A program made the position numbers and the translations under genes. A stretch of DNA of 64,000 bases, taken from positions 1,704 to 65,703 of the forward strand of contig VMTD01000047.1 of NCBI GenBank assembly GCA_013791785.1. The letters run 5' to 3'. The stretch is from Methanobacteriota archaeon. GTDB lineage: Archaea; Thermoplasmatota; Thermoplasmata; SG8-5. The notes under the pieces were generated by a model that saw only the letters and a program-made list of their open reading frames with translations, was not told the DNA's origin and ran no database searches. The stretch's first letter is position 1. Each line of letters starts with the position of its first letter. This document shows, piece by piece, positions 1 through 64,000 of this stretch.

Positions 1-69
1 CAAAGTGCTCACTCGGACATAGATTGCGGCCCTAGTTTGCATGGAGCACTACCCCCTCGTCAGAAACCC

Positions 70-90
70 GTATATAAAAGTTCGGTGAAC
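70..90 (+). promoter_or_regulatory. putative archaeal BRE/TATA box (cccgtatataaaagtt) upstream of the 134 start
   Basis: TATA-like tatataaaag about 50 nt upstream of the first ATG, preceded by a purine-rich BRE-like stretch. Confidence 0.3.
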
Positions 91-133
91 ACTTATATAG
101 TCGCTCCAGCAACACGGCACCAATGTCGCATAC

Positions 134-1723
134 ATGATATTAGCATCGCAGTCCGTCATTCTCTCCCTGGCACTAATCGTTTTCGGTTGGGCCATGCCCA
201 GCGCCTCCCAGTTAGTGATTATCGTGTGCTCGCTCGTGATAGGAAACGCGATTACTCACACGTTCCTGGATTTCATTCCGTCGGTGTTCCTGGGGGCTCC
301 GGATGATTCCACCGCGCTTTCCGTCCTCCCGGGCCACAGGATGGTGCTGGCCGGCCGGGGTTACGAGGCAGTGAAATGCTCAATCATAGGCAGTTTCGGC
401 GCGGTCCTGGGTGCGCTGGCTTTACTCATCCCCATGCGCCTGATTATCGGCAGCCCCATAAATGCCTACGATGCAGTGGCGAAATGGATGCATCTCTTCC
501 TTCTGGCAGTCAGCATTTTCCTGATAATGACAGAGAGTTCCAGGCCAGGCGATTACTGTCCCAGAGGCAGAAAGTTCGAGATGAGGGGGCATTGTCTTCT
601 CGGGGCGCTGAAACCCGATGAGGGCCTCCACACGGGCCAAGTTGTCCACACTCTCGGGGAGCTGGAAGCGGCCTCCAAGGGCACCATGGCCATACGGGCG
701 AAGGTCGTGAACAAATTTTCCGACGCCGGTGCAAGGTTCTACTTACTGGAGGACAGCAGAAAGCAAGTCCTCATGGAGGTGCTGGGCGAGCCGAAGATCG
801 AGCCGGACATCGGCGAGGAAACAGTCGCGGTCGGGTCGATACGCCAGGTTCTTGGCTGGAAGGATCATGCAATAAAACGGGCAATGGCCCTATGTGTTTT
901 TCTCCTGGCAGGGGCTCTCGGTTCCGCTTTGCTGGTGATTCCTGGGATGGCTTCCAGGAACATATTCCTGATTAATTTCCAGTCTGTGGACCAAGGCACG
1001 GTGCTGCTGTTTCCGTTGTTCACCGGCCTTTTCGGCATTTCCACACTTCTGCTGAGCCTGAAGGACAGCCCCAAGATACCGGAACAGAAAGTGGATAATG
1101 TCCGAGTGAAATTACCCCTGAAACGGCAGCTGAAAGCCATATTCTCCGGCTGCATAGCCAGCATGGCCTCCTGGTTTCCCGGAATCTCCGCGGCGATATC
1201 CACCATCATCTCGGTATTTCTAACCCGTTCCCGCGATATCGAATCGGACGAGAGGGATTCGGAAACACTGGAGTTCATCGTTTCCGTATCCGCCGTGAAC
1301 ACCGCAGTCGCGCTGTTCAACCTCATGGCGCTCTTCGTAATTCTGAAATCCAGGAGCGGGGCAATGAAAGCGGTTGAAGCCCTGATATCCACCGAGCTGG
1401 TGGCCTGGGAGCCCCTGAATGCGGTCCCTCTGGCAATGTCCGCCCTGATATTTTCTGCACTGGTTGCGGCGATTGTTTCCGTGCCGCTGGCGCTGTTTTT
1501 CGGAAAACTGTTTGCGCGGCATTGCTCCAGGATCAATTACTCTCTGATGGTGAAGAGCGTAATCGTCTTGCTCCTGGTAATGGTCCTGCTGTTCTCCGGC
1601 GTACTCGGCCTGGCAATACTGGCCGTGGCCATCTGCGTGGGCATGATACCGCCGCTCATCGGGGTTAAACGCGTCCACCTCATGAGCTGCCTGATAGTGC
1701 CTGTGATAATCTTCTTCATGTGA
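134..1723 (+). CDS. polytopic membrane protein with a central soluble OB/TRAM-like insert (TctA/DUF112-like topology)
   Basis: 529-aa ORF with several hydrophobic helices at both ends and a charged soluble middle segment (EMRGHCLLGALKPDEGLHTGQVVHTLGELE...). Confidence 0.55.
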   Translation: MILASQSVILSLALIVFGWAMPSASQLVIIVCSLVIGNAITHTFLDFIPSVFLGAPDDSTALSVLPGHRMVLAGRGYEAVKCSIIGSFGAVLGALALLIPMRLIIGSPINAYDAVAKWMHLFLLAVSIFLIMTESSRPGDYCPRGRKFEMRGHCLLGALKPDEGLHTGQVVHTLGELEAASKGTMAIRAKVVNKFSDAGARFYLLEDSRKQVLMEVLGEPKIEPDIGEETVAVGSIRQVLGWKDHAIKRAMALCVFLLAGALGSALLVIPGMASRNIFLINFQSVDQGTVLLFPLFTGLFGISTLLLSLKDSPKIPEQKVDNVRVKLPLKRQLKAIFSGCIASMASWFPGISAAISTIISVFLTRSRDIESDERDSETLEFIVSVSAVNTAVALFNLMALFVILKSRSGAMKAVEALISTELVAWEPLNAVPLAMSALIFSALVAAIVSVPLALFFGKLFARHCSRINYSLMVKSVIVLLLVMVLLFSGVLGLAILAVAICVGMIPPLIGVKRVHLMSCLIVPVIIFFM

Positions 1724-1755
1724 CCTATAATATACGGCAAACCATTCCGTGCCCA

Positions 1756-4449
1756 ATGAGATTATTGGGGAATCTCCTGCTGGGTATGATTGTAATACTG
1801 GCAACATTGTCGGTTGTTCCATTTCAGCACGGGCCATGCCCGGCGTTGACAGAAGGAACGGCCAGGGCCGGAATGTCAGTGCGCCTGGCATCGATTGGCG
1901 ACATAATAATCAACGAGGTCATGTACGACCCCTTTGACTCGGAGACAGAGGGCGAGTGGGTGGAGCTTCATAATCCCGGCACCGTTGATATCAGTGTAAC
2001 TAATTGGACAATCTCGGACCAGGAAGGAAATCTGGATTTCATTTTCCCTGCCATGGACTTCCCTGCCGGAGGATACGTACTGATTCATGTGGGGGTCGGT
2101 CAGAACGATACAGAATTCGTGAACAAGACGGCAGAGTTCTTCATGGGAAGGACCACTACCCTGCTGTCCAACACCGGTGACGACGTGCTTCTGTCGGATT
2201 CCCTTGGCGCCACCATGAATTTCATTTCCTACGGCCAGTGGGACGGCGCATCTGTCGGTGCAGTTCCGGCGGATTTCGATTACCAGCATTCCAATGCCAC
2301 TGCCTCGGAGGGATATTCCCTTGCCAGGCTGGGTGATGACTTGAGATCGTCAGTGCCAACCCCGCTTTACCCCAATGGGAACGATTCAGCATCGGGCATC
2401 ATTTTCACGGAAGTCCATTACTATGCCTGGGGGGACAACGAGTTCTTCACAATCTGCAACCCGTTGGGATATGCCATGGACATTTCTTCCTGGTACATGA
2501 CCGACCTGGAAGGGGTAATTGCCTTTCCCCTCGGAACCGTCATAATGCCTGGTGGAACACTCACCGCGGCCCAGAATTCCACGAATTACATGTTGCAGAG
2601 GCTGGCAAGCCCGGATCTGGAATATTTCGATTATGATATGCTGATACCGGACATGGTCACTCTCAACGCAATACCGGCGCTGGCCAATGCCGGCGACGAG
2701 GTGCTCCTCAGAACCAATTTCGGTACGGTTGCCGATGCATTCATCTTCGGAACTTCCAGCTATATCGGCACAGGGTGGGACTCAGGCCCGGTTCCGGCCC
2801 AATCCCAGGGCAGCATTGCCAAACGTCGTACGTACGCTGACACCAATGTTTCCGGGGATTGGGTGTACATTCGTCAATATTTCATAGGCCAATCTGACTT
2901 CGGTGTTTCTTCTTTCACATCAAATTTCCCGCTGACGCTGTTTGCATCTCCTGACTCCAGTTTCGAGGCCTTATCCGCCGAGCTGGACAACGCCACCCAG
3001 AGCATCTGGCTAACAGTCTATGAATTCACCAGCTACCCGCTGGCCCAGAAACTTCTTTCGGCAATAGGCCGGGGCGTGGTGGTTCGCGTGTTCCTGGAAG
3101 GTGCGCCAGTGGGGGGCATAACTGCCATGGAACTCTACATCTCAAGGAAGATTGCGGAGGCAGGCGGCTCGGTCCGCATAATGACCAATGACCCGGACAA
3201 TGACATCCATTCCAGGTACACCTATGTCCATGCCAAATACGCGGTAATCGATTCCGATACCCTGGTCATCATGTCGGAGAACTGGGGCCTGTCCGGTGTT
3301 CCGCTTCCGGATACCAGTGGCAACAGGGGCTGGGGCGCCGTTGTGAAGGATGCCACAACCGCAAGTTACTTTGCCGACGTATTCGCCGAGGACTGGGAGC
3401 CGGAACGCTCTGACAGCGTGGCCTTTGACCAGTATCATTCATTGTGGAGCGCCGGAATCAACACGACGTACTCAAGCCAGTCATTTGAACCAATGTTTCC
3501 TGCGGTGACCGTGACCTCCAATTCCGTGTTCACACCGGTTCTCTCCCCGGACACTTCCCTTTCTTCCGGGACAATACTGGGCCAGCTGGCTTCCGCTTCC
3601 CGGCGGGTTCTGGTCCAGGAATTCTACATATACAAGCACTGGGGCGACAGGTCCGTCGGCACCGTTGAGACGACGCCCAATCTCTATCTGGAAGCGGTGA
3701 TAGATGCGGCAAGGAGGGGCTGCCAGGTGAAGGTCCTTCTGGATGCCACTTTTTACAATGTAATGGGGGACGATCCCATTGACAATGATGACACGGTCGC
3801 TTACATCAATGCTGTTGCGCTGGCAGAGGGCCTGGACATGGAGGCCAAACTGGTCAATCTGAACGAGCACGGTTTCGAGAAGATACACAACAAAGGCCTC
3901 ATCGCGGATGATTCCGTTCTCATATCCAGCATCAACTGGAACCTCAATTCCGTCACCCGGAACCGGGAAACCGGCCTTATAATCCGGAATTCCGGCGCCG
4001 CCGATTATTTTGCGGCAATATTCGACCATGACTGGATTGATGACCTCACCCCGCCGTTCGCCCATTTCTCCATTGAAGATTGTTACGGCACGAATGTCAC
4101 TGTCTGGCTCAATTCCAACACGTCATCCGACAATTCCGGCATAGTGAACCATACCTGGAAATTAGACGGCCAGGTTGTTTGCCATGACCCGTATTTCAGT
4201 CATATTTATACCATGCCGGGCCAGTATCTCGTGGAACTGACGGTCCGCGACTTCTGGGGCAACGCGGCGTCTTATGCCAGGGCGCTCAACGTGACCGCCG
4301 AAGGACCGTCGGAGGACGACGGTACGCCTACCGATAACGAAAACATCGGGGAGGACAGTGCCTTCACCGCAATGATAGGAGTGCTCCTGCTGGTGCCTAT
4401 CTTCATATTCGCGGTTCTGGTCCTGGTGTCCCTCAAGCGCAGGCGATGA
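1756..4449 (+). CDS. secreted, C-terminally anchored LTD - tandem PLD (HKD x2) - PKD domain protein; alternative GTG start at 1720 overlaps the upstream stop
   Basis: signal peptide MRLLGNLLLGMIVILATLSVVP; lamin-tail-domain motif (INEVMYDP...EWVELHNPG); two HxK(x)4D motifs (HAKYAVIDSD..SEN and HNKGLIADDS..SIN); PKD-like segment; C-terminal TM helix + RRR. Confidence 0.7.
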   Translation: MRLLGNLLLGMIVILATLSVVPFQHGPCPALTEGTARAGMSVRLASIGDIIINEVMYDPFDSETEGEWVELHNPGTVDISVTNWTISDQEGNLDFIFPAMDFPAGGYVLIHVGVGQNDTEFVNKTAEFFMGRTTTLLSNTGDDVLLSDSLGATMNFISYGQWDGASVGAVPADFDYQHSNATASEGYSLARLGDDLRSSVPTPLYPNGNDSASGIIFTEVHYYAWGDNEFFTICNPLGYAMDISSWYMTDLEGVIAFPLGTVIMPGGTLTAAQNSTNYMLQRLASPDLEYFDYDMLIPDMVTLNAIPALANAGDEVLLRTNFGTVADAFIFGTSSYIGTGWDSGPVPAQSQGSIAKRRTYADTNVSGDWVYIRQYFIGQSDFGVSSFTSNFPLTLFASPDSSFEALSAELDNATQSIWLTVYEFTSYPLAQKLLSAIGRGVVVRVFLEGAPVGGITAMELYISRKIAEAGGSVRIMTNDPDNDIHSRYTYVHAKYAVIDSDTLVIMSENWGLSGVPLPDTSGNRGWGAVVKDATTASYFADVFAEDWEPERSDSVAFDQYHSLWSAGINTTYSSQSFEPMFPAVTVTSNSVFTPVLSPDTSLSSGTILGQLASASRRVLVQEFYIYKHWGDRSVGTVETTPNLYLEAVIDAARRGCQVKVLLDATFYNVMGDDPIDNDDTVAYINAVALAEGLDMEAKLVNLNEHGFEKIHNKGLIADDSVLISSINWNLNSVTRNRETGLIIRNSGAADYFAAIFDHDWIDDLTPPFAHFSIEDCYGTNVTVWLNSNTSSDNSGIVNHTWKLDGQVVCHDPYFSHIYTMPGQYLVELTVRDFWGNAASYARALNVTAEGPSEDDGTPTDNENIGEDSAFTAMIGVLLLVPIFIFAVLVLVSLKRRR

Positions 4450-5435
4450 CAAGCTTAATCAATACTGAGCGAATGCGCATTGCCATGAACACGACCATGC
4501 TGTGCGTTCTGAATTCCGAAACTCTGGCAACCAGCCTGGGCAAGAAGGGCACGGAAAGCGATATCACCCTATACAACCACAAACAGGGCGAGAAAGCCAT
4601 CTCCGTGGTAATGCCCACCAGGTATCCTGATAAGCTTACTCCTCTTCTCTATTCACTTTTCCTCGGCTCGGAGGTATTCATGGTCATTGACAAGCTGGAC
4701 AGGACCATCGGAGAGGAACTCGTCGCCTGCGATGTCATGGGAAAGACCAAGGGCACCATATTCCTGGAAAATTACATCACCCCGGAGCAAATCAAGCCAT
4801 TGCTGAGCGGTACCGGCCTGAGCGGCTGGCAGATTGTGGAGGGCCTGGGCAACCCCAATGAGATGAGGGAAGAACTCATGGCCAGGGAATCTATACCCAT
4901 ACCCGGTCCGACCAGGGTAAGCATCGACCACTCTTTCCCTGTCAAGGGCCTCGGAACAGTATGCCTCGGCATAGTGGACCAGGGCGTCGTCAAGAAGCAT
5001 CAGGAACTGACAATATATCCGACAGGCAAGAAATCCCTGGTCCGGTCAATCCAGGTCCATGACAATGACGTCACGGAAGCCAGTTCCGGAAACAGGGTCG
5101 GCCTGGCCATGAAAGGCGTTGAGCCCGAAGACATCGGCAGAGGAACAATCCTGGCCGAGGAAGGCGTCCTGGCAGTGAAGAACCGCCTTGATCTAACAGT
5201 AACAATCAACAAATTCTGGAAGGGCGCGCTGAAGAACGGCATGGTGGTCCATGCGGCCAGTGGCCTCCAGTTCATACCTGCGACCATCACCATGGGCGGC
5301 GAACTGAAGGCCGGCCAGTCAGGGAAATTGCACATCGAACTGGAATCCCCCATGGCGTTATCCTCATCGGATGCAGTCATAATATGCTGGCTTGATTCGG
5401 TTGGGTCCAGGGTGGCGGGGAAGGGCGTGCAGTAG
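4446..5435 (+). CDS. EF-Tu/SelB-family protein with a degenerate G domain (no GxxxxGKS/T P-loop) and a recognisable EF-Tu domain-2 beta barrel
   Basis: 329-aa ORF; RVSIDHSFPVKGLGTVCLGIVDQGVVKKHQELTIYPTG...VGLAMKGVEPEDIGRGTIL resembles EF-Tu domain 2; the N-terminus lacks canonical G1/G4 motifs. Confidence 0.5.
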   Translation: MTSLINTERMRIAMNTTMLCVLNSETLATSLGKKGTESDITLYNHKQGEKAISVVMPTRYPDKLTPLLYSLFLGSEVFMVIDKLDRTIGEELVACDVMGKTKGTIFLENYITPEQIKPLLSGTGLSGWQIVEGLGNPNEMREELMARESIPIPGPTRVSIDHSFPVKGLGTVCLGIVDQGVVKKHQELTIYPTGKKSLVRSIQVHDNDVTEASSGNRVGLAMKGVEPEDIGRGTILAEEGVLAVKNRLDLTVTINKFWKGALKNGMVVHAASGLQFIPATITMGGELKAGQSGKLHIELESPMALSSSDAVIICWLDSVGSRVAGKGVQ

Positions 5436-5436
5436 T

Positions 5437-7401
5437 TTACCAGTCTATTGTCCAAATAACATCCGCCGGAACCAGTACCCAATATCCATTGCCAGGCGAC
5501 ATAACATAATCCGGCCCGACCTCTATGATATATGGTGGCTCTGGGTCGAAGGCCTCCACCCTGATCGCACCGGTTCCCCAGAGGGCGTCTGCCACAGTCC
5601 TAGGGGTCAGGCTCGGGTATCCCATCAGGTTCCAGCCGGCTTTCAGTTGTATCTGGGGTTTTGTCAGAATATCCCCAATCACGCTCAACATCCCGTCTGT
5701 CGGGTCGGTGATATACACCCAGAGGCCCATGGTGTAATCCACATATGTGAGGTCATTGACAGTTGAGCCTGGCCGATATGTCTTCCACCGGCCTGTGGAT
5801 GCGTCATACCACTTCACCACGCTCCAGTCGTCCCCCACGTCGTTCAGAACAATGTCCGGGGAGCCCATAGCGTCCACAGGGAAGGAGATAAGGTTCCAGC
5901 CCATGAATATCTCAATGTCGTAGCTGGGGGGCGGAGACACCATCATGATAGGGCCGGCCAGCCCCAATACTTGGCTGTTTGGCGTCGCGGCCATGTCCGT
6001 GGCCTGACCGCTGTATTCCACCAAATCCCCGGCAGAGAATGTTCCTGCAGGGATTGTATACCTCAGAGAGTACAGGTAGCTTCCGTATCCGGCGAACGTT
6101 GCCTCCCAGGTGAAGTTCTGCCATGAACCACCGTTCACACGGTAGCTGAAGTATGAATTCGCAAGGTCGGTGTCGAGGGCTGTGAAGTCCTCGTAGAAAG
6201 CGGTGAACATCAGGTTCGAATCGACATAGGCGGTTGCTCCCGGCACCGTACCCCAGGCTGTCAAAGGTGCGGTGGTGTCTGTGATGGTGAAGTCTGCCGG
6301 AACTACTAAGCTGTATTCATATCCATCAAATGCGCGGACATCAACGCTGTGGAGTCCTTCAGTGTACGGGGATGGGAACATCAGGGCGACCGGGCTCGTG
6401 AAGGTTGTCCATGGACTGCCATCTATACTATATTCCAATGTTACTGGATTCATGTCTAAGCTGCTTCCTGATGCAGTCAGGGTCACGTATTCGGTTACTA
6501 CATTTCCGTTGTGCGGATTGGGGCTTACATTTGCATAGTCAACTGTGACATGTGGCGGATGCCACCAGCCCTGTGTCGGTTCGCTGTATACCAATGACCT
6601 GATACCGCCTTTCCATATTGGCACAGCACAATACCAATCAAAGTCTACAGTAGCATATGAAATAGGACTTCCAAATGCTGACACCCCGACCTGGGTCCAG
6701 GGGCCGTTATCATCAACGCTTTCCATCAAAGCCCAGGATTCAATCTGGCCGTTGGTGTCTCCAGCTACATCAGACGGTCCTGAAACGCCGGCCCAGGTCC
6801 ATGTCATTCCATCTAATGATGTTGGCACTGGCATCTCCAGCACCTCGAAGAAGCTTGTCGGGGGTGAGGTTCCGGGCAATACTTCCTGGTCTCCGACAAA
6901 GCTGTCGTGGATGTCAGTTCCTGCCCAGATATACCCATGCGGTACGGTACCAATCTGCGCACCGTTGTTCATATATACCCTCGGAGGTGTTACCACATTC
7001 TTGTCCAGCTCCATCACGAAGATAATGTTTTCACCAAAGGTCGGTTCGGTCTGCGAAAAGGCTGTCTGAACCATGGCGCAGTAATCCACGCCGGTCTGGC
7101 CTTGCGCCCCGATGATGTCGCTCATTCCCGGATAAGGCCAACCACCGAAAGGAATTACATCAGTGTTTACCTCGGCGGGAGTGTCCTCCACCCAGCACCG
7201 AACAACACCACCATTTGGATTTGTTCCATCTGAGGTTGTATCTCGAATGCGCAAGTCATCCAGGGACCATGATATTGTGTCGGTGAACCAATAGCTGTGC
7301 GGGTTAGCCCCCCGGGTTGATGCGGGTATCAATGCTAGGGCAGAAATCATAATCACAACAGAGACGAGTATCACACTCATTTTCCGGCATTTGTTTTTCA
7401 T
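5437..7401 (-). CDS. secreted protein (654 aa); its C-terminal ~150 aa domain is shared with the protein at 8692..10626
   Basis: N-terminal signal peptide; RBS gggggtg 7 nt upstream; shared domain GWNLISFPV...WSVVKWYD...GLWVYITDP. Confidence 0.7.
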   Translation of the reverse strand: MKNKCRKMSVILVSVVIMISALALIPASTRGANPHSYWFTDTISWSLDDLRIRDTTSDGTNPNGGVVRCWVEDTPAEVNTDVIPFGGWPYPGMSDIIGAQGQTGVDYCAMVQTAFSQTEPTFGENIIFVMELDKNVVTPPRVYMNNGAQIGTVPHGYIWAGTDIHDSFVGDQEVLPGTSPPTSFFEVLEMPVPTSLDGMTWTWAGVSGPSDVAGDTNGQIESWALMESVDDNGPWTQVGVSAFGSPISYATVDFDWYCAVPIWKGGIRSLVYSEPTQGWWHPPHVTVDYANVSPNPHNGNVVTEYVTLTASGSSLDMNPVTLEYSIDGSPWTTFTSPVALMFPSPYTEGLHSVDVRAFDGYEYSLVVPADFTITDTTAPLTAWGTVPGATAYVDSNLMFTAFYEDFTALDTDLANSYFSYRVNGGSWQNFTWEATFAGYGSYLYSLRYTIPAGTFSAGDLVEYSGQATDMAATPNSQVLGLAGPIMMVSPPPSYDIEIFMGWNLISFPVDAMGSPDIVLNDVGDDWSVVKWYDASTGRWKTYRPGSTVNDLTYVDYTMGLWVYITDPTDGMLSVIGDILTKPQIQLKAGWNLMGYPSLTPRTVADALWGTGAIRVEAFDPEPPYIIEVGPDYVMSPGNGYWVLVPADVIWTIDW

Positions 7402-7405
7402 CGGT

Positions 7406-8458
7406 TCACACCCCCAATGTGGCGACAGGACATGTCCATGTCATCTCCGAAGCCGTAGAGAGAACGAGCCTGTAGCACTCACCGGGCATGAGATTGAAAT
7501 TCGTACCGGCTATCATGACTCTGGCCTCCCACATGCTGGTGTCCTGGTTCCAGCGATTCACAGAGGAAACGGCATTTATTGGTGTGCCAGTGCCTCTAAT
7601 GTTCGAAATTAAATAAGCAGCTGTGTTTGCAGTGAATGCATAATGGTATGGAAGTGAAATGTAATTGTTATCTGCTCCGGCCACTCCGGTGCCCTTAAAA
7701 AGGAGATGAATGTAATCCGGGTCGTACGCCCCCACCATCTTGTAAATAACCACTGGTAGGGTAACCACTGCTCGGTATCCCTCGCCGGGTTTGAGGACGA
7801 AATTCGTACCGGCAAAAGAAGTTCTGGCTTGCCACATGCTGTTGTTAGAATCCCATCTGTTCACAGACGATATGCCATTGATTGGAGTTCCATAGGTACG
7901 CATGTCGCCTATGAGGGCCGCCGCGTTATTCGTGTGTGTGCTATAGGTGATGTTCACCCGATATGGAAGCGAGATATAGTTCTGATCCATTCCAGCGGAA
8001 CCCATTCCCTGTCTCAGAGTGATGCACTTCTTCCAGGCGATGTTGGAAATGTCAAGGTTCTCGGTGGTTCCGAAGACGGACGTAACCACCCAGGCATAAT
8101 CGCTGGCTGTGGCATACGCGCCCACATCCGTCCAGATAATTTTTCCTGTGCCGGTGGCCGGAACCACATCATAAGGCGATGAGTAATTGAACCCGTCCCC
8201 GCGGACGCTGGTTGACCTGTAAATCCTGTACTCTGTCGCGCCGGATATCTCTGACCACTCCAGCTGAACGTCGGTTGCGGTGGGCGCGTGGGGGGTGGCC
8301 AGTAGGTCCATTATTTCGAAAACCGTCGGCTGAATCGGTGTGGGCGGAACCCTGGCGATGCCGCCGCGCGCTTTTCCCTCTGCCAGTCCCGCACCTGCAA
8401 GGATTATGGCCAAAATTATGAGAACGGCCGCAACCCCCAACAATCTCGAGTCTCTCAT
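7406..8458 (-). CDS. secreted FN3-like protein with an internal tandem duplication of a ~100-aa module (track start 8467 is TTG; ATG at 8458 preferred)
   Basis: signal/TM segment; DVQLEWSEISGATEYRIYRS (FN3-like); two copies of ...NYISLPY...SSVNRW(D/N)...SMW(Q/E)AR...AGTNF.L.PGE.YR.V; TATA-like aaattatatatag upstream. Confidence 0.65.
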   Translation of the reverse strand: MRDSRLLGVAAVLIILAIILAGAGLAEGKARGGIARVPPTPIQPTVFEIMDLLATPHAPTATDVQLEWSEISGATEYRIYRSTSVRGDGFNYSSPYDVVPATGTGKIIWTDVGAYATASDYAWVVTSVFGTTENLDISNIAWKKCITLRQGMGSAGMDQNYISLPYRVNITYSTHTNNAAALIGDMRTYGTPINGISSVNRWDSNNSMWQARTSFAGTNFVLKPGEGYRAVVTLPVVIYKMVGAYDPDYIHLLFKGTGVAGADNNYISLPYHYAFTANTAAYLISNIRGTGTPINAVSSVNRWNQDTSMWEARVMIAGTNFNLMPGECYRLVLSTASEMTWTCPVATLGV

Positions 8459-8691
8459 GATATCCAATAGTGGAAAGTCACTATATATAATTTATCTTGA
8501 ACGTGTACATTAAACATAATAGTTCGGGCAATTTGGAGATGATTATTCATCCCATACGAACGAAAACATGCAGTGCTCCCCCCTTTTTGCGCGCATCTCT
8601 TCTGTTATCTGGACACCCACGACCTTTCTGTCAAGGGTCGGCTAGCTCGAGGGTGGTTGGTGGGAAAAGGAAGCCGAGGCGGTTGAGCACT

Positions 8692-10626
8692 TTAAGTGAC
8701 AGTGAAAACGTGCGGGTCGGGGATGCCAATCAGCGGATTTGTCTCATCCCTGCCTGACGCATCAGAGGCATGAATGTAATACTGGATTGTGACTCCCGGC
8801 ACCTGGCCCGGTATGAAGGCGGTGTACTGGTTACCGGTAACTTGCGACATTGGAACGACATGATAGGTCGGCTCCGTGGAAAGCTTCCAGCACAACTCCT
8901 GGGCAGTGATATCAGAACCGCTGTATGCCGTAATCTTCGCCTTAATCTCTATCGGCTCGCTGTCTGGCTTCGGTCCCCTGACTGGGAAATGCTGGATATA
9001 CAGCATTCCCAAATCAGGAATGCCTCTTGTCCTGCAGTGCAATGCGTCAGTTGATTCCCATGTCCCGGTGAAGCCGATTATCTCATAGCCTGGCATGGCT
9101 GCCTGATACGATGCTATAGCTTCGTCATCCCAGGAGCCGCCCATGATGGGCAGCAGAACCTTGTCATTCAAAATCAGGCAATTCGAGTACGGCTCGTCGT
9201 TCGGCGTATAAACCCTGTAAACCTGATATGGGGTGCCGTAAGCAGATATCTGGCTCTCGAAGTAATCCACCGCAGCTTCAATTTCATCGTACTGGATATG
9301 TTCCACAGGAACTTCGCGAATCATTATCTTGTCCACATCCAGGTACTTGGCCCAGCAGTCTATGTGCTTGATATATTCCCCGTTCGCATCCGGAACGATA
9401 TGGTATGTGTCTATGTTCAGGTAATCCTTGTGCAGCTGTCTTACCTGTGTCTCCGTGAGACCGGCATTCTCCTCCAATACCAAGTCGGTCGAAACAGAGA
9501 TGCCCTGGCCGTCTGTCATGTAATTTCCGCCAGCATGATATACGTCCATGTAGTCCAAAGGCACACCGAGATAGCTGGCGACTGCGGCAGGAACCGCATT
9601 GTCAGCCGGTCTCGGTCTGTTATATGGGAAGTCCACAATCCCGAAATCGCCGTTTTCGTCTGTAATCCACCATGGACCGTAATCCCTGGTCCAGTAGGAG
9701 TCTGAATCCGCAATTATCCACTCGCAGTTGGCCAGGTTCACTCCGTTGTTCCCGTAAAAGTTTATGGCCTGGTTCATTACCGTGGTACTCCTGACTAGGG
9801 TGTAAACGATATCTTCTTCCGCAATTTCGGCGATGACGTCATAGGATATTCCAAGCGTGTACCTAATCAGCACGCCCTGCATTCTCTCGAACTCTGCTGT
9901 CTGACGTATGGGCTCCGGGTTCACGACGTCCCATGTGATATCGGAAGTGGAATGCACCCAGTAGCCGTGGCCTGTCTCCAAGGTAACGCCGGCCAGGTCG
10001 GCAGTGTCTATTATGTAGGGCGAGAGCGTCTGATAGTATGACATAATATCCACAGTCAGGGGAAGAGTTTCACTGGCGCTTACCTGTACCCGGGACGGGT
10101 AACCGACAAGGTTCCAGCCCGCATAAAGCAGTATCTGGGTCACGCCCGGCTCTTCCCCATTTACGCTCAGCATCTCGTCTGAGCCTGGATCAGTTATATA
10201 CACCCACAATCCCATGGTGTTGTCGATGTAATTTAGGTCATTAGTTGTTGCCCCGATGCGATAAGTCTTCCAGGGATTGGCCGGTGTCTGAGGATTGTAC
10301 CATTTCACGACACTCCAGGTCGTGTCACCCCCGGCGTCGTTCAACACCGATTCAGGCGAGCCAGCTGCTGTGACAGGGAATGAAATGAAATTCCAGCCGC
10401 TGATAATAGGTGTGTCGTAATGCGGGCTCGGCGCGGGGTGGCTGCGGGGGCCAGTTTCGGCCGGGGGACTGTCCGTTACATTATAGAACAAATGGGCCGC
10501 TGTCTCCGGCGTTCCGTGCGAGTCAATGCTTTGTGTATCCACCATTCCCATGAAAATGCTCGAGAACATCAAAGCTGCAATAATGAATCCAATCGCAAAA
10601 ATCCTTGTAATGCTATTGTCTCTCAT
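8692..10626 (-). CDS. secreted protein with agmatine deiminase / Porphyromonas-type peptidylarginine deiminase (guanidino-modifying) catalytic domain plus beta-rich domains
   Basis: signal peptide; WTRDYGPWW and DALHCRTRGIP (catalytic Cys) motifs typical of the agmatine deiminase/PPAD superfamily; the N-terminal region is paralogous to the C-terminus of 5437..7401; TATA ctttatatacg about 30 nt upstream. Confidence 0.6.
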   Translation of the reverse strand: MRDNSITRIFAIGFIIAALMFSSIFMGMVDTQSIDSHGTPETAAHLFYNVTDSPPAETGPRSHPAPSPHYDTPIISGWNFISFPVTAAGSPESVLNDAGGDTTWSVVKWYNPQTPANPWKTYRIGATTNDLNYIDNTMGLWVYITDPGSDEMLSVNGEEPGVTQILLYAGWNLVGYPSRVQVSASETLPLTVDIMSYYQTLSPYIIDTADLAGVTLETGHGYWVHSTSDITWDVVNPEPIRQTAEFERMQGVLIRYTLGISYDVIAEIAEEDIVYTLVRSTTVMNQAINFYGNNGVNLANCEWIIADSDSYWTRDYGPWWITDENGDFGIVDFPYNRPRPADNAVPAAVASYLGVPLDYMDVYHAGGNYMTDGQGISVSTDLVLEENAGLTETQVRQLHKDYLNIDTYHIVPDANGEYIKHIDCWAKYLDVDKIMIREVPVEHIQYDEIEAAVDYFESQISAYGTPYQVYRVYTPNDEPYSNCLILNDKVLLPIMGGSWDDEAIASYQAAMPGYEIIGFTGTWESTDALHCRTRGIPDLGMLYIQHFPVRGPKPDSEPIEIKAKITAYSGSDITAQELCWKLSTEPTYHVVPMSQVTGNQYTAFIPGQVPGVTIQYYIHASDASGRDETNPLIGIPDPHVFTVT

Positions 10627-10669
10627 GTAATCCGATAGTGAATAGAGCGTATATAAAGATTATGAAATT

Positions 10670-10834
10670 TTACTGCATAAATGCTCGAGAAAGCCCAGCC
10701 TTGAGGGGCTGAGATGAATCGGCATAAGCAGTAAACTTCCAGCCCTAGCAACAAACGCCAGCCACTTTAGGGGCTGGTAGTTTACGGTATAAGCAGTAAA
10801 AACGTGATAGACCGCCGTGCACATATGCATGGCC
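10670..10834. repeat. interspersed mosaic repeat family A, copy A1 (modules: tactgca.aaatgc.gaga..gggctgagatgaatcgg / cttccagcc..gccagccactttaggggctggtagtttac / cgtgatagaccgccgtgc..atatgcatggcc)
   Basis: near-identical modules recur at 17871..18110, 21779..21950 (inverted), 30851..30957, 43901..44093, 49213..49264 and 58944..59070. Confidence 0.8.
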
Positions 10835-10860
10835 CATACTATTCAATGTCGAAGTCCTGG

Positions 10861-11445
10861 TCACTCATCCCAGACAAACGAAAACACGCAGTGTTCCGCG
10901 CCTTTGTGCACACACTGCTCCTCCGTAACTTTCACGTCCGCTGCCTTTGCCACCCTGACACCAACGCCGTGGAAGAAGCCGGCCAGGTAGGTGCAGAGTA
11001 TGGGCGAGTGTTTGAAATCTGTGAGCGTTAACTTACCCCGGCCCGGCTCGTTCTCCAGAACCTCCAGCTTGCCTGTGTTGTAGTTGTTGCCCCACATCTC
11101 GGGTGCATGCTTCAGAGCCTTGTTGACAGTAAGGAAGTAAGAAATGAAGGACATGATTACGGACGAGTGCTGAGCCGCATCCGAGCCCATGAGGTATATT
11201 CTCTTGTCATTCCATTCAAGCTCGCTCTTGCAGGCCTCGAGAAAAGCGATACGCATATCCAGGGGGAACCAGTCCTTCTCCCGCATATTGCCCACGTCGA
11301 ACGATGGCCAATTCTGTCCCATTCTGGCATTGATCTTCTGGAGCCCCTCCCCGCCGCCTATCTTCCTGATGTAACTGGCATTGACCTTGAAGATGGCTCC
11401 TTTGCACTTAGGGTGTGTTCCGGAATCCATGTGAATACAATACAC
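10861..11445 (-). CDS. V4R (4-vinyl reductase-like) domain protein
   Basis: C-terminal CTYLAGFFHGVGV...EEQCVHKGAEHCVFSF matches the V4R C..G...G....E.C...G...C.F pattern. Confidence 0.5.
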   Translation of the reverse strand: MYCIHMDSGTHPKCKGAIFKVNASYIRKIGGGEGLQKINARMGQNWPSFDVGNMREKDWFPLDMRIAFLEACKSELEWNDKRIYLMGSDAAQHSSVIMSFISYFLTVNKALKHAPEMWGNNYNTGKLEVLENEPGRGKLTLTDFKHSPILCTYLAGFFHGVGVRVAKAADVKVTEEQCVHKGAEHCVFSFVWDE

Positions 11446-11522
11446 TCGGCGTTATAATAAACCTTGCCGCAGCAGTGCGGGAAAAGATAATACTTTTATG
11501 CAACCCCTACATCCCAGCCTCA

Positions 11523-13292
11523 ATGAGGATAGCCACCCTGAACAAGGACAAGTGTCAGTCAAAGAGATGCAACCAGGAGTGCATCAGCTATTGCCCCAGA
11601 GTGAGGAGCGGCGACGAAACAGTCGTCATGGGGGAGAACGGCAAGCCCATAATATCGGAGGAACTGTGCGTGGGCTGCGGGATTTGCGTCCACAAGTGCC
11701 CCTTCGATGCAATACGGATAATCAATCTTGCAGAGGAGCTGGAGGGCGAACTTGTCCAGCAATATGGTGTGAACGGTTTCCGGCTTTATCGGTTGCCGAT
11801 ACCGAGGCCTGGCGAGGTCGTCGGCATGCTGGGGCCCAATGCTATCGGCAAGACAACCGCCCTGAAGATACTCAGCGGCCAGGAAATACCCAACCTTGGT
11901 AACCTTGACGCCACACCGACATGGGAACCGGTCCTGGAGAAGTACGCCGGTACCGAGCTTTACAATCATCTGGAGAAGGTGGCCAACGGCAAACTAACGT
12001 TCTCCTTCAAGCCCCAGTATGTGGATATGTTGCCGAGAGTGCATTCCGGGAAAGTAAGGCAGTTGCTGGAGAAGGTCGAGACCGTGAAGGATATAACCGC
12101 CGTTGCTGCGGAACTGGACCTGAATCCCTGCATCGACAGGGATATCGGCCAGCTTTCCGGCGGCGAACTCCAGAGAGTGGCAATAGCCGCCACCGTGTTG
12201 AAAGATGCCGATATTTATTTCTTCGACGAACCATCGTCCTATCTGGACATCTATCAGCGCCTGAAGATTGCCAAGGTTGTGCAGTCCCTTGCCGAGGAGA
12301 AATCCGTCATGGTCATCGAGCACGATCTGGCAGTGCTGGATTTCCTTGCGGATACAGTTCATCTCATGTACGGCTCCGAGGGTAGCTACGGCGTGCTGGC
12401 CCAGCCACGGACAGTTCGCAACGCCATCAACACGTATCTCGACGGTTTCCTGAAGGAGGAAAATGTCCGAATAAGAGACAGGCCGATCAAATTCGAGGCC
12501 AGGGCTCCCAGGAAGGATTGGGCCGCGATTTCCCTGGTGAGCTTCGGCCAACTGAGAAAGGACTTTGCAAAATTCACGCTGACCACCGAACCCGGCGCGA
12601 TAAAGGCCGGTGAAGTTGTGGGCATAGTGGGCCCCAATGCAACCGGCAAAACAACTTTTGTGAAGATACTGGCCGATGAGATAAAACCCGATGCCGGGGA
12701 AATAGACGCCAACGTGAAAGTGAGTTACAAACCCCAGTACATCGAGCCGAGCTTCGGCGGCACGGTGAACGAATTATTCATGACCGAGCTGGGCAATCGC
12801 ATGACAACCGGATTTTTCAAGTCGGAGATATCCACGCCGCTCAACATGGCGCCGCTCCAGAACAGGGAATTGAAATCCCTCTCCGGCGGAGAACTCCAGA
12901 GGGTAGCAATCGCCCTGGCCCTGGGCAGGGAAGCGGATATCTATCTCATTGACGAGCCGTCTGCGTACCTCGATTCCAACCAGAGGATGGAAGCGGCCCG
13001 AACCATCCGGAGGGTAATGGAAAAGTCCGGGCGCAGCGGCATGATAGTGGATCACGATGTTTATTTCATTGACATGGTCTCCGATTCAATAATGGTCTTC
13101 AGCGGCGAGCCGTCCGTCAGCGGAAAAGGCGAGGGGCCCTTGGGAATGAGAGAAGGCATGAACCTCTTCCTGAGGAATGTGGACATTACTTTCAGACGGG
13201 ACAATGACACGAACCGCCCGAGGATAAACAAGAAAGATTCGCGCCTTGACAGGGAACAGAAATCTTCCGGGGAATTTTATTATACCGAGTAA
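11523..13292 (+). CDS. abcE1: ABCE1 / RNase L inhibitor-type ribosome-recycling ATPase (N-terminal 4Fe-4S domain + two ABC domains)
   Basis: CNQECISYCP and CVGCGICVHKCP FeS motifs followed by two Walker A (GPNAIGKTT / GPNATGKTT), LSGGELQR signatures and Walker B; the ORF-track start at 11415 is N-terminally over-extended, first plausible Met is at 11523. Confidence 0.9.
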   Translation: MRIATLNKDKCQSKRCNQECISYCPRVRSGDETVVMGENGKPIISEELCVGCGICVHKCPFDAIRIINLAEELEGELVQQYGVNGFRLYRLPIPRPGEVVGMLGPNAIGKTTALKILSGQEIPNLGNLDATPTWEPVLEKYAGTELYNHLEKVANGKLTFSFKPQYVDMLPRVHSGKVRQLLEKVETVKDITAVAAELDLNPCIDRDIGQLSGGELQRVAIAATVLKDADIYFFDEPSSYLDIYQRLKIAKVVQSLAEEKSVMVIEHDLAVLDFLADTVHLMYGSEGSYGVLAQPRTVRNAINTYLDGFLKEENVRIRDRPIKFEARAPRKDWAAISLVSFGQLRKDFAKFTLTTEPGAIKAGEVVGIVGPNATGKTTFVKILADEIKPDAGEIDANVKVSYKPQYIEPSFGGTVNELFMTELGNRMTTGFFKSEISTPLNMAPLQNRELKSLSGGELQRVAIALALGREADIYLIDEPSAYLDSNQRMEAARTIRRVMEKSGRSGMIVDHDVYFIDMVSDSIMVFSGEPSVSGKGEGPLGMREGMNLFLRNVDITFRRDNDTNRPRINKKDSRLDREQKSSGEFYYTE

Positions 13293-13318
13293 TCATTCTG
13301 AATCTGTGGAGGCATACC

Positions 13319-13666
13319 ATGAAACACATGCATTACACGGAAATCGAAGAGGAAATTCCGACCGAAGAGGGCGTCAAGGGCATGACCGTTCGCTGGCTCA
13401 TATCCGAGAAAGATGGCGCTGAAAATTTCGCCATGAGGGTGTTCACAATCCAGCCAGGCGGCTACTCGCCGCACCATCAGCATGACTGGGAGCATGAGGT
13501 TTTCATACTGGAGGGAAACGGTATACTCCGGTCCGGTGACAGGAAAGAACCGCTGAAACCGGGCGATTTCATATTCATCAAGCCGGGCGAGCTGCATCAG
13601 ATAAGGAACGAGAGCGACAAAATCGCACGTTTCATGTGTTTGATACCGTCCAAGGGCAAGTGTTGA
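13319..13666 (+). CDS. cupin-2 domain protein
   Basis: 115 aa; cupin motif ...FTIQPGGYSPHHQHDWEHEVFILEGNG...PGELHQIRN. Confidence 0.65.
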   Translation: MKHMHYTEIEEEIPTEEGVKGMTVRWLISEKDGAENFAMRVFTIQPGGYSPHHQHDWEHEVFILEGNGILRSGDRKEPLKPGDFIFIKPGELHQIRNESDKIARFMCLIPSKGKC

Positions 13667-13737
13667 AACCTTGATGCACCAGTCCTGGCATGGGGTATGC
13701 TATTCATAAATAGTATAATCCCGCCAATCAATTGACG

Positions 13738-13852
13738 GTAAGAGTTCAGTATTTTGAAATTTTAGATTTTAGATCTTAGATTTTAGATATTTGCTGGCAG
13801 AATGTCGTCCGTCGTAAATCTACAATCGAAAATCTAAAATCTACAATCGTTA
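13738..13852. repeat. repeat family B, copy B1: inverted arms of tagattttagat(c)ttagattttagat and atctacaatcgaaaatctaaaatctacaatcg around a 28-nt spacer
   Basis: same arms plus the conserved leader taagagttcagt.tt.tgaaatttt recur at 32370..32630; a solo right arm sits at 28255..28315. Confidence 0.75.
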
Positions 13853-13913
13853 TTGGGTAATGTCCTCGATTGTACCGCATAACTAATATACTTGATGTTG
13901 CATATATGTTCTT

Positions 13914-14384
13914 ATGGCGAGACCACGAAGTGAAGTAAAAATTACGTGCCAGATTCCCACGTGCAAATATTATCTTAAAGAAGAAAAAAAGGACATCCTT
14001 AAAAGAGGCAAGAATAAAGCTGGCCATCAACAATATTATTGTAATCACTGCCACAAATGGTTCGTCGAAACAGCGAATACACCGTTATATCATAAACATC
14101 TGTCCGAGGAAGAAATCATCAATATATGCAAACATCTGGTTGAAAAGAATGGTTTACGTTCGATACAGCGTATAACAGGCCACCACCGAGATACGATTGG
14201 CCGTCTTGTAGTAGATCTTGCCGAGCACGCGGAAAGAGCAAATAATTTTCTGATACACAATGTAAAATTGACCCCCATAGAGTGCGATGAATTGTGGTCA
14301 TTTGTGAAAAAAAACAAAAGAAAGTTGAGCCCGGCAGCCCAGATAGCCATGAAGAAGGTGATGCTTGGGTCTACGCAAGCATAA
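13914..14384 (+). CDS. insA: IS1-type transposase N-terminal ORF (InsA-like; zinc finger + HTH)
   Basis: CQIPTCKYY...CNHCHKWF zinc-finger-like; HTH segment; ends just after ECDELWSFVKKNKRK, a hallmark IS1 motif. Confidence 0.7.
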   Translation: MARPRSEVKITCQIPTCKYYLKEEKKDILKRGKNKAGHQQYYCNHCHKWFVETANTPLYHKHLSEEEIINICKHLVEKNGLRSIQRITGHHRDTIGRLVVDLAEHAERANNFLIHNVKLTPIECDELWSFVKKNKRKLSPAAQIAMKKVMLGSTQA

Positions 14385-14905
14385 AACGAAACACATATTT
14401 TTGGCTCTCTTATTCTCTTGGTAAATGGACACAGGAAACGTGCCGTGAAATGATAGAACTCATGTATCACAGACTCGAATTGCCATTTCCGAGCAACAAA
14501 CTTGAAATCTATACCGACGGAAATGATGATTATACCTATGTTTTTCCAGAATATTATGCGAACACCTGTATCATTTACGGGCAGCTAATAAAAATCAAGA
14601 AAGGAGGTCGTCTGGTTAAAAAGATAAAACGACCGATATTTGGAGATCCACGACTGGAGGATATAGAAACAACCGAAATAGAGAATATGAATGGGATAAT
14701 GAGAGAGCGTCTTGGGCGGTTGGTTCGAAAAACTAAGTGTTTCAGCAAGGACATACAGATGCAATGGTGTGCCCTTCAGTTGTTTCAATTTCATTGGAAT
14801 TTCATGAATAGATTTCGGAGAGGAGCAACACCAGCGATGTTGGAAGGGCTGGCTGACGCGCCGTGGACATGGGAGAATTTTTTAACGACTCATTATGCGG
14901 TGTAA
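14294..14905 (+). CDS. insB: IS1-type transposase catalytic ORF (InsB-like), reached by a programmed -1 frameshift at gtgaaaaaaaac (~14303..14314)
   Basis: ORF is in the -1 frame relative to InsA and overlaps it by 91 nt; the A7 run precedes a DAWVYASIK... continuation typical of IS1 InsAB fusions. Confidence 0.65.
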   Translation: MVICEKKQKKVEPGSPDSHEEGDAWVYASIKRNTYFWLSYSLGKWTQETCREMIELMYHRLELPFPSNKLEIYTDGNDDYTYVFPEYYANTCIIYGQLIKIKKGGRLVKKIKRPIFGDPRLEDIETTEIENMNGIMRERLGRLVRKTKCFSKDIQMQWCALQLFQFHWNFMNRFRRGATPAMLEGLADAPWTWENFLTTHYAV

Positions 14906-14986
14906 ATTAGGACACTACCCGAAATTAATTTATACCTTGACAATCATATATTAATATATGGCATTCAGACAGGGGATTTTAGGAAA

Positions 14987-16392
14987 GTGGTAAGTATGCT
15001 TACATTGAAACAGACAATTTCACATGTGCTCATAGGGCAAAAGGGTGGGCCGAAAAGAATTCAGATCATTGAACTGATTAAGGTACGACCATACAATATC
15101 AACCAGCTTGCAGAGATTATGAAATTAAACTATAGAACAGTGAAACATCACATGGAAACCCTCTTGAGAAATGGTTTTGTTATCTCCTCAAAAAGCAGCG
15201 GTTACGGGGAGGTGTTTTTCTTGTCCCCTCTGCTTGAGGATAATTTCGAGCTATTCGAAGATATTATTAAAAAAGCAAACATTACCTCATCACATACCTT
15301 CTTCCAGAACGTGATAGAACAGACAGATACGGCTGTTATTCTCATAGATAAAGATGGAGAGACCTTCTTCTGGAATGCTGCCGCTGAAAAACTTTCGGTT
15401 ACAAAGTAACGGAAGTGATGGGAAAGAGCATCCAGATTTTTCATTATTCGGAACATCTGGAGAGCATAGTAAAAACAGCCATGCAGGGTAAGAAATCCAC
15501 GGCCTTCGATACAATCGCCAAACACAAGTCTGGAGAAATTTTTGATATAAATGCTAGAATTGACCCTATCAGGGATACGGAAGGTTCGATAATCGGATTC
15601 TCCATACTCGCCCAAGACATCACCGACCAGAAAAAAGCAGAAAGGGCATTACGAAGTTCGGAAGAAAGATTCCAGGAGCTTTTCAAGAACACGTTAATCG
15701 GTATCTACCAGACAACCTCCGAGGGCCAAATTCTCCTGGCAAACCCGGCGCTCGTCCGTATGTTAGGATTCTCATCCTTAGCAGAACTCTCCAAACGAAA
15801 CCTGGAGAAGGAGGGATTTGCCGAGAGTGTTTCACGTTCTGACTTCAAGAAACGCATAGAACGTAATGGACAGGTCGCTGGGTTCGAAACCTCTTGGACC
15901 AAGAAGGATGGTTCCATTCTTCACGTCCGTGAAAACGCCAAAGCGGTCCAGGATGGTAAAGGTAATATTGCGTTCTATTGTGGAACCGTTGAAGATCTCT
16001 CTCAGCAAAAGAAAATTCATGAAGATCTACACGAATCGAAGATAATGTTCGATACGCTCGTGAGCATCCTCCCCGAGGCCGTGATGATGACGGATATCGA
16101 AGGAAAAATCATATATTCGTCGCAACAGGCGCTTGAAATGTATGGACACTCAAGCGAGAAACAGATGCTGGGGAAAAATATTATTGACTTTGTTACACCC
16201 GAAGATTACAGAAAGGCTACGAAATTTATGAATCGAACTCTATCTGAGGGTATTGTAAATGAGATAAAATGCAAGTCGTTGAGGAAAGACGGCTCAAGCT
16301 TCCTGGCCGAACTGAGTGCCTCGGTAATTCGGAACAGCGAAGGGAACCCGAAAGCCATCATCGTGACGATAAAGGAATGCAGTACCCGATGA
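14987..16392 (+). pseudogene. winged-HTH + three PAS-domain sensor regulator, split into two ORFs (14987..15409, 15415..16392) by a frameshift in an A5 run (~15387..15391)
   Basis: reading ttcggttacaaagtaacggaagtgatgggaaag in the downstream frame gives ...AAEK(L/T)FGYKVTEVMGKSIQIF, a continuous PAS core; the two ORFs are adjacent and on the same strand. Confidence 0.6.
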
Positions 16393-16445
16393 TTAAAGAT
16401 ATTCTCACCGAATTCACGCTAATTGTATCTGAAACGTTTTCATGC

Positions 16446-16594
16446 GTCATCGGTTAAGGCGAGCCGGGCATAATCAACACGCCGTATAGCCGAACTCGGG
16501 CGAACCGCCGATTTCGTCTCGGCCCAGCGAGGTTCTGAGTTCGGGCTTCCGAGAGGACTAATCCGTCACAGAGCTAGCATCCTTAACCGATGAC
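16446..16594. repeat. family E cassette: a 14-bp perfect inverted repeat gtcatcggttaagg / ccttaaccgatgac bounding ~120 bp
   Basis: the same 14-mer pair bounds a different ~130-bp interior at 18143..18301. Confidence 0.6.
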
Positions 16595-16656
16595 CAATGA
16601 ATGTGTATTACTTCTGTAACTTCTCTTCCTTTAACGATACCTCTGTGACACGGCAC

Positions 16657-17808
16657 CTACATGTCGGCATCCAGTTCTCTCATGGCTTCTGCAGTCTTCT
16701 TTAGATATCCGGTCGCGTTCAACTTCCTGAAGCCCTCCAGAGCCTTCATGTACACTTTCTTTGCTTCGTCCTTTTGGCCGAAATCCTTGAGAGCCCTGCC
16801 GTAATCGAGGGAAACGATGCTGATGTCGTAGGGCGCATTGAGTTCTTTCAGGATATTCAGCGCGGTTTCGAACTCCTGTCGGGCACCATTTTGATTGTTC
16901 GTTTTGTGGAGGATGAGAGCTCGGACATAATGGGTGTAGGCGATAGCATATTTATCGTCCATGGTAGCGAGTATCTCTTCCGCCTGCTTGACCCGTTCTT
17001 CCGCTTCCCCGATATTGCCCAGCCTCGTCAGGCACTCCGCCGCGTTCGTCAGGCCATATGCTTCGGTGTGCCTGTCGTTTGAGCGTTTGGAGGCGTCCAC
17101 ACACTTCTTGTACTGTTCGCTCGCCTTAAGATAGTCTCCCGTTCCTTTGTAGACCTCGCCCAGGTTGTTGAAGGAGCGGGCCATCTCCTTGAAGTCGCCA
17201 GCCGCTTCGCAGACCACTATGGCCTCCCCGAATCTCTTTATGGCAATATCTGTATCCCCAACATTGTCTGCTATGGTGGCCAGAAGGTTGAGGGCCTGGC
17301 CCCTGAGATTGCCGCCGTTGCAATCCTCCGTCATCTTCAGAGACTTCTCGGTTCCCACACGCGCGGCGTCCATATCCCCCAAACGCCATGCGACGTACGC
17401 GAGGCCATAGTGGCATTTGGCGATGATCGTGTTCACGCCGTGCTTCTTTCCGAGTTCCAGCGTGTCAAGGTATCGCTTCCCTGCCTCCTTCCACACGCTC
17501 CGGTTCGTGAGTATCTTCGCAGCCCTCAGGTTTGCTTCCATCTCAAGCCGACGGTTCATATGCTTCCTGGCGGTTTTCGTGATAGTATCGATGTACATGA
17601 GTGCGTCCACCCAATTGCCGCTCGAATCCAGCACATCCACGATTTTCAGGAGGATCTCGTTCCGTAATTTCTCTGTTCGATGCGAGGACGACTGTCCGGT
17701 CGCCACATCCAGTGCACTTTTGTAATGGTTCAACGCCGTCTCATAATCATAATTTCTGTAGGCCTCGTCAGCGGCCATCAACTGAACTTCCACATCTCCA
17801 GCGCTCAT
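16657..17808 (-). CDS. TPR-repeat protein
   Basis: 383 aa of repeated 34-aa helical units (...YDYETALNHYKSALD..., ...AYTHYVRALILHK...). Confidence 0.7.
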   Translation of the reverse strand: MSAGDVEVQLMAADEAYRNYDYETALNHYKSALDVATGQSSSHRTEKLRNEILLKIVDVLDSSGNWVDALMYIDTITKTARKHMNRRLEMEANLRAAKILTNRSVWKEAGKRYLDTLELGKKHGVNTIIAKCHYGLAYVAWRLGDMDAARVGTEKSLKMTEDCNGGNLRGQALNLLATIADNVGDTDIAIKRFGEAIVVCEAAGDFKEMARSFNNLGEVYKGTGDYLKASEQYKKCVDASKRSNDRHTEAYGLTNAAECLTRLGNIGEAEERVKQAEEILATMDDKYAIAYTHYVRALILHKTNNQNGARQEFETALNILKELNAPYDISIVSLDYGRALKDFGQKDEAKKVYMKALEGFRKLNATGYLKKTAEAMRELDADM

Positions 17809-19039
17809 CTAAGACCCCATCCAACACGGACAATAAAAAGGTTTCGACGTTTGTCTCGTTGAAAGTTGTTTTACTGCACAAATGCCGAGAACGCTCAGTC
17901 CTTCAGGGCTGAGATGAATCGGCATGAACAGTAAAAACGTAGGAAACCGCCATGCACCGTGCAATTATTGGCAAATGAAATCAAAGCGCATTAGCTTTGA
18001 TAATTCAGGTGCATGGCCCCATAGGTAAACTTCCAGCCCAGAATCTTGTGACAATGGTTCCATACGTAAACGGCAGCTCATTTATGGGCTGATAGTTTAC
18101 AGAAAAAAGGGCGCTAACGGGTAGTGCTAGTGCTTTCCATCGGTCATCGGTTAAGGAAGAACCGTCTGTGGGGCTGTGGCAAACACACAGTACAGACAAG
18201 GGTTTTTACCCGTGATGTGCGCCTGCCCTGCTTTGACCGCCAAGGAAATAGTCACCAACCTCCTGTTCATTTTCTAATGAGCCAGAACCCTTAACCGATG
18301 ATACTGGATAAGCCATACTCTCCTTTCATCTGGATAGCGGCTCTCAATACATAGCCACGTGTGCTGTCGGGATATTCATTGATAACACGCCTACAATTCA
18401 AGCAAATGAGTGCTCCCCTGCGCAGGTATATACACACCGAATAACATGAAATTTGATTGCTCACAGAGTCATTCAGGACGATTTGAGTATATCCATGGCA
18501 TAGAATATCGAGGGGAGCCCTTTGTTTAAACAATTTCTCGCCACTGGAATAGCTTGAAAACGCCCGTATCCGCAGATTTAAAGTCGCGGTATATGGGCGA
18601 GAACATGTTTAATCAATGCCATTCCGATTCCTGGTGCCCGACAATATACTCCTACAACCCCACAACAACGCTTTTATCCAATGACCGCATTAATGATTAT
18701 GGTCAACTACTACTCGGAGCGGGAATAATCGAGGAGATAGCCTACTCGTTCTTTCTGAGCGGTAGTTGACCAACGATCTCCTCGGTTCCTTAAGCTGGGG
18801 AAAATGGAGTTCAGTATCAAGACCCATATGTCGTGTTCGGTCAGATATCAATAAAACTTCAAGTATGAATGACATAAAAATCCGGATTCTACAGAATGAT
18901 ATTGACGTGGAAAGTAATAAAAAGTTACACCTAAATTAGGGAGACAGATTCAAATGAATAATATATTTGACATCAATGGAGAGGCCCCCATGTGTAAATT
19001 ACCAGACCCTAAATCAGATAACATTCGCCGGGGTGAAAT

Positions 19040-20941
19040 ATGTTGATCATTTTCATAGGGATTATCGCAATTCTACTCCAGTTATCTACGGCTTTTCTCG
19101 CATTCCGACTGATAAAGGTCACGGGCAAGCGATGGGCTTGGACGATGGTCGTCGTTGCGATGCTCTTAATGTTTGTGAGGCGAATCATTGCTTTGGGGGA
19201 TATAGTCAATGGAGGGGATGCAACTTCGTCAATGGTGATTACCGATACTTTCTTCACCTTTATGATATCCATAGCCATGCTCGTGGGAGTTGTGGGTATC
19301 GGTTCGTACTTCTCGGAGATGGAGAAAAGCATTGCCAAGCGCAAGAAGGCGGAAGATGAATTGAGCAAGGTTCATGATGCTTTGGAATCGAGCGTAAACG
19401 GCGTGATAATTGCCAATCTGGACGGCGAGATAACATATGTCAATTCCGCGTTCATGGAGATGTTTGAATACGAGAAAATAGAACAGGTAATAGGGAACCC
19501 GGCATCCAAATTGTTTGCCACCGAGAAGATCCAAAAGTTCGCAGATGTCACAACGATAATAGACAAGGTAAAAGGCGAGACAGAAGATTTCACAGCACGC
19601 CGCAAGGACGGGACCCTGTTCCCGGTAGAGGTGTCTTCCTCGATTGTTACCGATAAAAACAACAACACCATAGGCAGGATGGCATCGTTCGTAAACATCA
19701 CCAAGCGCAAGAAGGCGGAGAAGTTGATAGTGCACCAGAACCGAGTACTACGCGCGATTCGCAATGTTAATCAGCTCATAGTCCAAGAAAGAGACCGCGA
19801 CAAATTACTCGATAGTGTCTGCAATATTCTAATTGAAAATCGTGACTATTATAATGCCTGGATTGCACTTTTCGATGGAGATGGGACGTTTATTACAACC
19901 GCCGAGGCGGGTCTGGGTAAGGTTTTCTTGCCCATGCTCGAGCTTCTAAAAGATAATAAGATGCCTGCTTGTATTCAACTGTCTTTACCAAATGAGGGCG
20001 TGTCTCTTATTGATCGCGCCTTATGTTCTGATTGCCCAGGTTTTGATAAAGATGCTGAAACGGAAGCGATGTTTGTCAGAATAGAACATGGTGATAGGAT
20101 ATATGGTATGTTGTCAGTCACTCTTGACAAAGACTATGCTACATTAGAGGAAGAGCAGGGATTGTTTTCAGAGGTTGCCGGAGACATCGCTTTCGCACTG
20201 TTCAACATGGAACTGGAAGAAGAACGGAACCTGGGTGTGGAAAGAATTAAAGAAGAGTACAAACGCGCCGAATTCTACAACGACTTGATGTCACATGACA
20301 TCAGGAACTACAATCAGGGCGCAATGTCGAACCTTGAATTACTCTTGATGTCTGAAAATTACCCTGATGAATACAAAAGGAACACTCAAAACGCTCTCAG
20401 CCAGGTGATAGGCAGCTCTAATCTGATATCCAATCTCAGGAAACTGGGTGAGATGAAAGCGACAGAGTCGGAACTCAGGAGCATTGAGTTGCTGCCGGTG
20501 TTCCAGGACGCAGAGGATAGGGTGAGAACGCAATTCCCCAATAAGCACCTGGAGATAGTATCGGACATCAGCGAGAAAGAATACAAAGTAATCGCTAATG
20601 AACTGCTGACTGACGTGTTCGTAAATCTTTTGGGCAATGCGATGAAATTCGACAGGCGCGATGTTGTGCAAGTGGGTGTTTGCGTCAGTGAGGTCAATAA
20701 CGATTTCTGTAAAATAGAAATTAAGGACAATGGCTCAGGAGTAGATGACATACGAAAAGCCATTATTCTTGACAGGTATAATATGGGCGAGCCTTCAGTA
20801 TCCGGCTCGGGCCTCGGGTTAACCCTTGTGAAGCACATCATTGAAGGTTACGGCGGCAGGATTTGGATCGAGGACAGGGTGGAAGGTGTATCGGACCAGG
20901 GAAGCAATTTTGTGTTTTTAATACCGAGGGGAGGGGATTGA
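19040..20941 (+). CDS. membrane sensor histidine kinase (TM - PAS - GAF-like - HisKA - HATPase_c)
   Basis: N-terminal TM helices; PAS (NGVIIANLDGEITYVNSAF...); phospho-acceptor H-box (MSHDIRN); ATPase motifs (DNGSGV, GSGLGL). Confidence 0.8.
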   Translation: MLIIFIGIIAILLQLSTAFLAFRLIKVTGKRWAWTMVVVAMLLMFVRRIIALGDIVNGGDATSSMVITDTFFTFMISIAMLVGVVGIGSYFSEMEKSIAKRKKAEDELSKVHDALESSVNGVIIANLDGEITYVNSAFMEMFEYEKIEQVIGNPASKLFATEKIQKFADVTTIIDKVKGETEDFTARRKDGTLFPVEVSSSIVTDKNNNTIGRMASFVNITKRKKAEKLIVHQNRVLRAIRNVNQLIVQERDRDKLLDSVCNILIENRDYYNAWIALFDGDGTFITTAEAGLGKVFLPMLELLKDNKMPACIQLSLPNEGVSLIDRALCSDCPGFDKDAETEAMFVRIEHGDRIYGMLSVTLDKDYATLEEEQGLFSEVAGDIAFALFNMELEEERNLGVERIKEEYKRAEFYNDLMSHDIRNYNQGAMSNLELLLMSENYPDEYKRNTQNALSQVIGSSNLISNLRKLGEMKATESELRSIELLPVFQDAEDRVRTQFPNKHLEIVSDISEKEYKVIANELLTDVFVNLLGNAMKFDRRDVVQVGVCVSEVNNDFCKIEIKDNGSGVDDIRKAIILDRYNMGEPSVSGSGLGLTLVKHIIEGYGGRIWIEDRVEGVSDQGSNFVFLIPRGGD

Positions 20942-20950
20942 ATCGCGACA

Positions 20951-21727
20951 GTGTTCACGGTGGATGATGACCCATCGGTCATTGAGATATTCAGAGAGAT
21001 CCTGGAGTTGAAGGGGCACCGGGTTATTGCAGAGGCCTTCAACGGCGAAGAAGCTGTGAGAATATATGGCGGTCTTGCCAATAAACCGGAAATCGTGATA
21101 TTGGACCACAGGATGCCTATTAAGAATGGTATTGAAGCCATGAAAGAAATACATGCGATCAATCCAATGCAATGTATACTTTTTGTCACTGCCGATGATA
21201 AAGCCGCCAAAACCGCTATTGAGATGGGTGCAAATAATTCTATTATTAAACCATTCGATTTGGGCACTGTTCTGAATGCAATAAGCACCGCAATACTTGA
21301 AACAGACAACCGATCAAAGACCATAAGAGAGAATCTTTTGGGAATCGTTTCGAAGTTCAAGGGCTCGGGTGCAGGCGCGCTCAGACACCTTTGCGACGCC
21401 ATAGAAAAGGATATTATCGATATTTACCTTCAGAACATGAAGAAGGATATAGTTAGTTTGGAAATGAGTTCCAGGTGGTCCTGCGAGTTCATGAATCTCT
21501 GCGGGTTCGAATTTCATTACGAACTAAAGGACGAAAACAATGCAGAGATAATAAATGATAGATGTTACTGGCATGAAAAGTTCGGTACCAATCCTATATT
21601 ATGCAGCGTGACCAGGGGCATCTTGACAAGGTTTGCAATGAAGACTGGTCGTGAAATAGACCTTAGGCCGGACATGGTGTTAATGGACGGCAGTGATCGT
21701 TGCCAGTTCACAGTCAAATTGTCTTAG
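20951..21727 (+). CDS. response regulator: receiver domain + C-terminal V4R-like domain (GTG start)
   Basis: TVDDDPSVIEIFREILE...VILDHRMP (receiver D-D-K pattern); C-terminal CSVTRGILTRFAMKTGREIDLRPDMVLMDGSDRCQFTV (V4R-like); RBS ggagggg upstream. Confidence 0.7.
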   Translation: MFTVDDDPSVIEIFREILELKGHRVIAEAFNGEEAVRIYGGLANKPEIVILDHRMPIKNGIEAMKEIHAINPMQCILFVTADDKAAKTAIEMGANNSIIKPFDLGTVLNAISTAILETDNRSKTIRENLLGIVSKFKGSGAGALRHLCDAIEKDIIDIYLQNMKKDIVSLEMSSRWSCEFMNLCGFEFHYELKDENNAEIINDRCYWHEKFGTNPILCSVTRGILTRFAMKTGREIDLRPDMVLMDGSDRCQFTVKLS

Positions 21728-22133
21728 CACTCCAGCATCTCTTTTGCCTTCCTCTTGCCAATTAATTGTTTTCATTGTGTAAACTACCAGCCCCTAAAGT
21801 GGCTGGCGTTTAGAGCAACGATACTCGTTGCGACTTAGCCGAACTTTGAGTTCGGCGATAATAGCCAGGCTGGAAGTTTACCTAGGAAGTCATATGCTGG
21901 TATATGCAAGGTGCATGGCAGGTCATGCACATGTGCACAGCGGTCTACCTTTCACCTATATTCGTGTAAATGGCCTTTCATCCCGGTTTAAAAGCCAGGG
22001 GGTTCCCGGCCATTATCACTAAAGATTGCGGTATTAGGACGAGGGCATGTTCAATCAAACAAGTTTTCACTCCTGATAACCGGGTCATTATGTTCATAAT
22101 CCTCTGCAAATATATCAGAAACTAGGTGAATGA

Positions 22134-22319
22134 ATGGAAGAAAACGTTCCAGTTGACCAAGATAGACCTTTCGTATGGGTCGTGTATTCGATGAAGAGGC
22201 TGAAACTCGGTGCTAAGAACCTTGTCCCGAAGTTTCTTCTGGTCGGTGAGGGGGTGGTATCGATAGGACGGGATAAGCTATACACGCCCTTCAATCGGAT
22301 AACCGCACTCAATATATAG
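22134..22319 (+). CDS. small hypothetical protein (61 aa)
   Basis: RBS aggtga 6 nt upstream; followed on the same strand by the hairpin + T7 terminator inside repeat C1. Confidence 0.3.
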   Translation: MEENVPVDQDRPFVWVVYSMKRLKLGAKNLVPKFLLVGEGVVSIGRDKLYTPFNRITALNI

Positions 22320-22429
22320 TTCCGCATGCTGTCGAAATTTATTGTTAATACACACATATTTCACGCGAAAATATTCACAATTCCACAATCGTCGGGCAAA
22401 ACCTTATCAACTTATACATTCTTGATAGT

Positions 22430-22550
22430 AGCGGGAAGCATGAATCTATTATGTGGGCAATTCCTATCACGATAAACTCTTCCCCACTTTGAGCGGGGCA
22501 AATCTCTCTCCAACCTGGGCGTTATGCCCGAAGCCCCGCCCACCTTTTTT
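22430..22550 (+). repeat. repeat family C, copy C1 (gggaagcatgaatct.ttatgtgggcaattcctatcac ... GC hairpin + T-run); doubles as a + strand intrinsic terminator
   Basis: second copy at 27896..28012; hairpin gagcgggg..ccccgccc followed by accttttttt. Confidence 0.6.
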
Positions 22551-22573
22551 TATCGGATGAGTGGATAAACATT

Positions 22574-22972
22574 TCAAATGTCATGGATCCCTGATTTCCT
22601 CAGGAGAACTACCAGGGAATCGAGAAACGCCACCTCTGATTCGTGATTAAGCGATTTCATCCTGTTTTTCGGGTCAAAAGAATCGACCGTGATGTTCACA
22701 GTACAGGTCGTTTCCGTGCCCCTGATAGTTACCTCGACCGTGTAGAGAATCTCATCGATATCCGGTTCTATGGGTTCCAACCCCTCGTACTTGAAACAGC
22801 ACATGCCACCGTGATGCACATTTTCCGCATGATAATGCTTTCTCGCCCAGCCTCTGGCCTCCAGATGATCTCTCAACCTCTTGTAAACCGGGCACATCTT
22901 CTGCCTGGACTCGTCGAATGGGACTCCCAGGGTTACTTTGCAGGCTTTCAGTTTCAATGCGATATTCTGCAT
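22574..22972 (-). CDS. hypothetical Cys/His-rich protein (132 aa)
   Basis: adjacent to and co-oriented with the 65-aa ORF 22973..23170; TATA-like tttattaatattatag upstream of the pair. Confidence 0.4.
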   Translation of the reverse strand: MQNIALKLKACKVTLGVPFDESRQKMCPVYKRLRDHLEARGWARKHYHAENVHHGGMCCFKYEGLEPIEPDIDEILYTVEVTIRGTETTCTVNITVDSFDPKNRMKSLNHESEVAFLDSLVVLLRKSGIHDI

Positions 22973-23170
22973 TCACACCTTCCCCATATAATTATCCTGA
23001 AGATTGGTTAAAGCATTCTCCATTAAGTTTCTCAATAAGTACAGGTCTTTTCTTCCTGGCTGGCGTTCAATAATATTTGTCAATCTCTCGACACACTGGG
23101 AGAGATTGTCGCATTGTTCCCTGATGCATATTGTCTTTTCGTTTGTTTCCAGCTCTATTTTTCGCATCAC
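22973..23170 (-). CDS. small hypothetical protein (65 aa), first gene of a two-gene unit
   Basis: ORF abuts the downstream gene with no gap; promoter-like AT-rich element upstream. Confidence 0.35.
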   Translation of the reverse strand: MMRKIELETNEKTICIREQCDNLSQCVERLTNIIERQPGRKDLYLLRNLMENALTNLQDNYMGKV

Positions 23171-23457
23171 AAGTATCTATAATATTAATAAAGGTAATAA
23201 ACCTTTGTTTGGATTTTGTCTGAATGTTGATGAATAGCTTTACAGCATCCATATTCAAGTCATGCTTTATCCCATACCCCCACAGCTTTGGCTATGTAAT
23301 CTCTCATGCTCTGAAAAAAAGAATGTTAGATGTATCAAATGAAACAACTTTAAACGTCATCTCGCGGGTTTTATTTTTTCCCGCTCCAATGCCAAAACAT
23401 AACTGTTCGGAGAACAATAATAAGTAAATGAACATCATTCAAGAACGGAGGTGTTAC

Positions 23458-23604
23458 ATGGTCCGAACAAGTGGTCCGAGAGTGGTCAAGAAAAACAAGG
23501 CCGCCATCCCGAAGTTCGTCAGGCAGGCATGGAAACTGAAGGATGGCGACAAGATAAAGTTCAAACTACTGGACGATGGCAAGGTTATAATCTGGAAGGC
23601 GTGA
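23458..23604 (+). CDS. AbrB/SpoVT-family small DNA-binding protein (48 aa), missing from the ORF track because it is shorter than 60 aa
   Basis: MVRTSGPRVVKKNKAAIPKFVRQAWKLKDGDKIKFKLLDDGKVIIWKA fits the swapped-hairpin AbrB pattern (IP..VR..L.LK.GD.I.F...DDGKVI..K); RBS ggaggtg 6 nt upstream. Confidence 0.5.
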   Translation: MVRTSGPRVVKKNKAAIPKFVRQAWKLKDGDKIKFKLLDDGKVIIWKA

Positions 23605-23950
23605 ATAGTTCGTTTTTGTCCCGGCAAAAGCTGATTTTCTACGCAAATCAACAAAACCAGGCAGTGATGGTTGTACGCAAGGCACAGACCATACAGGACG
23701 AGTTAGGGCTGAGGGGGAGCAAAGGTTTCACTTTCAACAAACCCTCCCAATACTTTATATATCGGAAAGTATGAAAGGCATGCGAACCAACTAAGTCGTT
23801 TTCCCATAACAGAACTATTTCTGGCAGTATGGTTCCAAAGACATTTTACAATTTTAATTTCTGATAATCAATAATGATAATCATAAGCGAATTTTTATAT
23901 CAACTCAACGGAGAATGACCTCCGCTCAATAAAGAGCGAGATGAGAATAG

Positions 23951-25090
23951 GTGATGTATATGAAAAGAACGACAATAGGAAACAAAAGATATCTTCCGGT
24001 GTTTTTCACCATGGCATTAATGCTAGCAGGCATGAGCGGATTAGTGAACGCGGCAGATGTGGCAACAAGCACGGATACGGCTGGCGGTCTGCAGGTTCAA
24101 GCAGACAATGTCGCTCCTGCGATAACGGGTTTTGAGATTGTGAATGCGGGTTATACTACAATATTAGATGCCCAGGTTGACGTTAATACGGAAATTACCG
24201 TAAATGTGACCATAGAGGACAACAACGGCTGGGACGATGTGGACACCATTCAGGTCATGTGCTGGTATGATGGTGGAAGCGAAGGATATTTCTCTGGTCA
24301 GACAACGGGTCATAATTACAGGGTATTGCTCTATTATGACAACACGGCTGCCGGAGGAAACGGGCAAACTGTTCCGACAACAGGAAACATGGATGCAAAA
24401 TATTCAACAACTGTTGACCATTCCACGGTAACAGATGGCACACATGCAGTAACTGAGGTCACGGCAAATCAGAAATACAAACTGACATGGAAGTTTACTC
24501 CCAGCTACCAGTTCAAGCAGGCAGACATACCTGCGGTTGCTGATGGAGTGGCATTTGCCAATGCCAACTCATGGAATGTGATGGTCAACGCTACGGATGC
24601 AGCTGCGACCACGAGCCAGAAGGATAGCGGTTCCGATGCTTACGAGTTCGGAATATACAAGTACACATATATTTCCAGTGCAAGCAATACATGGAACGTC
24701 GGAACTGTGGCACCAAACGCCAACTCTGATGCTACAGCGGCCAGTGTTACCACCAGGTCGAACGACGACATGGACCTAACCGTTTGGATAAATGGCGACC
24801 TGACCTGCGCAAGCCCCAGCGACACGATACCCACAAGCGGCTCTTATGTGAAAATCCTGGCTGCTGCAAGCGCAGCGGATGACATAGCCGGTGACCTGAC
24901 TTACACTGCGAACCTGGAGGCAGGCGAGAAAACAATCCTCGCCAATACTGGATACGGTGATCACAGCGCCTATATGGCGAGCAACAGTGCGCTGACAACG
25001 AGCGTGAACTTCAACATCGCAGTGCCCTATGGTACCTTGCCAGGGACATACACTGCTGTATTGACGTTCCAGGTTACTCAGGTAGCATAA
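23951..25090 (+). CDS. secreted Thr/Ala/Asn-rich surface protein, candidate major structural subunit of a surface layer or fibre
   Basis: signal peptide ending LVNA; low-complexity beta-rich composition; TATA tttttatatc ~50 nt upstream; strong terminator downstream. Confidence 0.65.
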   Translation: MMYMKRTTIGNKRYLPVFFTMALMLAGMSGLVNAADVATSTDTAGGLQVQADNVAPAITGFEIVNAGYTTILDAQVDVNTEITVNVTIEDNNGWDDVDTIQVMCWYDGGSEGYFSGQTTGHNYRVLLYYDNTAAGGNGQTVPTTGNMDAKYSTTVDHSTVTDGTHAVTEVTANQKYKLTWKFTPSYQFKQADIPAVADGVAFANANSWNVMVNATDAAATTSQKDSGSDAYEFGIYKYTYISSASNTWNVGTVAPNANSDATAASVTTRSNDDMDLTVWINGDLTCASPSDTIPTSGSYVKILAAASAADDIAGDLTYTANLEAGEKTILANTGYGDHSAYMASNSALTTSVNFNIAVPYGTLPGTYTAVLTFQVTQVA

Positions 25091-25107
25091 GAAAAACAAT
25101 CGAAAAT

Positions 25108-25150
25108 GGAGGAGTTTACTCCTCCTCCTTTTCCCTTTTCTTTCATTTTT
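25108..25150 (+). terminator. intrinsic terminator (ggaggagtttactcctcc hairpin + T-rich tract)
   Basis: perfect 7-bp stem with a 4-nt loop followed by ttttcccttttctttcatttttt. Confidence 0.6.
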
Positions 25151-25197
25151 TCAATTATCACATTTGATAATATTAACGATAGATATTATTCTCATAA

Positions 25198-26496
25198 ATG
25201 ATTTTTACAGGACAGGTAATAATCATGGCTAGAAAAAAATCAATATTGATATTGTGTACTATCATGCTAATCGCATTTTCTTTCCCATTATCCCAAATGA
25301 GTACAGCAACCGATGGAATCGAGAATGTGCAACTTCATATGCCAGTGGAATCTATTTTTTTCAATGACGCAAATCAAATGGTGATGATTACCGGTTTCTG
25401 GCACATATTGGAATTTGACGTTCCTTCTGCAATGGATGCATCTATGGAACTCACGAAAGGAATAGATAGGTATGAATGGACATACAATGAAGGAGCATGG
25501 AACGAGTTAGAACATAACTTGTTCATAGACCAGACGAAGTGTTCATTCAACGGGGAAAGGATATTGTTTTGGATAGCTGTTGACCAATCTGCCATACCTG
25601 GTATTTGGCATCTTGCCGTAAACGCAGGCGAACTGAAAAGTGAACAAGATATTGAATTACGGGAAAGAACAGGGGGTGTGGGATTTTCCACGGCGGATTT
25701 CCTCATCGCAGTACCTCCATATACCCAGATGCAAGTGGAGACTGCAGACACGGGGCAATATGCCAGAGTCCACAATGAGGATGTCGTACCGGTAAATGTG
25801 GATTTTTTCATTGATAATGATAATTGTATAATGATTCCGGGTGAACGTACGCTATCCCCGCTCTCAATGGGGGAGTACTCCCTTGTCTATTCCAGTAACC
25901 CTCTAACTTCCCAAAGACAGGAATTTGGGGGTGAGGTTCTGATTACATACAAATATGTTGGCCCGAGCATTGGGACCGCCCAGTTAATTCCCTCTTACAA
26001 CTATCCATTTGATATCATCATCTTTGTGGGAGACCCTGACCTCGAATTTGTGGAGGCCGATGAATACACTGTACAGTATGTAACCAGCGTCCGAATGGCT
26101 TCCAACGAGACCAGAACCTTCCCGTTGATATTAGACGGCCAGGGGGATATCGACCTTGACATAAATGGGATTGGCTGCACGGTTTCATCGATAGAATTGA
26201 ATGGTGTGGAGGTAGATATGCCGTACCATCTGGAACTGGCTGGTGACAGGTCCGAAACCTTCAACATAATGGTTGAACCAATAATAACCAGCGGCAATGC
26301 TTCTCTTGTGTACCAGATAAACGGTGACCAATACACCACCGTTATTGAGATTGACTCTACTGGCGAACTTCAGGAAAAAATAACAGAAAACTATAGTGGA
26401 TATCTGAACAAGGTTTTACCCCCGGCAGTAATTGGAGTTTTAATCGTTGGTATCCTCATGATGTTATACAAGAGGAGAAGGAGGGTGAAAAGCTGA
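25198..26496 (+). CDS. secreted surface protein with a C-terminal TM anchor + RRRR tail
   Basis: N-terminal signal peptide; C-terminal PPAVIGVLIVGILMMLYKRRRRVKS. Confidence 0.65.
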   Translation: MIFTGQVIIMARKKSILILCTIMLIAFSFPLSQMSTATDGIENVQLHMPVESIFFNDANQMVMITGFWHILEFDVPSAMDASMELTKGIDRYEWTYNEGAWNELEHNLFIDQTKCSFNGERILFWIAVDQSAIPGIWHLAVNAGELKSEQDIELRERTGGVGFSTADFLIAVPPYTQMQVETADTGQYARVHNEDVVPVNVDFFIDNDNCIMIPGERTLSPLSMGEYSLVYSSNPLTSQRQEFGGEVLITYKYVGPSIGTAQLIPSYNYPFDIIIFVGDPDLEFVEADEYTVQYVTSVRMASNETRTFPLILDGQGDIDLDINGIGCTVSSIELNGVEVDMPYHLELAGDRSETFNIMVEPIITSGNASLVYQINGDQYTTVIEIDSTGELQEKITENYSGYLNKVLPPAVIGVLIVGILMMLYKRRRRVKS

Positions 26497-26534
26497 GGTC
26501 TCCAGCTATTGTACTTGTATTCGTCGTAATACTG

Positions 26535-27089
26535 TTGGCAGGTACAACCAGCGTCATGGGGGACGATGGCGGCGTGCAGGTGGAAAATGTATATCCCACA
26601 TTCTCAAATCTGTCGGTGAGTGAAATTAACGGCAATACCCTGGTCACAATCAACGTTTCAGACTATAATTCATTTTGGGACATAGATAGAATATTCATAA
26701 ATGTGACAGATGGAAACGAAGGGGTCTTAAGCATTGCCTACTTTGCGAATAACACCCGTGATTCGCCAAACGGGCAGCTCAGGAACGTTATTGGAAACAA
26801 TCTGGTTTCAGAACTTTCTGGAATTAAACACAGCAATGAAAGCGAGGAATCGGAGAGTTGTTACCTTTTATTAGAAATATGCTTCACTCCTGTTGATGGA
26901 ACCTTCCTAAACGTGGTGGTATGGGATGTGGGTGGACTCTCTGCAACGTACACTGGGCAGTATGTATATCCCCCACTCGCCGGAAAGGCCAACATGAACA
27001 TAATAATCGGGGCGGTTGTGTTCTCTCTCATCCTAACGGTTTCGATTCAGATATTATTAAAACGGAGACACAAAAATGAGAATGTCTGA
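26535..27089 (+). CDS. secreted surface protein with a C-terminal TM anchor (TTG start)
   Basis: signal-like N-terminus; C-terminal NMNIIIGAVVFSLILTVSIQILLKRRHKNENV. Confidence 0.55.
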   Translation: MAGTTSVMGDDGGVQVENVYPTFSNLSVSEINGNTLVTINVSDYNSFWDIDRIFINVTDGNEGVLSIAYFANNTRDSPNGQLRNVIGNNLVSELSGIKHSNESEESESCYLLLEICFTPVDGTFLNVVVWDVGGLSATYTGQYVYPPLAGKANMNIIIGAVVFSLILTVSIQILLKRRHKNENV

Positions 27090-27675
27090 GAATATTCTCA
27101 ATCGAAGTATTCTGAACACCGTGTTACAGTCGTTCTGGCTATTTCTCTCAATCCTCCTCCTGTTTATATTAATTCTCCTAATATATGTTCCCGGTCTTAG
27201 TGCCCCGGCTGTTCTATTGTCCATGTCCCCCGATCATAGCGGCACAAATCAACCAGGCAGTATTTTTTTTGCTCTCTGTTTAGTTGCAACTATCACAGCC
27301 CTGCACTTTTTGGAGAATGACAAAGCAATTAAGCTGTCTATCATACTATCATTCATGATAATGATCATACTCGGAAACAATCTATTCAACACCAGCGTTC
27401 CGGTCCCCCTTCATTTTTATGGGCTCTTTTTTGCTGTGGCCTTGATGATTATTTTTGATGCGTTTATTGTATCAGAAATCATTGCTACACCATCAGATAC
27501 CAAAAGGAAAATTCCCATGTCGTCCGATTTATCCGAGCGGATTAGCGATTACCTCACAGAATCAAATACGGACGATAATTTGATGAGATATCTTGACAGC
27601 CTTGAAGGAATCCTTATTGAAAGCGATTTAGAGTTTGAATTAGAACGGATTATTCAATCCTACAATTCTCCTTAG
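27076..27675 (+). CDS. integral membrane protein (199 aa), last gene of the surface-protein operon
   Basis: four or five hydrophobic helices; overlaps the upstream gene by 14 nt. Confidence 0.55.
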   Translation: MRMSENILNRSILNTVLQSFWLFLSILLLFILILLIYVPGLSAPAVLLSMSPDHSGTNQPGSIFFALCLVATITALHFLENDKAIKLSIILSFMIMIILGNNLFNTSVPVPLHFYGLFFAVALMIIFDAFIVSEIIATPSDTKRKIPMSSDLSERISDYLTESNTDDNLMRYLDSLEGILIESDLEFELERIIQSYNSP

Positions 27676-27895
27676 GTAATACATTTTTAGATTGCAGGAT
27701 AAAATTGGCGTTAGGTTAATAGTGTAGTAAATTTAGATAAAGTAAGGATAAGAAGCTAGGCTATAGTGGATTTTATATATTTCCAGCGTGGTGAGAAGAG
27801 GGGGGATGGCTCCACGGAGACACGTAACGGTGTAGAGAGGATGAAGGCAAGAGCAATATCCAAATCTTTATACCGAATTAATCAATTATGCCTTT

Positions 27896-28012
27896 CGGGA
27901 AGCATGAATCTGTTATGTGGGCAATTCCTATCACTATTATCTCTTCCCCACTAGGGCGAGGTCATTCTCTTTCCATAAGGGCTTAAGCCCAGGTCCTCGC
28001 CCCATTTTTTCC
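27896..28012 (+). repeat. repeat family C, copy C2, with terminator hairpin gggcgagg...cctcgcccc + T6
   Basis: 92% of the core is identical to 22436..22480; lies 220 nt downstream of the 27076..27675 gene. Confidence 0.6.
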
Positions 28013-28254
28013 CGCAAAATCATGCTTCCAGTTGTTTTTTATGATTTTGCGGAAATTCCAAAGACCCTGTGAATCATTAATGAAGATAGAACGTCGATTC
28101 ATGGCGAACGCTCATTATTGCATAGATTTAGTTTCCGCATTCACCGATTGCTTGCAAAATGATGGGAATTTATGGTGCTGGATTTAGTTTGTAATTGTTT
28201 CCGCATCATTGGCGAATGCGCCGTTTTCAAACGTTGCCAGCTGCATTCACCGCA

Positions 28255-28315
28255 CGTCGTAAATCTAAAATCTACAATCCCAAAATCGAAAATCGTTATA
28301 CATCTACAATCGACG
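28255..28315. repeat. repeat family B, solo right arm (copy B3)
   Basis: cgtcgtaaatctaaaatctacaatc..aaaatcgaaaatcgttata matches the right arms of B1/B2. Confidence 0.55.
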
Positions 28316-28377
28316 AGAATTGCATTCAACAACCGTCGCTGATTCGCCCCCACACTGGCCAACCCGGTCCAACGGCT

Positions 28378-28790
28378 GGTTCCAGCCCAGGCCATCATGC
28401 CCCGTCTGAATTGGAACATTTTGATAGCTGGAGGGCGGGGTATTCGCCATCGAATTTTCCGAATTCGATGTCGTGTGACACGATTCTCGCCATCATCCTT
28501 TTAAAGCCCCGCCTGTGAGGGCGGGGTTAGCTTAAACCGGCACACAACCCGGCCCCGGGGCTACGGCACCGGCCAACTCCCAAAGCACCCTTTCTCAGGT
28601 TTAACGGTGATGGCGCGCGCCTCCAATCCCAAATCGTCAGCTAGCCTGGGTGCCGTTGTTACCCCGGCCTTACAGCCGGGGCTTTGAAAACAGGGTGCCA
28701 ACAAAATGCCTTTTTGCCAACAATATGCTGTCACCCATACAGCCAATAGATTGAAACCCCGCCCTCACAGGCGGGGCATGCTACTTACTT
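28378..28790. repeat. repeat family D, copy D1: GC-rich ~410-bp element with CCCCGCC-N5-GGCGGGG hairpins and an atcgaatt/aattcgat palindrome
   Basis: the 5' ~130 bp and 3' ~40 bp are shared with 44290..44885 (gggcggggtattcgccatcgaatt..ccgaattcgatgtcgtgtgac; aaaccc.gccctcacaggc.gggcatgct). Confidence 0.7.
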
Positions 28791-29705
28791 CCCGCGCTCC
28801 TCCGTCACGACGTTCATAACCTTCTGGAGAAACTCGTTCCAGGTTTCTTGTGAATTTCTGAACTTCTCTGCGGCTTCTGAAACAAGTCCTGCAATCTCGC
28901 TGTTAATTTCAGAAGAGATTTTGCTCCAATTCACCAGCACCTCTTCGGTTTTACCCGGCACGAACATTTGATGCATTCCACCATCTGCCATCATTTGATA
29001 TGCATTTTCATCCGTTGTTATCTCCGTCAGCATTGTATTCATCCGGTTGGTGAAATCACGCCACGAGGATTGTATCTCCTTGTATTCATCAATCGTTGCC
29101 TCGCTGTTTTCAGCGAAGAACGCAGTGGTGTACCCGGACACTTCTTCATACTCCTTCTTGAGATCTTCGATGAGTTCAACTTGCTCTTGTCCGCTGGATG
29201 ATGCAATTCTGCTAATGAGTTCTGCAATTGTCCTCCATTTTCCGAATAACTTCGTATACTTACCGGTGCTCTTTTGTGTATTCTTGATTAGGGAGGCGTT
29301 CATCTTCCCGTAATGCTCGTTCCAGACGCCGGAGATTTGTTTGTATTGTTCCTTTCCGAAATCAGGCAGGATGCTTTCCCATAGGTTATCATTGAACTTC
29401 GACCACATCTCCCAGATGTTCGTATTGAATTTCTGCTGCTCACCTATCACATCGTTCATGCGAGTCAGTAAACCGAATTGCTGTTCAGTGCACAGGTTCA
29501 TTATCTCCCGCATGCGGTCCTCCGAAGTCACTTCCACCTTTGAATTGCCTTCCTCATGGTCCCCAGTGGTCTTCCACACTTTGGGATTGCTCTCTTCGCT
29601 CTTTTTCGTCCCCGAGGTTTCCACCACTTTTGGAATGCTCTCTTCGCTCTTTTTCGTTTGTTTCATGTTCTTTTTTGTCATGTTCATCCTCTCCATATTG
29701 TTCAA
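28785..29705 (-). CDS. Trp-periodic helical repeat protein (306 aa), paralog of 29702..30580
   Basis: six or more repeats of h-x2-W-x2-(F/Y)-x3-M-N-x-x-(I/L) every ~25-35 aa; N-terminal KKSEES.PKV repeats; translationally coupled to the upstream paralog. Confidence 0.65.
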   Translation of the reverse strand: MNNMERMNMTKKNMKQTKKSEESIPKVVETSGTKKSEESNPKVWKTTGDHEEGNSKVEVTSEDRMREIMNLCTEQQFGLLTRMNDVIGEQQKFNTNIWEMWSKFNDNLWESILPDFGKEQYKQISGVWNEHYGKMNASLIKNTQKSTGKYTKLFGKWRTIAELISRIASSSGQEQVELIEDLKKEYEEVSGYTTAFFAENSEATIDEYKEIQSSWRDFTNRMNTMLTEITTDENAYQMMADGGMHQMFVPGKTEEVLVNWSKISSEINSEIAGLVSEAAEKFRNSQETWNEFLQKVMNVVTEERGK

Positions 29706-30580
29706 TTCAACTTTTTCTCCAACTCCTCCACTTTTTTCTTCAGTTCCGAGATCTCATTGTGCAATGCGTGAGCACTCGGGAACCGGAACATCATGAGGTT
29801 TTTCTGGATGGCCCCCGTCCTTTCAAAATATGTTTGATAAAGGCTCTCAATATCGGTACCGAAATCCTTTGCCAAACTGGTAAACCATCCGTTCATCTTC
29901 TTGGTTTCGTTTATCCAAGTGGCATAGATGTCCTTGTAATGCGTTTTGTCGTCCTTGAAGAAACTTGTCATTGTTTCTCCGAATTTTTCGGACATGGATG
30001 ACCAGTGTGCGGAGAGTTCGTTGAGTCCGATTCCGTTTTGATTGGTTAAAGGAACCATAAGACTGTTCATCTTCTCGATGAAATCGCCCCACAGGTCAAT
30101 CATTTTTTGATGGTCATCATTACCTTTAACCATCAGTTTGTTTATATTGGCGTTCATATCGTTCGTAAAATCAAACCATGCTGTGTGAAGATCCGATACC
30201 GTGTCCTTTTCCGGTTTGCCACTTTTCAAAATGTTCTCCATTGTGTTCTTCGAGTACTCGCCATACATTTTCATCATTCTTTCTGCATTAGTCGAATTCT
30301 CGGAAACTATATTGTTCAGCCTGGCGCCAATCTTGTTGTTGTAGTTCTTCCAGACATTGAAAAGTTCTTTGTAATTGGATTGTTCCTCATTCGATGTTGG
30401 ATTTATTCTTGTCTCTAGACTCTTCGAAAAATCCACCCAGCCATTATAGAGTTTCTCGCATTCGGCATGGTTTTCCTCCAGGGCCGTGGTGATTTGATTC
30501 TCCAAAAGTTTGGAGTAATCTGTCCATTCGTTAAATATGCCCATAGTACTTGCTTTTTCCTCTTTTTCTGGTTTTACCAT
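29702..30580 (-). CDS. Trp-periodic helical repeat protein (292 aa) with a C-terminal coiled coil
   Basis: repeats FNEWTDYSKLLEN / YNGWVDFSKSLET / FNVWKNYNNKIGA / HTAWFDFTNDMNA / IDLWGDFIEKMNS / SAHWSSMSEKFGE / YATWINETKKMNG. Confidence 0.65.
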   Translation of the reverse strand: MVKPEKEEKASTMGIFNEWTDYSKLLENQITTALEENHAECEKLYNGWVDFSKSLETRINPTSNEEQSNYKELFNVWKNYNNKIGARLNNIVSENSTNAERMMKMYGEYSKNTMENILKSGKPEKDTVSDLHTAWFDFTNDMNANINKLMVKGNDDHQKMIDLWGDFIEKMNSLMVPLTNQNGIGLNELSAHWSSMSEKFGETMTSFFKDDKTHYKDIYATWINETKKMNGWFTSLAKDFGTDIESLYQTYFERTGAIQKNLMMFRFPSAHALHNEISELKKKVEELEKKLN

Positions 30581-30961
30581 ATTTTTACCTCCCTTATTTT
30601 ATTCTGGAATTGATGATTTGACTAAACTTAGATTCCCCCATTGATGTTCAACTCTTTTAATCGTAAATGTCCTGACCATATTAACTAACTTTTTCAAAAT
30701 TGAGTACAGATGATGTACACATCTTTTACACATGTTCAAAATTCAAAATGCATTGTACGCATAGAAAACCATCATGCACCAGCTCTCGGATGCTGCTTTC
30801 CCGAGGATGTTGAAAAAACCTACGACAGGAGCTTCGAAAAGTTCGCTGTACATATGCCGAGAAAGCCCAGCCCTGGGGGGCTGAGATGAATCGGCATAAG
30901 CAGTAAACTTCCAGTCCTGGCAACAAACGCCAGCCACTTTAGGGGCTGGTAGTTTACGTAA

Positions 30962-32305
30962 TTAATCCTTAAAGGCCCTTGCACATTCACCCAGAGCCTC
31001 GCACAATGTCGGATGAGGGTGCATTAGCTTTGCCAGGTCCTTGACTGTCATTTTTTTCTCTATTGCCAGCAATGCCTCGCCAATAAGATTGGACGACTCA
31101 TGGCCAACTATGTGGACACCCAATATCTGGCCGTTTTCTGCTGCCACGATTTTTACAAAGCCGCGTGTGTCATTCATGGCCAGTGCCTTACCAAGGGCTG
31201 CGAAATAATAACGTTTCACAATGGTACCTGGAATTCCTTTAGCCTCGGTTTCAGTCATGCCCACACTCGCAACCTCCGGGTCCGAATAGACCACATACGG
31301 TGTGAGCATCGAATAATCGGATTCTATTCCCATGATGGTATCAGCGACCATAAGCCCGTCCTGGGTGGCCTTGTGGGCCAGCTGTGCGCCTCCGATAACA
31401 TCACCGATTGCGAAAATTCCCGGTTGGGATGTCCCCATTTTTTCGTTAACGCGGATAAATCCCGCCTCATCAATTTCAATGCCAGCATCCTTCAATCCTA
31501 GGCCTTCTATGTTGGCCTTCCTTCCCACTGCAATCAATATTTTATCGAATGCCAGTGAATCTTCCGGGCAGGTATTTATGTGGACCTGCAATCCACCTGG
31601 TCCTGTTTCACCGCAGGTGGCCATCGAATTGACATGAATGCTTATGCCCAGTTCTTTCAAACTCCTGACTACAGCCCTCGAAACATCATCATCGGTGTTT
31701 GGCAGAATCTTGGCCAGCGCCTCAACCACAGTGACCTTTGAACCGAGTTTTGCCAGGAATGTGGCCATCTCAACTCCGATAGCACCGCCGCCGATTATGC
31801 ATATGCTCAGAGGCACTTCTGTCATGGCCAGTATATCCTCGTTGCTCAAAATTCTGGAATGGTCGAAAGTGAATCCAGGAATACTCCGGGGTACTGAGCC
31901 AGTGGCCAGTATGATATTTTCAGCTGAAAATTCTATGCCAGTGTCAAGTTTACCCCTTTTTCCGGGCATGAGGCTCGCCCTCCCAGAAATATATTCCACA
32001 CCTGCTTTCTTGCAACCAGCCAGTATATTGTCGATTGTCTTTTGGATAATGCCGTATTTCCATTCCTGGAATTTTACCAAATCTATTTTGGATGAGCAAG
32101 TTATTCCAATCTTTTCGTTTTCCTTGTTATAATACTGGCTTGCCATGTAGAGGAAGGCTTTTGAAGGTATGCAACCCGAATTCAAGCATACTCCTCCAGC
32201 TTTTTCGCTTTCAATGAGAATGACCTTTTTGCCGTGCTTGCTCAAACTCAAAGCAGCGGCGTATCCACCGGAACCTGCACCGATTACTATGACATCAGCT
32301 TCCAA
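30962..32305 (-). CDS. lpdA: dihydrolipoamide dehydrogenase-type FAD/NAD(P) disulfide oxidoreductase (TTG start)
   Basis: GAGSGG FAD motif; redox-active disulfide GGVCLNSGCIPSK; dimerisation-domain HPHPTLCEALGE; RBS aggagg 6 nt upstream of TTG. Confidence 0.8.
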   Translation of the reverse strand: MEADVIVIGAGSGGYAAALSLSKHGKKVILIESEKAGGVCLNSGCIPSKAFLYMASQYYNKENEKIGITCSSKIDLVKFQEWKYGIIQKTIDNILAGCKKAGVEYISGRASLMPGKRGKLDTGIEFSAENIILATGSVPRSIPGFTFDHSRILSNEDILAMTEVPLSICIIGGGAIGVEMATFLAKLGSKVTVVEALAKILPNTDDDVSRAVVRSLKELGISIHVNSMATCGETGPGGLQVHINTCPEDSLAFDKILIAVGRKANIEGLGLKDAGIEIDEAGFIRVNEKMGTSQPGIFAIGDVIGGAQLAHKATQDGLMVADTIMGIESDYSMLTPYVVYSDPEVASVGMTETEAKGIPGTIVKRYYFAALGKALAMNDTRGFVKIVAAENGQILGVHIVGHESSNLIGEALLAIEKKMTVKDLAKLMHPHPTLCEALGECARAFKD

Positions 32306-32369
32306 TCATTGCCTCCTAGCGATTTGTCAAATAGAGAAGGCTCAATGCATATATATTTGACGCCCCACC

Positions 32370-32630
32370 GTAAGAGTTCAGTCTTCTGAAATTTTAGATT
32401 TTAGATCTTAGATTTTAGATTTGTGCTGGGAATATGCTGTTTTGTCAATCTTTTTTAGTGATAAGTGATAAATGAAAAACTGAGTATTTTTGTCCTTGAG
32501 AGCCGATTCATTCATCATTTACCTCCCAACGTCACTTTTCACTATTCACTTTACACTTTTCACTAATCACTTCGGCCAGTCAATCCGTCGTAAATCTACA
32601 ATCGTCAATCTACAATCTACAATCGTTATC
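32370..32630. repeat. repeat family B, copy B2, with an expanded AT-rich ~150-bp core carrying nested inverted repeats (agtgataagtgataaatgaaaa / ttttcactattcactt...)
   Basis: left arm/leader ccgtaagagttcagtcttctgaaattttagattttagatcttagattttagat and right arm cgtcgtaaatctacaatcgtcaatctacaatctacaatcg. Confidence 0.7.
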
Positions 32631-32973
32631 GTTTCACTGAATACTAACACCCCATCTTCAGTTTGACCTATGTGAAAACAAGTTAAAATATTTCTATCAT
32701 TAAATAGTTAAACGTCATTCATCGGTCATATGATAGTCCTCGAGGACGATTTCAACCTGCGCCTTCTGAGGCATCCGGCCTCCGGAAACGCTGTCAGAGT
32801 AAACATCAACTCGCTGGCAAAGGACCTGGGCATGCACAGGACCGCGACCGGACAGTTCATATTGAAAATACCTGGATTACCCTATCCTAATTAGCTGAAT
32901 TACTGTTGACCAAATCACATATATACATGAAAAAGATACCTCGTGCCATCCCTCAAAGGGGGCATTAATTAAC

Positions 32974-33468
32974 ATGATAAATCATGATAACATCGCTAAC
33001 TTAGAAAATATAACAGATGCTGTATTAAACAGATACAATTATGAAAAACACTCTTTGATATCAATATTGCTCGATATTCAGACAAATTTCAATTATTTAC
33101 CAAAAGAAGCTATGATTATGGTTGCAGAAGAATTGAACATACGAGTCATTGATGTGTATTCCGTTGCCACATTTTACACGGTCTTCAGCTTGAAACCAAG
33201 AGGGAAATACATAATCAATGTATGCGTAGGTACAGCCTGCCATGTGAGGGGAGGACGCAGGATAGTTGATAAAATTCAAAAAGAACTGAATATCGATGTT
33301 GGTGAAACAACAGAAGATATGCAATTCACCCTCGAAACAGTCCGATGCCTCGGCGCATGTGCTCTGGGTCCTGTTATGGTAATTAATGGAGAATATTATG
33401 GTCAGTTGAGCACCAAAAAAGCAAATACAATACTACAATCATATAAAGTACAGGAGGCGGCGACATGA
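32974..33468 (+). CDS. NuoE/HoxE-like 2Fe-2S thioredoxin-fold subunit
   Basis: CVGTACHVRGG ... CLGACALGP four-Cys motif; RBS aagggggc upstream. Confidence 0.85.
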   Translation: MINHDNIANLENITDAVLNRYNYEKHSLISILLDIQTNFNYLPKEAMIMVAEELNIRVIDVYSVATFYTVFSLKPRGKYIINVCVGTACHVRGGRRIVDKIQKELNIDVGETTEDMQFTLETVRCLGACALGPVMVINGEYYGQLSTKKANTILQSYKVQEAAT

Positions 33469-33881
33469 TACATCTAAAACTCAAGTGCCACCATTGTGGA
33501 GAAAGCCTGATGGACCCAGATTTCGAGATTGACGACCATCCCAGTGTGAGAATTATTGTTGCATCTAATGGAGAAAAAGGAATATTACGCTTGAGCTCAC
33601 TCTATGGAAGTCACAAAAAAGATTCTGAATTAGATGTCCAAGAGGGAGAAATTGTTCGAATATTTTGTCCACATTGCAATGTCGATATGAAGAGTAGCAG
33701 GTTTTGTTATGAGTGCAAGGCACCCATGATCACATTTGAATCTCTTCTGGGTGGATATATTCGAGTATGCTCACGATGGGGTTGCAAGAAACAACTTGCA
33801 GAGTTTGAGAATTTGGAAACAGAGCTTAGGGCATTTCATGCGAAATATTCTCTCTCTCCTCAAGGGAGGGGGGAAAAATGA
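33465..33881 (+). CDS. double zinc-ribbon (4x CxxC) small protein translationally coupled between the hoxE-like and hoxF-like genes
   Basis: CHHCGE...CPHCNV...CYECKAP...CSRWGC; ATGA overlaps at both ends. Confidence 0.6.
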   Translation: MIHLKLKCHHCGESLMDPDFEIDDHPSVRIIVASNGEKGILRLSSLYGSHKKDSELDVQEGEIVRIFCPHCNVDMKSSRFCYECKAPMITFESLLGGYIRVCSRWGCKKQLAEFENLETELRAFHAKYSLSPQGRGEK

Positions 33882-36800
33882 CAGCAGAATTCAAAAATAA
33901 TGATGATATAAATAAATTAAGAAACATAATCAATAAGAAAAAAGATTCAAACAAGACATTTATTACAATGTGCTCTGGAACGGGATGCTTGGCTTCCGGC
34001 AGTGGAAAAGTTACTGAAGCCTTTAGAAATTCGTTTAAAAAAATGAATCTTGAAAGCAAGGTCGAGGTTAAAACAACTGGCTGTCATGGTTTTTGTGAAC
34101 ATGGCCCCCTTATCGTGATCCGCCCTTCTGGTATATTTTATCATAAAGTAACACCAGAGGATGTGGATGAAATCATTTCGGAAACTATTCTCAAATCCAA
34201 AGTAGTCGACCGTTTGTTATATGTCAATCCATCAACAGGGGAAAAAATCATTTATGAAAAAGACGTTCCATTTTATAATAAACAAATGAGAATCCTTTTT
34301 GGTAAAAATGGCATCCTTGACCCCACTAGTATCGAAGAATATATCGGTCTGGGTGGTTATTCCGCTTCAGAAAAGGTATTTTCCCGAATGTCATCAGATG
34401 AGATTATTGACGAAGTAAAAAAATCAGGCCTTAGAGGTAGAGGTGGTGCAGGATTTCCAACTGGTTTTAAATGGGATTTCTGTAAAAAAGCAAAGGGCGA
34501 TATGAAATACATTGTATGCAATGCTGATGAAGGAGACCCTGGCGCATACATGAATAGAAGCTTGTTGGAAGGAAATCCACACAGCGTTCTGGAAGGAATG
34601 TTAATCGGTGCATTTGCCATTGGTGCATCCGAAGGCATCATTTACATTAGACATGAATATCCGTTAGCAGTAAAAACAATTGAAAACGCCATGGATCAGA
34701 TGCGAAAATATGGCTTGCTTGGTAATAATATATTAGGATCAGGTTTTAATTTTGACATAAGGATTGTTCCTGGCGCCGGTGCATTTGTTTGTGGTGAAGA
34801 AACAGCACTTATCGCATCAATAGAGGGGAAAAAAGGAGAGCCCAGACAGAGGCCACCTTTCCCAGCTCAAAAAGGAATCTTTGGCAAACCCACGAACATA
34901 AACAATGTTGAAACATGGGCAAATATACCATTAATCATCAACAATGGTGCAGAGTGGTTCACTAATATTGGAGTTGAGGGAGCCAATGGCACAAAAATAT
35001 TTTCTTTGGTTGGAAAAATAAACAACACAGGCTTGGTAGAAGTTCCATTGGGTACCACAATAAGGGAAATGGTATATGATATTGGTGGTGGAATACCCAA
35101 GGGCAAAAAGTTCAAAGCAATACAAACCGGAGGTCCTTCTGGAGGGTGCATACCTGAGAACTTGCTTTCAACACCAATTGATTATGTAAAACTAGCTCAA
35201 GCCGGTTCAATAATGGGTTCCGGCGGTCTTGTAGTAATGGATGAAGATACCTGCATGGTAGATGTGGCAAAATATTTCCTTGGATTTCTTCAGGAGGAAT
35301 CCTGTGGCAAGTGCCTCACATGTAGAGAAGGAATAGAGAGGTTATTGGAAATTGTAACTGATATTACTGAAGGCAAAGGCAAAATGAGTGATATCAATTT
35401 ATTGGAAGAGCTTGGCAATGTTGTTAAAGATGCTTCAATGTGCGGACTTGGCCAAACAGCCCCCAATTCAGTACTTTCGACATTGAGATACTTTATGGAT
35501 GAATATGAACAGCACATCAAATACAAAAGATGCCCTGCTGTAGTCTGTAAGGAAATTATATCCTCGCCATGCCAACATGTTTGTCCGATAGATACAGAAG
35601 CACCTTTGTACATCTCTCTGATAGCCGAAGGACGGTATGAAGAGGCCTTCAATGTTATTATGAAAGATAATCCTCTCCCATCAGTCTGTGCCAGAGTATG
35701 TAGCCATCCCTGCGAGACAAAATGCCAGGCAGGCAAATTCAGCGATCCTATTTCTATCAGAGGACTAAAGAGATTTGTAACTGATTATGCCCAGAAGAAT
35801 GATTTGAAATACTTGCCTGAAAAACAAGAAACAAAGAAAGAAAAGATTGCGATCATCGGTTCAGGACCCGCTGGATTGATTGCGGGCTACTACCTTGGAA
35901 TGAATGGATACCAGACTACGATTTTTGAATCCTTGCCAGTTCATGGTGGCGCATTGTCAGTATGCATTCCCGAGTACAGATTGCCCCAGGCTATACTTGA
36001 ACATGACATTAAAAATATTACAAACATGGGTGTGGAAATAAAATACAATGTTACGGTAGGCAAGGACATTTCATTTGAAGAACTGCGAAAAACCTACCAG
36101 GCAATATTTATTGCGACAGGCGCACGCAAGTCCATTAAATTGGGCATACCCAATGAGGATGCTGATGGGGTACTTTATTCCATGGACTTCCTAAGAGATA
36201 TGGCTCTCGGAAAAAAGATCAATGTCGGTTCACGAATAGGCATTATTGGGGGCGGAAATGCTGCGGTGGATGCAGCCAGGATGGCCAGCCGTATTTCAAG
36301 TATCGAAGAGGCCTCGTTCAATGCTATGATAGATACAGCCGGAATGGCCAGCCGCCTTACGGATTTTGAAGAAGCCACATTGATATACCGGAGAACCAAA
36401 TCCGAAATGCCTGCCTTCGAAGAAGAAATAAAAGCATGCCTGGATGAACGTGTCAAGATGCAGTTCCTTACTGCACCTAAAAGAATATTGGTCAAGGATG
36501 GAAAAATCACTGGATTAGAATGCCTAAAAATGGAATTGGGAGAACGGGACGATTCTGGCAGAAAGAGACCCATCCCCATCGAGGGCTCTGAATTCATAAT
36601 TGAATTGGACACATTGATTATCGCAATCGGTGAACGGCCGGACCTTTCCTTTTTAGATGAAATAGAAGGATTCGAGGTCAATAAGGGAGACACTATCAAA
36701 GTTGACACAGAACTCTACACAACAGGGATAGATGGTGTTTTTGCAGGTGGTGACGTGGTAACTGGCCCGAATACAGTGATTGAGGCCATGGGATCTGGAA

Positions 36801-37099
36801 AGGTAGTAGCTGGATTGATAGATAAATACCTTAAAGGAGAGCCTGTAGAACGAAAATACGAAGTTACCAGACCATCAATGTTCGTGAAACCTGTTGAATT
36901 AACCGAAGAAGAAGTAGCAGAGGCAAGGCGGCCCCTAATGCGATGCACTCCCATAGAAAACAGAACATGCTCCCTTGACGAAGTGGATTTGGGACTATCT
37001 GAGGAAAATGCGATAAAAGAGGCTAGACGTTGCTTGAGATGCGATCTGGAAACTGAGGAAGGAAAGAAACAATTTGAACCGGCAGAGGAAGTGGCATAA
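33878..37099 (+). CDS. NuoF/HoxF-like (NADH/FMN/4Fe-4S) fused to a GltD/NfnB-like FAD/NAD(P)H domain (1073 aa)
   Basis: N-terminal 2Fe-2S Trx-like (CSGTGC..CHGFCEHGP); GLRGRGGAGFPTGFKWDF; ESCGKCLTCREG; ferredoxin Cys clusters; then GSGPAGLIAGYYL... and GGGNAAVDAAR dinucleotide motifs. Confidence 0.85.
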   Translation: MTAEFKNNDDINKLRNIINKKKDSNKTFITMCSGTGCLASGSGKVTEAFRNSFKKMNLESKVEVKTTGCHGFCEHGPLIVIRPSGIFYHKVTPEDVDEIISETILKSKVVDRLLYVNPSTGEKIIYEKDVPFYNKQMRILFGKNGILDPTSIEEYIGLGGYSASEKVFSRMSSDEIIDEVKKSGLRGRGGAGFPTGFKWDFCKKAKGDMKYIVCNADEGDPGAYMNRSLLEGNPHSVLEGMLIGAFAIGASEGIIYIRHEYPLAVKTIENAMDQMRKYGLLGNNILGSGFNFDIRIVPGAGAFVCGEETALIASIEGKKGEPRQRPPFPAQKGIFGKPTNINNVETWANIPLIINNGAEWFTNIGVEGANGTKIFSLVGKINNTGLVEVPLGTTIREMVYDIGGGIPKGKKFKAIQTGGPSGGCIPENLLSTPIDYVKLAQAGSIMGSGGLVVMDEDTCMVDVAKYFLGFLQEESCGKCLTCREGIERLLEIVTDITEGKGKMSDINLLEELGNVVKDASMCGLGQTAPNSVLSTLRYFMDEYEQHIKYKRCPAVVCKEIISSPCQHVCPIDTEAPLYISLIAEGRYEEAFNVIMKDNPLPSVCARVCSHPCETKCQAGKFSDPISIRGLKRFVTDYAQKNDLKYLPEKQETKKEKIAIIGSGPAGLIAGYYLGMNGYQTTIFESLPVHGGALSVCIPEYRLPQAILEHDIKNITNMGVEIKYNVTVGKDISFEELRKTYQAIFIATGARKSIKLGIPNEDADGVLYSMDFLRDMALGKKINVGSRIGIIGGGNAAVDAARMASRISSIEEASFNAMIDTAGMASRLTDFEEATLIYRRTKSEMPAFEEEIKACLDERVKMQFLTAPKRILVKDGKITGLECLKMELGERDDSGRKRPIPIEGSEFIIELDTLIIAIGERPDLSFLDEIEGFEVNKGDTIKVDTELYTTGIDGVFAGGDVVTGPNTVIEAMGSGKVVAGLIDKYLKGEPVERKYEVTRPSMFVKPVELTEEEVAEARRPLMRCTPIENRTCSLDEVDLGLSEENAIKEARRCLRCDLETEEGKKQFEPAEEVA

Positions 37100-37100
37100 T

Positions 37101-37805
37101 ATGGCATCATTCAGAATTGACGGTTTAGATGTTGAAGCAGAAGAAGGATGGACCATACTGGAAACAGCCAAATTCTATGGGATAGATATACCTACTCTCT
37201 GCCATGATGATGGCCTTACCTCCTATGGGGCTTGCAGATTATGCATAGTTGAAGTGGGCGAAGGAAAAAATGCAAAATTGACCACCTCTTGCACAACGCC
37301 GGCTCAAGAAGGAATCAGAGTCAGAACCCACTCCAGAAGAGTAATGAATGCCAGAAAGATGATTATAGAATTGATGATTGCGCGTGCCTCGGGTTCAAAG
37401 ACACTTCAGGATTTGGCAGTAGAATACGGTGTACAGAGTGTTAGATTTAAACTCAAGCATGATGATTGTATTCTCTGCGGTCTTTGTGTGCGCATGTGCA
37501 AGGAGCAGATGATGTCCGGTGCCATTGATTTTGTCGGTCGTGGCAAGGATAGGCGTATTACGACGGCCTTCGACGAAAAATCGGTAGATTGCCGTTTTTG
37601 CGGCGGTTGCATGTATATTTGCCCGATATGTGAACTCAGATGTCAAGGCCCGGATCCACCCGGGGCCATCTGTGGTAGTTGTCTAAATATGGCACCAACA
37701 TGTCTGGATCATTATGATGATGCGCAATGTTTCATGGCTGAAGATGGCTGTGGAACTTGTGTGAGAGAACCAGCAAAAGAAAAAATAGCAGAAAAGGAGG
37801 AATAA
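37101..37805 (+). CDS. HoxU/NuoG-N-terminal-like 2Fe-2S + 4Fe-4S electron-transfer subunit (track start 37074 is over-extended)
   Basis: Fer2_4-type N-terminus (DIPTLCHDD..GACRLCIVEV..TSC) followed by CILCGLCVRMC and CRFCGGCMYICP. Confidence 0.75.
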   Translation: MASFRIDGLDVEAEEGWTILETAKFYGIDIPTLCHDDGLTSYGACRLCIVEVGEGKNAKLTTSCTTPAQEGIRVRTHSRRVMNARKMIIELMIARASGSKTLQDLAVEYGVQSVRFKLKHDDCILCGLCVRMCKEQMMSGAIDFVGRGKDRRITTAFDEKSVDCRFCGGCMYICPICELRCQGPDPPGAICGSCLNMAPTCLDHYDDAQCFMAEDGCGTCVREPAKEKIAEKEE

Positions 37806-37807
37806 AA

Positions 37808-39391
37808 ATGTCGTTTACAAAAACAAACGCGAGTGCAGCCACCCTATCAAAGAACAGAACACCGGGAACAATAACACATTCCAGCGGGATGTGCGCAACA
37901 TGTGTTGATGGATGTATAGGAATGTGTGAGATAGGAAAATCGGCCTATAGGGGACATGAGGTCATATATCCTCAGCCATTTGGAATAATCACCTCGGCAA
38001 ACGAAAAGGACTACCCTGTAGATATGTCTCATTTCACCATACTTGGCGGCGTCGAAAATCCAAAGGGAATCGAAGCTGATAGTGACAAGGCTCTGTTCTC
38101 CAACGTGAATGTTGAACAAAGAATTGGAAAAGATAAAAAAATCAAGGTCAGAATGCCCATGGTCATTCCCGGGCTTGGTTCAACAGCTATTGCAAAGAAT
38201 AACTGGGAAGGATTGGCAATCGGCGCGGCACTGGCTGGCATCCCCCTTACAATTGGTGAAAATGTTTGCGGAATGGATCCTGAATCTGTAATTGTTAATG
38301 GAAAAGTACAACATTCACCGGAACTCGAATGGCGCGTGAACACCTATAAAAAATGGCAGCAAGACGGGTATGGCGCAATAATTGTTCAGGCCAATGTGGA
38401 AGATACTGCACTGGGAGTGCATGAGTATGCCATTTCAAAATTGGACGTTGATGCAGTCGAACTCAAATGGGGCCAGGGTGCAAAGAACATTGGCGGCGAA
38501 GTGAAAATCTCCAATCTGAAAAAAGCACAAATGCTGAAAGAAAGAGGATATGTAGTAATACCCGATCCAACAGACCCGCATGTTATTGAATCATTTGAAA
38601 AGGGTAATTTCAAGGAGTTTGAAAGACACTCCAGAGTTGGTATGGTGGACGGGGAGGCTTTCATAAACAGAGTTAAAGAACTTAGATCACTAGGAGCAAA
38701 GCATGTTTTCCTGAAAACAGGTGCATACAGGCCACTCGCTTTGGCAACGGCCCTTAAATTAGCATCAAAGGCCGGGATAGATATGCTAACCGTCGATGCC
38801 GCAGGCGGCGGAACCGGTATGAGCCCCTGGAGAATGATGAATGAGTGGGGTATTCCTGAAGTGGAACTCCATTCCATGCTTTACAAATATGTCGATATCC
38901 TTGCCAAGAAGGGCGAGTATATCCCAGATATTGTTGTTGCAGGCGGCTTTACCTTTGAAGACCATATCTTTAAAGGCTTATCAATGGGCGCACCTTATGT
39001 CAAACTGATAGGCATGGCAAGGGGACCTCTCGCAGCCGCTATGGTCGGGAAGACCCTCGGAAAACGCATCAATGAAAATGATATGCCTGTTTATGTAGGC
39101 CGATTTGGAAGTTCGAAAGAAGATGTATTTGTCACGGCTTCCGAAGTCAAACAAAAACTTGGAGAAGAGAAGTTCAAGGAACTTCCAACAGGTGCATTGG
39201 GCCTTTACACATACGTAGAAAGGCTTAATCAAGGGCTTAGGCAAATAATGGCTGGCAGTCGTAAATTCAGCTTAGAACATTTGACACGCGATGATCTTGC
39301 CGCATTGACAAAGGAAGCATCTGAAATTTCTGGAATCCCTTGGGTCATGGACATCGATAAAGATGAGGTCGAAAAATTACTTAACGAATAA
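37808..39391 (+). CDS. glutamate-synthase large-subunit FMN-binding domain homolog (GltB domain 2 / PF01645-like) with an N-terminal Cys cluster (track start 37757 is over-extended)
   Basis: CATCVDGCIGMCE; GltB central-domain-like segments (GAALAGIPLTIGENVCG, VELKWGQGAKNIGGE, DAAGGGTGMSPW, VAGGFTFEDHIFKGLSMGA). Confidence 0.7.
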   Translation: MSFTKTNASAATLSKNRTPGTITHSSGMCATCVDGCIGMCEIGKSAYRGHEVIYPQPFGIITSANEKDYPVDMSHFTILGGVENPKGIEADSDKALFSNVNVEQRIGKDKKIKVRMPMVIPGLGSTAIAKNNWEGLAIGAALAGIPLTIGENVCGMDPESVIVNGKVQHSPELEWRVNTYKKWQQDGYGAIIVQANVEDTALGVHEYAISKLDVDAVELKWGQGAKNIGGEVKISNLKKAQMLKERGYVVIPDPTDPHVIESFEKGNFKEFERHSRVGMVDGEAFINRVKELRSLGAKHVFLKTGAYRPLALATALKLASKAGIDMLTVDAAGGGTGMSPWRMMNEWGIPEVELHSMLYKYVDILAKKGEYIPDIVVAGGFTFEDHIFKGLSMGAPYVKLIGMARGPLAAAMVGKTLGKRINENDMPVYVGRFGSSKEDVFVTASEVKQKLGEEKFKELPTGALGLYTYVERLNQGLRQIMAGSRKFSLEHLTRDDLAALTKEASEISGIPWVMDIDKDEVEKLLNE

Positions 39392-39439
39392 ATTTTCATT
39401 TGTTCAGCGAAGCTATGGAGTCAAGGAGGTATTTGTAAA

Positions 39440-40774
39440 ATGGTAATCGAACAAGTAATCGAAAAGGTTAAAAATCGAGACCCGGACCAGAAAGAATTCC
39501 ACCAGGCTGTATGGGAAGTGCTGGAATCAATCGAACCGGTCCTGAAGAAGAACCCCCAATATATGAAGGCCAAGATTTTAGAACGCATAGTCGAACCCGA
39601 GCGCCAGATAATGTTCCGCGTACCCTGGACCGACGATAAAGGCGAAGTTCAAGTGAACAGGGGCTTCAGGGTCCAGTTCAATAGTGCCATAGGCCCGTAC
39701 AAGGGTGGTCTGCGGTTTCACCCGTCGGTCAATCTTAGCACCATGAAATTCCTGGGTTTCGAGCAAACCTTCAAGAACTCGCTCACAGGTCTACCCATGG
39801 GCGGCGGAAAGGGCGGTTCCGATTTCAATGCAACTGGCAAAAGTGAATCAGAGGTCATGCGTTTTTGCCAGAGCTTCATGATGGAATTGTACCGTCACAT
39901 AGGCCCCGATACTGACGTCCCAGCTGGCGATATCGGAGTCGGAGGCCGCGAGATAGGATACCTGTTCGGCATGTACAAGAAGCTGCAAAATGAATTCACT
40001 GGCGTGCTGACTGGCAAAGGCAGAAATTGGGGCGGGTCCCTTATAAGGCCTGAGGCAACAGGCTTCGGCGTGGTCTATTACACACAGGAAATGCTCCGAA
40101 CCGACAACCTCGACATCAAGGGCAAGACTATTGCGATATCCGGTTTCGGGAACGTGGCCTGGGGAGTAGCCAAGAAATGCGAGATGTTGGGTGCCAAGGT
40201 GGTTACGCTTTCAGGTCCGGACGGATACATCTACGATGAAAATGGCGTAACAGGCGCCAAGGTTGATTATATGCTTCAAATAAGGGCCAGTGGTAACGAT
40301 TGTATCAAAGATTATGCTGACAAGTACGATGTCCCATTCTTCCCAGGCGAAAGGCCGTGGTCCGTGAAATGCGACATAGCGATACCTTGCGCCATCCAGA
40401 ATGAGCTGGGCCTTGATGATGCCAAGAAGATAATTGACAACGGTTGTAAGTATGTTACAGAAGCAGCGAACATGCCTTGCACGGCAGAGGCCGTTGAGTA
40501 CTTGCTGAAGAATGGTGCCATGGTCGCCCCGGCAAAGGCCGCGAATGCGGGCGGCGTGGCGACTTCGGGCCTTGAGATGAGCCAGAACAGCATGCGGCTC
40601 AGCTGGAATGCAGAGGAAGTTGATACACGATTGCACCAGATCATGGTCAACATCTACAAAAACTGCTACGATTCGGCCGAGAAATACGGCCATAAGGGCA
40701 ACCTTATTGTCGGCGCAAACATTGCCGGTTTCGTGAAAGTCGCGGACGCAATGCTTGAGCAGGGCATAGTGTGA
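39440..40774 (+). CDS. gdhA: glutamate dehydrogenase
   Basis: KGGLRFHPSVNLSTMKFLGFEQTFKNSLTGLPMGGGKGG catalytic Lys region; GFGNVAWG Rossmann motif; strong RBS aggaggt. Confidence 0.9.
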   Translation: MVIEQVIEKVKNRDPDQKEFHQAVWEVLESIEPVLKKNPQYMKAKILERIVEPERQIMFRVPWTDDKGEVQVNRGFRVQFNSAIGPYKGGLRFHPSVNLSTMKFLGFEQTFKNSLTGLPMGGGKGGSDFNATGKSESEVMRFCQSFMMELYRHIGPDTDVPAGDIGVGGREIGYLFGMYKKLQNEFTGVLTGKGRNWGGSLIRPEATGFGVVYYTQEMLRTDNLDIKGKTIAISGFGNVAWGVAKKCEMLGAKVVTLSGPDGYIYDENGVTGAKVDYMLQIRASGNDCIKDYADKYDVPFFPGERPWSVKCDIAIPCAIQNELGLDDAKKIIDNGCKYVTEAANMPCTAEAVEYLLKNGAMVAPAKAANAGGVATSGLEMSQNSMRLSWNAEEVDTRLHQIMVNIYKNCYDSAEKYGHKGNLIVGANIAGFVKVADAMLEQGIV

Positions 40775-40810
40775 AAAAGCTGACCTTGCACACATAATGA
40801 AAACTACAAT

Positions 40811-40858
40811 CCCCTGAACCCTTCGGTCAGGGGATTATCTATTCTTTTTCTATTTTTC
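40811..40858 (+). terminator. intrinsic terminator hairpin cccctgaacccttcggtcagggg + T-rich tail after gdhA
   Basis: 7-bp GC-rich stem followed by attatctattctttttctattttt. Confidence 0.5.
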
Positions 40859-43817
40859 TGATCAATCCGGTTCCAGACCTGCCGTCGACCTTTATTTCCA
40901 GTTCGTAAGGCAATTCAACATGGGTAACATATTTGCCTTCGTATTTGGATTTTTGTTGAGTGAGCCAGTCCCATCTAATCTTATTATCTGGTGCATCGAA
41001 AAGAACGCTGAAATACATGATGCCCAGTGATGTGATATTGTGGAAGAAGTGGGTACCATAAGAGGGATCAATTCTGTAATTTTCAAGTTCCACCTCAACC
41101 ATTGCTCTAGCATGCGATATATTGTCCCAAGTCACCGGAACGCCAAGAAACCTATCTCGAGTGCCCCATCTTCCAGGACCTATGAGCAGGTAGGGCCTGT
41201 TTTTGAGGGTTGCGTTCACCCAATCAATCTCGCTCGCTATGTTGAGTGTTTGTGTATTGTCGAATTTTTCAGGGCTGATAAACACCACATCTCTCACACC
41301 TTGGAGGATGCCGTTGCCCATGGCTCTGTTCGAGCAAATGAGAGAATCGTTTATTGCGCAGGGTTCGATTGTGACCATGATTCGTTCTCTGAGTGAGGTT
41401 AGTGGCCTAATCTGAACAGCATGGAATTCCGGTTTTCCGGAATCATCAAACATCATTGCAAATTCCATTTCAACATGTCCGCCCATGCCCCTTGAACCAA
41501 TATTGAGGAGTGTTTTAATAATTTCCAACATGGGGAGCATCTGATACTTTAGAACTCCTGCGAATGTAATTAATTTTAGCCCCTGCCCAGACACACCGTC
41601 CTTCATTCTGGAATCGTTCATATCATATGTGCTGGCAACATAATCCAGTGTTCCATCTGGCTCAGCTTCGGAAATTGGCATGGAGAGCAATGTCGAATAT
41701 GTGTCCATTTTAAGGGCGCATGGCTCTTTTCCCATTTTGAGGGCGAAGAATTGATTCTGAGAATTTTGCATTATCTGCTCAGGTGTTGAGAAACCCAACA
41801 CAATATCTGGATGATTGGGCGAAACAGATAGCACTTTTCCGCCATCCACCACAATGTTTCCCAGGCCAAGGGCCACACTCACTATGCCATCCTCCCTCTT
41901 CAGCGGTGCCACCGGATAGAAATTGTATGACTGGGCAACCCCGGAAAATATAGGATAGAATCGGTCTCCGTAAGTATTTCCAACCATTTTCTGTAAGACA
42001 ATGGCCATTTTTTCTTCCTCACAACTGTGAACGGTAGATTGTATGTATGCTTTTGCAGATTTGAAGAATACCGATGCGTAGACAAGTTTTATAGCATCAC
42101 AGAGCAGATTTAGGCGGGTCTCATCATCCTGACAATTCGGAAGCATATAGGTTGAGTATATGCCTGCGAACGGTTGATTCTGGCTGTCCTCCAGCAGACT
42201 TGAGGAGCGCACTGCCAGAGGTCCTCTGATATGCTCCAGGTATTTTCCCAAGTGCTTGCAGATATCATCGGGTACCATACCCTGCAAGAATAATGTCTTG
42301 ATTTCTTCATCCGTCATATCTGGTTTCATCGCAGCAATCAATCCGTTTTCTTCCATGAATCTGTCGAATATTTCTGTTCCGATGACCAGAGTATCGGGTA
42401 TGCGCACATGACATTGAGTAATCATTTTGTCAATACGTTTATGGGCAAACATTTCAAATAAGAAAGCGAGTCCCCGGCCTTTCCCGCCGAGTGAGCCTCC
42501 TGCCAGCCGTGTGAAAGTTTCCTCGGCATCGAAATTTTGTTGCGAGAAATCCGTTATAACACCTCTTCGTTGAGAGTGATCCAGTTCCCTGAAAGAAGCT
42601 GCAAGGTACTGTCTTATCTCCTCGTCATTCTTGAAGTCAGAAACTTTATTCGGTCTGAGCTTCAGGGCCATGCCTATCTCACCCCTGGCCATGAGCCAGT
42701 TGGAGAAATGATTGGCGTTGGCATGGTAACGGACGGATTCTGCCGGGACCTTTTCCAGTAGATATAGGAATTCCGTCATATCTCTGGCGCTACCGATGAC
42801 TTCACCAGCGGGTGTCCGGAACACGAAATCACCGAACCCGAGCGATTCCTTGAAGAACTTACGAAGGTCATGAAGCAGTTTATCCGACTGCTTTCTTGTG
42901 AATGGAATTTCAAGAGCTTTCGCTTTCGCTTCATGTGCTTCATTCGAAGAATGAATTAGGACAGGAATTCCCTCGTCAAGTTCCTGAATGAGCTGAAATC
43001 CAGCTTCTTCCTCTTCCTGGCCATCTCGATTGAAAGTCACGTCGGTTATGACACCAAAAATATTATCCTTATATTGATTATACTTCTCCATCGCCTCTTC
43101 AAAGTTTTGAGCAATAACGATTTTTGGTCTTGCCCTTTTTCTGAAGGACTTCATATGCTCGTTCAGGCTCTCAGATATGAGGTCATGAGTCTGTAGCATT
43201 ATCTCCTTGTATACAACGGGAAGGAATGTCGAATAGTACCTGGGAGAATCCTCAACAATCAGAAGCACCCGTATAAAGCTATTTTTTGCATCCTGTTCCG
43301 TGTTCATCAAATCTTCTGTGTATTTTGTTATGGCAAATATCAGGGAAGAATCCCCATACCAGTAAAATATCATGTCAATATCCTTGCTCTTGCCAGGTTT
43401 GTTATAAATCGGAATCTCGGCAATATCGGTGAGAAGCAGCATCACGGGTATGCCCTTCTGAATGCTTTTAGCCTCCCTGCCAAATTCAAATGGTTCCATA
43501 TCCACAATCCTGGGCATGGTGACAATCATGTCATAACGTTTTTGTTTCAATTCATTAAGAGCATCCTCGCAGGTTTCAACCCTGGTAATCGTGGGTGGTG
43601 AAGTTGTGAGGGAAAGATCCCTGTAATCTCCCGAAATCTGGTCGGAAAGCAGGCCATCCTCTTCCAGAATAAAAGCATCATATAAGCTGGAGACCAACAA
43701 TATCTTGTGAACACGATGCTTCATCAAATCAGAGAAACTATGAAGAGCAGACTTGAAATCTCCGTTCTGATCATTATTATCATTACTTTTGTTAATTGGT
43801 TTCGTCTGTTCATCCAT
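40839..43817 (-). CDS. 992-aa protein: two receiver-like N-terminal domains + pyruvate phosphate dikinase-type nucleotide-binding (PPDK_N) domain, no swivel phospho-His domain
   Basis: HKILLVSSLYDAF and RVLLIVEDSP receiver-like openings; AGGSLGGKGRGLAFLFEM...RIPDTLVIGTEIFDRF resembles the PPDK/PEP-synthase ATP-grasp N-domain. Confidence 0.55.
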   Translation of the reverse strand: MDEQTKPINKSNDNNDQNGDFKSALHSFSDLMKHRVHKILLVSSLYDAFILEEDGLLSDQISGDYRDLSLTTSPPTITRVETCEDALNELKQKRYDMIVTMPRIVDMEPFEFGREAKSIQKGIPVMLLLTDIAEIPIYNKPGKSKDIDMIFYWYGDSSLIFAITKYTEDLMNTEQDAKNSFIRVLLIVEDSPRYYSTFLPVVYKEIMLQTHDLISESLNEHMKSFRKRARPKIVIAQNFEEAMEKYNQYKDNIFGVITDVTFNRDGQEEEEAGFQLIQELDEGIPVLIHSSNEAHEAKAKALEIPFTRKQSDKLLHDLRKFFKESLGFGDFVFRTPAGEVIGSARDMTEFLYLLEKVPAESVRYHANANHFSNWLMARGEIGMALKLRPNKVSDFKNDEEIRQYLAASFRELDHSQRRGVITDFSQQNFDAEETFTRLAGGSLGGKGRGLAFLFEMFAHKRIDKMITQCHVRIPDTLVIGTEIFDRFMEENGLIAAMKPDMTDEEIKTLFLQGMVPDDICKHLGKYLEHIRGPLAVRSSSLLEDSQNQPFAGIYSTYMLPNCQDDETRLNLLCDAIKLVYASVFFKSAKAYIQSTVHSCEEEKMAIVLQKMVGNTYGDRFYPIFSGVAQSYNFYPVAPLKREDGIVSVALGLGNIVVDGGKVLSVSPNHPDIVLGFSTPEQIMQNSQNQFFALKMGKEPCALKMDTYSTLLSMPISEAEPDGTLDYVASTYDMNDSRMKDGVSGQGLKLITFAGVLKYQMLPMLEIIKTLLNIGSRGMGGHVEMEFAMMFDDSGKPEFHAVQIRPLTSLRERIMVTIEPCAINDSLICSNRAMGNGILQGVRDVVFISPEKFDNTQTLNIASEIDWVNATLKNRPYLLIGPGRWGTRDRFLGVPVTWDNISHARAMVEVELENYRIDPSYGTHFFHNITSLGIMYFSVLFDAPDNKIRWDWLTQQKSKYEGKYVTHVELPYELEIKVDGRSGTGLIRKIEKE

Positions 43818-43900
43818 GATATCGTCAATGATTTACAATATATATGTTTTTATCTTATCTTGGATTCAATCTTCGAGTGCTATTTCTGACTGAATTATAA

Positions 43901-44093
43901 CGTGATAGACCGCCGTGCTTATATGCATGACCTGCCATGCATCGTGTTCATATGCATGACCTGCCATGCATCGTGTACATATACCTGCATATGAAATCAA
44001 AGCTTGTGAGTTTTGATAATTAGGTGCATGGCCCCTCAGGTAAACTTCCAGCCATGGCAACAAACGCCAGCCACTTTACGGGCTGGTAGTTTA
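43901..44093. repeat. repeat family A, copy A5, including a 2x ~29-bp tandem repeat (atatgcatgacctgccatgcatcgtgt)
   Basis: modules cgtgatagaccgccgtgc, gaaatcaaagc...gtgcatggcc and cttccagcc...gccagccactttacgggctggtagtttat. Confidence 0.7.
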
Positions 44094-44289
44094 TGCAATT
44101 CACTATAAAATTACAATGTTTTTGTGATGAGACACCCTAACCAAAGAAAAAGAAAAAAATAGAGGGAGTAATCGTGATAGTACACAATTCTCAGCGCAGT
44201 ATATACCACCTTTCCCGAAATTCTCGATTATGATAATGATGCCTGTCGAACCGGGCTTCACCGGGGTACCGGCCCTACCAACCCAGCGG

Positions 44290-44885
44290 CTGATTCCGGC
44301 CTTCCCGATTCTGTAGCTGCTTCCAGCCAACCCCATCATGCCCCGTCTGAATCGCTCCTCATGTTGTCTGGAGGGCGGGGTATTCGCCATCGAATTTTTC
44401 GAATTCGATGTCGTGTGACCGATTCCCGTATCATCCTTTGGAAACCCCGCCTGACATTCTATCACATTTTATTAGGGCGGGGAGGAGTTTAAACCGGCGT
44501 TCAACCCGGCCATGTAGCTGCTTCCGATTAACTGCCCGAACCCCCCTACCTAGCTGAGCTACGGCGGGGCACCGGCCAACCCGCCACAGGGCCAGTCCCA
44601 GCCTTTTCGGCTACGAAGCTGGTTCCGGCCTTCCCGGTTCCTGTAACCGGTTCCAACGTTCGTTTCTAACACGCTACGCGAAGGATGAACGAATCGCTCC
44701 TTTGCAAGATCCGCGTAATGGGTTTCACCCGGCATGCGATGGCCGGGCGAGTACCTGGCACCCCGCCCTTACGGGCGAGGATTGACAATTGAAGATTGCA
44801 TAATGCATCATTTGTTTGGAAGAATATCACTTGATGCCAGATTAGTATAAAACCCTGCCCTCACAGGCAGGGCATGCTGCTAACA
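44290..44885. repeat. repeat family D, copy D2 (GC-rich ~600 bp, variable middle, ggttcc(g/a)(g/a)cc short direct repeats)
   Basis: conserved ends shared with 28378..28790; internal hairpins ccccgcc..ggcgggg. Confidence 0.7.
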
Positions 44886-44953
44886 GTCTCAATGCTATTC
44901 TAATGTCCTGTCCTTGTATTGAAGACAACCGTCGGGAATCCGGGATTACCGGA

Positions 44954-46414
44954 TTACAGCTTGCACGTCATATCGTCCGGCAATGCTTCCGGTGATGCAA
45001 TTGCCTTCTTGACGCCCATCAGCTTCTCGTGAATGTCCATTGCGGATTTCCTGCCTGCGCCCATGGCCTCGATGACCGTGGCCATTCCGGTGACGATGTC
45101 GCCCCCGGCCCAGACCCCCTCTTTCGAGGTCTTGCCCCATTCATCCGCGGTGATGTAGCCCCATTTGTTGAGCTCCAGCCCCGGAGTCGAAGTGGTCAGT
45201 AGGGGATTGGCTCCCGCACCTATGGCATTGATCACTAGGTCGCTCTCGATAACATACTCGGAATTGGGAATTAGAATTGGTTTTGAGCGGCCAGATTCGT
45301 CGGGTTCTCCAAGTTCCATCCTCGAGCATTTGAGCCCATTCACCATATTGTTCTCGTCGCCCAGTATCTCGACTGGATTGGTGAGAAGGCAGAGTTTCAC
45401 GCCTTCCTCCTCGGCATGGTGTATTTCTTCGGCTCTTGCTGGCATCTGCTCCCTGGCCCTGCGATAAACTATCGAAACATCCCCGCCCAGCCTGAGTGCG
45501 GTTCTTGCGGAATCCATAGCGACATTTCCGCCGCCGATGACGCATACTTTTTTTCCCCTAACTATTGGCGTATCGTATTCTGGAAATCGGTAAGCCTTCA
45601 TAAGATTGCTTCTGGTGAGGTATTCATTGGCTGAATACATTCCCCCCAAATTTTCCCCGGGAATACCCAAGAACTTCGGCAGGCCTGCGCCAACGCCGAT
45701 GAACACCGCATGGAAGCCTTTTTCAGTTAGTAATTCATCTATTGTAACTGTCTTTCCAACAATCTCGTTGAGCTTGAGATTCACACCGAGCTTCACCAGG
45801 TAATCAACTTCTTTCTCCACAATGTCCTTGGGAAGCCTGAATTCCGGAATTCCGTACATCAGCACGCCACCGGGTTTGTGAAATGCCTCGAAAATAGTCA
45901 CATCATATCCCAGTAGAATCATATCGCCTGCAACTGTCAGGCCTGAAGGCCCCGAGCCAACGACGGCGATTTTCTTGCCGTTGAGCGCTGCCTTAGGGGG
46001 GATTTGGACGAGTTCATGCTCCCTTTCGAAATCTGCTGCGAACCTTTCCAATCTGCCGATTGCTACGGCACGTCCCATCTTGTTCAGGACGCACTGGGCC
46101 TCGCACTGGCTCTCCTGCGGGCACACCCTGCCGCATACCGCGGGAAGTGCATTTGTCTCCTTTATCTTCCTGGCAGCTTCCGCGAATTTTCTCTCTGTGA
46201 TTAACTGGATAAATCCAGGAATGTTGATATTGACCGGGCAACCGCAAACACATGCCGGAACCTTGCACTGAAGGCATCGCTCCGCTTCTTCAACAGCCAT
46301 CTCGGCGTCATAGCCAAGCGGCACTTCCAGGAAGTTCTTCGCCCTTACTTCGGGGGCTTGCTCCGGCATTGGCACTTTATCTTTCCTTCGGGGCTTTTTC
46401 GGTGCAGGGCTCAT
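44954..46414 (-). CDS. nfnB: NfnB/SudA/GltD-family NADPH-dependent FAD oxidoreductase (two [4Fe-4S] + FAD + NAD(P)H sites)
   Basis: CLQCKVPACVCGCP and CGRVCPQESQCEAQC clusters; VVGSGPSGL and GGGNVAMD dinucleotide motifs. Confidence 0.8.
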   Translation of the reverse strand: MSPAPKKPRRKDKVPMPEQAPEVRAKNFLEVPLGYDAEMAVEEAERCLQCKVPACVCGCPVNINIPGFIQLITERKFAEAARKIKETNALPAVCGRVCPQESQCEAQCVLNKMGRAVAIGRLERFAADFEREHELVQIPPKAALNGKKIAVVGSGPSGLTVAGDMILLGYDVTIFEAFHKPGGVLMYGIPEFRLPKDIVEKEVDYLVKLGVNLKLNEIVGKTVTIDELLTEKGFHAVFIGVGAGLPKFLGIPGENLGGMYSANEYLTRSNLMKAYRFPEYDTPIVRGKKVCVIGGGNVAMDSARTALRLGGDVSIVYRRAREQMPARAEEIHHAEEEGVKLCLLTNPVEILGDENNMVNGLKCSRMELGEPDESGRSKPILIPNSEYVIESDLVINAIGAGANPLLTTSTPGLELNKWGYITADEWGKTSKEGVWAGGDIVTGMATVIEAMGAGRKSAMDIHEKLMGVKKAIASPEALPDDMTCKL

Positions 46415-47241
46415 TTCTTCGCCTCCTCAACATACTTTTCGAGTGAACATTTCTCTTCTGCCAGATAAATTTTCTGGCGTGAAGTAAGTAAATTCCAGTC
46501 AACCTGGTGCCCATCGAATTCTGGCCCATCAATGCAGGTGAATTTCGTTTCATTGCCGACATTCACGCGGCAACCGCCGCACATGCCTGTGGCGTCAATC
46601 ATTATGGAGTTCAAACTGACTATTGTCTTGACTCCGAACGGTTTCGTGGTAAACGTGCAGAATTTCATCATCGGGATTGGGCCTATTGCATAGACGACCG
46701 CGACCTTCTCTCTCTCGCATATTTCCTTCAGTGGTTCCGTTACGAGGCCTTTTCTTCCGAATGTTCCATCGTCCGTCGTAATAATATGCTCGTCGCTCAC
46801 ACCGGCTAGCTTGTCTTCCCAGAAAAGAAGCTCCTTGGTTCTGGCACCCTGGATGGAGATTACTTTGTTGCCTGCCTTCTTGAGTTCTCTGGCAATCGGG
46901 TAGATGGGGGCGGTCCCGACGCCGCCGGCAACCATCACGACAGTGCCGTAATTCTTGATTTCGGAAGCATGACCCAGCGGTCCCACGAATGCATAATATG
47001 AATCGCCTGCCTTCATCGCGGCAAGTTTGTAAGTGGACGTGCCAATCGTCATGAAGACAATTGTAATTGTGCCCTTTTCCCTGTCGAAATCGGCTATAGT
47101 AAGGGGAACGCGTTCTCCCTTCTCATCCGGCATGACAACCAAAAACTCGCCGGCTTTCGCTTTCCTGGCTATCTCAGGAGCTTCGACCACCGCTTCGTAA
47201 ATGGTGGGGACAAGCTCCTTCATGCTCAGTATCTTGGACAT
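46411..47241 (-). CDS. nfnA: NfnA/SudB-family PyrK-like FAD + 2Fe-2S subunit (start moved to the second Met, which has an RBS)
   Basis: ferredoxin-reductase fold motifs; C-terminal CGGCRVNVGNETKFTCIDGPEF 2Fe-2S; aggagttgacccatATG. Confidence 0.75.
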   Translation of the reverse strand: MSKILSMKELVPTIYEAVVEAPEIARKAKAGEFLVVMPDEKGERVPLTIADFDREKGTITIVFMTIGTSTYKLAAMKAGDSYYAFVGPLGHASEIKNYGTVVMVAGGVGTAPIYPIARELKKAGNKVISIQGARTKELLFWEDKLAGVSDEHIITTDDGTFGRKGLVTEPLKEICEREKVAVVYAIGPIPMMKFCTFTTKPFGVKTIVSLNSIMIDATGMCGGCRVNVGNETKFTCIDGPEFDGHQVDWNLLTSRQKIYLAEEKCSLEKYVEEAKK

Positions 47242-47396
47242 ATGGGTCAACTCCTGGGGGTAGGCAATCATGATTTCTTATTTATAAGCTTTCCAGGAAA
47301 CATTTTTGGCATACCTAAAACTGTTTCCATTATTGGCTCATAGCATGGGTCATCGTAGGCATTGGCCTCTAAGCAATCTTCAGAGAATTCCGTGGT

Positions 47397-49082
47397 TTAA
47401 TCGGGTATGGTAGAAGAAGCCACTTTCAATTTCCCTTTCTGTGCCATGTAAATATTGTACCCGCCGCTTATATTCTTGCATTTGAATCCGTTCTGGACCA
47501 TCATTCTGTAGGCTATGTATCCTCGCAAGCCAATAGCGCAGTATATGTTATACGTCTTGGTCTTGTCAAGTTCTCCCAGCCGTTTTCGAAGTTCATTTAG
47601 TGGAATGTGTGTAGCTCCCTCGAGAATAGGATATATCTCAATCTCTTCATTATCCCGCACGTCCAATAACTTTTCAGTGTTATGATCTATGGAATCCACT
47701 TCATTCCAGTGAATGTTTTCCACATCTTTTCTAAGAATGTTGCTGGCAACGAATCCAGCCATGTTCACCGGGTCCTTGGCCGAGGAGAACGGAGGTGCGT
47801 ACGCTAGTTCCAGCTCTTCAAGGTCGTAAACAGTCATGCCTGCACGAATGGCCGTTGCAATAATGTCTATACGCTTATCAACGCCATCCATGCCCACTAT
47901 CTGTGCTCCCAGTATCTTACCATCATCCGGGGCGAATAATAACTTGATATTCATCATCCGGGCACCAGGGTAATAAGCTGCGTGGGAGCCGGATTCCGTA
48001 TAAGAGGCAATATAAGGAATATTGTTGCGTTTCAGGCTTTTCTCATTGTTTCCTGTAAGGGCGACGGTCATCTCGAACACCTTGACAACCGCTGAACCCT
48101 GGGTTCCCTTGTAAGTAGAATTTCTTCCGAATATATTATCTGCGACGATACGGCCCTGTTTGTTCGCGGGACCGGCAAGCGGAATCATTGCTGGTTGACC
48201 GGAAATGAAGTCTGTTACTTCTACAACGTCCCCAGCAGCGTAGATATTGGGATCTGAGGTCAGCATATTCTTGTTTGTCTTTATTCCGCCACGCTCGCCC
48301 ATTTCAAGTCCGGAAATCTTTGCCAGCTCATTGTTTGGTCTAACGCCAATTGAAAGAATGACCATGTCGGTTTCCAACTCGGCACCACTCTTGGTTTTGA
48401 CCACTGTTTTGCTGCCTTTCTTGTGGAATGAGTCGACTGCATCCGATAAATGAAGGTGACAGCCATGATCGATGATATGTGAATGTACAATCGATGCCAT
48501 TTCGAAATCCACCGGAGGCATGACCTGGTCCAACATCTCGACGATAGTAACCTCCAGGCCCAGGGCGATAAGATTCTCTGCCATCTCCAGTCCTATGAAT
48601 CCTCCTCCTATTACAACTGCAGATTTGGTTTTGTTCTTGTCGATATATGCTTTGATTATGTCCGAGTCCGGAATTGTCCAGAGGGTGAATACCGAGTCAA
48701 GATTGATGCTTTCTAATGGTGGTTTGATTGGTTGGCCGCCTGGACACAGGACTAATTTGTCGTAACTCTCCGTGTAAGTTTCATTAGTCTTCAGGTTATT
48801 GACAGTAATTTCCTTCTTTTCTTTGTCTATATCGACGACCTCATTGAATGTTCTCACATCAATATTAAATCTATCCTGAAGAAGTTCAATAGTGGTCACC
48901 AGCAGGTCATCTCTATTTTTTATCTCATCGCCGATGTAATATGGCAATCCACAGTTTGCAAATGAAATAAATTCTCCACGTTCAAAAAGAATTATCTCTG
49001 CATCTTCGCTCAACCTGCGCGCTCTCGTGACAGTACTTGCGCCACCAGCGACGCCCCCTACAACCAATACTTTAATTGACAT
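47397..49082 (-). CDS. CoA-disulfide reductase / NADH oxidase family flavoprotein with a C-terminal rhodanese domain
   Basis: VVGGVAGGAS FAD motif; redox Cys in SFANCGLPY; second Rossmann VVIGGGFIGLE; C-terminal rhodanese with active-site CAIGLRG; RBS gggaggt. Confidence 0.8.
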   Translation of the reverse strand: MSIKVLVVGGVAGGASTVTRARRLSEDAEIILFERGEFISFANCGLPYYIGDEIKNRDDLLVTTIELLQDRFNIDVRTFNEVVDIDKEKKEITVNNLKTNETYTESYDKLVLCPGGQPIKPPLESINLDSVFTLWTIPDSDIIKAYIDKNKTKSAVVIGGGFIGLEMAENLIALGLEVTIVEMLDQVMPPVDFEMASIVHSHIIDHGCHLHLSDAVDSFHKKGSKTVVKTKSGAELETDMVILSIGVRPNNELAKISGLEMGERGGIKTNKNMLTSDPNIYAAGDVVEVTDFISGQPAMIPLAGPANKQGRIVADNIFGRNSTYKGTQGSAVVKVFEMTVALTGNNEKSLKRNNIPYIASYTESGSHAAYYPGARMMNIKLLFAPDDGKILGAQIVGMDGVDKRIDIIATAIRAGMTVYDLEELELAYAPPFSSAKDPVNMAGFVASNILRKDVENIHWNEVDSIDHNTEKLLDVRDNEEIEIYPILEGATHIPLNELRKRLGELDKTKTYNIYCAIGLRGYIAYRMMVQNGFKCKNISGGYNIYMAQKGKLKVASSTIPD

Positions 49083-49275
49083 GATTTTACCTCCCATATT
49101 CACAATTTTGCGCTATGATATGCATCAATGTATATGATGGAGGGTTGAAGTTAGACACAATATATAAATTTTTATATCTCATTATTCAGATATAAATTTA
49201 ACATTGATATATTACTGCACAAATGCCGAGAACGCTCAGTCCTTCAGGGCTGAGATGAATCGGGGAGCACTCATC

Positions 49276-50334
49276 CTATTCTCCCCTTTCCCTTTCTATC
49301 AGGGCCAATTTTCTCTCTTTTATTACACCAAGACATACCTTCTGCTGGTCGATCGTGGCAGTTACTCTCGGTGACAAGTAGGTCTTTTTCATTGCCCCGA
49401 AACACTCATCTGGGAATATTTCATGCAGATGTTCTTCCCATTTAAAATGCTCCTCAACGTTGGGGAAAGTACCAAAATACAACAAATTATATCTTCCTGA
49501 GTGGCCACGATAAGCTATGGGGATGCTGCAGTGATTTTTTATGTATTCATATATTCGTTCTTTGCACTTATTTAGTCTGACAAAACAAAATACAAGTACG
49601 TAATCTGGTGGAACGAAGAACCTGGGAAATCGACACAATGGTCTTGAAATGATCCCCTCCTCCTTGAATTTTTCTATTCGCCGTTCAATCGTTCTCCTGT
49701 GAGTGTTTAATTTATTTGCTAAAAGGTGCTCATTGGTTTTGATTGCCTCTCCCCGAAGTAATTTTTTTAATATTTTGAAGCCGAGTTCCTTTATTTTATA
49801 TCCATTGATCACCAGTTCATTATTTTCTTTAAATGCTTTTTCCAGACAATAAATGCTTGAATTCGGATCATATTTGATACGAAGTTTATTATCTAAGAAT
49901 AGGACATCAGCAGGAAACCTGTTCTCCAACGGAGGTAAAATATTATCACTCACCAATCGTTCCTTCCATGTATAATAGGAAGACATATCCTTATGAAATT
50001 CGAATAATAATGTATTATAACCTTCGTCCCATGATCTAAAAGAAGCGAAGATAGATTCATCTTCGAGAAGGAACTTTTCCACCTGCTCTGTTTTTGGAAG
50101 ATCTGCTTTAACGACTGCAAAAAGAGGCCGTTCGTTAAATACTTCAGTAAAAGGATAATAGGGGCCAACAATAATATTATTCTGATAAAGTTCGTCGACC
50201 TGGGTCTTGATTGTGTTCCTATGTTTATCCAAACTTTTTGAAAGGGCGCTAATATTAACACTCACTCCATTTCCTGACACTATGTTCTCCAATATCTCAA
50301 GGTTTAACTTGTCGTTTAGCAAATCAGTCATCAA
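49276..50334 (-). CDS. putative transcriptional regulator with two winged-HTH-like segments, transcribed divergently from the hybrid hydrogenase operon
   Basis: LEILENIVSGNGVSVNISALSKSLDKHRNTIKTQVDEL and ELGFKILKKLLRGEAIKTNEHLLANKLNTHRRTIERRIEKFKEEGII HTH-like stretches; 215-bp AT-rich divergent intergenic region. Confidence 0.5.
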   Translation of the reverse strand: MMTDLLNDKLNLEILENIVSGNGVSVNISALSKSLDKHRNTIKTQVDELYQNNIIVGPYYPFTEVFNERPLFAVVKADLPKTEQVEKFLLEDESIFASFRSWDEGYNTLLFEFHKDMSSYYTWKERLVSDNILPPLENRFPADVLFLDNKLRIKYDPNSSIYCLEKAFKENNELVINGYKIKELGFKILKKLLRGEAIKTNEHLLANKLNTHRRTIERRIEKFKEEGIISRPLCRFPRFFVPPDYVLVFCFVRLNKCKERIYEYIKNHCSIPIAYRGHSGRYNLLYFGTFPNVEEHFKWEEHLHEIFPDECFGAMKKTYLSPRVTATIDQQKVCLGVIKERKLALIERERGE

Positions 50335-50549
50335 ACCACAATATAATTATCAATATTAATACTTTGGGGTCTTAATGATGCAAGTTATGTACATTATGAT
50401 AGTTAATACTAATACATAATTACTGTTACATTATTCATTAAATAATAGCTATTAATTATATATTATAACCTTAAAAGATAGCATTTATGTCATTTATTGC
50501 CCATGATAATGTGATTTACTGTTAAATACCTCCTCTCTGATTACTGTTC

Positions 50550-52322
50550 ATGAACATAATAAAATCAAATGATAATAATGACATTAGTGCTGATATATCC
50601 TCAAAACCCCGAGTAGGATTCTTTGATTTTGCAAGTTGTGAAGGGTGCCAACTTCAAATCGCCAACCTCGAAGAGGAAATTTTGGATGTTGTCGATCGAC
50701 TGGAGATTGTATCTTTTCGTGAGGTCATGAAAAATCACTCTGATGACTATGACATTGCATTTATTGAAGGTTCAATCCACAGGCCAATAGACGAGGAGCG
50801 TCTGAAAGACATACGCTCTAGAGCCGCCATCCTCATCGCTCTGGGGGACTGTGCGTGTACTGGTAGCGTGAACAAGCTTCGCAATGACTGGTCTGTGGAC
50901 AATGTCAAAGCTGAGGTGTACAGGGGTGCTGAGGCCGCCATGAAGAACAACGATTTCTTCGATATATTCCCGACAAAGAGGCTCGACGAAGTCGTTGATG
51001 TTGACTTTTACATTCGTGGATGCCCTGTCAGGAAGGAGCAGGTGCTCTACTACATTAAGCGCCTATCCTCCATGCCACCGCACAAGAATCTGGATCTGAG
51101 ATTTGGTGTCGTACCCAGGGACATTGAAAAAGATGTGCGTTCCATAATCCAGTACAATCCACAAAAGTGTATATTGTGCAGACATTGCGAGATAATATGC
51201 AATGACATTCTAAACGTCCATGCTATAGGGATAACGAATAAAGGAAATGAATCTATTGTTTCCACTCCTTTCGATATCGGGCTGGACAATAACAAGTGCA
51301 TATCATGTGGCCAGTGCCTGGTAAATTGTCCTGTGGGTGCATTCACATCTTCCTCATCCGTGGAGAGAGTCCTGGAACTCCTTGATGATCCAGAAAACTT
51401 TGTGGTGTTCGTCATAGATCCAATTGCAGTGGCTTCGGCCATGGAGATTCTGCCTACAGAGAATACGCAACTCAGACCGGTGATGGGGAGCCTGATTGCT
51501 GCCCTCAGGGACATGAATGTCAAGAAAGTGATTGATTTCACTCACTTTGGTTATCTGTCACTGGCCGCACAGGGCGAGCATGTGAAAACCCACAAGGATA
51601 TGACCTTTACCTCATGGTGTCCCAGCGCCCACAGCTACATAGAAAAGTTCCTTCCCGAGTTCAAGAAACATATTCACAAAGAAACGTCCCCGGAGTACCT
51701 GATGCTGAAAGCATTTAGAAAATGGTACGGTGATGAGAATCTCAAGATAGTGTTTCTTTCCCCTTGCATAGTTCATAAAGGCAATCCTGATTTCGACGCG
51801 GTCCTCACTGCCAGGGAGCTTCCCGGCCTGTTGAAATCCAGGGCGATTGATTTGGATTTCTATGACCCGGAGAAGGGTGCGTTCGATTGTGAACTTGGTC
51901 TGTCCAGTGTTTATGTCAAGGGCGCAAGTAGTGATTATACTTACTCATTGCCCATAATCGAGATTGCCTACATGAGCAAGTTCAACAACCTGGACGCAGG
52001 GTTAGCTGTTACCACCATAGGCGATTATGCCCATGAACTGGCCTTTGACAGCGAGGAGGGCTTTTTCAACGCTCTTGTGATCGAGGATATTACCAGGGCA
52101 AGTAAATACCTGAAAAAAGACATCAGGAAGTACAATGTTGTAGAACTCTATCCGTGTTTCCATGGTTGCTTGACCGGTGGGGGTCAGGTTCCCACAACGT
52201 CCATGGACCTGCTAAATAAGCGTCGCGACCTCCTGAAAAATTATAAAGGCGAGTGCAAGGCCAAGGATTTGTTCGTTTCCCAGATAATTTCTGCATATGA
52301 TTCGATTAAGGAGGTGGAGTGA
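50550..52322 (+). CDS. fusion protein: [NiFe]-hydrogenase small-subunit (proximal-cluster) domain + 2x[4Fe-4S] ferredoxin-like + [FeFe]-hydrogenase H-cluster domain
   Basis: FDFASCEGCQ / GDCACTG / IRGCP; CILCRHCEIICN + CISCGQCLVNCP; TSWCP (C357), SPCIVHK (C406), ELYPCFHGCLTGGGQVP (C536, C540). Confidence 0.75.
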   Translation: MNIIKSNDNNDISADISSKPRVGFFDFASCEGCQLQIANLEEEILDVVDRLEIVSFREVMKNHSDDYDIAFIEGSIHRPIDEERLKDIRSRAAILIALGDCACTGSVNKLRNDWSVDNVKAEVYRGAEAAMKNNDFFDIFPTKRLDEVVDVDFYIRGCPVRKEQVLYYIKRLSSMPPHKNLDLRFGVVPRDIEKDVRSIIQYNPQKCILCRHCEIICNDILNVHAIGITNKGNESIVSTPFDIGLDNNKCISCGQCLVNCPVGAFTSSSSVERVLELLDDPENFVVFVIDPIAVASAMEILPTENTQLRPVMGSLIAALRDMNVKKVIDFTHFGYLSLAAQGEHVKTHKDMTFTSWCPSAHSYIEKFLPEFKKHIHKETSPEYLMLKAFRKWYGDENLKIVFLSPCIVHKGNPDFDAVLTARELPGLLKSRAIDLDFYDPEKGAFDCELGLSSVYVKGASSDYTYSLPIIEIAYMSKFNNLDAGLAVTTIGDYAHELAFDSEEGFFNALVIEDITRASKYLKKDIRKYNVVELYPCFHGCLTGGGQVPTTSMDLLNKRRDLLKNYKGECKAKDLFVSQIISAYDSIKEVE

Positions 52323-52808
52323 GTGGACACCAAAGATAAGTTCATAATTGATACGATACTGGAAAAATTCACCGACATGAAAGACCCTACTTTAATGATA
52401 TTACAGAACATCCAGGAGATACTGGGATGTGTGCGAGAGGAATATCTCACATACGTGGCCGAAAGCAACGGTTATTCTTTGACAGAGTTGTATGGTATAG
52501 TATCATTCTATCCGCAGTTCAGGTTGAGCCCGCCAGGTAAACACACGATCAAGATATGCAAGGGAACAGCGTGCCATGTTCGCGGCGGTGCCGCTATTCA
52601 GAAGAACCTGCAGAACCTCCTTGGAATCAAACCAGGTGATACAACCGAGGACGGTGTTTTCACTCTGGAATCCGTGAGATGTCTGGGATGTTGTGGCCTT
52701 TCCCCGGTCATAATGATAGATAATGAAACCTATGGAAGGGTGAAAACATCAAAACTACAGGAAATTTTGGTCAAGTACAAGGGGGTGAGTGCTAATGAAA
52801 ATCAGTAA
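52323..52808 (+). CDS. NuoE/HoxE-like 2Fe-2S subunit
   Basis: CKGTACHVRGG ... CLGCCGLSP; start overlaps the upstream stop; RBS aaggaggtgg. Confidence 0.85.
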   Translation: MDTKDKFIIDTILEKFTDMKDPTLMILQNIQEILGCVREEYLTYVAESNGYSLTELYGIVSFYPQFRLSPPGKHTIKICKGTACHVRGGAAIQKNLQNLLGIKPGDTTEDGVFTLESVRCLGCCGLSPVIMIDNETYGRVKTSKLQEILVKYKGVSANENQ

Positions 52809-55800
52809 TATTTCAGACCTCGACAAAATGGCCAGGGAGGGCGAGGAAAGACTTTACAATACACGTGCCCAGTTGATATTTGGCCTTGGTACATGTGGCA
52901 TTGCAGCCGGCGGTTTGCCTCTGAAGGAATTTGCTGAGAGTTACATTGACGAGAAAAACATCAAGGCAGACATAATCTCGGTTGGCTGCATTGGTATGTG
53001 TCATGCTGAACCCCTGGTAGACGTCAAGCTTCCTGGAAAACCCAGGGTCACATATTCTGAAGTTGACCTAGAAAAGTTGAAGATAATAATCGACGAGCAC
53101 CTAATTGGCGGTACTCCCTCACGGGATATGGCCCTTTGCCAGCTGACCAAGGAGATATCCGAGTGCGATTATGGAATTATTGACGAACCAGACCTTTACG
53201 ATGACATACCAACCTATGAGGAACTCCCATTCTTTTCAAAACAGCGCAGAATAGTCCTGAGGAATTGCGGAATAGTGAATCCAGAGGACATCACAGAATA
53301 CGTGGCCAGAGGAGGATACCGGTCCGCATTCAAGGCTCTTCACGAAGTGGCCAGGGGCGGTATCATTGATGAGATGAAGATATCTGGAATCAGGGGAAGA
53401 GGAGGTGCTGGTTTCCCCACTGGACTGAAATGGGATTTCTGTAGCAGGGCTCCGGGTGATGTAAAGTACATGATTTGCAACGCGGATGAAGGCGATCCCG
53501 GCGCATACATGGACCGTGCTGTCCTTGAAGGTGACCCTCACAGTGTAATAGAGGGCATGGTGATAGGCGCATATGCCATGGGTGCCAGCCAGGGCTATAT
53601 CTACATCAGGGCAGAATATCCGCTGGCCATAGAGCGTCTGAAGAAGGCAATTGAGCAGGCTGAAACGCTTGGCATACTGGGCGATCGAGTTTTAGGTGTG
53701 GATTTCAGTTTCAGGATACACATTCGCGAAGGGGCAGGCGTGTTCGTTTGCGGTGAAGAAACAGCGCTCATCCGTTCCATCGAGGGTAAGAGGGGCGAGC
53801 CCAGGCCCAGGCCTCCGTTTCCGGCGGCCAGTGGTCTATGGGGAAAGCCCACGAACATAAACAATGTAGAGACATGGGCAAATGTGGCCATGATACTCCA
53901 GAAGGGCGGTAAATGGTTCTCCTCAATGGGAACAATGAAAAGTCCTGGCACCAAGGTTTTCTCACTGGTTGGAAAGACCGAACGTGCAGGTCTCGTTGAA
54001 GTGCCCATGGGCATTCCAATGAAGGATATAATATTCGAGATAGGGGGGGGCATCCCGGACGGCAGAAAGTTCAAGGCCGTTCAGACTGGCGGTCCATCGG
54101 GAGGCTGTATACCAGCCGAACATCTGGATATCGGAGTGGATTATGAGAACCTGAAGACCCTGGGTTCGATAGTCGGCTCTGGGGGAATGGTCGTGTTGGA
54201 TGAGGATACTTGCATGGTAGATGTTGCCAGGTATTTTCTTACGTTCACATCCGAGGAATCGTGCGGCAAATGCACACCATGCCGTGTTGGAACGCGAAGG
54301 ATGCTGGAGGTTCTGGACAAAATATGTAATGGCCATGGCGAGATGTCTGACATTGACATTCTGAAAAGTCTTTCAGTCCAGATAAGGGACAGTGCCCTGT
54401 GTGCATTAGGCGGCACCGCGCCCAACCCTGTAATGACGACGATGAAATATTTCATGAACGAGTACCTTGAGCATGTTCAGCTGAAAAAGTGCTCTGCCTC
54501 GGTTTGCGCTGCACTGTTCAAGTCACCGTGTCAGAACACATGCCCTGCAGAGACCAATGTTCCTAGTTACATCCAACTTATCAACGAAGGTAGGTTTGTG
54601 GAAGCCTATGAGGTCAACAGGGAAAACAATCCGTTCCCATCAATTTGCGGAAGGGTGTGTGAGCATCCCTGCGAACCCAGGTGCCAGCGCGGTCAACTTG
54701 ACGAGGCCATTGCCATTCGTGAGCTCAAGAGGTTCTGCTCCGACGAAGCAATCAAGGCAGGCCAACCAGCAAAAATATCAACACTGGAGAAGGTGAACAA
54801 GACCGTTGCCATCGTTGGCGGAGGCCCATCCGGCCTTTCTGCAGCATATTTCCTTGCCAGACTCGGTTACTCTCCAACAGTGTTTGAATCCGCACCAAAG
54901 GCCGGTGGATGGCTGAGATACGGAATTCCAAAATACAGATTACCACACGATGTTATTGACAAGGAAATAGAGGACATAGTCAACCTGGGTGTGGAACTCA
55001 AGACTGGAATTGCAGTTGGCCGTGACGTGACCCTCTCCAAACTTAAAGAGGAGTATGATGCAGTATATCTGGCAGTTGGGGCCCAACTTGATAAGAAACT
55101 CGGATTGGAAGGTGAAAATTTACCTGGCGTTCTTCCTGGATTGCAGGTTCTCAGGGATATCAACTCAGATAAGCCAGTCAATATTGGAGAAAAGACTCTA
55201 ATCATTGGTGGTGGCAATGTTGCAGTTGACGTTGCTCGAACAGCAGTTCGCATGGGCACTGAGGTAACTATCTGCTACCGAAGAGAGGAGCAGGACATGC
55301 CTGCCTACGATGAAGAAATTCAGCATTGCAAGGAGGAGGGCGTTGTCTATCATTTCCTGGTATCTCCCGAGAAATTGATTATAGAGAATGGCAAGGCCGT
55401 AGGCGCAGTATTCCGCAGGAATGTTATGGGTGACTTCACAAAGTGGGGCAGGAGAACGCCAGTGCCCACAGACGAGACATTGGAGGTCAGGGCAGACAGC
55501 GTTATTGTTGCCATAGGCCAGGACCTTGATGGAAGATTTGCAAAAGATTTCCATGGTGAACTTTTCAGCAAGTCCAACCTGGTAATTGCAGGTGACGGTC
55601 TTGTAACCGGTGACCCCAAGATTTTCGCAGGCGGAGACGCTGTCAGAGGCCCTGCCAGCGTCATTGATGCCATAGCCGATGGTAAGCAGGCGGCCAGAAG
55701 TATAGATATCTTCCTGGGAGGTGAGGATAGGTTTGCAGAGCTGGAGAGGTCCAACTTCAAGGATTACGGAATGGAAGAACCCAAGAACGAGGACACTCTT

Positions 55801-55944
55801 CTACGCCAGTTATCCAAAGAGCTTGATTCCCAGGAAAGAACCTGTGGATTCGAGGAAGTGGTCATGTGCCTGGACGAGGAATGTGCAAAGAAGGAGGCCT
55901 TCAGATGTCTCAGATGCGACCTCAGTGCAGAGGAGGTGAAGTAG
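52789..55944 (+). CDS. NuoF/HoxF-like fused to a GltD/NfnB-like domain (1051 aa), paralog of 33878..37099
   Basis: GIRGRGGAGFPTGLKWDF, ESCGKCTPCRVG, CEHPCEPRCQ, VGGGPSGLSAAYFL, GGGNVAVDVAR. Confidence 0.85.
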   Translation: MLMKISNISDLDKMAREGEERLYNTRAQLIFGLGTCGIAAGGLPLKEFAESYIDEKNIKADIISVGCIGMCHAEPLVDVKLPGKPRVTYSEVDLEKLKIIIDEHLIGGTPSRDMALCQLTKEISECDYGIIDEPDLYDDIPTYEELPFFSKQRRIVLRNCGIVNPEDITEYVARGGYRSAFKALHEVARGGIIDEMKISGIRGRGGAGFPTGLKWDFCSRAPGDVKYMICNADEGDPGAYMDRAVLEGDPHSVIEGMVIGAYAMGASQGYIYIRAEYPLAIERLKKAIEQAETLGILGDRVLGVDFSFRIHIREGAGVFVCGEETALIRSIEGKRGEPRPRPPFPAASGLWGKPTNINNVETWANVAMILQKGGKWFSSMGTMKSPGTKVFSLVGKTERAGLVEVPMGIPMKDIIFEIGGGIPDGRKFKAVQTGGPSGGCIPAEHLDIGVDYENLKTLGSIVGSGGMVVLDEDTCMVDVARYFLTFTSEESCGKCTPCRVGTRRMLEVLDKICNGHGEMSDIDILKSLSVQIRDSALCALGGTAPNPVMTTMKYFMNEYLEHVQLKKCSASVCAALFKSPCQNTCPAETNVPSYIQLINEGRFVEAYEVNRENNPFPSICGRVCEHPCEPRCQRGQLDEAIAIRELKRFCSDEAIKAGQPAKISTLEKVNKTVAIVGGGPSGLSAAYFLARLGYSPTVFESAPKAGGWLRYGIPKYRLPHDVIDKEIEDIVNLGVELKTGIAVGRDVTLSKLKEEYDAVYLAVGAQLDKKLGLEGENLPGVLPGLQVLRDINSDKPVNIGEKTLIIGGGNVAVDVARTAVRMGTEVTICYRREEQDMPAYDEEIQHCKEEGVVYHFLVSPEKLIIENGKAVGAVFRRNVMGDFTKWGRRTPVPTDETLEVRADSVIVAIGQDLDGRFAKDFHGELFSKSNLVIAGDGLVTGDPKIFAGGDAVRGPASVIDAIADGKQAARSIDIFLGGEDRFAELERSNFKDYGMEEPKNEDTLLRQLSKELDSQERTCGFEEVVMCLDEECAKKEAFRCLRCDLSAEEVK

Positions 55945-56628
55945 ATGTCGTCAAGTTCATTCAAGATAATGATTACCATAGATGGAAATGAAATTGCATG
56001 CAAGCCTAACCAGACCGTTCTGGATGTGGCTATAAAGAACAACATAGACATCCCAACACTTTGCTACAATCCACTCTTCAGCGAGCACAGGATAGGTGCA
56101 TGCCGGATGTGTCTTGTGGAGATAGTAGCCGGCGGACGACCCGGGTTACAGACCAGCTGTACATTGCCTGTTTCCTCGGGGCTGTCCGTGTCAACGACCA
56201 GTGAAGCAGTGTTCCAGACAAGAAGAACGGTTGTTGAACTTCTGCTTTCCGAACATGTTCAGGATTGCCGGAACTGCATTAAAAGCGGTGATTGCAGCTT
56301 TGCCAAGCTGTGTAGAGATTATGATGTTAACGGGGTGTCAGTGTGTGCGGAGTGCCCGAATCAGGAGGAGGGGTGCCTGCTTTCCAGAGGCGTGCTATGC
56401 ATGGGTCCTATAACTTACGCTGGCTGTAATGCCTATTGCACCAGGGAAGGGTACAGATGCGAGGGCTGTCACACAGTCATGGTCAATGAGGACATCCTAC
56501 GATTTGGACTGAAGGCCTACAAGGACCAGGGATTCGGCAAGGACGAAATTCTGGAAGCGGCAAAGGTGTTCTCTTTTGATTCAGTAAAGAAGCTTGAAAA
56601 GATTATGATAGAGGAGGAATTCGCATGA
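55945..56628 (+). CDS. HoxU-like 2Fe-2S/4Fe-4S electron-transfer subunit
   Basis: DIPTLCYNP..GACRMCLVEI..TSC (2Fe-2S); HVQDCRNC; CAECP; start overlaps the upstream stop. Confidence 0.7.
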   Translation: MSSSSFKIMITIDGNEIACKPNQTVLDVAIKNNIDIPTLCYNPLFSEHRIGACRMCLVEIVAGGRPGLQTSCTLPVSSGLSVSTTSEAVFQTRRTVVELLLSEHVQDCRNCIKSGDCSFAKLCRDYDVNGVSVCAECPNQEEGCLLSRGVLCMGPITYAGCNAYCTREGYRCEGCHTVMVNEDILRFGLKAYKDQGFGKDEILEAAKVFSFDSVKKLEKIMIEEEFA

Positions 56629-57923
56629 GCGAAATAAACATCAATGTGGAGCATCTGACCAGGGTCGAGGGTCACGGTAACATAGTACTCAATGCGAAGG
56701 ACGGAACCGTGGAGAATGTACAGTGGCAGGTCTCCGAGGCTCCCAGGCTCTTCGAGGCCTTTGTCAGGGATAAACCATATCATCAACTTGCCCAGATAAC
56801 TTCCAGAATATGTGGAATATGCTCCATCGGCCATACTCTTGCCTCTCTCAAGGCAACGGAAGCCGCAATGGGCATCGAGATATCGGAGCAGAGCCAGATA
56901 TTGCGAAGATTGGCCATACACGGCGAGAATATGCAGAGCCACATCCTTCATGTGGGCTATCTTGTGGCACCGGACATGTTCGGTGTTGGCAGTGTCATAC
57001 CCATGGTGGAGACCCATACCGATGCAGTGCTGGCAATTGTCAACCTGCACAGGCTTTCCAATGAATATTCTGACCTGATATGCGGCCGCACAACACATCC
57101 AACCAACCTTGTGCCAGGCGGTATTTTCAAAACTCCCTCACCGATAAAGCTGAAGCAGATGAGGCAGAGACTGGTTGACGCTGTTCCCACTGCAAATGCT
57201 GTTGCCGAGGTCGTGCTGGCCAATGCCCACGCACTTCCGGATTTCACAAGGGAAACAGAATTCATTGCACTTACCAGCGATGATGAATATGCCCTTTACG
57301 ACGGTGAAGTTGGCTCGACTGACACCGGCAGGCATTCTGTAGATGATTACCTGTCCTTGACAAATGAATTCGTGGTACCTCAATCAACAGCCAAGTATAC
57401 CAAACACAACAGAGATTCATATATGGTGGGTGCTCTTGCAAGGCTTAACCTGAATTACAATCAGCTCCATCCTCTGGCAAAATCATGGTCCGATAAGTTC
57501 GGCCTGAAGCCGGTAAACCACAACCCGTTCATGAATAATGTTGCCCAGCTTGTTGAGTTTGTTCATTCAATAGAGGATTCAATTGCCCTTATTGACAAGC
57601 TCTTTGAGACCGGGCTGAAGAAAGAGCCAACTCCCAAGATAACTCCGAAAGCTGGCCGAGGCATAGGAGCAGTCGATGTACCCCGTGGAATCCTGTTCCA
57701 CGATTATACCTATGACGAGAAAGGAATATGCCAGAAGGCCAATTGCATTATTCCCACCAACCAGAACCACAACAACATTCAGAAAGATTTCGAGGTTTTT
57801 GCACCGACTCTGCTGGACAAATCGGAAAAGGAAATTGAACTGAACTTGGAGATGCTTGTCAGGGCCTATGACCCATGCATATCTTGCTCGACCCACTATC
57901 TTAATGTAGAATGGAAAAAATAG
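56625..57923 (+). CDS. [NiFe]-hydrogenase large subunit (group 3-like), with no separate small-subunit gene in its operon
   Basis: RICGICSIGH N-terminal and DPCISCSTH C-terminal Ni-Fe ligand motifs; ~75% identical to 61900..63282. Confidence 0.85.
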   Translation: MSEININVEHLTRVEGHGNIVLNAKDGTVENVQWQVSEAPRLFEAFVRDKPYHQLAQITSRICGICSIGHTLASLKATEAAMGIEISEQSQILRRLAIHGENMQSHILHVGYLVAPDMFGVGSVIPMVETHTDAVLAIVNLHRLSNEYSDLICGRTTHPTNLVPGGIFKTPSPIKLKQMRQRLVDAVPTANAVAEVVLANAHALPDFTRETEFIALTSDDEYALYDGEVGSTDTGRHSVDDYLSLTNEFVVPQSTAKYTKHNRDSYMVGALARLNLNYNQLHPLAKSWSDKFGLKPVNHNPFMNNVAQLVEFVHSIEDSIALIDKLFETGLKKEPTPKITPKAGRGIGAVDVPRGILFHDYTYDEKGICQKANCIIPTNQNHNNIQKDFEVFAPTLLDKSEKEIELNLEMLVRAYDPCISCSTHYLNVEWKK

Positions 57924-58341
57924 AGAATTTTAACTCTATTTTTCTACGTAACGTCACCGGAATTATGAATAGTAGCCATTAGAATACACTGCAAGAATAA
58001 CATTCAATAATTGTCTTCCATCAGAATTCCCTGTTCAACATATCATTTAGCATTTTTAACATAAAATATGGGTATTAATATAAATTATTGGCTGTTTCAA
58101 GTTATAAATTTAAAATAAATGAATGAAAATCATGATAAGAAACACACACAATGTCATACACATTTTTAAATGGCCAGTGATATAAGTGGTACTATTTCAC
58201 ACAGTAAAATGGCATATTCATCATTTATTGTTGATAATAGTGTAATTCCATTCTAAATAGAAATATCACCTATACTATTCATGAAAGCAAATAAGATCGA
58301 AGATGGTGAAAGATACGATAAAATAAAAAGGAGGTAGAAAA

Positions 58342-58905
58342 ATGGAAAGCGTAACAAAAAAATTAGCACATGAAGAAAAGATGCATGATTTAAGTGGGAT
58401 AGAAGAACTTATAAAATCTTGTGGAGAAGGAAATGGCCTTGCACAACAAGAAGCGCGTATTGCCCTCGAAAACATCGGAGAGGCAGCAGTAGAACCCATC
58501 ATTCAGGCTCTTCTGCACTCTGAAAATCCTATCATCCGGTGGAGGGCCGCAGAGGCTCTTGGGCATATAGGTGGTCCTAGAGCAATAGAGCCATTGATAC
58601 AGGCATTAGCGGATAAGGAGACTTCCGTCCAATGGAGAGCCATAGAGGCGCTTGCAGATATTGGAGAACCCGCAATGGATTCCTTATATTTTGCTGCGGA
58701 AAATGAAAACGTGGAAATCCGATGGGGTGCCACGAGGGCTGTCAAGGACATCAAAGCGAAAATATGCATGGAAGAAAATAAATGTCTGAGTGCAAAGATG
58801 GAAGATATATGCTCTGAAAAGATTGAGATGTGTTCAGTTTGTAAGAAATACCCCGTAGTGAACTTCGGTTACTGCATTGAATGTTCAGGAAGAAGAGGAA
58901 TATAA
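58342..58905 (+). CDS. HEAT/PBS-lyase repeat protein with a C-terminal zinc ribbon
   Basis: repeated (E)ALG.IG...A...L..AL.D motif x3; CSVCKK...CIECSG. Confidence 0.6.
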   Translation: MESVTKKLAHEEKMHDLSGIEELIKSCGEGNGLAQQEARIALENIGEAAVEPIIQALLHSENPIIRWRAAEALGHIGGPRAIEPLIQALADKETSVQWRAIEALADIGEPAMDSLYFAAENENVEIRWGATRAVKDIKAKICMEENKCLSAKMEDICSEKIEMCSVCKKYPVVNFGYCIECSGRRGI

Positions 58906-58943
58906 ACAAAAGGAAGATCGCCATGCACTGTGCAGATATTTCC

Positions 58944-59070
58944 ACATGAAATCAAAGCTAAATGACTTTGATTTCATGTGCATGGCCTACAATTGTAAAC
59001 TTCCAGCCTTGAACCAATGGGTACAGGATCCAAGCGATAATGCTAGCCACTTTAGGGGCTGGAAGCTTAC
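58944..59070. repeat. repeat family A, copy A7 (partial)
   Basis: gaaatcaaagc..gctttgat..gtgcatggcc and cttccagcc...gccactttaggggctgg modules. Confidence 0.6.
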
Positions 59071-59208
59071 ATGATTTTTAATTTTTGAATATGCGCATTA
59101 ATAATTTTTTCATCGATTGTGCAATGCCTATTAAGCAATGTATTTTTATACGATATGCTATTTACCGACCTGTAAATCAATCAAATTTGTCAAAGAGGAG
59201 GAAATAAA

Positions 59209-61116
59209 ATGAAAATAATATCAAAAGAAAATTTCCACGCCTTTGTGGACTCTCTGATACAAGAGGGGTCGATGAACATTGAAGGCGTGAAGGCTAAGGA
59301 AGAAAAATTTGTATTTGGACCACTGGATTCGGCAAAGGAACTGCGTTTAGACTACGACGTGACCATACTTTCACCGAAGAAGTATTTCATGCCGCAATTC
59401 GAAACCATGATGGCTTTCGATTCGACCGGCGTTAAGAAACCAGCACCTGCAAAGCAAAAGGTCATAATCGGAATTCATCCGTATGATATTCTGGCAATAA
59501 TGCAGATGGACAAGTATTTCTTTGACACCAATGTGGACGATGCTTATTTGCAAAAGAGGAAGAACACCACAATTATAGGTATGATACCGAAAAATGTGTC
59601 TGAGAAGGCCTTTTATGGGAACATGTCCCAGCTTTTCGATTCACAGCCCGAACTTGCATTTGACCTGATGCTGGCCGACCTTGGCAACAAATATGCGATC
59701 ATGGTCGGAAGCGAAAAGGGAAAAGCAATTCTGGCGAAGGCCCAGAATGTCACGGAAGCCACGCCTGAAGAAGCCCAGCAGGTCCAGCAAATGCAGAAGG
59801 ATGTTCAGCAAAAGGCAACCAGGGACCTCAAGGCAAGCCCAAGGGCATGGCATGACCTACTCGCCGCGAATTATAATTCAGCAGTTTGGAAAGAACAAGG
59901 CGACAAATGTCTAGGGTGCGGAACCTGCACACTGGTCTGCCCAACCTGTTTCTGTTACGATGTCAAGGATGAAGTTAACCTCGACCTAACATCTGGCACA
60001 AGGATTAGAACATGGGATGGTTGCCTGCTCCGCGATTTCACCAAAGTAGCACCAGGCGAAATATTCCGCGAGAAGATTGAAGACCGGTACAGGCATCGTT
60101 TCAACAGGAAGGGCCAGTATCTCCCCGATATGCTGGGATTTGTGGCCTGCGTCGGCTGTGGCCGTTGCTCAAGTCAGTGCGTCCCAGACATAGCTGACCC
60201 GGTCGAGTTATTCAACAAGCTGGCTGAGGGCGGAATGGTCCCTGATGGACCTGCCTTCGAACAACCTGCAAAGATTGATGTTGCAACCATATCCGACACA
60301 ACTAACCTTTACATACCACGTCCCGCAACTTTGAAGCGCGTTGAAAAGGTGACGAAAACCGAGACATTCTTTGAAATTCAAATGGACGACGGCCAGCCAC
60401 TGGGACACCAGCCCGGCCAATTCGTCGAGGTTTCGATTATGGGTATCGGTGAAGCGCCAATTTCAGTAAGCTCAGCACCGGGTGGCAATACATTCGAGAT
60501 GGTTGTCAGAAATGTGGGAGACGTCACATCAAAGCTTCACGCATTGAAGCTAGGCGATAAAATCGGAATCCGTGGTCCTTTCGGAACCGGATTCGACGTT
60601 GAAGGCTTGAAAGGAAAGAACCTTCTGTTTGTAGCTGGCGGTCTTGGAATTGTGCCAATGAGGTCACTGATTAACCATGTGCTCAATAGCCGCAATGACT
60701 ATGGCAAGGTCCAGATTCTGTATGGCTGCAAGGAACCATGTGAGCTGCTTTTCGGTAATGAGATAAAAGCATGGCCAGATAAAGGTGCTGAGCATCTTTT
60801 AACTGTTGATAAATGCCCCGAAGGCGAGTGCTGGGAAGGCGGCATCGGTGTTGTCGGAACCCTCATCCCGAAGATCCAGTTCAATCCGCAGGATACGATG
60901 GCAATAGTGGTCGGGCCTCCAATATTCTACAGGTTCGTAATTGCTGACCTGAAGAAAATGGATGTTCCCGAACAGAACATCATTGTCTCGCTGGAAAGGC
61001 GCATGAAGTGCGGCGTTGGTAAATGTGGCCATTGCCAGATGAATGGTATTTATGTGTGCAAGGAGGGGCCTGTATTCAAACTTGCAGACCTCAAAGACAT
61101 ACCGGAGGCGTTCTAA
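59209..61116 (+). CDS. fused sulfhydrogenase-type beta (HydB-like 4Fe-4S) + gamma (HydG/PyrK-like FAD/NAD(P)H, 2Fe-2S) subunit
   Basis: CLGCGTCTLVCPTCFC and CVGCGRCSSQC clusters; then a ferredoxin-reductase fold with C-terminal CGVGKCGHCQMNGIYVC. Confidence 0.75.
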   Translation: MKIISKENFHAFVDSLIQEGSMNIEGVKAKEEKFVFGPLDSAKELRLDYDVTILSPKKYFMPQFETMMAFDSTGVKKPAPAKQKVIIGIHPYDILAIMQMDKYFFDTNVDDAYLQKRKNTTIIGMIPKNVSEKAFYGNMSQLFDSQPELAFDLMLADLGNKYAIMVGSEKGKAILAKAQNVTEATPEEAQQVQQMQKDVQQKATRDLKASPRAWHDLLAANYNSAVWKEQGDKCLGCGTCTLVCPTCFCYDVKDEVNLDLTSGTRIRTWDGCLLRDFTKVAPGEIFREKIEDRYRHRFNRKGQYLPDMLGFVACVGCGRCSSQCVPDIADPVELFNKLAEGGMVPDGPAFEQPAKIDVATISDTTNLYIPRPATLKRVEKVTKTETFFEIQMDDGQPLGHQPGQFVEVSIMGIGEAPISVSSAPGGNTFEMVVRNVGDVTSKLHALKLGDKIGIRGPFGTGFDVEGLKGKNLLFVAGGLGIVPMRSLINHVLNSRNDYGKVQILYGCKEPCELLFGNEIKAWPDKGAEHLLTVDKCPEGECWEGGIGVVGTLIPKIQFNPQDTMAIVVGPPIFYRFVIADLKKMDVPEQNIIVSLERRMKCGVGKCGHCQMNGIYVCKEGPVFKLADLKDIPEAF

Positions 61117-61898
61117 TGACAAAACCAAGAGTAGCATTTTTCGACTTTTCCAGCTGTGAGGGCTGCCAGCTTCAGGTCGTGAACCTGGAGGAAGCCATAC
61201 TCGATGTCCTGAAACTGATAGACATAGTCGAGTTCAGGGAGGCCATGAAAGAATCCTCAACAAAATACGACATCGCAATAATCGAAGGTTCGATAACCCG
61301 ACCGATTGATGTTGAGAGAATCAAAAAGATAAGGGAAAGAGCCAGCATCCTCATCGCTATGGGTGCATGCGCTCACCTCGGTGGCGTCCAGCGCATGGGA
61401 AACAAATGGACTCCTGAGGAGAACAAAGCCGAAGTTTACAAGAGACATCCTGGTTCAGAGATAACCAAGGGCGATGCTAACCCCTACTTCGCACAGCCGA
61501 GACACAGGGCGGTCGACGAAATAGTGAAAGTCGATGCAACCATACCCGGTTGTCCGATAGACTCTAATGAGTTCGCCAGGATATTGATTGCACTTCTTCA
61601 GGGCAAGAAACTGCCAATACCGGATTATCCAGTTTGCGTCGAATGCAAGAAGAACGAGAACATATGCGTGTTCGAAATTGGAGGATTCTGCATGGGCCCA
61701 ATAGCCAGAGCAGGGTGTGGGGCACCATGTCCGACCCATGGCGGTGAGTGCGAGGCATGCCGTGGTTACGTGGATCACCCGCACACCCAGGCACATAACG
61801 AAGTACTTAAAAAATATGGCCTCACACCGGAACAGATAATGAACCGGAAAACCATGTACACATATCGGTATGTTGAAGAAGCCAAAGGAGGTGAATAA
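61116..61898 (+). CDS. [NiFe]-hydrogenase small subunit (group 3b HydD-like); track start 61023 is over-extended
   Basis: FDFSSCEGCQ, GACAHLGG, IPGCP proximal-cluster motifs plus CVECKK..CMGPIARAGCGAPCP..CEAC medial/distal clusters; ATG overlaps the upstream stop (TAATGA). Confidence 0.85.
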   Translation: MTKPRVAFFDFSSCEGCQLQVVNLEEAILDVLKLIDIVEFREAMKESSTKYDIAIIEGSITRPIDVERIKKIRERASILIAMGACAHLGGVQRMGNKWTPEENKAEVYKRHPGSEITKGDANPYFAQPRHRAVDEIVKVDATIPGCPIDSNEFARILIALLQGKKLPIPDYPVCVECKKNENICVFEIGGFCMGPIARAGCGAPCPTHGGECEACRGYVDHPHTQAHNEVLKKYGLTPEQIMNRKTMYTYRYVEEAKGGE

Positions 61899-61899
61899 T

Positions 61900-63282
61900 A
61901 TGGGATTTTTCTCTAAGAAAAAAGAAACACCAGCAAAACAACCCGCACCAGCACCGCATCCATCTACTGTTGCAGCCCCGGGCGGAAGGACTGTGAACAT
62001 CAATGTAGAACATCTTACAAGGGTGGAAGGCCATGGTAACATAGTTCTGAATGCCAAGGACGGAAAAATCGAGAAGGTCCAGTGGCAGGTCTCCGAGGCT
62101 CCGAGATTCTTCGAGAGCTTTGTCAGGGGCCGCCCTTACAACGAGCTGAGCCACATCACTTCAAGGATTTGCGGCATTTGCTCAATAGGGCACTCGCTAG
62201 CATCACTTAAGGCCACGGAGGCGGCAATGGGCATACAGACAACCGAGCAGACCGAGATATTGAGACGTCTGGCCATTCATGCTGAGAACCTGCAGAGCCA
62301 CGTTCTGCATGTTGGATATCTGGTAGCGCCTGACCTTCTTGGCGCGCCGAGCGTCGTACCGCTGGCAAGTTCCCACACCGGTGCTGTCCTGAAGATTGTC
62401 GGATTGCACAGACTGGGCAATGAATTCTCCAACCTGATGTGCGGCAGAACAGTACACCCAGTAAGTTTAATACCCGGCGGATTCAGTCATATCCCATCCG
62501 AGAAGCAGCTGAAAGAAATGAGGCAAAAATGGGTTGACGCCATTCCGGATGTCGTTGCAGTTGCGGAGATTGTCCTGGCCAATGCCCACAAGCTTCCTAA
62601 CTTTACAAGGGAAACCGAGTTCATCGCTCTCACCGCAGATGATGAATACGCAATTTACGACGGCGACATCGGTTCGACCGATGGCGGACGCTGGCCGGTT
62701 GCTGAATACGAGAAAATAACCAATGAATTCGTAGTTCCGCATTCCACAGCCAAATACACCAAGCACAAGCGCGCCTCATACATGGTCGGCGCACTGGCAA
62801 GGCTCAACCTGAATTATGATAAACTTGGACCACTGGCCAAAGAATGGGCTGGCAAGTTCGGCCTGAAACCAGTCAACCACAATCCGTTCATGAACAATGT
62901 CGCTCAATTGGTTGAAATCGTGCACAGCATCGAGGATACGCTGGCTCAGATAGACAAGCTCCTGGAAAAGGGTGTGAATGTCAATGAGAGACCGAAGTTC
63001 GAAGTGAAAGCTGGCAGGGGCGTCGGAGCAGTGGATGTTCCCAGAGGAATTTTATTCCATGACTACACTTACAATGATAAGGGAATAATCACGAAGGCCA
63101 ACTGCATCATCCCGACCAACCAGAACCACAACAATATCAACCTGGACTTCCAGGCTTTCGCGCCAACCATTATTGACAAACCGGAGAAAGAGATAGAACT
63201 ACTCTTGGAAATGCTAGTGAGGGCCTACGATCCGTGCATATCCTGCTCCACACATTATCTGGACGTCAAGTGGAAACGGTAG
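61900..63282 (+). CDS. [NiFe]-hydrogenase large subunit (group 3b-like) with a ~35-aa Pro/Ala/Lys-rich N-terminal extension
   Basis: RICGICSIGH and DPCISCSTH motifs; RBS aaaggaggtg 8 nt upstream of the ATG at 61900. Confidence 0.85.
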   Translation: MGFFSKKKETPAKQPAPAPHPSTVAAPGGRTVNINVEHLTRVEGHGNIVLNAKDGKIEKVQWQVSEAPRFFESFVRGRPYNELSHITSRICGICSIGHSLASLKATEAAMGIQTTEQTEILRRLAIHAENLQSHVLHVGYLVAPDLLGAPSVVPLASSHTGAVLKIVGLHRLGNEFSNLMCGRTVHPVSLIPGGFSHIPSEKQLKEMRQKWVDAIPDVVAVAEIVLANAHKLPNFTRETEFIALTADDEYAIYDGDIGSTDGGRWPVAEYEKITNEFVVPHSTAKYTKHKRASYMVGALARLNLNYDKLGPLAKEWAGKFGLKPVNHNPFMNNVAQLVEIVHSIEDTLAQIDKLLEKGVNVNERPKFEVKAGRGVGAVDVPRGILFHDYTYNDKGIITKANCIIPTNQNHNNINLDFQAFAPTIIDKPEKEIELLLEMLVRAYDPCISCSTHYLDVKWKR

Positions 63283-63333
63283 AAGAAACAGAATGGAAGG
63301 GGTAAAGTACCTCTTCCCCTTTTCATTTTATTC

Positions 63334-63783
63334 ATGAACAGAGTAGCGGTTATCGGCATTGGCAACATTCTCATGTCAGACGATGGCGCAGGAGTAAAGG
63401 TACTGGAGCTTTTATTCCCATTACCGAAAGGAGTGGTCATTATCGAACTCGCCACCGGAGGCATGACCCTGTTGCACCAGTTTGACGGTCTGGATAAGGC
63501 CATCATAATCGATGCAGTGGACTTCGGCGGCAAGCCTGGCGAGGTGCGTGTTTTTAAACCTGAGGATGTAACATCCATCAAGACAGTAGGGTATTCCCTC
63601 CATGACCTGGATATCCTGAAGGTGCTGGAACTGGCTGGGAGGATGGGCACCCTGCCGAAGGCGGTTTTCATTGCAGCCATACAGCCCGCCAGCCTGGAGA
63701 TGGGGGAAGGCTTGAGTCCCGAGGTGGAAGGGGCGCTGCCGGAGCTGGCAGCGCGGGTGATGAAATTGCTCCCGGAAACCTGA
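63334..63783 (+). CDS. hydrogenase maturation endopeptidase (HycI/FrhD/HoxW family)
   Basis: VIGIGNILMSDDGAGVKV N-terminal motif and size (149 aa) typical of hydrogenase C-terminal processing proteases. Confidence 0.8.
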   Translation: MNRVAVIGIGNILMSDDGAGVKVLELLFPLPKGVVIIELATGGMTLLHQFDGLDKAIIIDAVDFGGKPGEVRVFKPEDVTSIKTVGYSLHDLDILKVLELAGRMGTLPKAVFIAAIQPASLEMGEGLSPEVEGALPELAARVMKLLPET

Positions 63784-63817
63784 AATCATTTTATCCCATA
63801 ATCGCATACTCCTTTTC

Positions 63818-64000
63818 ATGAAAGGCCACGTCGAGATCCGTGTTCGGTACATCGAGATAGACCAGATGGGCGTCGTGAACAATGTGAATTATTTCAGGTG
63901 GCTGGAGGAAGGTCGGGTTGAGCTTTTGCGGGACCTGGGCATGCCCCTCATTGACATAGAGCGTTCCGGCACCATACTCATGATTGCCGAGACGCTATGC
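63818..64000 (+). CDS. hotdog-fold acyl-CoA thioesterase (4HBT/YbgC-like), 3' truncated by the window end
   Basis: MKGHVEIRVRYIEIDQMGVVNNVNYFRWLEEGRVELLRDLG matches the thioesterase N-terminus. Confidence 0.55.
   Translation, partial: MKGHVEIRVRYIEIDQMGVVNNVNYFRWLEEGRVELLRDLGMPLIDIERSGTILMIAETLC

What the first reader, a model, noticed from the sequence alone, without database searches (positions are those of the whole stretch)
28785..30580. Two tandem, translationally coupled paralogs made of Trp-periodic helical repeats (W-x2-F/Y-x3-M-N)
Both proteins consist almost entirely of ~25-35-aa repeats centred on a conserved Trp, followed three residues later by Phe/Tyr and by an (M/L)N pair. One ends in a coiled coil. 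The other begins with KKSEES.PKV repeats. They lack signal peptides. The pattern suggests amphipathic helical bundles that could bind a surface, a granule or a filament (phasin-like or scaffold-like). I cannot assign them to a known family from sequence alone.
Basis: seen in the sequence. Interest (0 to 1): 0.55.

Follow-up and report, generated by a model that had tools for sequence, protein, structure and literature searches.

The report
PhaE-like Trp-repeat proteins, likely bioplastic-granule coat
These two adjacent archaeal genes encode long helical proteins built from a 29-residue tryptophan repeat that is also present in the PhaE subunit of the polyester (PHA) synthase. Their relatives always lie beside PHA-synthase genes, so they are most likely unannotated coat or accessory proteins of PHA storage granules in uncultured Thermoplasmata.

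Summary
g1 (29702-30580, minus strand, 292 aa) consists of nine in-register repeats of exactly 29 residues, with Trp at 19/48/77/135/164/193/222 (autocorrelation z=11). g2 is a degenerate paralog (profile-profile E=1e-14). Its true start is the ATG at 29681, 20 nt after the g1 stop, so the two genes do not overlap. No Pfam or NCBIfam model matches either protein. Context decides the reading. In every related locus fetched, all from Thermoplasmata/Methanomassiliicoccales MAGs, a family member lies in or beside a phaE-phaC-enoyl-CoA hydratase-phaB cluster. The window's own MAG carries that operon, with two further paralogs, on another contig. The g1 family is a remote homolog of the local PhaE proteins (hhalign E=5e-20). 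The experimentally characterised Haloferax mediterranei PhaE has the same 29-residue Trp period (W9/38/67/96). AlphaFold2 predicts a long amphipathic four-helix bundle. Best reading: PhaE-derived, phasin-like PHA-granule proteins (about 0.55 for that role, about 0.8 for any PHA-linked role). I classify this as a new variant of a known kind, of moderate interest. Nothing here has been tested experimentally.

The parts
29702..30580 (-). g1: 292-aa protein (stop codon included). It belongs to the PhaE-like Trp-repeat family.
   Evidence: ORF. Orthologs are 62-84% identical. dN/dS is 0.13-0.26. There is no Pfam or NCBIfam hit. hhalign against the local PhaE family gives E=4.9e-20.
29771..30553 (-). 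g1 residues 10-270: nine in-register 29-residue repeats. Hydrophobic columns are 3, 6, 7, 10 (Trp), 13 (Phe/Tyr), 17, 21 and 24.
   Evidence: W19, W48, W77 and W222 are invariant and W135 is nearly invariant across 12 family members.
29705..29770 (-). g1 C-terminal helix, residues 271-292 (HALHNEISELKKKVEELEKKLN). It is coiled-coil-like and aligns colinearly with the C-terminal GLPTK...coil motif of PhaE.
   Evidence: AlphaFold2 predicts helix 270-291. L287 and E288 are invariant across the 12-member family alignment A2 and K289 across the 8-member A1.
30587..30593 (-). Shine-Dalgarno-like GGGAGGT, 6 nt upstream of the g1 ATG.
   Evidence: Sequence read. Conserved in the L003 and L017 orthologs.
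28785..29681 (-). g2: 298-aa protein (stop codon included), a degenerate paralog of g1. It is identical to NCBI MAG protein KKH41_07565.
   Evidence: P0004, 100% identity. Start site. hhalign against the g1 family gives E=1.2e-14.
29688..29694 (-). Invariant GGAGAGG ribosome-binding site, 6 nt upstream of the g2 ATG, inside the 20-nt g1-g2 spacer.
29526..29681 (-). g2 residues 1-52: Lys/Glu/Ser/Thr-rich tail, predicted disordered. It contains the 16-aa TKKSEES(I/N)PKV... units.
   Evidence: pLDDT below 35 for residues 1-50. Composition and net charge of +2. Copy number varies among orthologs.
29562..29657 (.). 48-nt tandem DNA duplication (83% identical) that encodes the N-terminal repeat of g2.
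   Evidence: repeat family D1.
28788..29525 (-). g2 residues 53-298: all-helical region with degenerate 29-aa Trp repeats (W120, W149, W207, W252, W281).
28755..28777 (.). Palindromic GC-rich hairpin (GCCCCGCC-TGTG-AGGGCGGGG) followed by T residues, 8 nt after the g2 stop. It is a likely 3' end signal. It is also one terminal inverted repeat of a MITE-like element spanning 28506-28777.
   Evidence: The same hairpin follows phaB in L003 and L017.

Best explanation
g1 and g2 are non-catalytic, PhaE-derived accessory proteins of polyhydroxyalkanoate (PHA) storage granules. In function they resemble phasins.

Proposed mechanism:
- Each 29-residue repeat spans eight helical turns. This places Trp, Phe/Tyr and six aliphatic positions on one straight hydrophobic face.
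- In solution, pairs of repeats form helices of about 56 residues, which pack into an elongated antiparallel four-helix bundle.
- At the hydrophobic polyester surface, or on the PhaE-PhaC synthase complex, the bundle is proposed to open or dock through this aromatic face, as exchangeable apolipoproteins and phasins do.
- The C-terminal coiled coil of g1 would mediate oligomerisation or pairing with PhaE-type partners.
- The disordered, charged N-terminal tail of g2 would project into the cytoplasm and help keep granules apart.

Shown here: the repeat architecture, paralogy, remote homology to PhaE, the predicted helical and amphipathic character, and genomic linkage to PHA genes.

Inferred only: granule binding, bundle opening, and the roles of the coiled coil and the tail.
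For: Genomic context:
- In L002, L003, L004-L007, L008-L011, L012-L014, L017, L019-L025 and L026, a g1-family gene lies within or next to phaE-phaC-ECH-phaB.
- All nine GTDB genome loci come from Thermoplasmata/Methanomassiliicoccales MAGs.
- The window's own MAG (locus tag prefix KKH41) carries an operon on another contig: g2-like 197 aa, g1-like 290 aa, PhaE 170 aa, PhaC, ECH, PhaB (L008).
- That PhaC passes the class III model TIGR01836 (367.6 bits against a cutoff of 365.3).
- In L003 and L017 the g1-g2 pair lies directly downstream of this operon.

Homology:
- The g1 family against the local PhaE family gives hhalign probability 99.3%, E=4.9e-20 over 255 colinear columns.
- All ten of those PhaE proteins match PF09712.
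- Of 73 proteins found with the g1 profile, 18 carry PF09712, and some carry weak Phasin, Phasin_2 or apolipoprotein matches.
- The 29-aa Trp period is shared with the 277-aa Thermoplasmata PhaEs and with Haloferax mediterranei PhaE (W9/38/67/96).

Structure and physical chemistry:
- AlphaFold2 predicts a four-helix bundle.
- The hydrophobic period is 3.64 residues, well above shuffles.
- The best PDB sequence match is apolipophorin-III, at E=0.002.

Evidence for a phasin-like role rather than being 'the' PhaE:
- A separate, bona fide PhaE always occupies the position immediately upstream of phaC.
- The genome has four paralogs for one PhaC.
- In g1 the conserved SPAF segment of PhaE is deleted, and the G of GLPT is not kept.
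- A gene immediately upstream of phaE-phaC is also where haloarchaeal phaP lies.
Against: - There is no experimental evidence of any kind: no proteomics, no localisation, no binding data.
- The window itself has no phaC within 64 kb.
- Neither protein reaches threshold for any phasin or PhaE model.
- There is no similarity to the only characterised archaeal phasin, Haloferax PhaP (hhalign probability 0.4%).
- At about 33 kDa, both proteins are larger than typical phasins.
- The g2 model has low confidence (pLDDT 55).
- Profile-profile scores between repetitive helical proteins can be inflated.
- Structural matches are generic helical bundles and carry no functional information.
- PHA accumulation has not been shown in any Thermoplasmata.
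Confidence: 0.55

Rival explanations
1. g1, and perhaps g2, are alternative or auxiliary PhaE-type subunits. They would bind PhaC directly and activate or tune the class III synthase (comparable to PhaE, PhaR or PhaM) rather than coat the granule.
For: - The homology to PhaE runs the full length of the protein and includes the C-terminal motif.
- The 29-aa Trp repeat is shared with functional PhaE proteins.
- In clusters whose PhaE is short (170-190 aa) and lacks the Trp repeats, separate repeat proteins lie just upstream. These could supply the missing N-terminal module in trans.
Against: - A distinct PhaE is always present next to phaC.
- g1 lacks the nearly invariant PhaE core positions, the SPAF segment and the Gly of GLPT.
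- g2 lacks the C-terminal motif altogether.
- In this genome the pair is unlinked from phaC and appears to be a separate transcription unit.
Confidence: 0.25
2. They are general cytoplasmic helical-repeat proteins, such as a scaffold, a cytoskeletal element or a stress protein. Their linkage to pha genes would then be historical rather than functional.
For: - In the window the pair lies away from any pha gene, between an Lpd-like oxidoreductase gene and a MITE-like element.
- Structural matches are generic bundles, including BAR-domain and pore-forming-toxin folds.
Against: - Linkage to phaC holds across subfamilies only about 20-25% identical to g1 and across several gene orders. Mere history is unlikely to preserve that.
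- The family was seen only in Thermoplasmata genomes carrying PHA clusters.
- It is homologous to PhaE.
Confidence: 0.1
3. They are GvpC-like gas-vesicle proteins, as the JGI name 'gas vesicle protein' for homolog P0003 suggests.
For: - One database name.
- GvpC proteins are also made of helical repeats of about 33 residues (general knowledge, not tested here).
Against: - No GvpA-like sequence was found in the window or in the related loci then held (L001-L025) (the GvpA query sequences were recalled from memory).
- P0003 itself lies between phaB and phaE-phaC.
- No gas-vesicle family appears in the Pfam matches.
Confidence: 0.01

Closest known systems
PhaE, the non-catalytic subunit of class III PHA synthase (Pfam PF09712, TIGR01834), for example Haloferax mediterranei PhaE
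   Same: - The N-terminal 29-residue Trp periodicity is the same: Haloferax PhaE has W9/38/67/96, and the 277-aa Thermoplasmata PhaEs have five units.
- The proteins are colinear by profile-profile alignment, including a C-terminal Pro-containing motif followed by a coiled coil.
- Both are encoded in pha clusters.
   Different: - g1 and g2 do not reach the PF09712 or TIGR01834 thresholds.
- g1 has nine repeats instead of four or five.
- g1 lacks the SPAF segment and the conserved Gly of GLPT.
- g2 lacks the C-terminal motif.
- Neither gene lies immediately upstream of phaC; a separate PhaE does.
Phasins: bacterial PhaP (PF09361, PF05597, PF09602) and haloarchaeal PhaP
   Same: - Predicted amphipathic, all-helical, acidic cytoplasmic proteins.
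- Encoded with pha genes. The position upstream of phaE-phaC matches that of haloarchaeal phaP.
- Several paralogs per genome.
   Different: - No significant sequence match to any phasin model.
- No similarity to Haloferax PhaP.
- About twice the usual phasin size.
- A regular 29-aa Trp repeat is not a known phasin feature, as far as I know.
Exchangeable apolipoproteins (apolipophorin-III, ApoA-I/E)
   Same: - An elongated bundle of amphipathic helices that could open on a hydrophobic surface.
- Weak sequence matches: 1EQ1 at E=0.002, and PF07464 at 1.2e-5 for homolog P0002.
   Different: - All scores are below family cutoffs.
- The repeat period differs (29 residues against 11/22).
- The organisms and cellular context differ.
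- The similarity is probably compositional or convergent.
PhaM / PhaF-type granule proteins with nucleic-acid-binding tails
   Same: - Modular design: a granule or synthase-binding helical part plus a charged, low-complexity tail (g2 residues 1-52).
- A distant subfamily carries an extra N-terminal domain of about 100 residues.
   Different: - The g2 tail is nearly neutral (net charge +2), not strongly basic.
- DNA binding was not tested.
- There is no sequence similarity.

Membership tests
PhaE (class III PHA synthase subunit E; PF09712 / TIGR01834) | Match to the family HMM at or above the curated cutoff | tested here: not met
   g1 and g2 have no PF09712 or TIGR01834 match even at E<=1. By contrast, the neighbouring PhaE proteins of related loci all match PF09712.
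PhaE (class III PHA synthase subunit E; PF09712 / TIGR01834) | Detectable homology to bona fide PhaE proteins | tested here: met
   hhalign of the g1 family against the Thermoplasmata PhaE family gives probability 99.3%, E=4.9e-20. The match to the single Haloferax PhaE sequence is weak (E=8.5e-4, probability 24%). The 29-aa Trp period is shared.
PhaE (class III PHA synthase subunit E; PF09712 / TIGR01834) | Gene immediately upstream of phaC and co-oriented with it | tested here: not met
   There is no phaC in the window. In related loci a different gene, of 170-311 aa and matching PF09712, occupies that position.
PhaE (class III PHA synthase subunit E; PF09712 / TIGR01834) | Conserved core (SPAF-type segment and the GLPT motif before the C-terminal coil) | tested here: not met
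   The SPAF segment falls in a gap in g1. GLPT corresponds to FRFPSA, so only the Pro is kept. g2 has neither element.
PhaE (class III PHA synthase subunit E; PF09712 / TIGR01834) | Required for PhaC activity | not testable with these tools
   This needs biochemistry or genetics.
Phasins (PF05597, PF09361, PF09602; haloarchaeal PhaP) | Sequence membership in a known phasin family | tested here: not met
   Nothing passes threshold. There are only sub-threshold matches in some relatives. hhalign against Haloferax PhaP gives probability 0.4%.
Phasins (PF05597, PF09361, PF09602; haloarchaeal PhaP) | Amphipathic alpha-helical protein without a signal peptide or transmembrane segment | tested here: met
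   AlphaFold2 models are all-helical. The hydrophobic period is 3.6 residues, above shuffles, and there is no hydrophobic stretch.
Phasins (PF05597, PF09361, PF09602; haloarchaeal PhaP) | Gene clustered with PHA synthesis genes | tested here: met
   This holds in all related loci and for the paralogs of the same MAG. It does not hold within the 64-kb window itself.
Phasins (PF05597, PF09361, PF09602; haloarchaeal PhaP) | Abundant protein bound to the PHA granule surface that affects granule number and size | not testable with these tools
   This needs granule proteomics, localisation and knockouts.
Apolipophorin-III / apolipoprotein A1/A4/E | HMM match at or above the cutoff | tested here: not met
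   g1 and g2 have no match. Homolog P0002 scores 25.9 bits against a cutoff of 36.3. The PDB entry 1EQ1 matches at E=0.002.
GvpC gas-vesicle protein | Association with gvpA and other gvp genes | tested here: not met
   tblastn with GvpA found nothing in the window or in the related loci then held (L001-L025).

The most novel reading that the evidence does not exclude
The 29-residue Trp repeat is a previously unrecognised polyester-binding or synthase-docking module. It would be ancestral to archaeal PhaE. In anaerobic Thermoplasmata (Methanomassiliicoccales relatives), duplication and repeat expansion would have turned it into a new family of stand-alone granule proteins with up to four paralogs per genome. 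In lineages where PhaE has lost its own repeats, these proteins could supply the module in trans. This reading would also imply that these uncultured archaea make PHA granules. I found no report of that.
Probability: 0.45. Interest if true: 0.65.

Novelty: new variant of a known kind. Interest (0 to 1): 0.5.

Why it matters
- It gives a testable function to an unannotated protein family. The family is rare: 105 cluster representatives among 1.84 billion proteins.
- It points to PHA storage in uncultured, probably anaerobic Thermoplasmata. A 2025 survey of cultured members found no phaC in that class.
- It exposes a regular 29-residue Trp repeat in the poorly understood N-terminal half of PhaE, including the experimentally studied Haloferax subunit. 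That suggests a concrete structural hypothesis: a straight aromatic stripe on a long helix. The hypothesis addresses how class III synthase partners and granule proteins meet the polymer.
- New phasin-type proteins are also of practical use as granule-display and PHA-binding tags.

Tried and rejected
- Pfam and NCBIfam scans of g1 and g2 returned only noise.
- The Foldseek afdb50 library was unavailable.
- Rfam found nothing in the window.
- I searched the window for phaC, phaE, ECH and phaB with tblastn and found none.
- The gas-vesicle idea is rejected.
- Similarity to Haloferax PhaP is rejected.
- I compared the upstream regions of the g1 orthologs and of the pha operons to look for a shared regulatory motif. 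Each set is conserved within itself, but I saw no convincing common motif, so co-regulation is not established.
- Cluster look-ups of distant family members returned only 'hypothetical protein' and no organism names.
- Several long proteins matched by the g1 profile appear to match through periodic Trp-rich helices. One example is P0096 (2065 aa), which looks like a phage tail tape-measure protein. One of the 73 scanned hits matched PF10145 (Phage-related minor tail protein), though the scan does not say which. I did not count these as family members.
- Literature searches found no description of PHA clusters or phasins in Thermoplasmata, and none of a Trp repeat in PhaE. The library does not cover subscription journals.
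Full report
**What is there**

The region holds two same-strand ORFs on the minus strand. g1 spans 29702-30580 and encodes 292 aa. It is preceded by a GGGAGGT ribosome-binding site.

The second ORF can be read from a TTG at 29705 that overlaps the g1 stop codon. That TTG is not the conserved start.
- Nine orthologous proteins begin at MTKK.
- The DNA junction in five orthologs keeps an invariant GGAGAGG, a 6-7 nt spacer, then ATG-ACA-AAA-AAG.
- The upstream in-frame extension is broken in L004.

g2 is therefore 28785-29681 (298 aa). It is identical to NCBI MAG protein KKH41_07565 and starts 20 nt after the g1 stop. The genes are tightly linked and probably co-transcribed, but they do not overlap. 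A GC-rich hairpin followed by T residues lies 8 nt after the g2 stop. Both genes evolve under purifying selection, with dN/dS 0.10-0.30.

**Repeats**

g1 is strikingly regular.
- Residues 10-270 form nine units of exactly 29 residues with no indel.
- Trp sits at 19, 48, 77, 135, 164, 193 and 222, with Tyr at the equivalent positions 106 and 251.
- BLOSUM autocorrelation peaks at lag 29 (z=11.2) and lag 58 (z=9.4). The 99th percentile of the shuffle maximum is 3.7.
- There are 21 Trp pairs at multiples of 29, against 0.85 expected.
- W-x2-[FY] is enriched (5 against 0.65 expected).
- Hydrophobic residues occupy columns 3, 6, 7, 10, 13, 17, 21 and 24 of the unit.

Because 29 residues equal eight helical turns (99.3 degrees per residue), these columns fall within an arc of about 125 degrees with Trp near its centre. 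This is arithmetic on the pattern. The result is a straight hydrophobic stripe, seen as a hydrophobicity period of 3.64 residues with power 21.4 against a 99th-percentile shuffle value of 8.2.

g2 is a degenerate copy.
- Its lag-29 signal alone is marginal (z=3.3-3.5).
- Its homology to g1 is clear (BLASTP E=6e-8; profile-profile E=1.2e-14).
- Its first 52 residues are a Lys/Glu/Ser/Thr-rich tail, predicted disordered and nearly neutral.
- The tail contains a 16-aa unit encoded by a 48-nt tandem DNA duplication. Copy number varies from 1 to 3 among orthologs.

Neither protein has a signal peptide or a membrane segment.

**Structure**

AlphaFold2 predicts the following for g1 (12-sequence alignment, pLDDT 74, pTM 0.61):
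- four helices of 48-56 residues, each spanning two repeats;
- a short fifth helix;
- a C-terminal helix at residues 270-291.

**Family and context**

No Pfam or NCBIfam model matches g1 or g2. The family is small, with 105 cluster representatives at E<=1e-3 among 1.84 billion proteins. Where sources name members, the name is 'hypothetical protein'. One member carries the JGI label 'gas vesicle protein'.

Genomic context is decisive.
- In L002 the g1 homolog lies between a short-chain reductase (phaB-like) and a 277-aa PhaE, followed by PhaC and an enoyl-CoA hydratase.
- In L003 and L017 the order is: 197-aa g2-like, 285/290-aa g1-like, 171-aa PhaE, PhaC, ECH, PhaB, then g1 and g2 directly downstream.
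- L004-L007, L012-L014 and L019-L025 show variations of the same cluster.
- A distant subfamily of about 400 aa lies in a PHA cluster too (L026; L022).
- All nine GTDB loci are from Thermoplasmata or Methanomassiliicoccales MAGs.

The window itself has no pha gene. However, the same MAG (locus tag prefix KKH41) carries the operon with two further paralogs on another contig (L008). Its PhaC passes the class III model TIGR01836 and shows the G-x-C-x-G-G lipase box (sequence).

Comparison with L003 suggests that a rearrangement separated the pair from the operon in this genome. The window holds an IS1-like remnant and a frameshifted copy of the PAS gene that flanks the operon in L003.

**Relationship to PhaE**

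- The g1 family aligns with the PhaE proteins of these clusters at hhalign probability 99.3%, E=4.9e-20, over 255 colinear columns. The alignment runs from the N-terminal W-x-D-Y-S repeats to the C-terminal Pro-containing motif and coil.
- All ten of those PhaE proteins match PF09712.
- Eighteen of the 73 proteins recovered with the g1 profile match it too.
- The 277-aa PhaEs carry five Trp at 29-residue spacing.
- The experimentally studied Haloferax mediterranei PhaE has its only four Trp at 9, 38, 67 and 96.

The repeat is therefore a PhaE feature. I found no paper that mentions it.

Several facts argue that g1 and g2 are not simply 'the' PhaE.
- A separate PhaE always lies next to phaC.
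- g1 lacks the SPAF segment and the Gly of GLPT, which are nearly invariant in PhaE.
- g2 lacks the C-terminal motif.
- There are four paralogs for one synthase.

In lineages whose PhaE is short (170-190 aa) and lacks repeats, separate repeat proteins lie just upstream.

**Interpretation**

The best-supported reading is that g1 and g2 are PhaE-derived, phasin-like accessory proteins of PHA granules. They would be elongated amphipathic bundles whose aromatic face binds the polyester or the synthase complex. The g1 coiled coil would mediate association, and the g2 charged tail would point outward.
- I put about 0.8 on a PHA-linked function.
- I put about 0.55 on a coat (phasin-like) role.
- The main rival is an auxiliary synthase subunit (about 0.25).
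- Weak, sub-threshold similarity to apolipophorin-III and apolipoproteins fits a surface-binding helix bundle, but it may be compositional.
- There is no similarity to the haloarchaeal phasin PhaP.
- The gas-vesicle label is unsupported.

**Novelty**

This is not a categorically new system. It is an unannotated, lineage-restricted variant of the PhaE/phasin theme. Two points are of wider interest: the 29-residue Trp repeat as a candidate polymer or synthase-binding module, and genomic evidence for PHA storage in uncultured Thermoplasmata. In the papers I could search, the archaeal groups discussed with PHA genes were haloarchaea, Thaumarchaeota, 'Ca. Methanoperedens' and Archaeoglobaceae. A 2025 screen found no phaC in cultured Thermoplasmata. 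All functional statements remain inference from sequence, predicted structure and gene neighbourhood.

Noticed in passing
L028:3411-3959 (Haloferax mediterranei pHM300 phaE): The four Trp of the characterised haloarchaeal PhaE lie at residues 9, 38, 67 and 96. This is an exact 29-residue period, identical to that of g1 and the 277-aa Thermoplasmata PhaEs. I found no paper describing it.
   Followed up: partly
window 28506-28777; also 44851-44873: A MITE-like element of 272 bp lies directly after g2. Its 23-nt terminal inverted repeats are perfect and are themselves palindromic hairpins (GCCCCGCCTGTGAGGGCGGGGTT). A third hairpin copy lies at 44851-44873. The same hairpin follows phaB in L003 and L017, so it may be a common terminator or REP-like element of this lineage.
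   Followed up: partly
window 14294-14905 and 15152-16386: An IS1-like transposase remnant lies next to a PAS-domain sensor gene that is split by a frameshift near 15390. The intact ortholog flanks the PHA operon in L003. This suggests a rearrangement that separated the operon from g1-g2 in this genome.
   Followed up: partly
L008, L009, L010, L011 (starts of the loci): Contigs from four independent assemblies all end about 250-300 nt upstream of the first gene of the PHA operon. This points to a repeated element at that site.
   Followed up: no
L001 1553-3330 compared with window 28785-30580: Divergence is uneven between neighbours. g1 is 62% identical to its L001 ortholog, while g2 is 87% identical (dS 0.79 against 0.23). 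This suggests recombination or replacement of one gene of the pair.
   Followed up: no
L022 9814-10986; L026 2483-3700; proteins P0045, P0052, P0063: A distant subfamily of about 400 aa carries an extra N-terminal region of about 100 aa, with a conserved LLKDEM..LA....EV...WTKD.IA motif. It looks like a HeH/SAP-type nucleic-acid-binding motif, but Pfam did not confirm this. These genes also lie in PHA clusters, which hints at a granule-nucleoid tether like PhaM or PhaF.
   Followed up: partly
L002 2538-3485 (P0003): The JGI annotation 'gas vesicle protein' for this homolog appears to be wrong. The gene lies between phaB and phaE-phaC, and no gvpA was found in any locus.
   Followed up: yes
L002 4392-5726 compared with L008 2302-3360: The PhaC of L002 (444 aa) carries a C-terminal helix-hairpin-helix extension and is 45-50% identical to haloarchaeal PhaC. 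The PhaC of the window's lineage (352 aa) lacks the extension. The clusters use a crotonase-type ECH, whereas the Haloferax mediterranei locus has a MaoC-family dehydratase.
   Followed up: partly
window 23951-27675: Four consecutive plus-strand ORFs (379, 432, 184 and 199 aa) have no Pfam match. At least the last two are conserved next to the pha region in L003 (67-77% identity). Their function is unknown.
   Followed up: no
window 32974-39391: A cluster resembling an electron-bifurcating or NADH-dependent oxidoreductase. It comprises a NuoE-like 2Fe-2S protein, a 1073-aa NuoF-GltD-type fusion, a 2Fe-2S/4Fe-4S protein and a protein with a glutamate-synthase domain, followed by glutamate dehydrogenase.
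   Followed up: no

What the first reader, a model, noticed from the sequence alone, without database searches (positions are those of the whole stretch)
32974..40774. HoxE / Zn-ribbon / NuoF::GltD / HoxU / GltB-FMN-domain operon next to gdhA: candidate NAD(P)H (possibly flavin-bifurcating) ammonia-dependent glutamate synthase-like complex
This is a second, paralogous copy of the NuoE / NuoF::GltD / HoxU module (compare 52323..56628). It is not followed by a hydrogenase but by a ~527-aa homolog of the FMN-binding central domain of glutamate synthase large subunit, with an extra N-terminal Cys cluster, and then glutamate dehydrogenase. The same electron-input module therefore appears plugged into two different catalytic subunits. 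No glutamine amidotransferase (GltB domain 1) gene is present. Combined with the GdhA neighbour, this suggests a 2-oxoglutarate/ammonia-linked reductase. The co-occurrence of NuoF (NADH/FMN), GltD (NADPH/FAD, the bifurcating flavin site in NfnB) and NuoE/HoxU FeS subunits resembles Stn/Nfn-type transhydrogenase compositions. I am not aware of this exact architecture being described.
Basis: partly seen in the sequence, partly recalled or inferred. Interest (0 to 1): 0.8.

Follow-up and report, generated by a model that had tools for sequence, protein, structure and literature searches.

The report
Bifurcating-type NADH module with glutamate-synthase-like subunit
This archaeal operon joins an NADH/NADPH/iron-sulfur electron module of the electron-bifurcating "Bfu" family to a distant relative of the flavin domain of glutamate synthase; the same operon occurs in hundreds of anaerobic species, often beside nitrogen-assimilation genes, and I found no description of it, so it may be an unrecognised link between glutamate/ammonia metabolism and energy coupling.

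Summary
32974-39391 holds five tightly packed genes:
- a NuoE/BfuC-like gene;
- a gene for an 8-Cys zinc-ribbon protein;
- a NuoF/BfuB::GltD fusion;
- a small HoxU/BfuA-like gene;
- a gene for a 527-aa FMN TIM-barrel protein.

NADP-type gdhA follows 48 nt downstream.

The NuoF part is a Bfu-family (HydABC/NfnABC-type) subunit. It scores 770 bits against bifurcating HydB and about 380 against non-bifurcating NuoF/FdsB, and it carries the Bfu-specific His/Cys and PGAxM signatures.

The last protein is only a remote GltB relative. It scores 52 bits on Pfam PF01645 and gives 93.7% probability in profile-to-GltB alignment. It keeps the QGAK catalytic-lysine and FMN-phosphate motifs. It lacks the GltB 3Fe-4S cysteines and instead has an invariant N-terminal Cys4 motif. 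No amidotransferase or GXGXG gene lies nearby.

The operon is conserved in at least 80 species-level genomes from many bacterial and archaeal phyla:
- HoxU upstream in 77/77 loci and NuoE in 55/55;
- GltD fused in 33/55;
- Gdh nearby in about 20%;
- glutamine synthetase adjacent in some Thermoplasmatota.

Most likely it is a Bfu-type NAD(H)/NADP(H)- or ferredoxin-linked, glutamine-independent 2-oxoglutarate + NH3 <-> glutamate oxidoreductase. The substrate and the bifurcation are inferred, not shown. I rate it a new variant of a known kind.

The parts
32974..33468 (+). BfuC / NuoE / HoxE-like thioredoxin-like [2Fe-2S] subunit (164 aa)
   Evidence: PF01257, 184 bits. HoxE and NuoE NCBIfam models score 140-155 bits. 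Present upstream in 55/55 orthologous loci with at least 5 kb of flank.
33465..33881 (+). Zinc-ribbon-like 8-Cys subunit (138 aa). Its start overlaps the NuoE stop and its stop overlaps the NuoF start.
   Evidence: Weak DZR / Zn_ribbon_6 hits. Found in 36/55 loci. Eight Cys (C8, C11, C68, C71, C81, C84, C102, C107) are invariant in 39 sequences. In 31/38 loci it is fused to the C-terminus of NuoE, so it is part of the complex.
33878..35521 (+). BfuB / NuoF part of the 1073-aa fusion (aa 1-548): N-terminal [2Fe-2S] domain, FMN/NADH site, [4Fe-4S], and a His+3Cys (Zn/B2-type) site
   Evidence: Pfam. Best PDB hits are bifurcating BfuB subunits: 7t2r_B 770 bits, then 7q4v_B, 8a6t_B, 9mqx_B and 9n5u_B. 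Non-bifurcating FdsB and Nqo1 score about 380 bits. C459, H546, C552, C557 and the PGAYM motif are conserved, while A. mobile C476 is Thr here.
35522..37099 (+). GltD / NfnA-like part of the same protein (aa 549-1073): 2x[4Fe-4S] (Fer4_20) plus an FAD/NAD(P)H pyridine-nucleotide-disulphide oxidoreductase domain. It replaces the usual ferredoxin-type C-terminus of BfuB.
   Evidence: Pfam Fer4_20 and Pyr_redox_2. Best PDB matches are the NADPH domains of NfnA in NfnABC (9bov_A 383 bits, 9n5u_A 356) and of Stn (8oh5_C), ahead of NfnL (4ylf_B 321). Fused in 33/55 orthologous operons.
37101..37805 (+). Small BfuA / HoxU-like iron-sulfur connector (234 aa): [2Fe-2S], 2x[4Fe-4S], and 8 further C-terminal Cys
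   Evidence: Pfam Fer2_4 and Fer4_7. Best PDB hit is 9mqx_A, the 247-aa WorA 'plug' subunit of WOR-Bfu. Of its 22 Cys, 16 are invariant and 6 are conserved in 73-75 of 76 orthologues, and no conserved His-ligated cluster is present. It lies immediately upstream of the GltS-like gene in 77/77 loci.
37808..39391 (+). Catalytic candidate: 527-aa FMN TIM-barrel protein distantly related to the glutamate synthase (GltB) synthase domain, with an N-terminal CxxCx3Cx3C motif
   Evidence: PF01645, 52 bits. hhalign of the family profile against E. coli GltB 750-1250 gives probability 93.7%, E 1.9e-7, with the QGAK and GGGTGxSP motifs aligned and no Cys at the GltB 3Fe-4S site. The AF2 barrel is confident for residues 100-480. 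Homologues are 67-90% identical across many phyla.
39440..40774 (+). gdhA, NADP-type glutamate dehydrogenase (444 aa). It lies 48 nt downstream with its own GGAGG, and is probably co-transcribed.
   Evidence: NF006929, 736 bits, above cut-off. No hairpin lies between 39391 and 39440. A Gdh gene lies within 10 kb in 17/83 orthologous loci, in several different arrangements, and next to the F420-linked fusion variant.
40808..40836 (.). GC-rich hairpin between the convergent gdhA and the PPDK_N-type gene; a likely transcript end
   Evidence: Read directly from the sequence: AATCCCCTGA ... TCAGGGGATT followed by a T-rich tail. The terminator scan detected it partly.
50550..57923 (+). Paralogous module for comparison: a hybrid [FeFe]/[NiFe] hydrogenase operon (HyhS::HydA, HydC, HydB::GltD, HydD, HyhL)
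   Evidence: Pfam and NCBIfam. It matches the group F hybrid hydrogenase gene set described in PMC11216029. It is 43-44% identical to the first module.

Best explanation
The five genes 32974-39391 encode one soluble complex. The gdhA gene at 39440-40774 is a functionally linked neighbour.

The electron-handling core belongs to the BfuABC (HydABC/NfnABC) family:
- BfuC (NuoE-like) together with a zinc-ribbon subunit.
- BfuB (NuoF-like, FMN/NADH site). Here its ferredoxin-type C-terminus is replaced by a GltD/NfnA-like NADPH-FAD-2x[4Fe-4S] domain.
- A small iron-sulfur BfuA 'plug'.

The plug wires the core to a fifth subunit. That subunit is a FeS/FMN TIM-barrel protein descended from the synthase domain of glutamate synthase. 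It has no glutaminase domain.

Proposed reaction: the subunit most likely interconverts 2-oxoglutarate + NH3 and L-glutamate at its FMN, through 2-iminoglutarate as in GltS. Electrons pass through its N-terminal Cys4 cluster and the BfuA clusters to or from the BfuBC core. The core exchanges them with NAD(H) and with either NADP(H) (GltD-fused form, as in this window) or ferredoxin (the form with a normal BfuB C-terminus).

Shown here: domain content, motif conservation, strict operon conservation, and the Gdh and GS neighbourhoods.

Inferred: cofactor occupancy, that the five proteins form one complex, the substrate, the direction, and whether the coupling is truly bifurcating or confurcating.

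My preferred physiological reading is a sink or source that ties the NADH plus ferredoxin/NADPH pools to glutamate/ammonia metabolism in anaerobic heterotrophs. It would work in parallel with the hydrogenase, which uses the paralogous module in the same window.
For: Bfu membership of the core:
- The NuoF part scores 770 bits against A. mobile NiFe-HydB and 650-716 against other structurally characterised bifurcating BfuB subunits. It scores about 380 against non-bifurcating FdsB and Nqo1.
- The Bfu-specific His and three of its Cys partners are conserved, as is the PGAxM motif (criteria from PMC9304861).
- The N-terminal 2Fe-2S domain is present.
- BfuA is most similar to WorA, the 'plug' subunit of WOR-Bfu (PMC12318220).

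One functional unit:
- Start and stop codons overlap or abut.
- The GltS-like gene is preceded by HoxU in 77/77 loci, NuoF in 68/69 and NuoE in 55/55, in genomes from many phyla.
- NuoF copy 1 is closer than the hydrogenase-linked copy 2 to all 69 partner NuoFs: 66% against 57% mean identity.
- The BfuA Cys are invariant or nearly so (73-76 of 76), including 8 extra C-terminal ones. The four N-terminal Cys of the catalytic subunit are conserved in 23-26 of the 29 family sequences.

GltS-like chemistry:
- Pfam PF01645 is the only family hit.
- The family profile aligns with E. coli GltB at 93.7% probability. 'ELKWGQGAK.IGGE' aligns with 'IQIKVAQGAKPGEGGQ', and 'GGGTGMSP' with 'DGGTGASP'.
- K226 and R246 (at K+20) are conserved.

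Link to glutamate and nitrogen:
- After the operon genes and their regulators, Gdh is the most frequent neighbour. It occurs in 17/83 loci, in at least six arrangements, and belongs to two Gdh subfamilies.
- Glutamine synthetase lies directly downstream in Thermoplasmatota loci L007 and L010, and is also present in L009 and L025.
- A rare fusion of the same catalytic domain to an F420-binding FrhB domain sits directly after two Gdh genes.
- Many bacterial operons lie behind a GAF sensor kinase plus a sigma-54 NtrC-type regulator.
- The F420 (-340 mV) variant and stand-alone paralogues argue that the substrate does not need very low-potential electrons.
Against: - The GltB 3Fe-4S site, the amidotransferase and the GXGXG domain are absent.
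- The 2-oxoglutarate/glutamate couple (about -0.1 V, from my own knowledge) lies above NAD(H). In every characterised Bfu enzyme the third substrate lies between or below NAD(H) and ferredoxin (PMC9304861, PMC12318220), so classical Bfu bifurcation does not obviously apply.
- In this window the BfuB ferredoxin-type C-terminal domain is replaced by GltD, and one Cys of the A. mobile B2 site is Thr.
- Only about 20% of loci have Gdh nearby and about 5% have GS.
- No experimental data or literature on this operon was found.
- The N-terminal 98 residues of the AF2 model have low confidence, so the cluster-to-FMN geometry is untested.
Confidence: 0.48

Rival explanations
1. Same Bfu-type complex, but the FMN/FeS subunit acts on another substrate. 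Candidates are a 2-hydroxy/2-oxo acid, another imine or enamine, or a small redox-active metabolite. On this reading the Gdh and GS neighbourhood reflects shared regulation or a shared cofactor pool rather than a shared substrate.
For: - No GOGAT was found by PDB sequence or profile searches.
- Identity in the hhalign alignment is only about 23%, and the region upstream of QGAK (GltB 'SGEGGE') is deleted.
- The GltS residue Gln at K+6 is Glu here.
- About 80% of loci have no Gdh nearby.
- Characterised Bfu enzymes use mid- or low-potential third substrates.
Against: - PF01645 is the only Pfam family matched, and paralogues match it over HMM positions 60-309.
- The GltS-specific QGAK motif is nearly invariant, with a conserved Arg at K+20.
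- Gdh is the top non-operon neighbour, and it recurs beside the F420-linked fusion.
- GS is adjacent in Thermoplasmatota.
- No other metabolic gene recurs in the neighbourhoods.
Confidence: 0.27
2. A non-bifurcating diaphorase-coupled enzyme. NuoEF (plus GltD) simply delivers NADH or NADPH electrons through FeS clusters to the GltS-like subunit. This would be like HoxEFU in NAD-reducing hydrogenases or FdsABG in NAD-dependent formate dehydrogenase, making it an NAD(P)H-dependent, ammonia-using glutamate synthase with no energy coupling to ferredoxin.
For: - Reductive amination of 2-oxoglutarate is already exergonic with NAD(P)H (established thermodynamics; my own knowledge).
- In this window the ferredoxin-docking C-terminus of BfuB is replaced by an NADPH module.
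- One Cys of the A. mobile B2 site is Thr.
- The His-ligated A2 cluster of BfuA is missing.
- An F420-only fusion variant exists.
Against: - The NuoF part scores twice as high against bifurcating BfuB as against non-bifurcating homologues. It keeps the His and PGAxM residues that PMC9304861 reports as absent from non-bifurcating enzymes.
- 22/55 orthologous operons keep the 2x[4Fe-4S] ferredoxin-type C-terminus of BfuB.
- The N-terminal 2Fe-2S domain of BfuB is present.
- It is unclear why a five-subunit, multi-cluster machine would be kept at 67-90% identity across phyla for a reaction that single-subunit Gdh already performs.
Confidence: 0.2
3. The module is essentially an Nfn/Stn-type NADH:NADPH:ferredoxin transhydrogenase, and the 527-aa flavoprotein is only an accessory or regulatory subunit.
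For: - The composition NuoE + NuoF + GltD + NuoG-N-terminus equals NfnABC/Stn. The GltD part is most similar to the NADPH domain of NfnA.
- NADP-specific Gdh is adjacent.
Against: - 40% of orthologous operons lack GltD altogether, yet all keep the GltS-like gene.
- The GltS-like protein is the most conserved component: 67-90% identity, against 45-77% for the others.
- The window already encodes a conventional NfnAB at 44954-47271.
Confidence: 0.05

Closest known systems
BfuABC family of electron-bifurcating enzymes: HydABC [FeFe] hydrogenase, NiFe-HydABCSL, NfnABC/Stn, WorABCSL (Schut et al. 2022, PMC9304861; PMC12018979; PMC12318220)
   Same: - It has the NuoE-like BfuC.
- The NuoF-like BfuB has the N-terminal 2Fe-2S domain, the FMN/NADH site, the His/Cys site and the PGAxM motif.
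- BfuA has an N-terminal 2Fe-2S plus 4Fe-4S clusters.
- The design is modular: a conserved core plugged into a separate catalytic subunit, as in WOR-Bfu and NiFe-Bfu.
   Different: - The catalytic partner is a GltS-like FMN/FeS TIM-barrel protein. [quoted passage not shown]
- In this window the GltD/NADPH domain is fused to BfuB in place of its ferredoxin-type C-terminus. In NfnABC that domain sits on BfuA.
- There is an extra 8-Cys zinc-ribbon domain or subunit on BfuC.
- BfuA lacks the His-ligated cluster.
- The presumed third substrate has a potential above NAD(H).
Glutamate synthase (GOGAT): NADPH-GltS alpha-beta (GltB/GltD), Fd-GltS, and the archaeal split GltS
   Same: - An FMN TIM-barrel with the QGAK catalytic-lysine motif and the GGTGxSP FMN-phosphate motif.
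- A GltD-type NADPH-FAD-2x[4Fe-4S] electron donor in the same complex (GltD-fused form).
- An alternative ferredoxin-type form also exists, mirroring NADPH- versus Fd-GOGAT.
- It neighbours gdhA and glnA.
   Different: - It has no Ntn amidotransferase, no central domain and no GXGXG domain.
- It lacks the 3Fe-4S CX5CX4C site and has an N-terminal Cys4 motif instead.
- Similarity is only about 23% at profile level.
- It carries an additional NuoE/NuoF NADH module.
- It must use free NH3 or work oxidatively.
Archaeal hybrid [FeFe]/[NiFe] hydrogenase, group F (Greening et al. 2024, PMC11216029), present in this window at 50550-57923
   Same: It has the same set of HydC, HydB::GltA(GltD) and HydD subunits, which are paralogous at 43-44% identity.
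   Different: The catalytic subunits are hydrogenases rather than a GltS-like flavoprotein. The hydrogenase copy keeps the fourth Cys of the B2-type site, keeps the NuoG His-cluster motif in HydD, and lacks the zinc-ribbon subunit.
Putative F420-dependent glutamate synthases, FGltS (Susanti & Mukhopadhyay 2012, PMC3448663; PMC9012536)
   Same: The idea is the same: a GltS catalytic unit coupled to a non-canonical electron-input module. A rare FrhB::GltS-like fusion of the present family exists (P0239).
   Different: FGltS as described pairs FrhB-like proteins with canonical archaeal GltS subunits, including the amidotransferase, and uses glutamine. The present family has no amidotransferase and mostly uses a Bfu module.
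Lactate dehydrogenase/Etf and Bcd/Etf-type bifurcating or confurcating systems
   Same: This is a possible functional analogy. The redox reaction of a relatively high-potential organic couple would be coupled to NAD(H) and ferredoxin.
   Different: The protein families are unrelated (EtfAB against BfuABC). The analogy is untested here.

Membership tests
BfuABC (HydABC-type) electron-bifurcating family | BfuB is a NuoF homologue with an FMN/NADH site and a [4Fe-4S], and is closer to bifurcating than to non-bifurcating homologues. | tested here: met
   Complex1_51K, SLBB and NADH_4Fe-4S domains. It scores 770 bits against 7t2r_B and 650-716 against other BfuB structures, but about 380 against FdsB and Nqo1.
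BfuABC (HydABC-type) electron-bifurcating family | A conserved His plus Cys ligands of the B2/Zn site, and the A202/M204-type residues that are absent from non-bifurcating enzymes (PMC9304861). | tested here: met
   H546, C459, C552 and C557 align with A. mobile H525, C438, C531 and C536. PGAYM aligns with PGAFM. A. mobile C476 is Thr here, which fits the 3Cys+His Zn-type site of most structures.
BfuABC (HydABC-type) electron-bifurcating family | BfuB has an N-terminal [2Fe-2S] thioredoxin-like domain. | tested here: met
   PF01257 hit at aa 21-102, with the CxxxxC...CxxxC pattern.
BfuABC (HydABC-type) electron-bifurcating family | BfuB has a C-terminal 2x[4Fe-4S] ferredoxin-type domain, which forms the ferredoxin docking region. 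| tested here: not met
   In the window it is replaced by GltD (Fer4_20 plus Pyr_redox_2), and the alignment to 7t2r_B stops at residue 541 of 597. The canonical domain is present in 22/55 orthologous operons, for example L004.
BfuABC (HydABC-type) electron-bifurcating family | BfuC is a NuoE-like [2Fe-2S] subunit, and BfuA has an N-terminal [2Fe-2S] plus [4Fe-4S] clusters. | tested here: met
   PF01257 at 184 bits. BfuA has Fer2_4 plus a dicluster, with all Cys invariant or nearly so. The His-ligated A2 cluster is absent.
BfuABC (HydABC-type) electron-bifurcating family | A tightly coupled three-substrate (NAD, ferredoxin, third substrate) bifurcating activity. | not testable with these tools
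   This needs enzyme assays.
Glutamate synthase (GOGAT) large subunit | An FMN-binding synthase TIM barrel with the QGAK catalytic-Lys motif. | tested here: met
   PF01645 at 52 bits. hhalign gives 93.7% probability, with the QGAK and GGTGxSP motifs aligned. The motifs are conserved family-wide.
Glutamate synthase (GOGAT) large subunit | An N-terminal Ntn (class II) glutamine amidotransferase domain or subunit. | tested here: not met
   It is absent from the protein, from all scanned ORFs of the window and from the related loci (tblastn). The one GATase neighbour of a paralogue is PurF.
Glutamate synthase (GOGAT) large subunit | A [3Fe-4S] cluster motif (CX5CX4C) after the FMN domain. | tested here: not met
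   The aligned region has no Cys. Besides the N-terminal four, the protein has only one other Cys.
Glutamate synthase (GOGAT) large subunit | A C-terminal GXGXG beta-helix domain and a central domain. | tested here: not met
   There is no Pfam hit and no tblastn hit with E. coli GltB segments 431-780 or 1201-1486.
Glutamate synthase (GOGAT) large subunit | 2-Oxoglutarate-dependent glutamate formation. | not testable with these tools
   Only context evidence is available: the Gdh and GS neighbourhoods.
Nfn-Bfu / Stn transhydrogenase (NfnABC) | A GltD-like NADPH/FAD domain carried on BfuA, with no further catalytic subunit. | tested here: not met
   The GltD domain is on BfuB, not on BfuA. An additional conserved catalytic subunit is present, and GltD is absent from 40% of orthologous operons.

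The most novel reading that the evidence does not exclude
This would be a previously unrecognised, widely distributed class of flavin-based electron-bifurcating or confurcating enzyme. At least about 590 species-level genomes carry the catalytic gene, spread over many bacterial and archaeal phyla. The enzyme would couple the glutamate / 2-oxoglutarate + NH4+ couple to NAD(H) and ferredoxin, or to NADP(H) in the GltD-fused form.

Two directions are possible:
- Reduced-ferredoxin-assisted oxidative deamination of glutamate in protein-fermenting anaerobes.
- ATP- and glutamine-independent reductive amination that is high-affinity and effectively irreversible, and that serves as a sink for NADH and ferredoxin electrons.

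Either way it would be a direct energetic link between central nitrogen metabolism and electron bifurcation.
Probability: 0.3. Interest if true: 0.85.

Novelty: new variant of a known kind. Interest (0 to 1): 0.66.

Why it matters
- The Bfu family is a current focus of anaerobic bioenergetics. Its authors state that 17-18 of 57 clades have no assigned function. This operon supplies a concrete, abundant and highly conserved candidate with a catalytic partner of a new type.
- If the partner handles glutamate/2-oxoglutarate, there would be a third route of ammonia/glutamate interconversion beside Gdh and GS-GOGAT. It would be tied to ferredoxin or to NADH/NADPH balancing.
- The lineages that carry it dominate anoxic sediments and digesters: Thermoplasmatota, Theionarchaea, Aminicenantes, Zixibacteria, Bacteroidota, Ignavibacteria, Planctomycetota including an anammox genus, ANME-1 and Methanoperedens.
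- The finding also corrects annotation. These NuoEFG-like genes risk being read as 'bifurcating hydrogenase', and the last gene as 'glutamate synthase'.
- The third substrate would lie at a higher potential than NAD(H). The enzyme would therefore test how general the proposed Bfu flavobicluster mechanism is.

Tried and rejected
1. Direct sequence (phmmer) and family-profile searches of the PDB for a solved relative of the 527-aa protein found only designed TIM barrels and OMP decarboxylase. A low-diversity profile against E. coli GltB gave only 10% probability. A diversified family profile was needed to reach 93.7%.

3. A glutamine amidotransferase gene next to a paralogue in L039 looked like a split GOGAT. 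Its sequence carries the PurF PRTase motif and it recurs in no other locus, so I rejected this lead.

4. I tried to verify the GltS residue numbering (Lys972, Arg992, Glu903) in the literature. The papers are not held, so those residue roles rest on my own knowledge. I dropped Glu903 because I could not map it.

5. Six literature searches for this operon found nothing. The supplement of Schut 2022 does not mention glutamate.

6. Bacterial promoter and terminator scans were no better than shuffled sequence, as expected for an archaeon.

7. ORF clustering of 86 loci found no further recurrent metabolic neighbours beyond Gdh, GS, the two-component system, a small Cys-rich protein and the PPDK_N-type protein.

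Full report
**1. What is there**

The + strand of 32974-40774 carries six real genes.
- Pfam and NCBIfam identify a NuoE/HoxE-type thioredoxin-like [2Fe-2S] protein at 32974-33468.
- A 138-aa Cys-rich protein with weak zinc-ribbon hits lies at 33465-33881.
- A 1073-aa fusion lies at 33878-37099. It has an N-terminal [2Fe-2S] domain, then a NuoF core (Complex1_51K, SLBB, NADH_4Fe-4S), then a GltD part (Fer4_20, Pyr_redox_2).
- A HoxU / NuoG-N-terminus protein lies at 37101-37805.
- A 527-aa protein at 37808-39391 has one Pfam hit only, PF01645 (Glu_synthase). The hit is weak (52 bits) and partial.
- An NADP-type GdhA lies at 39440-40774.

The first five genes overlap or abut. gdhA follows after 48 nt with its own GGAGG and no intervening hairpin. 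A GC-rich hairpin follows gdhA.

The window is archaeal. It contains ABCE1/RLI and a MetOD1 response regulator. The closest locus, L001, has Orc1/Cdc6.

**2. The electron module is Bfu-type**

The NuoF part matches structurally characterised bifurcating BfuB subunits far better than non-bifurcating homologues.
- A. mobile NiFe-HydB 7t2r_B scores 770 bits.
- A. woodii and T. kivui HydB, WOR-Bfu 9mqx_B, and T. sibiricus and C. saccharolyticus NfnB score 650-716 bits.
- FdsB and Nqo1 score about 380 bits.

In the residue alignment the Bfu-specific His (A. mobile H525) and three Cys partners are conserved, as is the PGAxM motif. Schut et al. report these as missing from non-bifurcating enzymes (PMC9304861). 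One Cys (A. mobile C476) is Thr here. That corresponds to the 3Cys+His zinc site seen in most Bfu structures (PMC12318220).

The alignment to BfuB ends where the usual 2x[4Fe-4S] ferredoxin-type C-terminus would start. That domain is replaced by GltD. The nearest solved relatives of this GltD part are the NADPH domains of NfnA in NfnABC and of Stn.

The HoxU-like protein is most similar to WorA, the 247-aa 'plug' subunit of WOR-Bfu. Across 76 orthologues, 16 of its 22 Cys are invariant and the other 6 are conserved in 73-75. They comprise:
- a [2Fe-2S] set;
- two [4Fe-4S] sets;
- eight further C-terminal Cys.

**3. The zinc-ribbon protein is part of the machine**

It occurs in 36/55 orthologous operons. 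Eight Cys are invariant in 39 sequences. In 31/38 loci it is simply the C-terminal domain of NuoE.

**4. The catalytic candidate**

The 527-aa protein has thousands of homologues of 525-527 aa. They are 67-90% identical and come from many groups:
- Archaea: Thermoplasmatota, Theionarchaea, ANME-1 and Methanoperedens.
- Bacteria: WOR-3, Omnitrophota, Aminicenantes, Zixibacteria, Bacteroidota, Ignavibacteria, Planctomycetota (including Scalindua), Chloroflexota, Desulfobacterota, Firmicutes and others.

The family is compact. Among 1.8 billion 50%-identity representatives only 1079 hits reach E<=1e-3, and many of those listed are fragments.

It is distant from canonical GOGAT.
- PDB sequence and profile searches find none.
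- The AF2 model is confident for the barrel (residues 100-480) but poor for residues 1-98.
- The model's best structural neighbours are IDI-2, 2-hydroxyacid oxidases and IMPDH.

Homology to GltB is nevertheless supported.
- A diversified family profile aligns with E. coli GltB 786-1176 at 93.7% probability.
- 'ELKWGQGAK.IGGE' lies on 'IQIKVAQGAKPGEGGQ'.
- 'GGGTGMSP' lies on 'DGGTGASP'.
- 'AGGF' lies on 'DGGL'.

From my own knowledge, the Lys of QGAK is the catalytic Lys972 of GltS, and Arg992 (K+20) binds 2-oxoglutarate. Here K226 and R246 (also K+20) are conserved.

The GltB 3Fe-4S cysteines are absent. Instead, a CxxCx3-4Cx3CE motif at residues 29-40 is conserved through the whole family.

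**5. Conservation of the operon**

I ran tblastn with the window's proteins against 83 non-redundant loci.

| Feature | Loci with feature / loci with enough flank |
|---|---|
| HoxU-like gene directly upstream of the GltS-like gene | 77/77 |
| NuoF | 68/69 |
| NuoE | 55/55 |
| GltD fused to NuoF | 33/55 |

The other 22 of 55 have a 617-aa BfuB with the normal ferredoxin-type C-terminus.

The NuoF core of this operon is closer than the hydrogenase-linked paralogue to all 69 partner NuoFs, at 66% against 57% mean identity. The module has therefore co-evolved with this catalytic subunit.

**6. Clues to function**

Unbiased clustering of all ORFs in the loci shows which genes recur beside the operon, apart from the operon genes themselves.
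- A GAF sensor kinase plus a sigma-54 NtrC-type regulator, and a small Cys-rich protein, lie upstream in many bacteria.
- Glutamate dehydrogenase is next. tblastn finds it in 17/83 loci, and the ORF clustering puts it in 20 of 86 sources. It occurs upstream, downstream or on both sides, on either strand, and belongs to two Gdh subfamilies.

No other metabolic gene recurs, with one exception. Glutamine synthetase lies directly downstream in Thermoplasmatota L007 and L010, and is also present in L009 and L025.

A rare fusion of the same catalytic domain to a ferredoxin + FrhB (F420) module exists. In its only long contig it follows two Gdh genes and a small ferredoxin. Stand-alone paralogues also exist.

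No amidotransferase or GXGXG gene occurs in any locus. The one GATase seen next to a paralogue is PurF.

**7. Interpretation**

- The anatomy points to a Bfu-type complex whose third-substrate module is a FeS/FMN enzyme of GltS-synthase ancestry.
- The retained QGAK and Arg motifs, together with the recurring Gdh and GS neighbourhoods, make 2-oxoglutarate + NH3 <-> glutamate the most likely reaction.
- The F420-linked and stand-alone variants argue against a very low-potential substrate.
- The interchange between a ferredoxin-type BfuB C-terminus and a GltD NADPH module mirrors Fd- versus NADPH-GOGAT.
- The energetic logic is unresolved. The glutamate couple lies above NAD(H), whereas in characterised Bfu enzymes the third substrate lies between or below NAD(H) and ferredoxin.

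Three readings remain open:
- NADH plus reduced ferredoxin (or NADPH) are confurcated into an effectively irreversible reductive amination, acting as an electron sink or a high-affinity assimilation route.
- Reduced ferredoxin assists glutamate oxidation, by analogy with Ldh/Etf.
- There is no real bifurcation.

I cannot discriminate between these with sequence data.

**8. Known versus new**

- The paralogous module at 50550-57923 is the published archaeal hybrid [FeFe]/[NiFe] hydrogenase, whose HydB carries the same GltA/GltD fusion (PMC11216029).
- Bfu modularity is established (PMC9304861). That paper names no glutamate-synthase-like type and leaves 17 clades unassigned.
- Six full-text searches found no description of this operon.
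- A genome paper on an Ignavibacteria/Chlorobi relative reads extra NuoEFG-like genes as a bifurcating hydrogenase (PMC6338057). I did not check whether those genes belong to this operon, but the risk of such misannotation is clear.

I rate the finding a new variant of a known kind. The architecture is well supported and the function is inferred.

Noticed in passing
window 50550-57923 (+): A complete hybrid [FeFe]/[NiFe] hydrogenase operon. It comprises HyhS::HydA (Oxidored_q6 + Fer4 + Fe_hyd_lg_C in one 590-aa protein), HydC, HydB::GltD, HydD and HyhL. It matches the group F archaeal hybrid hydrogenase of Greening et al. 2024.
   Followed up: partly
window 44954-49103 (-) and 59209-63282 (+): The region is a redox gene island. 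It holds NfnAB-like genes (46411-47271 NfnS-type, 44954-46414 NfnL/GltA-type), a CoA-disulfide-reductase-like protein with a rhodanese domain (47397-49103), and a sulfhydrogenase-like group 3 [NiFe] hydrogenase set (59209-63282).
   Followed up: partly
window 40839-43817 (-); also L001, L007, L009, L024, L064, L072: A roughly 990-aa protein has only a PPDK_N (PEP-synthase-type ATP-binding) domain in its C-terminal half. The L001 orthologue has a faint receiver-domain hit. It lies next to gdh and the Bfu/GltS-like operon in both archaeal and Bacteroidota genomes. Its function is unknown and it may be regulatory.
   Followed up: partly
window 32730-32894 (+) and 50218-50322 (-): A 54-aa ORF just upstream of the operon is 49% identical over 35 aa to the N-terminus of the 352-aa HTH regulator (49276-50334, - strand) that lies divergently upstream of the hydrogenase operon. 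It may be a remnant of a duplicated regulator, or a small regulator in its own right.
   Followed up: partly
window 32390-32640: The 668-nt intergenic region upstream of the operon contains several short tandem repeats: 'tttagat' units, 'caatctacaatc' units and 'cactttt/cacttta' units. An A/T-rich 'catatatac' lies about 45 nt before the ATG and could be an archaeal TATA box.
   Followed up: no
window 13914-14905 (+): An IS1-like transposase is split over two overlapping ORFs (an InsA-type zinc ribbon, then DDE_Tnp_IS1). It sits in a low-GC stretch (0.417 GC at 14001-16000, against about 0.50-0.55 in the neighbouring stretches).
   Followed up: no
L034 1433-5182, L074 1547-5210, and about 19 other bacterial loci: Bacterial versions of the operon are preceded on the same strand by three genes: a cytoplasmic GAF-HisKA sensor kinase, a sigma-54 NtrC-type response regulator, and a roughly 110-aa protein with two CxxC...C...WxCE repeats. 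In L039 a GAF-ANTAR regulator sits there instead.
   Followed up: partly
L087 4355-10403: An 800-aa fusion of 2x[4Fe-4S] + FrhB/FdhB (F420-binding) + the same GltS-like domain is preceded by two ELFV (Gdh-type) dehydrogenase genes and a small ferredoxin. Pyrrolysine biosynthesis genes (PylC/PylD-like) lie further upstream.
   Followed up: partly
L039 2997-4643 (-), L066 5015-6604 (-), L089 6001-7605: A paralogous clade of the GltS-like protein is about 50% identical to the operon form. Its members in L039 and L066 are 70% identical to each other. In a Desulfatiglandales genome and a Methanoperedens genome it lies divergently next to the Bfu operon. In Methanoperedens it sits beside riboflavin kinase and ribB. 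Elsewhere it stands alone.
   Followed up: partly
window 36299-36367 (aa about 808-830 of the NuoF::GltD fusion): Copy 1 has a 23-aa insertion (about 'SIEEASFNAMIDTAGMASRLTDF', aa 808-830) inside the second Rossmann (NAD(P)H) region of the GltD part, relative to the hydrogenase-linked copy 2. Its effect on nucleotide binding is unknown.
   Followed up: no
L007 11671-13639, L010 4702-6608: In Thermoplasmatota the operon is followed directly by glnA and a small HTH regulator, and is preceded by gdh and the PPDK_N-type gene. Together these form a compact nitrogen-assimilation-like cluster.
   Followed up: yes

What the first reader, a model, noticed from the sequence alone, without database searches (positions are those of the whole stretch)
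50550..57923. Operon encoding a hybrid [NiFe]/[FeFe] hydrogenase coupled to a HoxEFU-like diaphorase carrying a GltD fusion
The 590-aa product of 50550..52322 has three parts. First, an N-terminal [NiFe]-hydrogenase small-subunit proximal-cluster domain (FDFASCEGCQ, GDCACTG, IRGCP), about 50% identical to the authentic small subunit at 61116..61898. Second, two ferredoxin CxxCxxCxxxC motifs. Third, a C-terminal [FeFe]-hydrogenase H-cluster domain with L1/L2/L3-like signatures (TSWCP, SPCIVHK, ELYPCFHGCLTGGGQVP). The Cys spacings are ~49 and ~130 aa, versus 55 and 144 in C. pasteurianum CpI as I recall it. Downstream and translationally coupled are HoxE-like, NuoF::GltD fusion, HoxU-like and a [NiFe] large subunit with intact Ni-ligand motifs. 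The operon has no separate small-subunit gene, so the large subunit must pair with the small-subunit domain of the fusion. One complex would then carry both a Ni-Fe site and an H-cluster, wired to an NADH/NADPH/FeS module. Fusions of [FeFe] hydrogenases to [NiFe] small subunits have only very recently been reported from archaeal metagenomes. This locus adds an unusual diaphorase (NuoF fused to GltD) and shows that the NiFe module is a recent duplicate of the neighbouring group-3b enzyme.
Basis: partly seen in the sequence, partly recalled or inferred. Interest (0 to 1): 0.9.

Follow-up and report, generated by a model that had tools for sequence, protein, structure and literature searches.

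The report
Known archaeal hybrid [FeFe]/[NiFe] hydrogenase operon
This is a real five-gene operon for the rare "hybrid" hydrogenase that joins an iron-iron and a nickel-iron hydrogen enzyme in one complex, but this kind of operon, including its unusual NAD(P)H module, was already described from archaea in 2024.

Summary
50550-52322 encodes a 590-aa protein with a [NiFe] small-subunit proximal-cluster domain, two HydA-type [4Fe-4S] motifs and an [FeFe] H-cluster domain. Tightly coupled downstream genes encode NuoE-like HydC, NuoF::GltD HydB, a 2Fe-2S/4Fe-4S conduit (HydD) and a [NiFe] large subunit.

This is the "group F [FeFe] / group 3f [NiFe]" hybrid hydrogenase of Greening et al. 2024 (Cell), and that paper already describes the GltD-type domain on HydB. 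The exact proteins are public in Thermoplasmatota MAGs, annotated only as "4Fe-4S binding protein".

- The GltD fusion is not new. It occurs in 6 of the 8 loci I examined, counting this window.
- The NiFe module is not a recent copy of the neighbouring 3b enzyme. The large subunit is 79% identical to hybrid orthologues and 74% to the neighbour. The small-subunit domain is 51-55% identical to the neighbour's.

I add one refinement. The small subunit is split. Its medial and distal cluster half forms the C-terminus of HydD, and HydA's N-terminal domain forms HydD's N-terminus, so the two proteins are reciprocal chimeras.

The mechanism (a Bfu-type bifurcating complex with two H2 sites) is inferred, not shown. 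It is a new member of a known kind, of moderate interest.

The parts
50550..52322 (+). hydA-hyhS: hybrid subunit, 590 aa
   Evidence: PF01058 + Fer4 + PF02906. AF2 model pLDDT 86.8, with Foldseek top hits T. maritima and T. kivui HydA and CpI, E 1e-24 to 1e-27. About 100 fused homologue clusters.
50604..51062 (+). [NiFe] small-subunit N-domain (res 19-171); proximal [4Fe-4S] ligands C30, C33, C101/C103, C158
   Evidence: NCBIfam sulfhyd_HydD model positions 5-182 of 261. 55% identical to the 3b small subunit. C30 and C158 invariant, C101 nearly invariant in 63 homologues.
51147..51353 (+). HydA-type F-domain (res 200-268): two CxxCxxCxxxC [4Fe-4S] motifs
   Evidence: Searched alone, this segment hits bifurcating HydA best (8a6t_A, 2e-17), then NuoG-like domains and CpI. 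FrhG-type small subunits are not in the top 60. All 8 Cys invariant.
51423..52247 (+). [FeFe] H-cluster domain (res 292-566). Cluster Cys: C357 (L1 SWCP), C406 (L2 SPCIVHK), C536 and C540 (L3 YPCFHGCLTGGGQ)
   Evidence: PF02906 E 1.1e-24. Residue alignment to 8a6t_A, 7p5h_A and CpI. C406, C536, C540 and GGG invariant; S355, W356, C357 and K410 at least 90% conserved.
52323..52808 (+). hydC: NuoE/HoxE-like thioredoxin-fold [2Fe-2S] subunit (C79, C84, C120, C124)
   Evidence: PF01257 E 2.7e-45. Motifs located.
52789..55944 (+). hydB: NuoF-type FMN/NAD(H) subunit fused to a GltD/NfnL-type FAD/NADP(H) domain. The start may be the ATG at 52795.
   Evidence: PF01512, PF10589, PF14691, PF07992. NuoF core best hit 7t2r_B (A. 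mobile NiFe-Bfu HydB), E 7e-209. GltD part 578-1044 best hits NfnA/StnC, 9bov_A 1.4e-111.
52867..54489 (+). HydB Bfu-type core (res 27-567): N-terminal Cys site (C36, C67, C71), GRGGAG FMN/NAD site, CGKCTPC [4Fe-4S], hinge H562-x5-C568-x4-C573
   Evidence: Alignment to 7t2r_B, 9bov_B and 9n5u_B, including the hinge His/Cys motif. Motifs located.
54490..55923 (+). HydB GltD/NfnL-like domain (res 568-1045): Fer4_20 Cys cluster region, GGGPSG FAD motif, second Rossmann fold with the Y830-R-R tripeptide, Cys-rich C-terminal tail
   Evidence: PF14691 E 5e-21, PF07992 E 2.5e-28. NCBIfam PRK12771, 503 bits..
55945..56628 (+). hydD: conduit subunit, 227 aa, four predicted FeS clusters
55963..56331 (+). 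HydD N-half (res 7-129) = N-terminal domain of HydA/NuoG: [2Fe-2S] (C40, C53, C56, C72) and His-ligated [4Fe-4S] (H104, C108, C111, C117)
   Evidence: PF13510 and PF10588. FeFe_hydrog_A6 model positions 1-126. 7q4v_A E 3e-25.
56335..56613 (+). HydD C-half (res 131-223) = C-terminal half of a group 3 [NiFe] small subunit (medial and distal [4Fe-4S]; C134, C137, C144, C152, C161, C165, C172, C175)
   Evidence: sulfhyd_HydD model 164-254 of 261, E 1.5e-13. P. furiosus SH1 delta 9nez_A 162-253, E 5e-13. 42% identical over 65 aa to the window's 3b small subunit. All 8 Cys aligned in 7 loci.
56625..57923 (+). hyhL: group 3 [NiFe] large subunit, 432 aa. Ni-Fe ligands C63, C66, C418, C421. 8-residue C-terminal tail after H424.
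   Evidence: PF00374. Nearest NCBIfam models are the sulfhydrogenase alpha subunits, below cutoff. Motifs located. 74% identical to the 3b large subunit.
49276..50334 (-). Divergently transcribed ~350-aa putative HTH regulator, conserved next to hybrid operons of this clade
   Evidence: Weak Lrs14/Sta1/Csa3-HTH hits. ORFs of 349-350 aa lie in the corresponding positions in L002 and L003, and one L002 ORF carries faint HTH Pfam hits; their sequences were not compared with the window protein.
58342..58905 (+). HEAT-repeat protein with a Cys-rich C-terminus, between the hybrid and 3b operons
   Evidence: PF13646 E 1.6e-20. Also present in L002 and L003. Role unknown.
59209..63282 (+). Neighbouring conventional group 3b [NiFe] hydrogenase: fused beta-gamma (59209-61116), delta (61116-61898), alpha (61870-63282)
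   Evidence: The same tandem arrangement occurs in L007 and partly in L002.
63334..63783 (+). HycI-type large-subunit endopeptidase, probably serving both large subunits (their C-termini are nearly identical)
   Evidence: PF01750 E 9e-25. HycI directly follows hyhL in L003, L004, L006 and L009. Sharing is an inference.

Best explanation
The locus encodes a group F [FeFe] / group 3f [NiFe] hybrid hydrogenase (hydA-hyhS, hydC, hydB, hydD, hyhL) of a Thermoplasmatota archaeon.

Shown by sequence and structure comparison:
- Two polypeptides are reciprocal chimeras. The hybrid subunit is the small-subunit N-domain (proximal cluster) joined to the HydA F-domain and H-domain. HydD is the HydA N-domain ([2Fe-2S] plus a His-ligated [4Fe-4S]) joined to the small-subunit C-domain (medial and distal clusters).
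- HydB and HydC are a Bfu-type NuoF/NuoE core.
- HydB carries a GltD/NfnL-type FAD domain at the position where Bfu enzymes have their ferredoxin-like B3/B4 domain.

Inferred:
- The halves re-associate non-covalently. This rebuilds one complete [NiFe] small subunit docked on HyhL and one complete HydA, which locks the two hydrogenases into an obligate complex.
- Electrons from the Ni-Fe site would run through the proximal, medial and distal clusters. Electrons from the H-cluster would run through the two F-clusters. Both paths would converge on the HydD N-domain clusters and then on the HydB FMN/[4Fe-4S] and HydC [2Fe-2S] core.
- NAD(H) would react at the FMN. The GltD domain would provide an NADP(H)/FAD site, and its [4Fe-4S] clusters would provide the likely ferredoxin contact.
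- The complex would act as a reversible bifurcating/confurcating redox valve between H2, pyridine nucleotides and ferredoxin, as Greening et al. proposed.
For: Domain architecture.

H-domain: residue-level alignment to solved HydA structures with all four H-cluster Cys present. These Cys are invariant or nearly so across 63 fused homologues. AF2 model pLDDT 86.8 with top Foldseek hits to bifurcating HydA and CpI.

Ni-Fe ligand motifs.

Reciprocal chimera: model coordinates are complementary. Re-joined halves give single colinear HSPs to an intact 3b small subunit (46.6% identity, residues 2-236 of 260, E 6e-68) and to intact group A HydA (residues 2-526 of 573, E about 1e-73). The Fer4 pair is HydA-type. 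The 8 Cys of the HydD C-domain are conserved in 7 loci.

Bfu-type HydB with a conserved hinge His/Cys motif, and a GltD part homologous to the NADPH-FAD domain of NfnA/StnC: with PMC12018979.

Operon conservation in 7 further assemblies.

Published precedent: the same five-gene cluster, an AlphaFold2 complex model, and H2 evolution by an artificially matured Thermoplasmata SG8-5 fusion protein at 5% of the CrHydA1 rate (PMC11216029).
Against: - Nothing here shows the complex assembles. I could not run a multimer prediction.
- The second sphere of the H-cluster pocket is heavily remodelled relative to group A: proton-relay Cys299 to Trp, Lys358 to His with a Lys one position later, Met353 to Ser, Met497 to Tyr, and Gln325 to Glu.
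- No hydE/F/G gene lies in the 64-kb window. Greening et al. report that maturases are absent from most archaeal [FeFe] genomes. In-vivo H-cluster assembly is therefore unproven.
- The canonical Bfu ferredoxin-binding domain (B3/B4) is missing from HydB, so bifurcation to ferredoxin is not assured.
- One of the two tested homologues in the paper was barely active.
Confidence: 0.85

Rival explanations
1. In vivo the H-domain does not turn over H2. It carries only its [4Fe-4S] subcluster, or acts as a slow H2-sensing or regulatory site. The complex would then effectively be an archaeal NiFe-Bfu hydrogenase like A. mobile HydABCSL, with the FeFe part kept as a relay, a scaffold or a sensor.
For: - Trp replaces the proton-relay Cys in every fused homologue. 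K358, M353 and M497 are also replaced.
- No hydEFG gene in the window. Maturases are absent from most archaeal genomes that have [FeFe] hydrogenases (PMC11216029).
- Most homologue clusters are about 500-aa short forms with a 45-residue deletion inside the H-domain (query residues 450-494), and PF02906 is often not detected in them.
- Planctomycetota homologues fuse the subunit to REC and HATPase signalling domains.
- In the related A. mobile enzyme the H-cluster site holds a plain [4Fe-4S] (PMC9304861).
- The tested homologue Th2 was nearly inactive.
Against: - All four cluster-ligating Cys and the GGGQ loop are conserved, and this window has the long form with a clear PF02906 match.
- A homologous SG8-5 fusion protein evolved H2 after [2Fe]adt maturation.
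- Active [FeFe] enzymes are made by other archaea that lack known maturases.
Confidence: 0.25
2. The complex does not bifurcate. It is a bidirectional NAD(P)-linked hydrogenase with two nucleotide sites (NADH at the NuoF FMN, NADPH at the GltD FAD). It would equilibrate H2 with both pyridine nucleotide pools, or act as an H2-linked transhydrogenase, without ferredoxin.
For: - HydB lacks the ferredoxin-like B3/B4 domain that delivers low-potential electrons to ferredoxin in solved Bfu enzymes (PMC12018979).
- The GltD part is homologous to the NADPH-binding FAD domain of NfnA/StnC (E 1.4e-111) and keeps a YRR tripeptide that the window's other GltD-type proteins also have.
- The most divergent family member, L005, has a bare NuoF with no extra domain.
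Against: - HydB's best matches are all bifurcating enzymes, and it keeps the hinge His/Cys motif said to be typical of Bfu B subunits.
- One family member, L004, has the canonical ferredoxin-like tail in the same position. This suggests the GltD [4Fe-4S] pair may substitute for B3/B4.
- NfnL-type domains contact ferredoxin through their [4Fe-4S] clusters in NfnSL. This point rests on my own knowledge.
Confidence: 0.25
3. The operon is a recent, lineage-specific construct made by duplicating the adjacent group 3b enzyme and fusing it to an acquired [FeFe] gene.
For: - Tandem position next to a 3b operon, seen also in L007 and L002.
- The large subunits are 74% identical.
- This clade's hybrid and 3b large subunits group together, excluding the L004 and L006 hybrid large subunits, with 87% NJ bootstrap support.
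Against: - The hybrid large subunit is 79% identical to hybrid orthologues in other genomes, and the win/L002/L003 hybrid large subunits form a 95% bootstrap clade.
- The fusion's small-subunit domain is only 46-57% identical to 3b small subunits. The HydD C-domain is only 26-30% identical overall.
- The same chimeric architecture is shared with family members as distant as 31% identity and with a bacterium.
- Greening et al. infer an ancient origin, with the small-subunit domain monophyletic and the large subunits polyphyletic.
Confidence: 0.05

Closest known systems
Group F [FeFe] / group 3f [NiFe] hybrid hydrogenase (Greening et al. 2024, Cell 187:3357; exemplar Thermoplasmatota UBA147 sp002496385; tested proteins Th1 and Th2 from Thermoplasmata SG8-5)
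   Same: An N-terminal HyhS-like domain fused to a C-terminal HydA H-domain. Contiguous hydC, hydB (with a glutamate-synthase-type domain), hydD (four FeS clusters) and hyhL. A Thermoplasmatota host. H-cluster Cys conserved, with altered proton-transfer residues.
   Different: Nothing in kind. I could not compare with the paper's own sequences because no supplement is held, so clade placement is indirect. My analysis assigns the two ferredoxin-type clusters of the hybrid subunit to HydA, not to the small subunit, and places the small subunit's medial and distal clusters on HydD. The paper's text ascribes three small-subunit clusters to the hybrid subunit, although its methods modelled HydD partly on MvhG (5ODC chain E).
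Acetomicrobium mobile electron-bifurcating NiFe-HydABCSL (PDB 7T2R/7T30; Feng et al. 2022)
   Same: A NuoE/NuoF/NuoG-like HydC/B/A core combined with a [NiFe] large subunit and a short small subunit that has only the proximal cluster. HydB is the window protein's best PDB hit (E 7e-209). The small-subunit N-domain hits 7t2r_E (E 6.7e-15).
   Different: In A. mobile, HydA has lost the H-cluster, HydS is a separate protein, and HydB has a ferredoxin-like C-terminal domain instead of GltD. No small-subunit C-half is fused to a NuoG-like N-domain.
Electron-bifurcating [FeFe] hydrogenase HydABC (T. maritima 7P5H, T. kivui 8A6T, A. woodii 7Q4V)
   Same: The F-domain plus H-domain of the fusion, together with the HydD N-half, reproduce HydA colinearly. 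HydB and HydC are homologous. These are the best fold matches.
   Different: Here HydA is split and each half is fused to half of a [NiFe] small subunit. L1 is SWCP, not TSCCP. NCBIfam group A models score far below their cutoffs (160.9 against 765). HydB carries GltD.
Nfn-Bfu transhydrogenase NfnABC / StnABC (T. sibiricus 9N5U, C. saccharolyticus 9BOV, S. ovata 8OH5)
   Same: A Bfu core plus a GltD/NfnL-like FAD domain that binds NADP(H). The window's HydB residues 578-1044 match that domain at E about 1e-111 to 1e-98.
   Different: In Nfn/Stn the FAD domain is inserted in the A (NuoG-like) subunit and the B subunit keeps its ferredoxin-like domain. Here it is the C-terminal extension of the B subunit, and the enzyme has hydrogenase modules.
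Group 3b [NiFe] sulfhydrogenase (P. furiosus SH1; the window's own copy at 59209-63282)
   Same: The large subunit is 74% identical to the neighbour's. The small-subunit halves are homologous to the delta subunit. The maturation endopeptidase is probably shared.
   Different: There are no beta or gamma subunits. The small subunit is split over two chimeric proteins. NCBIfam sulfhydrogenase models score below their cutoffs.

Membership tests
Group F [FeFe] / 3f [NiFe] hybrid hydrogenase | One polypeptide with an N-terminal group 3 small-subunit-like domain and a C-terminal [FeFe] H-cluster domain | tested here: met
   PF01058 at 30-171 and PF02906 at 292-544. Fold match to HydA and CpI.
Group F [FeFe] / 3f [NiFe] hybrid hydrogenase | Contiguous genes for HydC (NuoE-like), HydB (NuoF-like), HydD (NuoG-like conduit with four FeS clusters) and a group 3 [NiFe] large subunit | tested here: met
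   The same cluster occurs in L002-L007 and L009.
Group F [FeFe] / 3f [NiFe] hybrid hydrogenase | Cys ligands of the H-cluster and of the relay clusters conserved | tested here: met
   C357, C406, C536 and C540 align to CpI C300, C355, C499 and C503. Invariant or at least 90% conserved in 63 homologues.
Group F [FeFe] / 3f [NiFe] hybrid hydrogenase | Phylogenetic placement in the group F clade, distant from groups A-E | tested here: inconclusive
   The protein clusters with about 100 fused homologues (27-91% identity), while group A hits begin at E 3e-34 and about 30% identity.
Group F [FeFe] / 3f [NiFe] hybrid hydrogenase | H2 turnover attributable to the H-cluster after maturation | not testable with these tools
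   Shown only for a homologue (Th1) in PMC11216029.
Prototypical group A [FeFe] hydrogenase | L1 TSCCPxW with the proton-relay Cys; L2 MPCxxKxxE; L3 ExMxCxxGCxxGGGQP; family HMM above cutoff | tested here: not met
   L1 is TSWCPS, L2 is SPCIVHK and L3 is ELYPCFHGC. TIGR02512 scores 138.3 against a cutoff of 405.95. NF040763 scores 160.9 against 765.
Group 3b [NiFe] hydrogenase (sulfhydrogenase) | Large subunit with RxCGxCxxxH and DPCxxCxxH | tested here: met
   RICGICSIGH at 61-70 and DPCISCSTH at 416-424.
Group 3b [NiFe] hydrogenase (sulfhydrogenase) | Separate delta small subunit with three clusters, plus beta and gamma subunits; equivalog HMMs above cutoff | tested here: not met
   No such genes lie in 50550-57923. 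ShyA scores 261 against a cutoff of 700 and HydD scores 88 against 500. The neighbouring operon at 59209-63282 has that subunit layout: a fused beta-gamma, a separate delta and an alpha; its equivalog HMM scores are also below their cutoffs.
Bfu (BfuABC) electron-bifurcating enzyme family | B subunit with a NuoF core, FMN/NAD site, B1 [4Fe-4S] and a conserved hinge His/Cys (B2) site; C subunit NuoE-like [2Fe-2S] | tested here: met
   Best hits 7t2r_B, 9bov_B, 9n5u_B and 7q4v_B. The EHVQLKKCSASVC segment aligns to the AHIKDKRCPAKIC hinge. HydC matches PF01257.
Bfu (BfuABC) electron-bifurcating enzyme family | C-terminal ferredoxin-like 2x[4Fe-4S] domain (B3/B4) on the B subunit, the ferredoxin site | tested here: not met
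   It is replaced by the GltD domain from about residue 568. The homologue in L004 has it.
Bfu (BfuABC) electron-bifurcating enzyme family | Measured electron bifurcation or confurcation | not testable with these tools
   No biochemical data exist for any hybrid complex (PMC11216029).
Nfn-Bfu (NfnABC/StnABC) transhydrogenase | NfnL/GltD-like FAD-NADP(H) domain inserted in the A (NuoG-like) subunit; no hydrogenase module | tested here: not met
   A homologous domain is present (9bov_A 1.4e-111, 9n5u_A 1.5e-107) but sits on the B subunit. Hydrogenase modules are present.

The most novel reading that the evidence does not exclude
The hybrid arose from one reciprocal swap. A circularly permuted hydA(C-part)-hydC-hydB-hydA(N-part) segment was inserted into a hyhS gene, so that each of two polypeptides carries half of each hydrogenase's FeS relay. 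The resulting interlocked complex funnels both H2 sites into a Bfu core whose ferredoxin domain has been replaced by an NADPH-FAD (NfnL-type) domain. It would then be an H2-coupled Nfn-like hub linking H2, NAD(H), NADP(H) and ferredoxin, possibly with the remodelled (Trp-for-Cys) H-site acting as the slow or regulatory partner. The same NuoE/NuoF::GltD module is reused 17 kb upstream with a GltB-like FMN subunit, which would make it a portable diaphorase cassette.
Probability: 0.3. Interest if true: 0.65.

Novelty: new member of a known kind. Interest (0 to 1): 0.4.

Why it matters
Hybrid [FeFe]/[NiFe] hydrogenases are the only known case where two evolutionarily unrelated H2 catalysts are physically joined. 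Their physiological role, in-vivo maturation and electron-flow logic are unknown, and no structure or native activity exists.

What this locus offers:
- A clean, complete example with intact ligands in all five subunits and an adjacent conventional 3b paralogue for comparison.
- A paralogous diaphorase module in the same window.
- A simple picture of how the complex is held together, through reciprocal chimeras of the small subunit and HydA.
- Grounds to test NADP(H) as a substrate.

It does not change the field's picture, because the kind of operon, including the GltD-bearing HydB, was published in 2024.

A practical point: public records annotate the hybrid subunit only as "4Fe-4S binding protein". 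Such operons are therefore probably under-counted, and they occur in bacteria (Planctomycetota) too.

Tried and rejected
- Recent duplication of the 3b neighbour. Rejected from identity matrices and bootstrapped NJ trees of large subunits and small-subunit N-domains.
- The two Fer4 motifs of the fusion as FrhG-type small-subunit clusters. This was suggested by the TIGR03294 match at 20-268. Rejected because the segment alone matches HydA/NuoG F-domains (2e-17) and FrhG is not among the top 60 hits.
- The H-domain substitutions as decay in this copy. Rejected because SWCP, the shifted Lys and Y/F-P-C are family-wide signatures.
- Assembly chimera. Rejected because the operon recurs in independent assemblies.
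- The genome-contig scan with the single protein returned only one locus, so relatives were reached through the search for homologous proteins and the look-up of encoding contigs instead.
- The supplement of the Cell paper (Th1/Th2 sequences, list of genomes) is not held. Identity to the tested proteins, and whether this MAG is among the 21 published genomes, could not be established.
- A literature search for Bfu + glutamate synthase + NuoF gave no paper. The Bfu classification paper does not mention a GltD-fused B subunit.
- A PDB sequence search with the GltB-like protein at 37757-39391 gave only designed TIM barrels.
- No multimer structure prediction is available, so the docking of the halves is not tested.
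- The second structure job, the representative-library search and the metagenome scan were not used. None would have changed the verdict.

Full report
**Observation**

The 590-aa product of 50550-52322 has three regions by Pfam:
- PF01058, the NuoB/[NiFe] small-subunit fold, at residues 30-171 (E 1.4e-23).
- Two ferredoxin-type 4Fe-4S motifs at 206-266.
- PF02906, the [FeFe] hydrogenase H-cluster domain, at 292-544 (E 1.1e-24, 87.9 bits against a cutoff of 22.1).

The Cys spacings are 49 and 130 residues, as stated. The N-domain is 55% identical over 147 residues to the small subunit of the neighbouring hydrogenase.

The downstream genes are:
- a NuoE/HoxE-like [2Fe-2S] protein;
- a 1051-aa NuoF core fused to a GltD-type domain (Fer4_20 plus Pyr_redox_2);
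- a 227-aa 2Fe-2S/NuoG-4Fe-4S protein;
- a [NiFe] large subunit with RICGICSIGH and DPCISCSTH.

The genes abut or overlap (TGA|GTG, a 14-20 nt overlap, TAG|ATG, ATGA), each behind a GGAGG-like motif. The operon recurs in independent assemblies, so it is not an assembly artefact.

**What it is**

The locus matches, gene for gene, the hybrid hydrogenase of Greening et al. 2024 (PMC11216029).

The paper's description of the system:
- The contiguous genes are hyhL, hydB (diaphorase), hydC (thioredoxin-like) and hydD (a conduit with four FeS clusters).
- It reports the cluster in 21 genomes, from classes that include Thermoplasmata.

The paper's experiments:
- Two fusion proteins from Thermoplasmata SG8-5 were expressed and artificially matured.
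- One evolved H2 at 5% of the Chlamydomonas HydA1 rate. The other was barely active.

The host here fits that picture:
- The nearest genome hit is a Methanomassiliicoccales-labelled MAG with a 91% identical protein.
- The exact window proteins are public in four Thermoplasmatota/Euryarchaeota MAG contigs, for example MBA3045259.1 and GCA_018899975.1. They are annotated merely as '4Fe-4S binding protein', '(2Fe-2S)-binding protein' and 'Ni/Fe hydrogenase subunit alpha'.

**Tests of the H-domain**

phmmer against PDB sequences aligns residues 183-573 to the bifurcating HydA of T. kivui (E 3e-41), T. maritima (4e-31) and CpI (about 1e-25).
- C357, C406, C536 and C540 fall on the four H-cluster ligands (CpI C300, C355, C499, C503).
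- The proton-relay Cys299 is Trp. Lys358 is His, followed by a Lys. Met353 is Ser, Met497 is Tyr and Gln325 is Glu.

I aligned 120 database relatives and a curated set of 63 fused homologues. These departures turn out to be signatures of the whole fused family. S-W-C is at least 90% conserved. C406, C536, C540 and GGG are invariant. They are not decay in this copy.

An AlphaFold2 model built on that alignment is confident (mean pLDDT 86.8, mostly above 90 in the H-domain). Its best Foldseek matches in the PDB are T. maritima and T. kivui HydA and CpI (E 1e-24 to 1e-27).

NCBIfam group A models score far below their cutoffs (160.9 against 765; 138.3 against 405.95). This is not a group A enzyme.

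**A refinement: the small subunit is split and the two proteins are reciprocal chimeras**

NCBIfam coordinates are complementary:
- The fusion covers positions 5-182 of the 261-position sulfhydrogenase delta model and positions 136-527 of the 571-position group A6 HydA model.
- HydD covers positions 1-126 of the HydA model and 164-254 of the delta model.

Supporting evidence:
- The HydD C-domain is 42% identical over 65 residues to the C-half of the window's own 3b small subunit.
- It matches P. furiosus SH1 delta residues 162-253 (E 5e-13).
- Its eight Cys align with the medial and distal cluster ligands in all seven loci examined.

I re-joined the halves in silico:
- Fusion 1-178 plus HydD 129-227 matches the intact 3b small subunit over residues 2-236 of 260, at 46.6% identity and E 6e-68, as a single colinear HSP.
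- HydD 1-128 plus fusion 179-590 matches intact group A HydA proteins over residues 2-526 of 573, at E about 1e-73, again as a single colinear HSP.

The alternative was that the two ferredoxin motifs of the fusion are FrhG-type small-subunit clusters. That is rejected. The segment alone matches HydA/NuoG F-domains (8a6t_A, 2e-17), and FrhG is not among the best 60 hits.

The rest of the small subunit is on HydD. The Cell paper's text attributes three small-subunit clusters to the hybrid subunit, although its methods used MvhG (5ODC chain E) to place cofactors in HydD. This is a refinement of that work, not a contradiction.

The gene order is [small-subunit N-half + HydA C-part], hydC, hydB, [HydA N-part + small-subunit C-half], hyhL. 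That is what insertion of a circularly permuted hydCBA segment into hyhS would give. This is my inference. L005 has a different order.

**The diaphorase**

HydB's NuoF core is most similar to the B subunits of solved bifurcating Bfu enzymes: A. mobile NiFe-HydB (E 7e-209), 9bov_B, T. sibiricus NfnB and A. woodii HydB. The hinge His/Cys motif aligns. According to PMC12018979 this His is typical of Bfu B subunits.

The GltD part (578-1044) is homologous to the NfnL-like FAD domain of NfnA/StnC (1.4e-111 to 3.8e-98). In those enzymes that domain binds NADPH and feeds mid-potential electrons to the core.

In Nfn/Stn the domain sits in the A subunit. Here it replaces the ferredoxin-like B3/B4 domain at the C-terminus of the B subunit.

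Across the family this position is variable:
- GltD in the window, L002, L003, L006, L007 and L009.
- A ferredoxin-like tail in L004.
- Nothing in L005.

The GltD fusion is therefore neither new nor specific to this locus.

**The 'recent duplicate' claim**

| Comparison | Identity |
|---|---|
| Hybrid large subunit vs neighbouring 3b large subunit | 74% |
| Hybrid large subunit vs hybrid large subunits of L002 and L003 | 79% |
| Hybrid large subunit vs hybrid large subunits of L004 and L006 | 58% |
| Fusion N-domains vs 3b small subunits | 46-57% |
| Window fusion N-domain vs the other fusion N-domains except L005 | 59-76% |
| Window fusion N-domain vs L006 | 69% |

A bootstrapped NJ tree gives:
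- 95% support for {window, L002, L003} hybrid large subunits;
- 87% for a clade uniting this lineage's hybrid and 3b large subunits to the exclusion of the L004 and L006 hybrids.

The large-subunit and small-subunit histories are discordant. This agrees with the paper's finding that the large subunits are polyphyletic while the fused small-subunit domain is monophyletic. The simplest reading is an old exchange or duplication of the large subunit between the hybrid and 3b operons in an ancestor of these Thermoplasmatota. It was not a recent duplication of the NiFe module.

**How it most likely works (inferred)**

- The halves re-associate so that a complete small subunit docks on HyhL and a complete HydA is rebuilt. 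The chimeric connectivity makes the two hydrogenases an obligate complex.
- Both H2 sites feed the HydD N-domain clusters and then the HydB-HydC core.
- NAD(H) reacts at FMN. The GltD FAD is a probable NADP(H) site, and its [4Fe-4S] clusters are the probable ferredoxin contact.
- Greening et al. favour a redox-valve role.

Two rivals remain open:
- The H-site may be a relay or sensor rather than a catalyst in vivo. The grounds are Trp for the relay Cys, no maturase in the window, abundant short forms with a 45-residue deletion in the H-domain, and REC/HATPase-fused bacterial homologues.
- The complex may be a non-bifurcating NAD(P)-linked hydrogenase, because the canonical ferredoxin domain is missing.

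**Context**

The window has no hyp or hyd maturase gene except a HycI-type endopeptidase after the 3b operon. The two large subunits have nearly identical C-termini, so they plausibly share that endopeptidase.

**Verdict**

This is a new member of a known kind. Interest is moderate: the system is remarkable and mechanistically unsolved, but it has been published.

Noticed in passing
window 32974-40774 (+): A second, paralogous diaphorase module. It comprises a NuoE-like gene (32974-33468), a 138-aa Cys-rich zinc-ribbon-like ORF (33465-33881), another NuoF::GltD fusion (33878-37099; 44% identical over its full length to HydB), and a 2Fe-2S + 2x4Fe-4S HoxU-like protein (37074-37805). These are followed by a divergent 544-aa protein with only a partial PF01645 glutamate-synthase FMN-domain match (37757-39391; no NCBIfam or PDB sequence relative) and by glutamate dehydrogenase (39440-40774). 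It looks like the same Bfu-type cassette plugged into a GltB-like catalytic subunit, and it may be an undescribed Bfu-type enzyme.
   Followed up: partly
L009 8001-16817 (JGI 3300025152, Ga0208373_1001147; P0080 is named 'Planctomycetota bacterium'): A bacterial contig carries the same operon: hybrid subunit, hydC, hydB::GltD, hydD, hyhL and hycI. Its hybrid subunit (869 aa) is additionally fused to response-regulator and HATPase domains, and it sits behind a block of two-component genes. The hybrid kind is therefore not confined to archaea and may be wired to signalling. P0071 (859 aa) is similar.
   Followed up: partly
Homologues P0027-P0094; L006 10001-11494: Most fused homologue clusters are short forms of about 495-510 aa. 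They lack query residues 450-494 (inside the H-domain) and the C-terminal helices. PF02906 is often not detected in them, yet all four H-cluster Cys are kept (SWC[KLR], PCxxxK, PCxxRC/GC). L006 shows that they sit in the same five-gene operon.
   Followed up: partly
L004 12178-14103; L005 8226-13731: The diaphorase varies within the family. HydB has a ferredoxin-like tail (641 aa) in L004. In L005 it is a bare NuoF (432 aa) and the gene order is different: hydC-hydB-fusion-hydD-hyhL.
   Followed up: partly
window 44954-47271 (-) and 47397-49103 (-): A canonical NfnAB/SudAB-like pair (a GltD-type 486-aa protein and a 286-aa FAD/NAD [2Fe-2S] protein) and a CoA-disulfide-reductase-like protein with a rhodanese domain lie just upstream of the hybrid operon. 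L003 has similar neighbours (Pyr_redox_2-rhodanese-TusA, DHODB_Fe-S_bind). This hints at a conserved NAD(P)H/sulfur redox neighbourhood.
   Followed up: partly
window 49276-50334 (-): A 352-aa protein with two weak HTH-like regions (Lrs14/Sta1/Csa3-HTH hits at E about 1e-6) is transcribed divergently from the hybrid operon across a 215-bp AT-rich spacer. ORFs of 349-350 aa flank the operon in L002 and L003. It is probably a dedicated regulator.
   Followed up: partly
window 58342-58905 (+): A HEAT/PBS-lyase-repeat protein with a Cys-rich C-terminal tail lies between the hybrid and 3b operons. HEAT-repeat proteins also sit beside the hybrid operon in L002 and L003. Its role is unknown.
   Followed up: partly
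window 50550-57923; public records MBA3045259.1, MBA3045262.1, MBA3045263.1 and others: Public annotation calls the hybrid subunit '4Fe-4S binding protein' or 'hypothetical protein', and JGI calls relatives 'coenzyme F420-reducing hydrogenase gamma subunit'. Annotation-based surveys will miss these operons.
   Followed up: yes
window 22000-31000 and 5437-8467: Several long ORFs have no Pfam hit even at E <= 1: 23951-25090, 25198-26496, 5437-7401 and 7406-8467. Two more, 28785-29705 and 29702-30580, have only sub-threshold hits (best E 0.025-0.039). Two further ORFs, 26535-27089 and 27076-27675, had no hit at E <= 1e-5. The ORFs within 22-31 kb lie in a region of lower G+C (0.39-0.46, against about 0.52-0.55 at the window start). 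An IS1-like transposase fragment lies at 14294-14905. This may be a mobile or strain-specific island.
   Followed up: no
window 15415-21727: A cluster of signalling genes: a PAS-domain protein, a TPR protein, a PAS-HATPase histidine kinase (19040-20941) and a response regulator with a 'methanogen output domain 1' (20951-21727).
   Followed up: no
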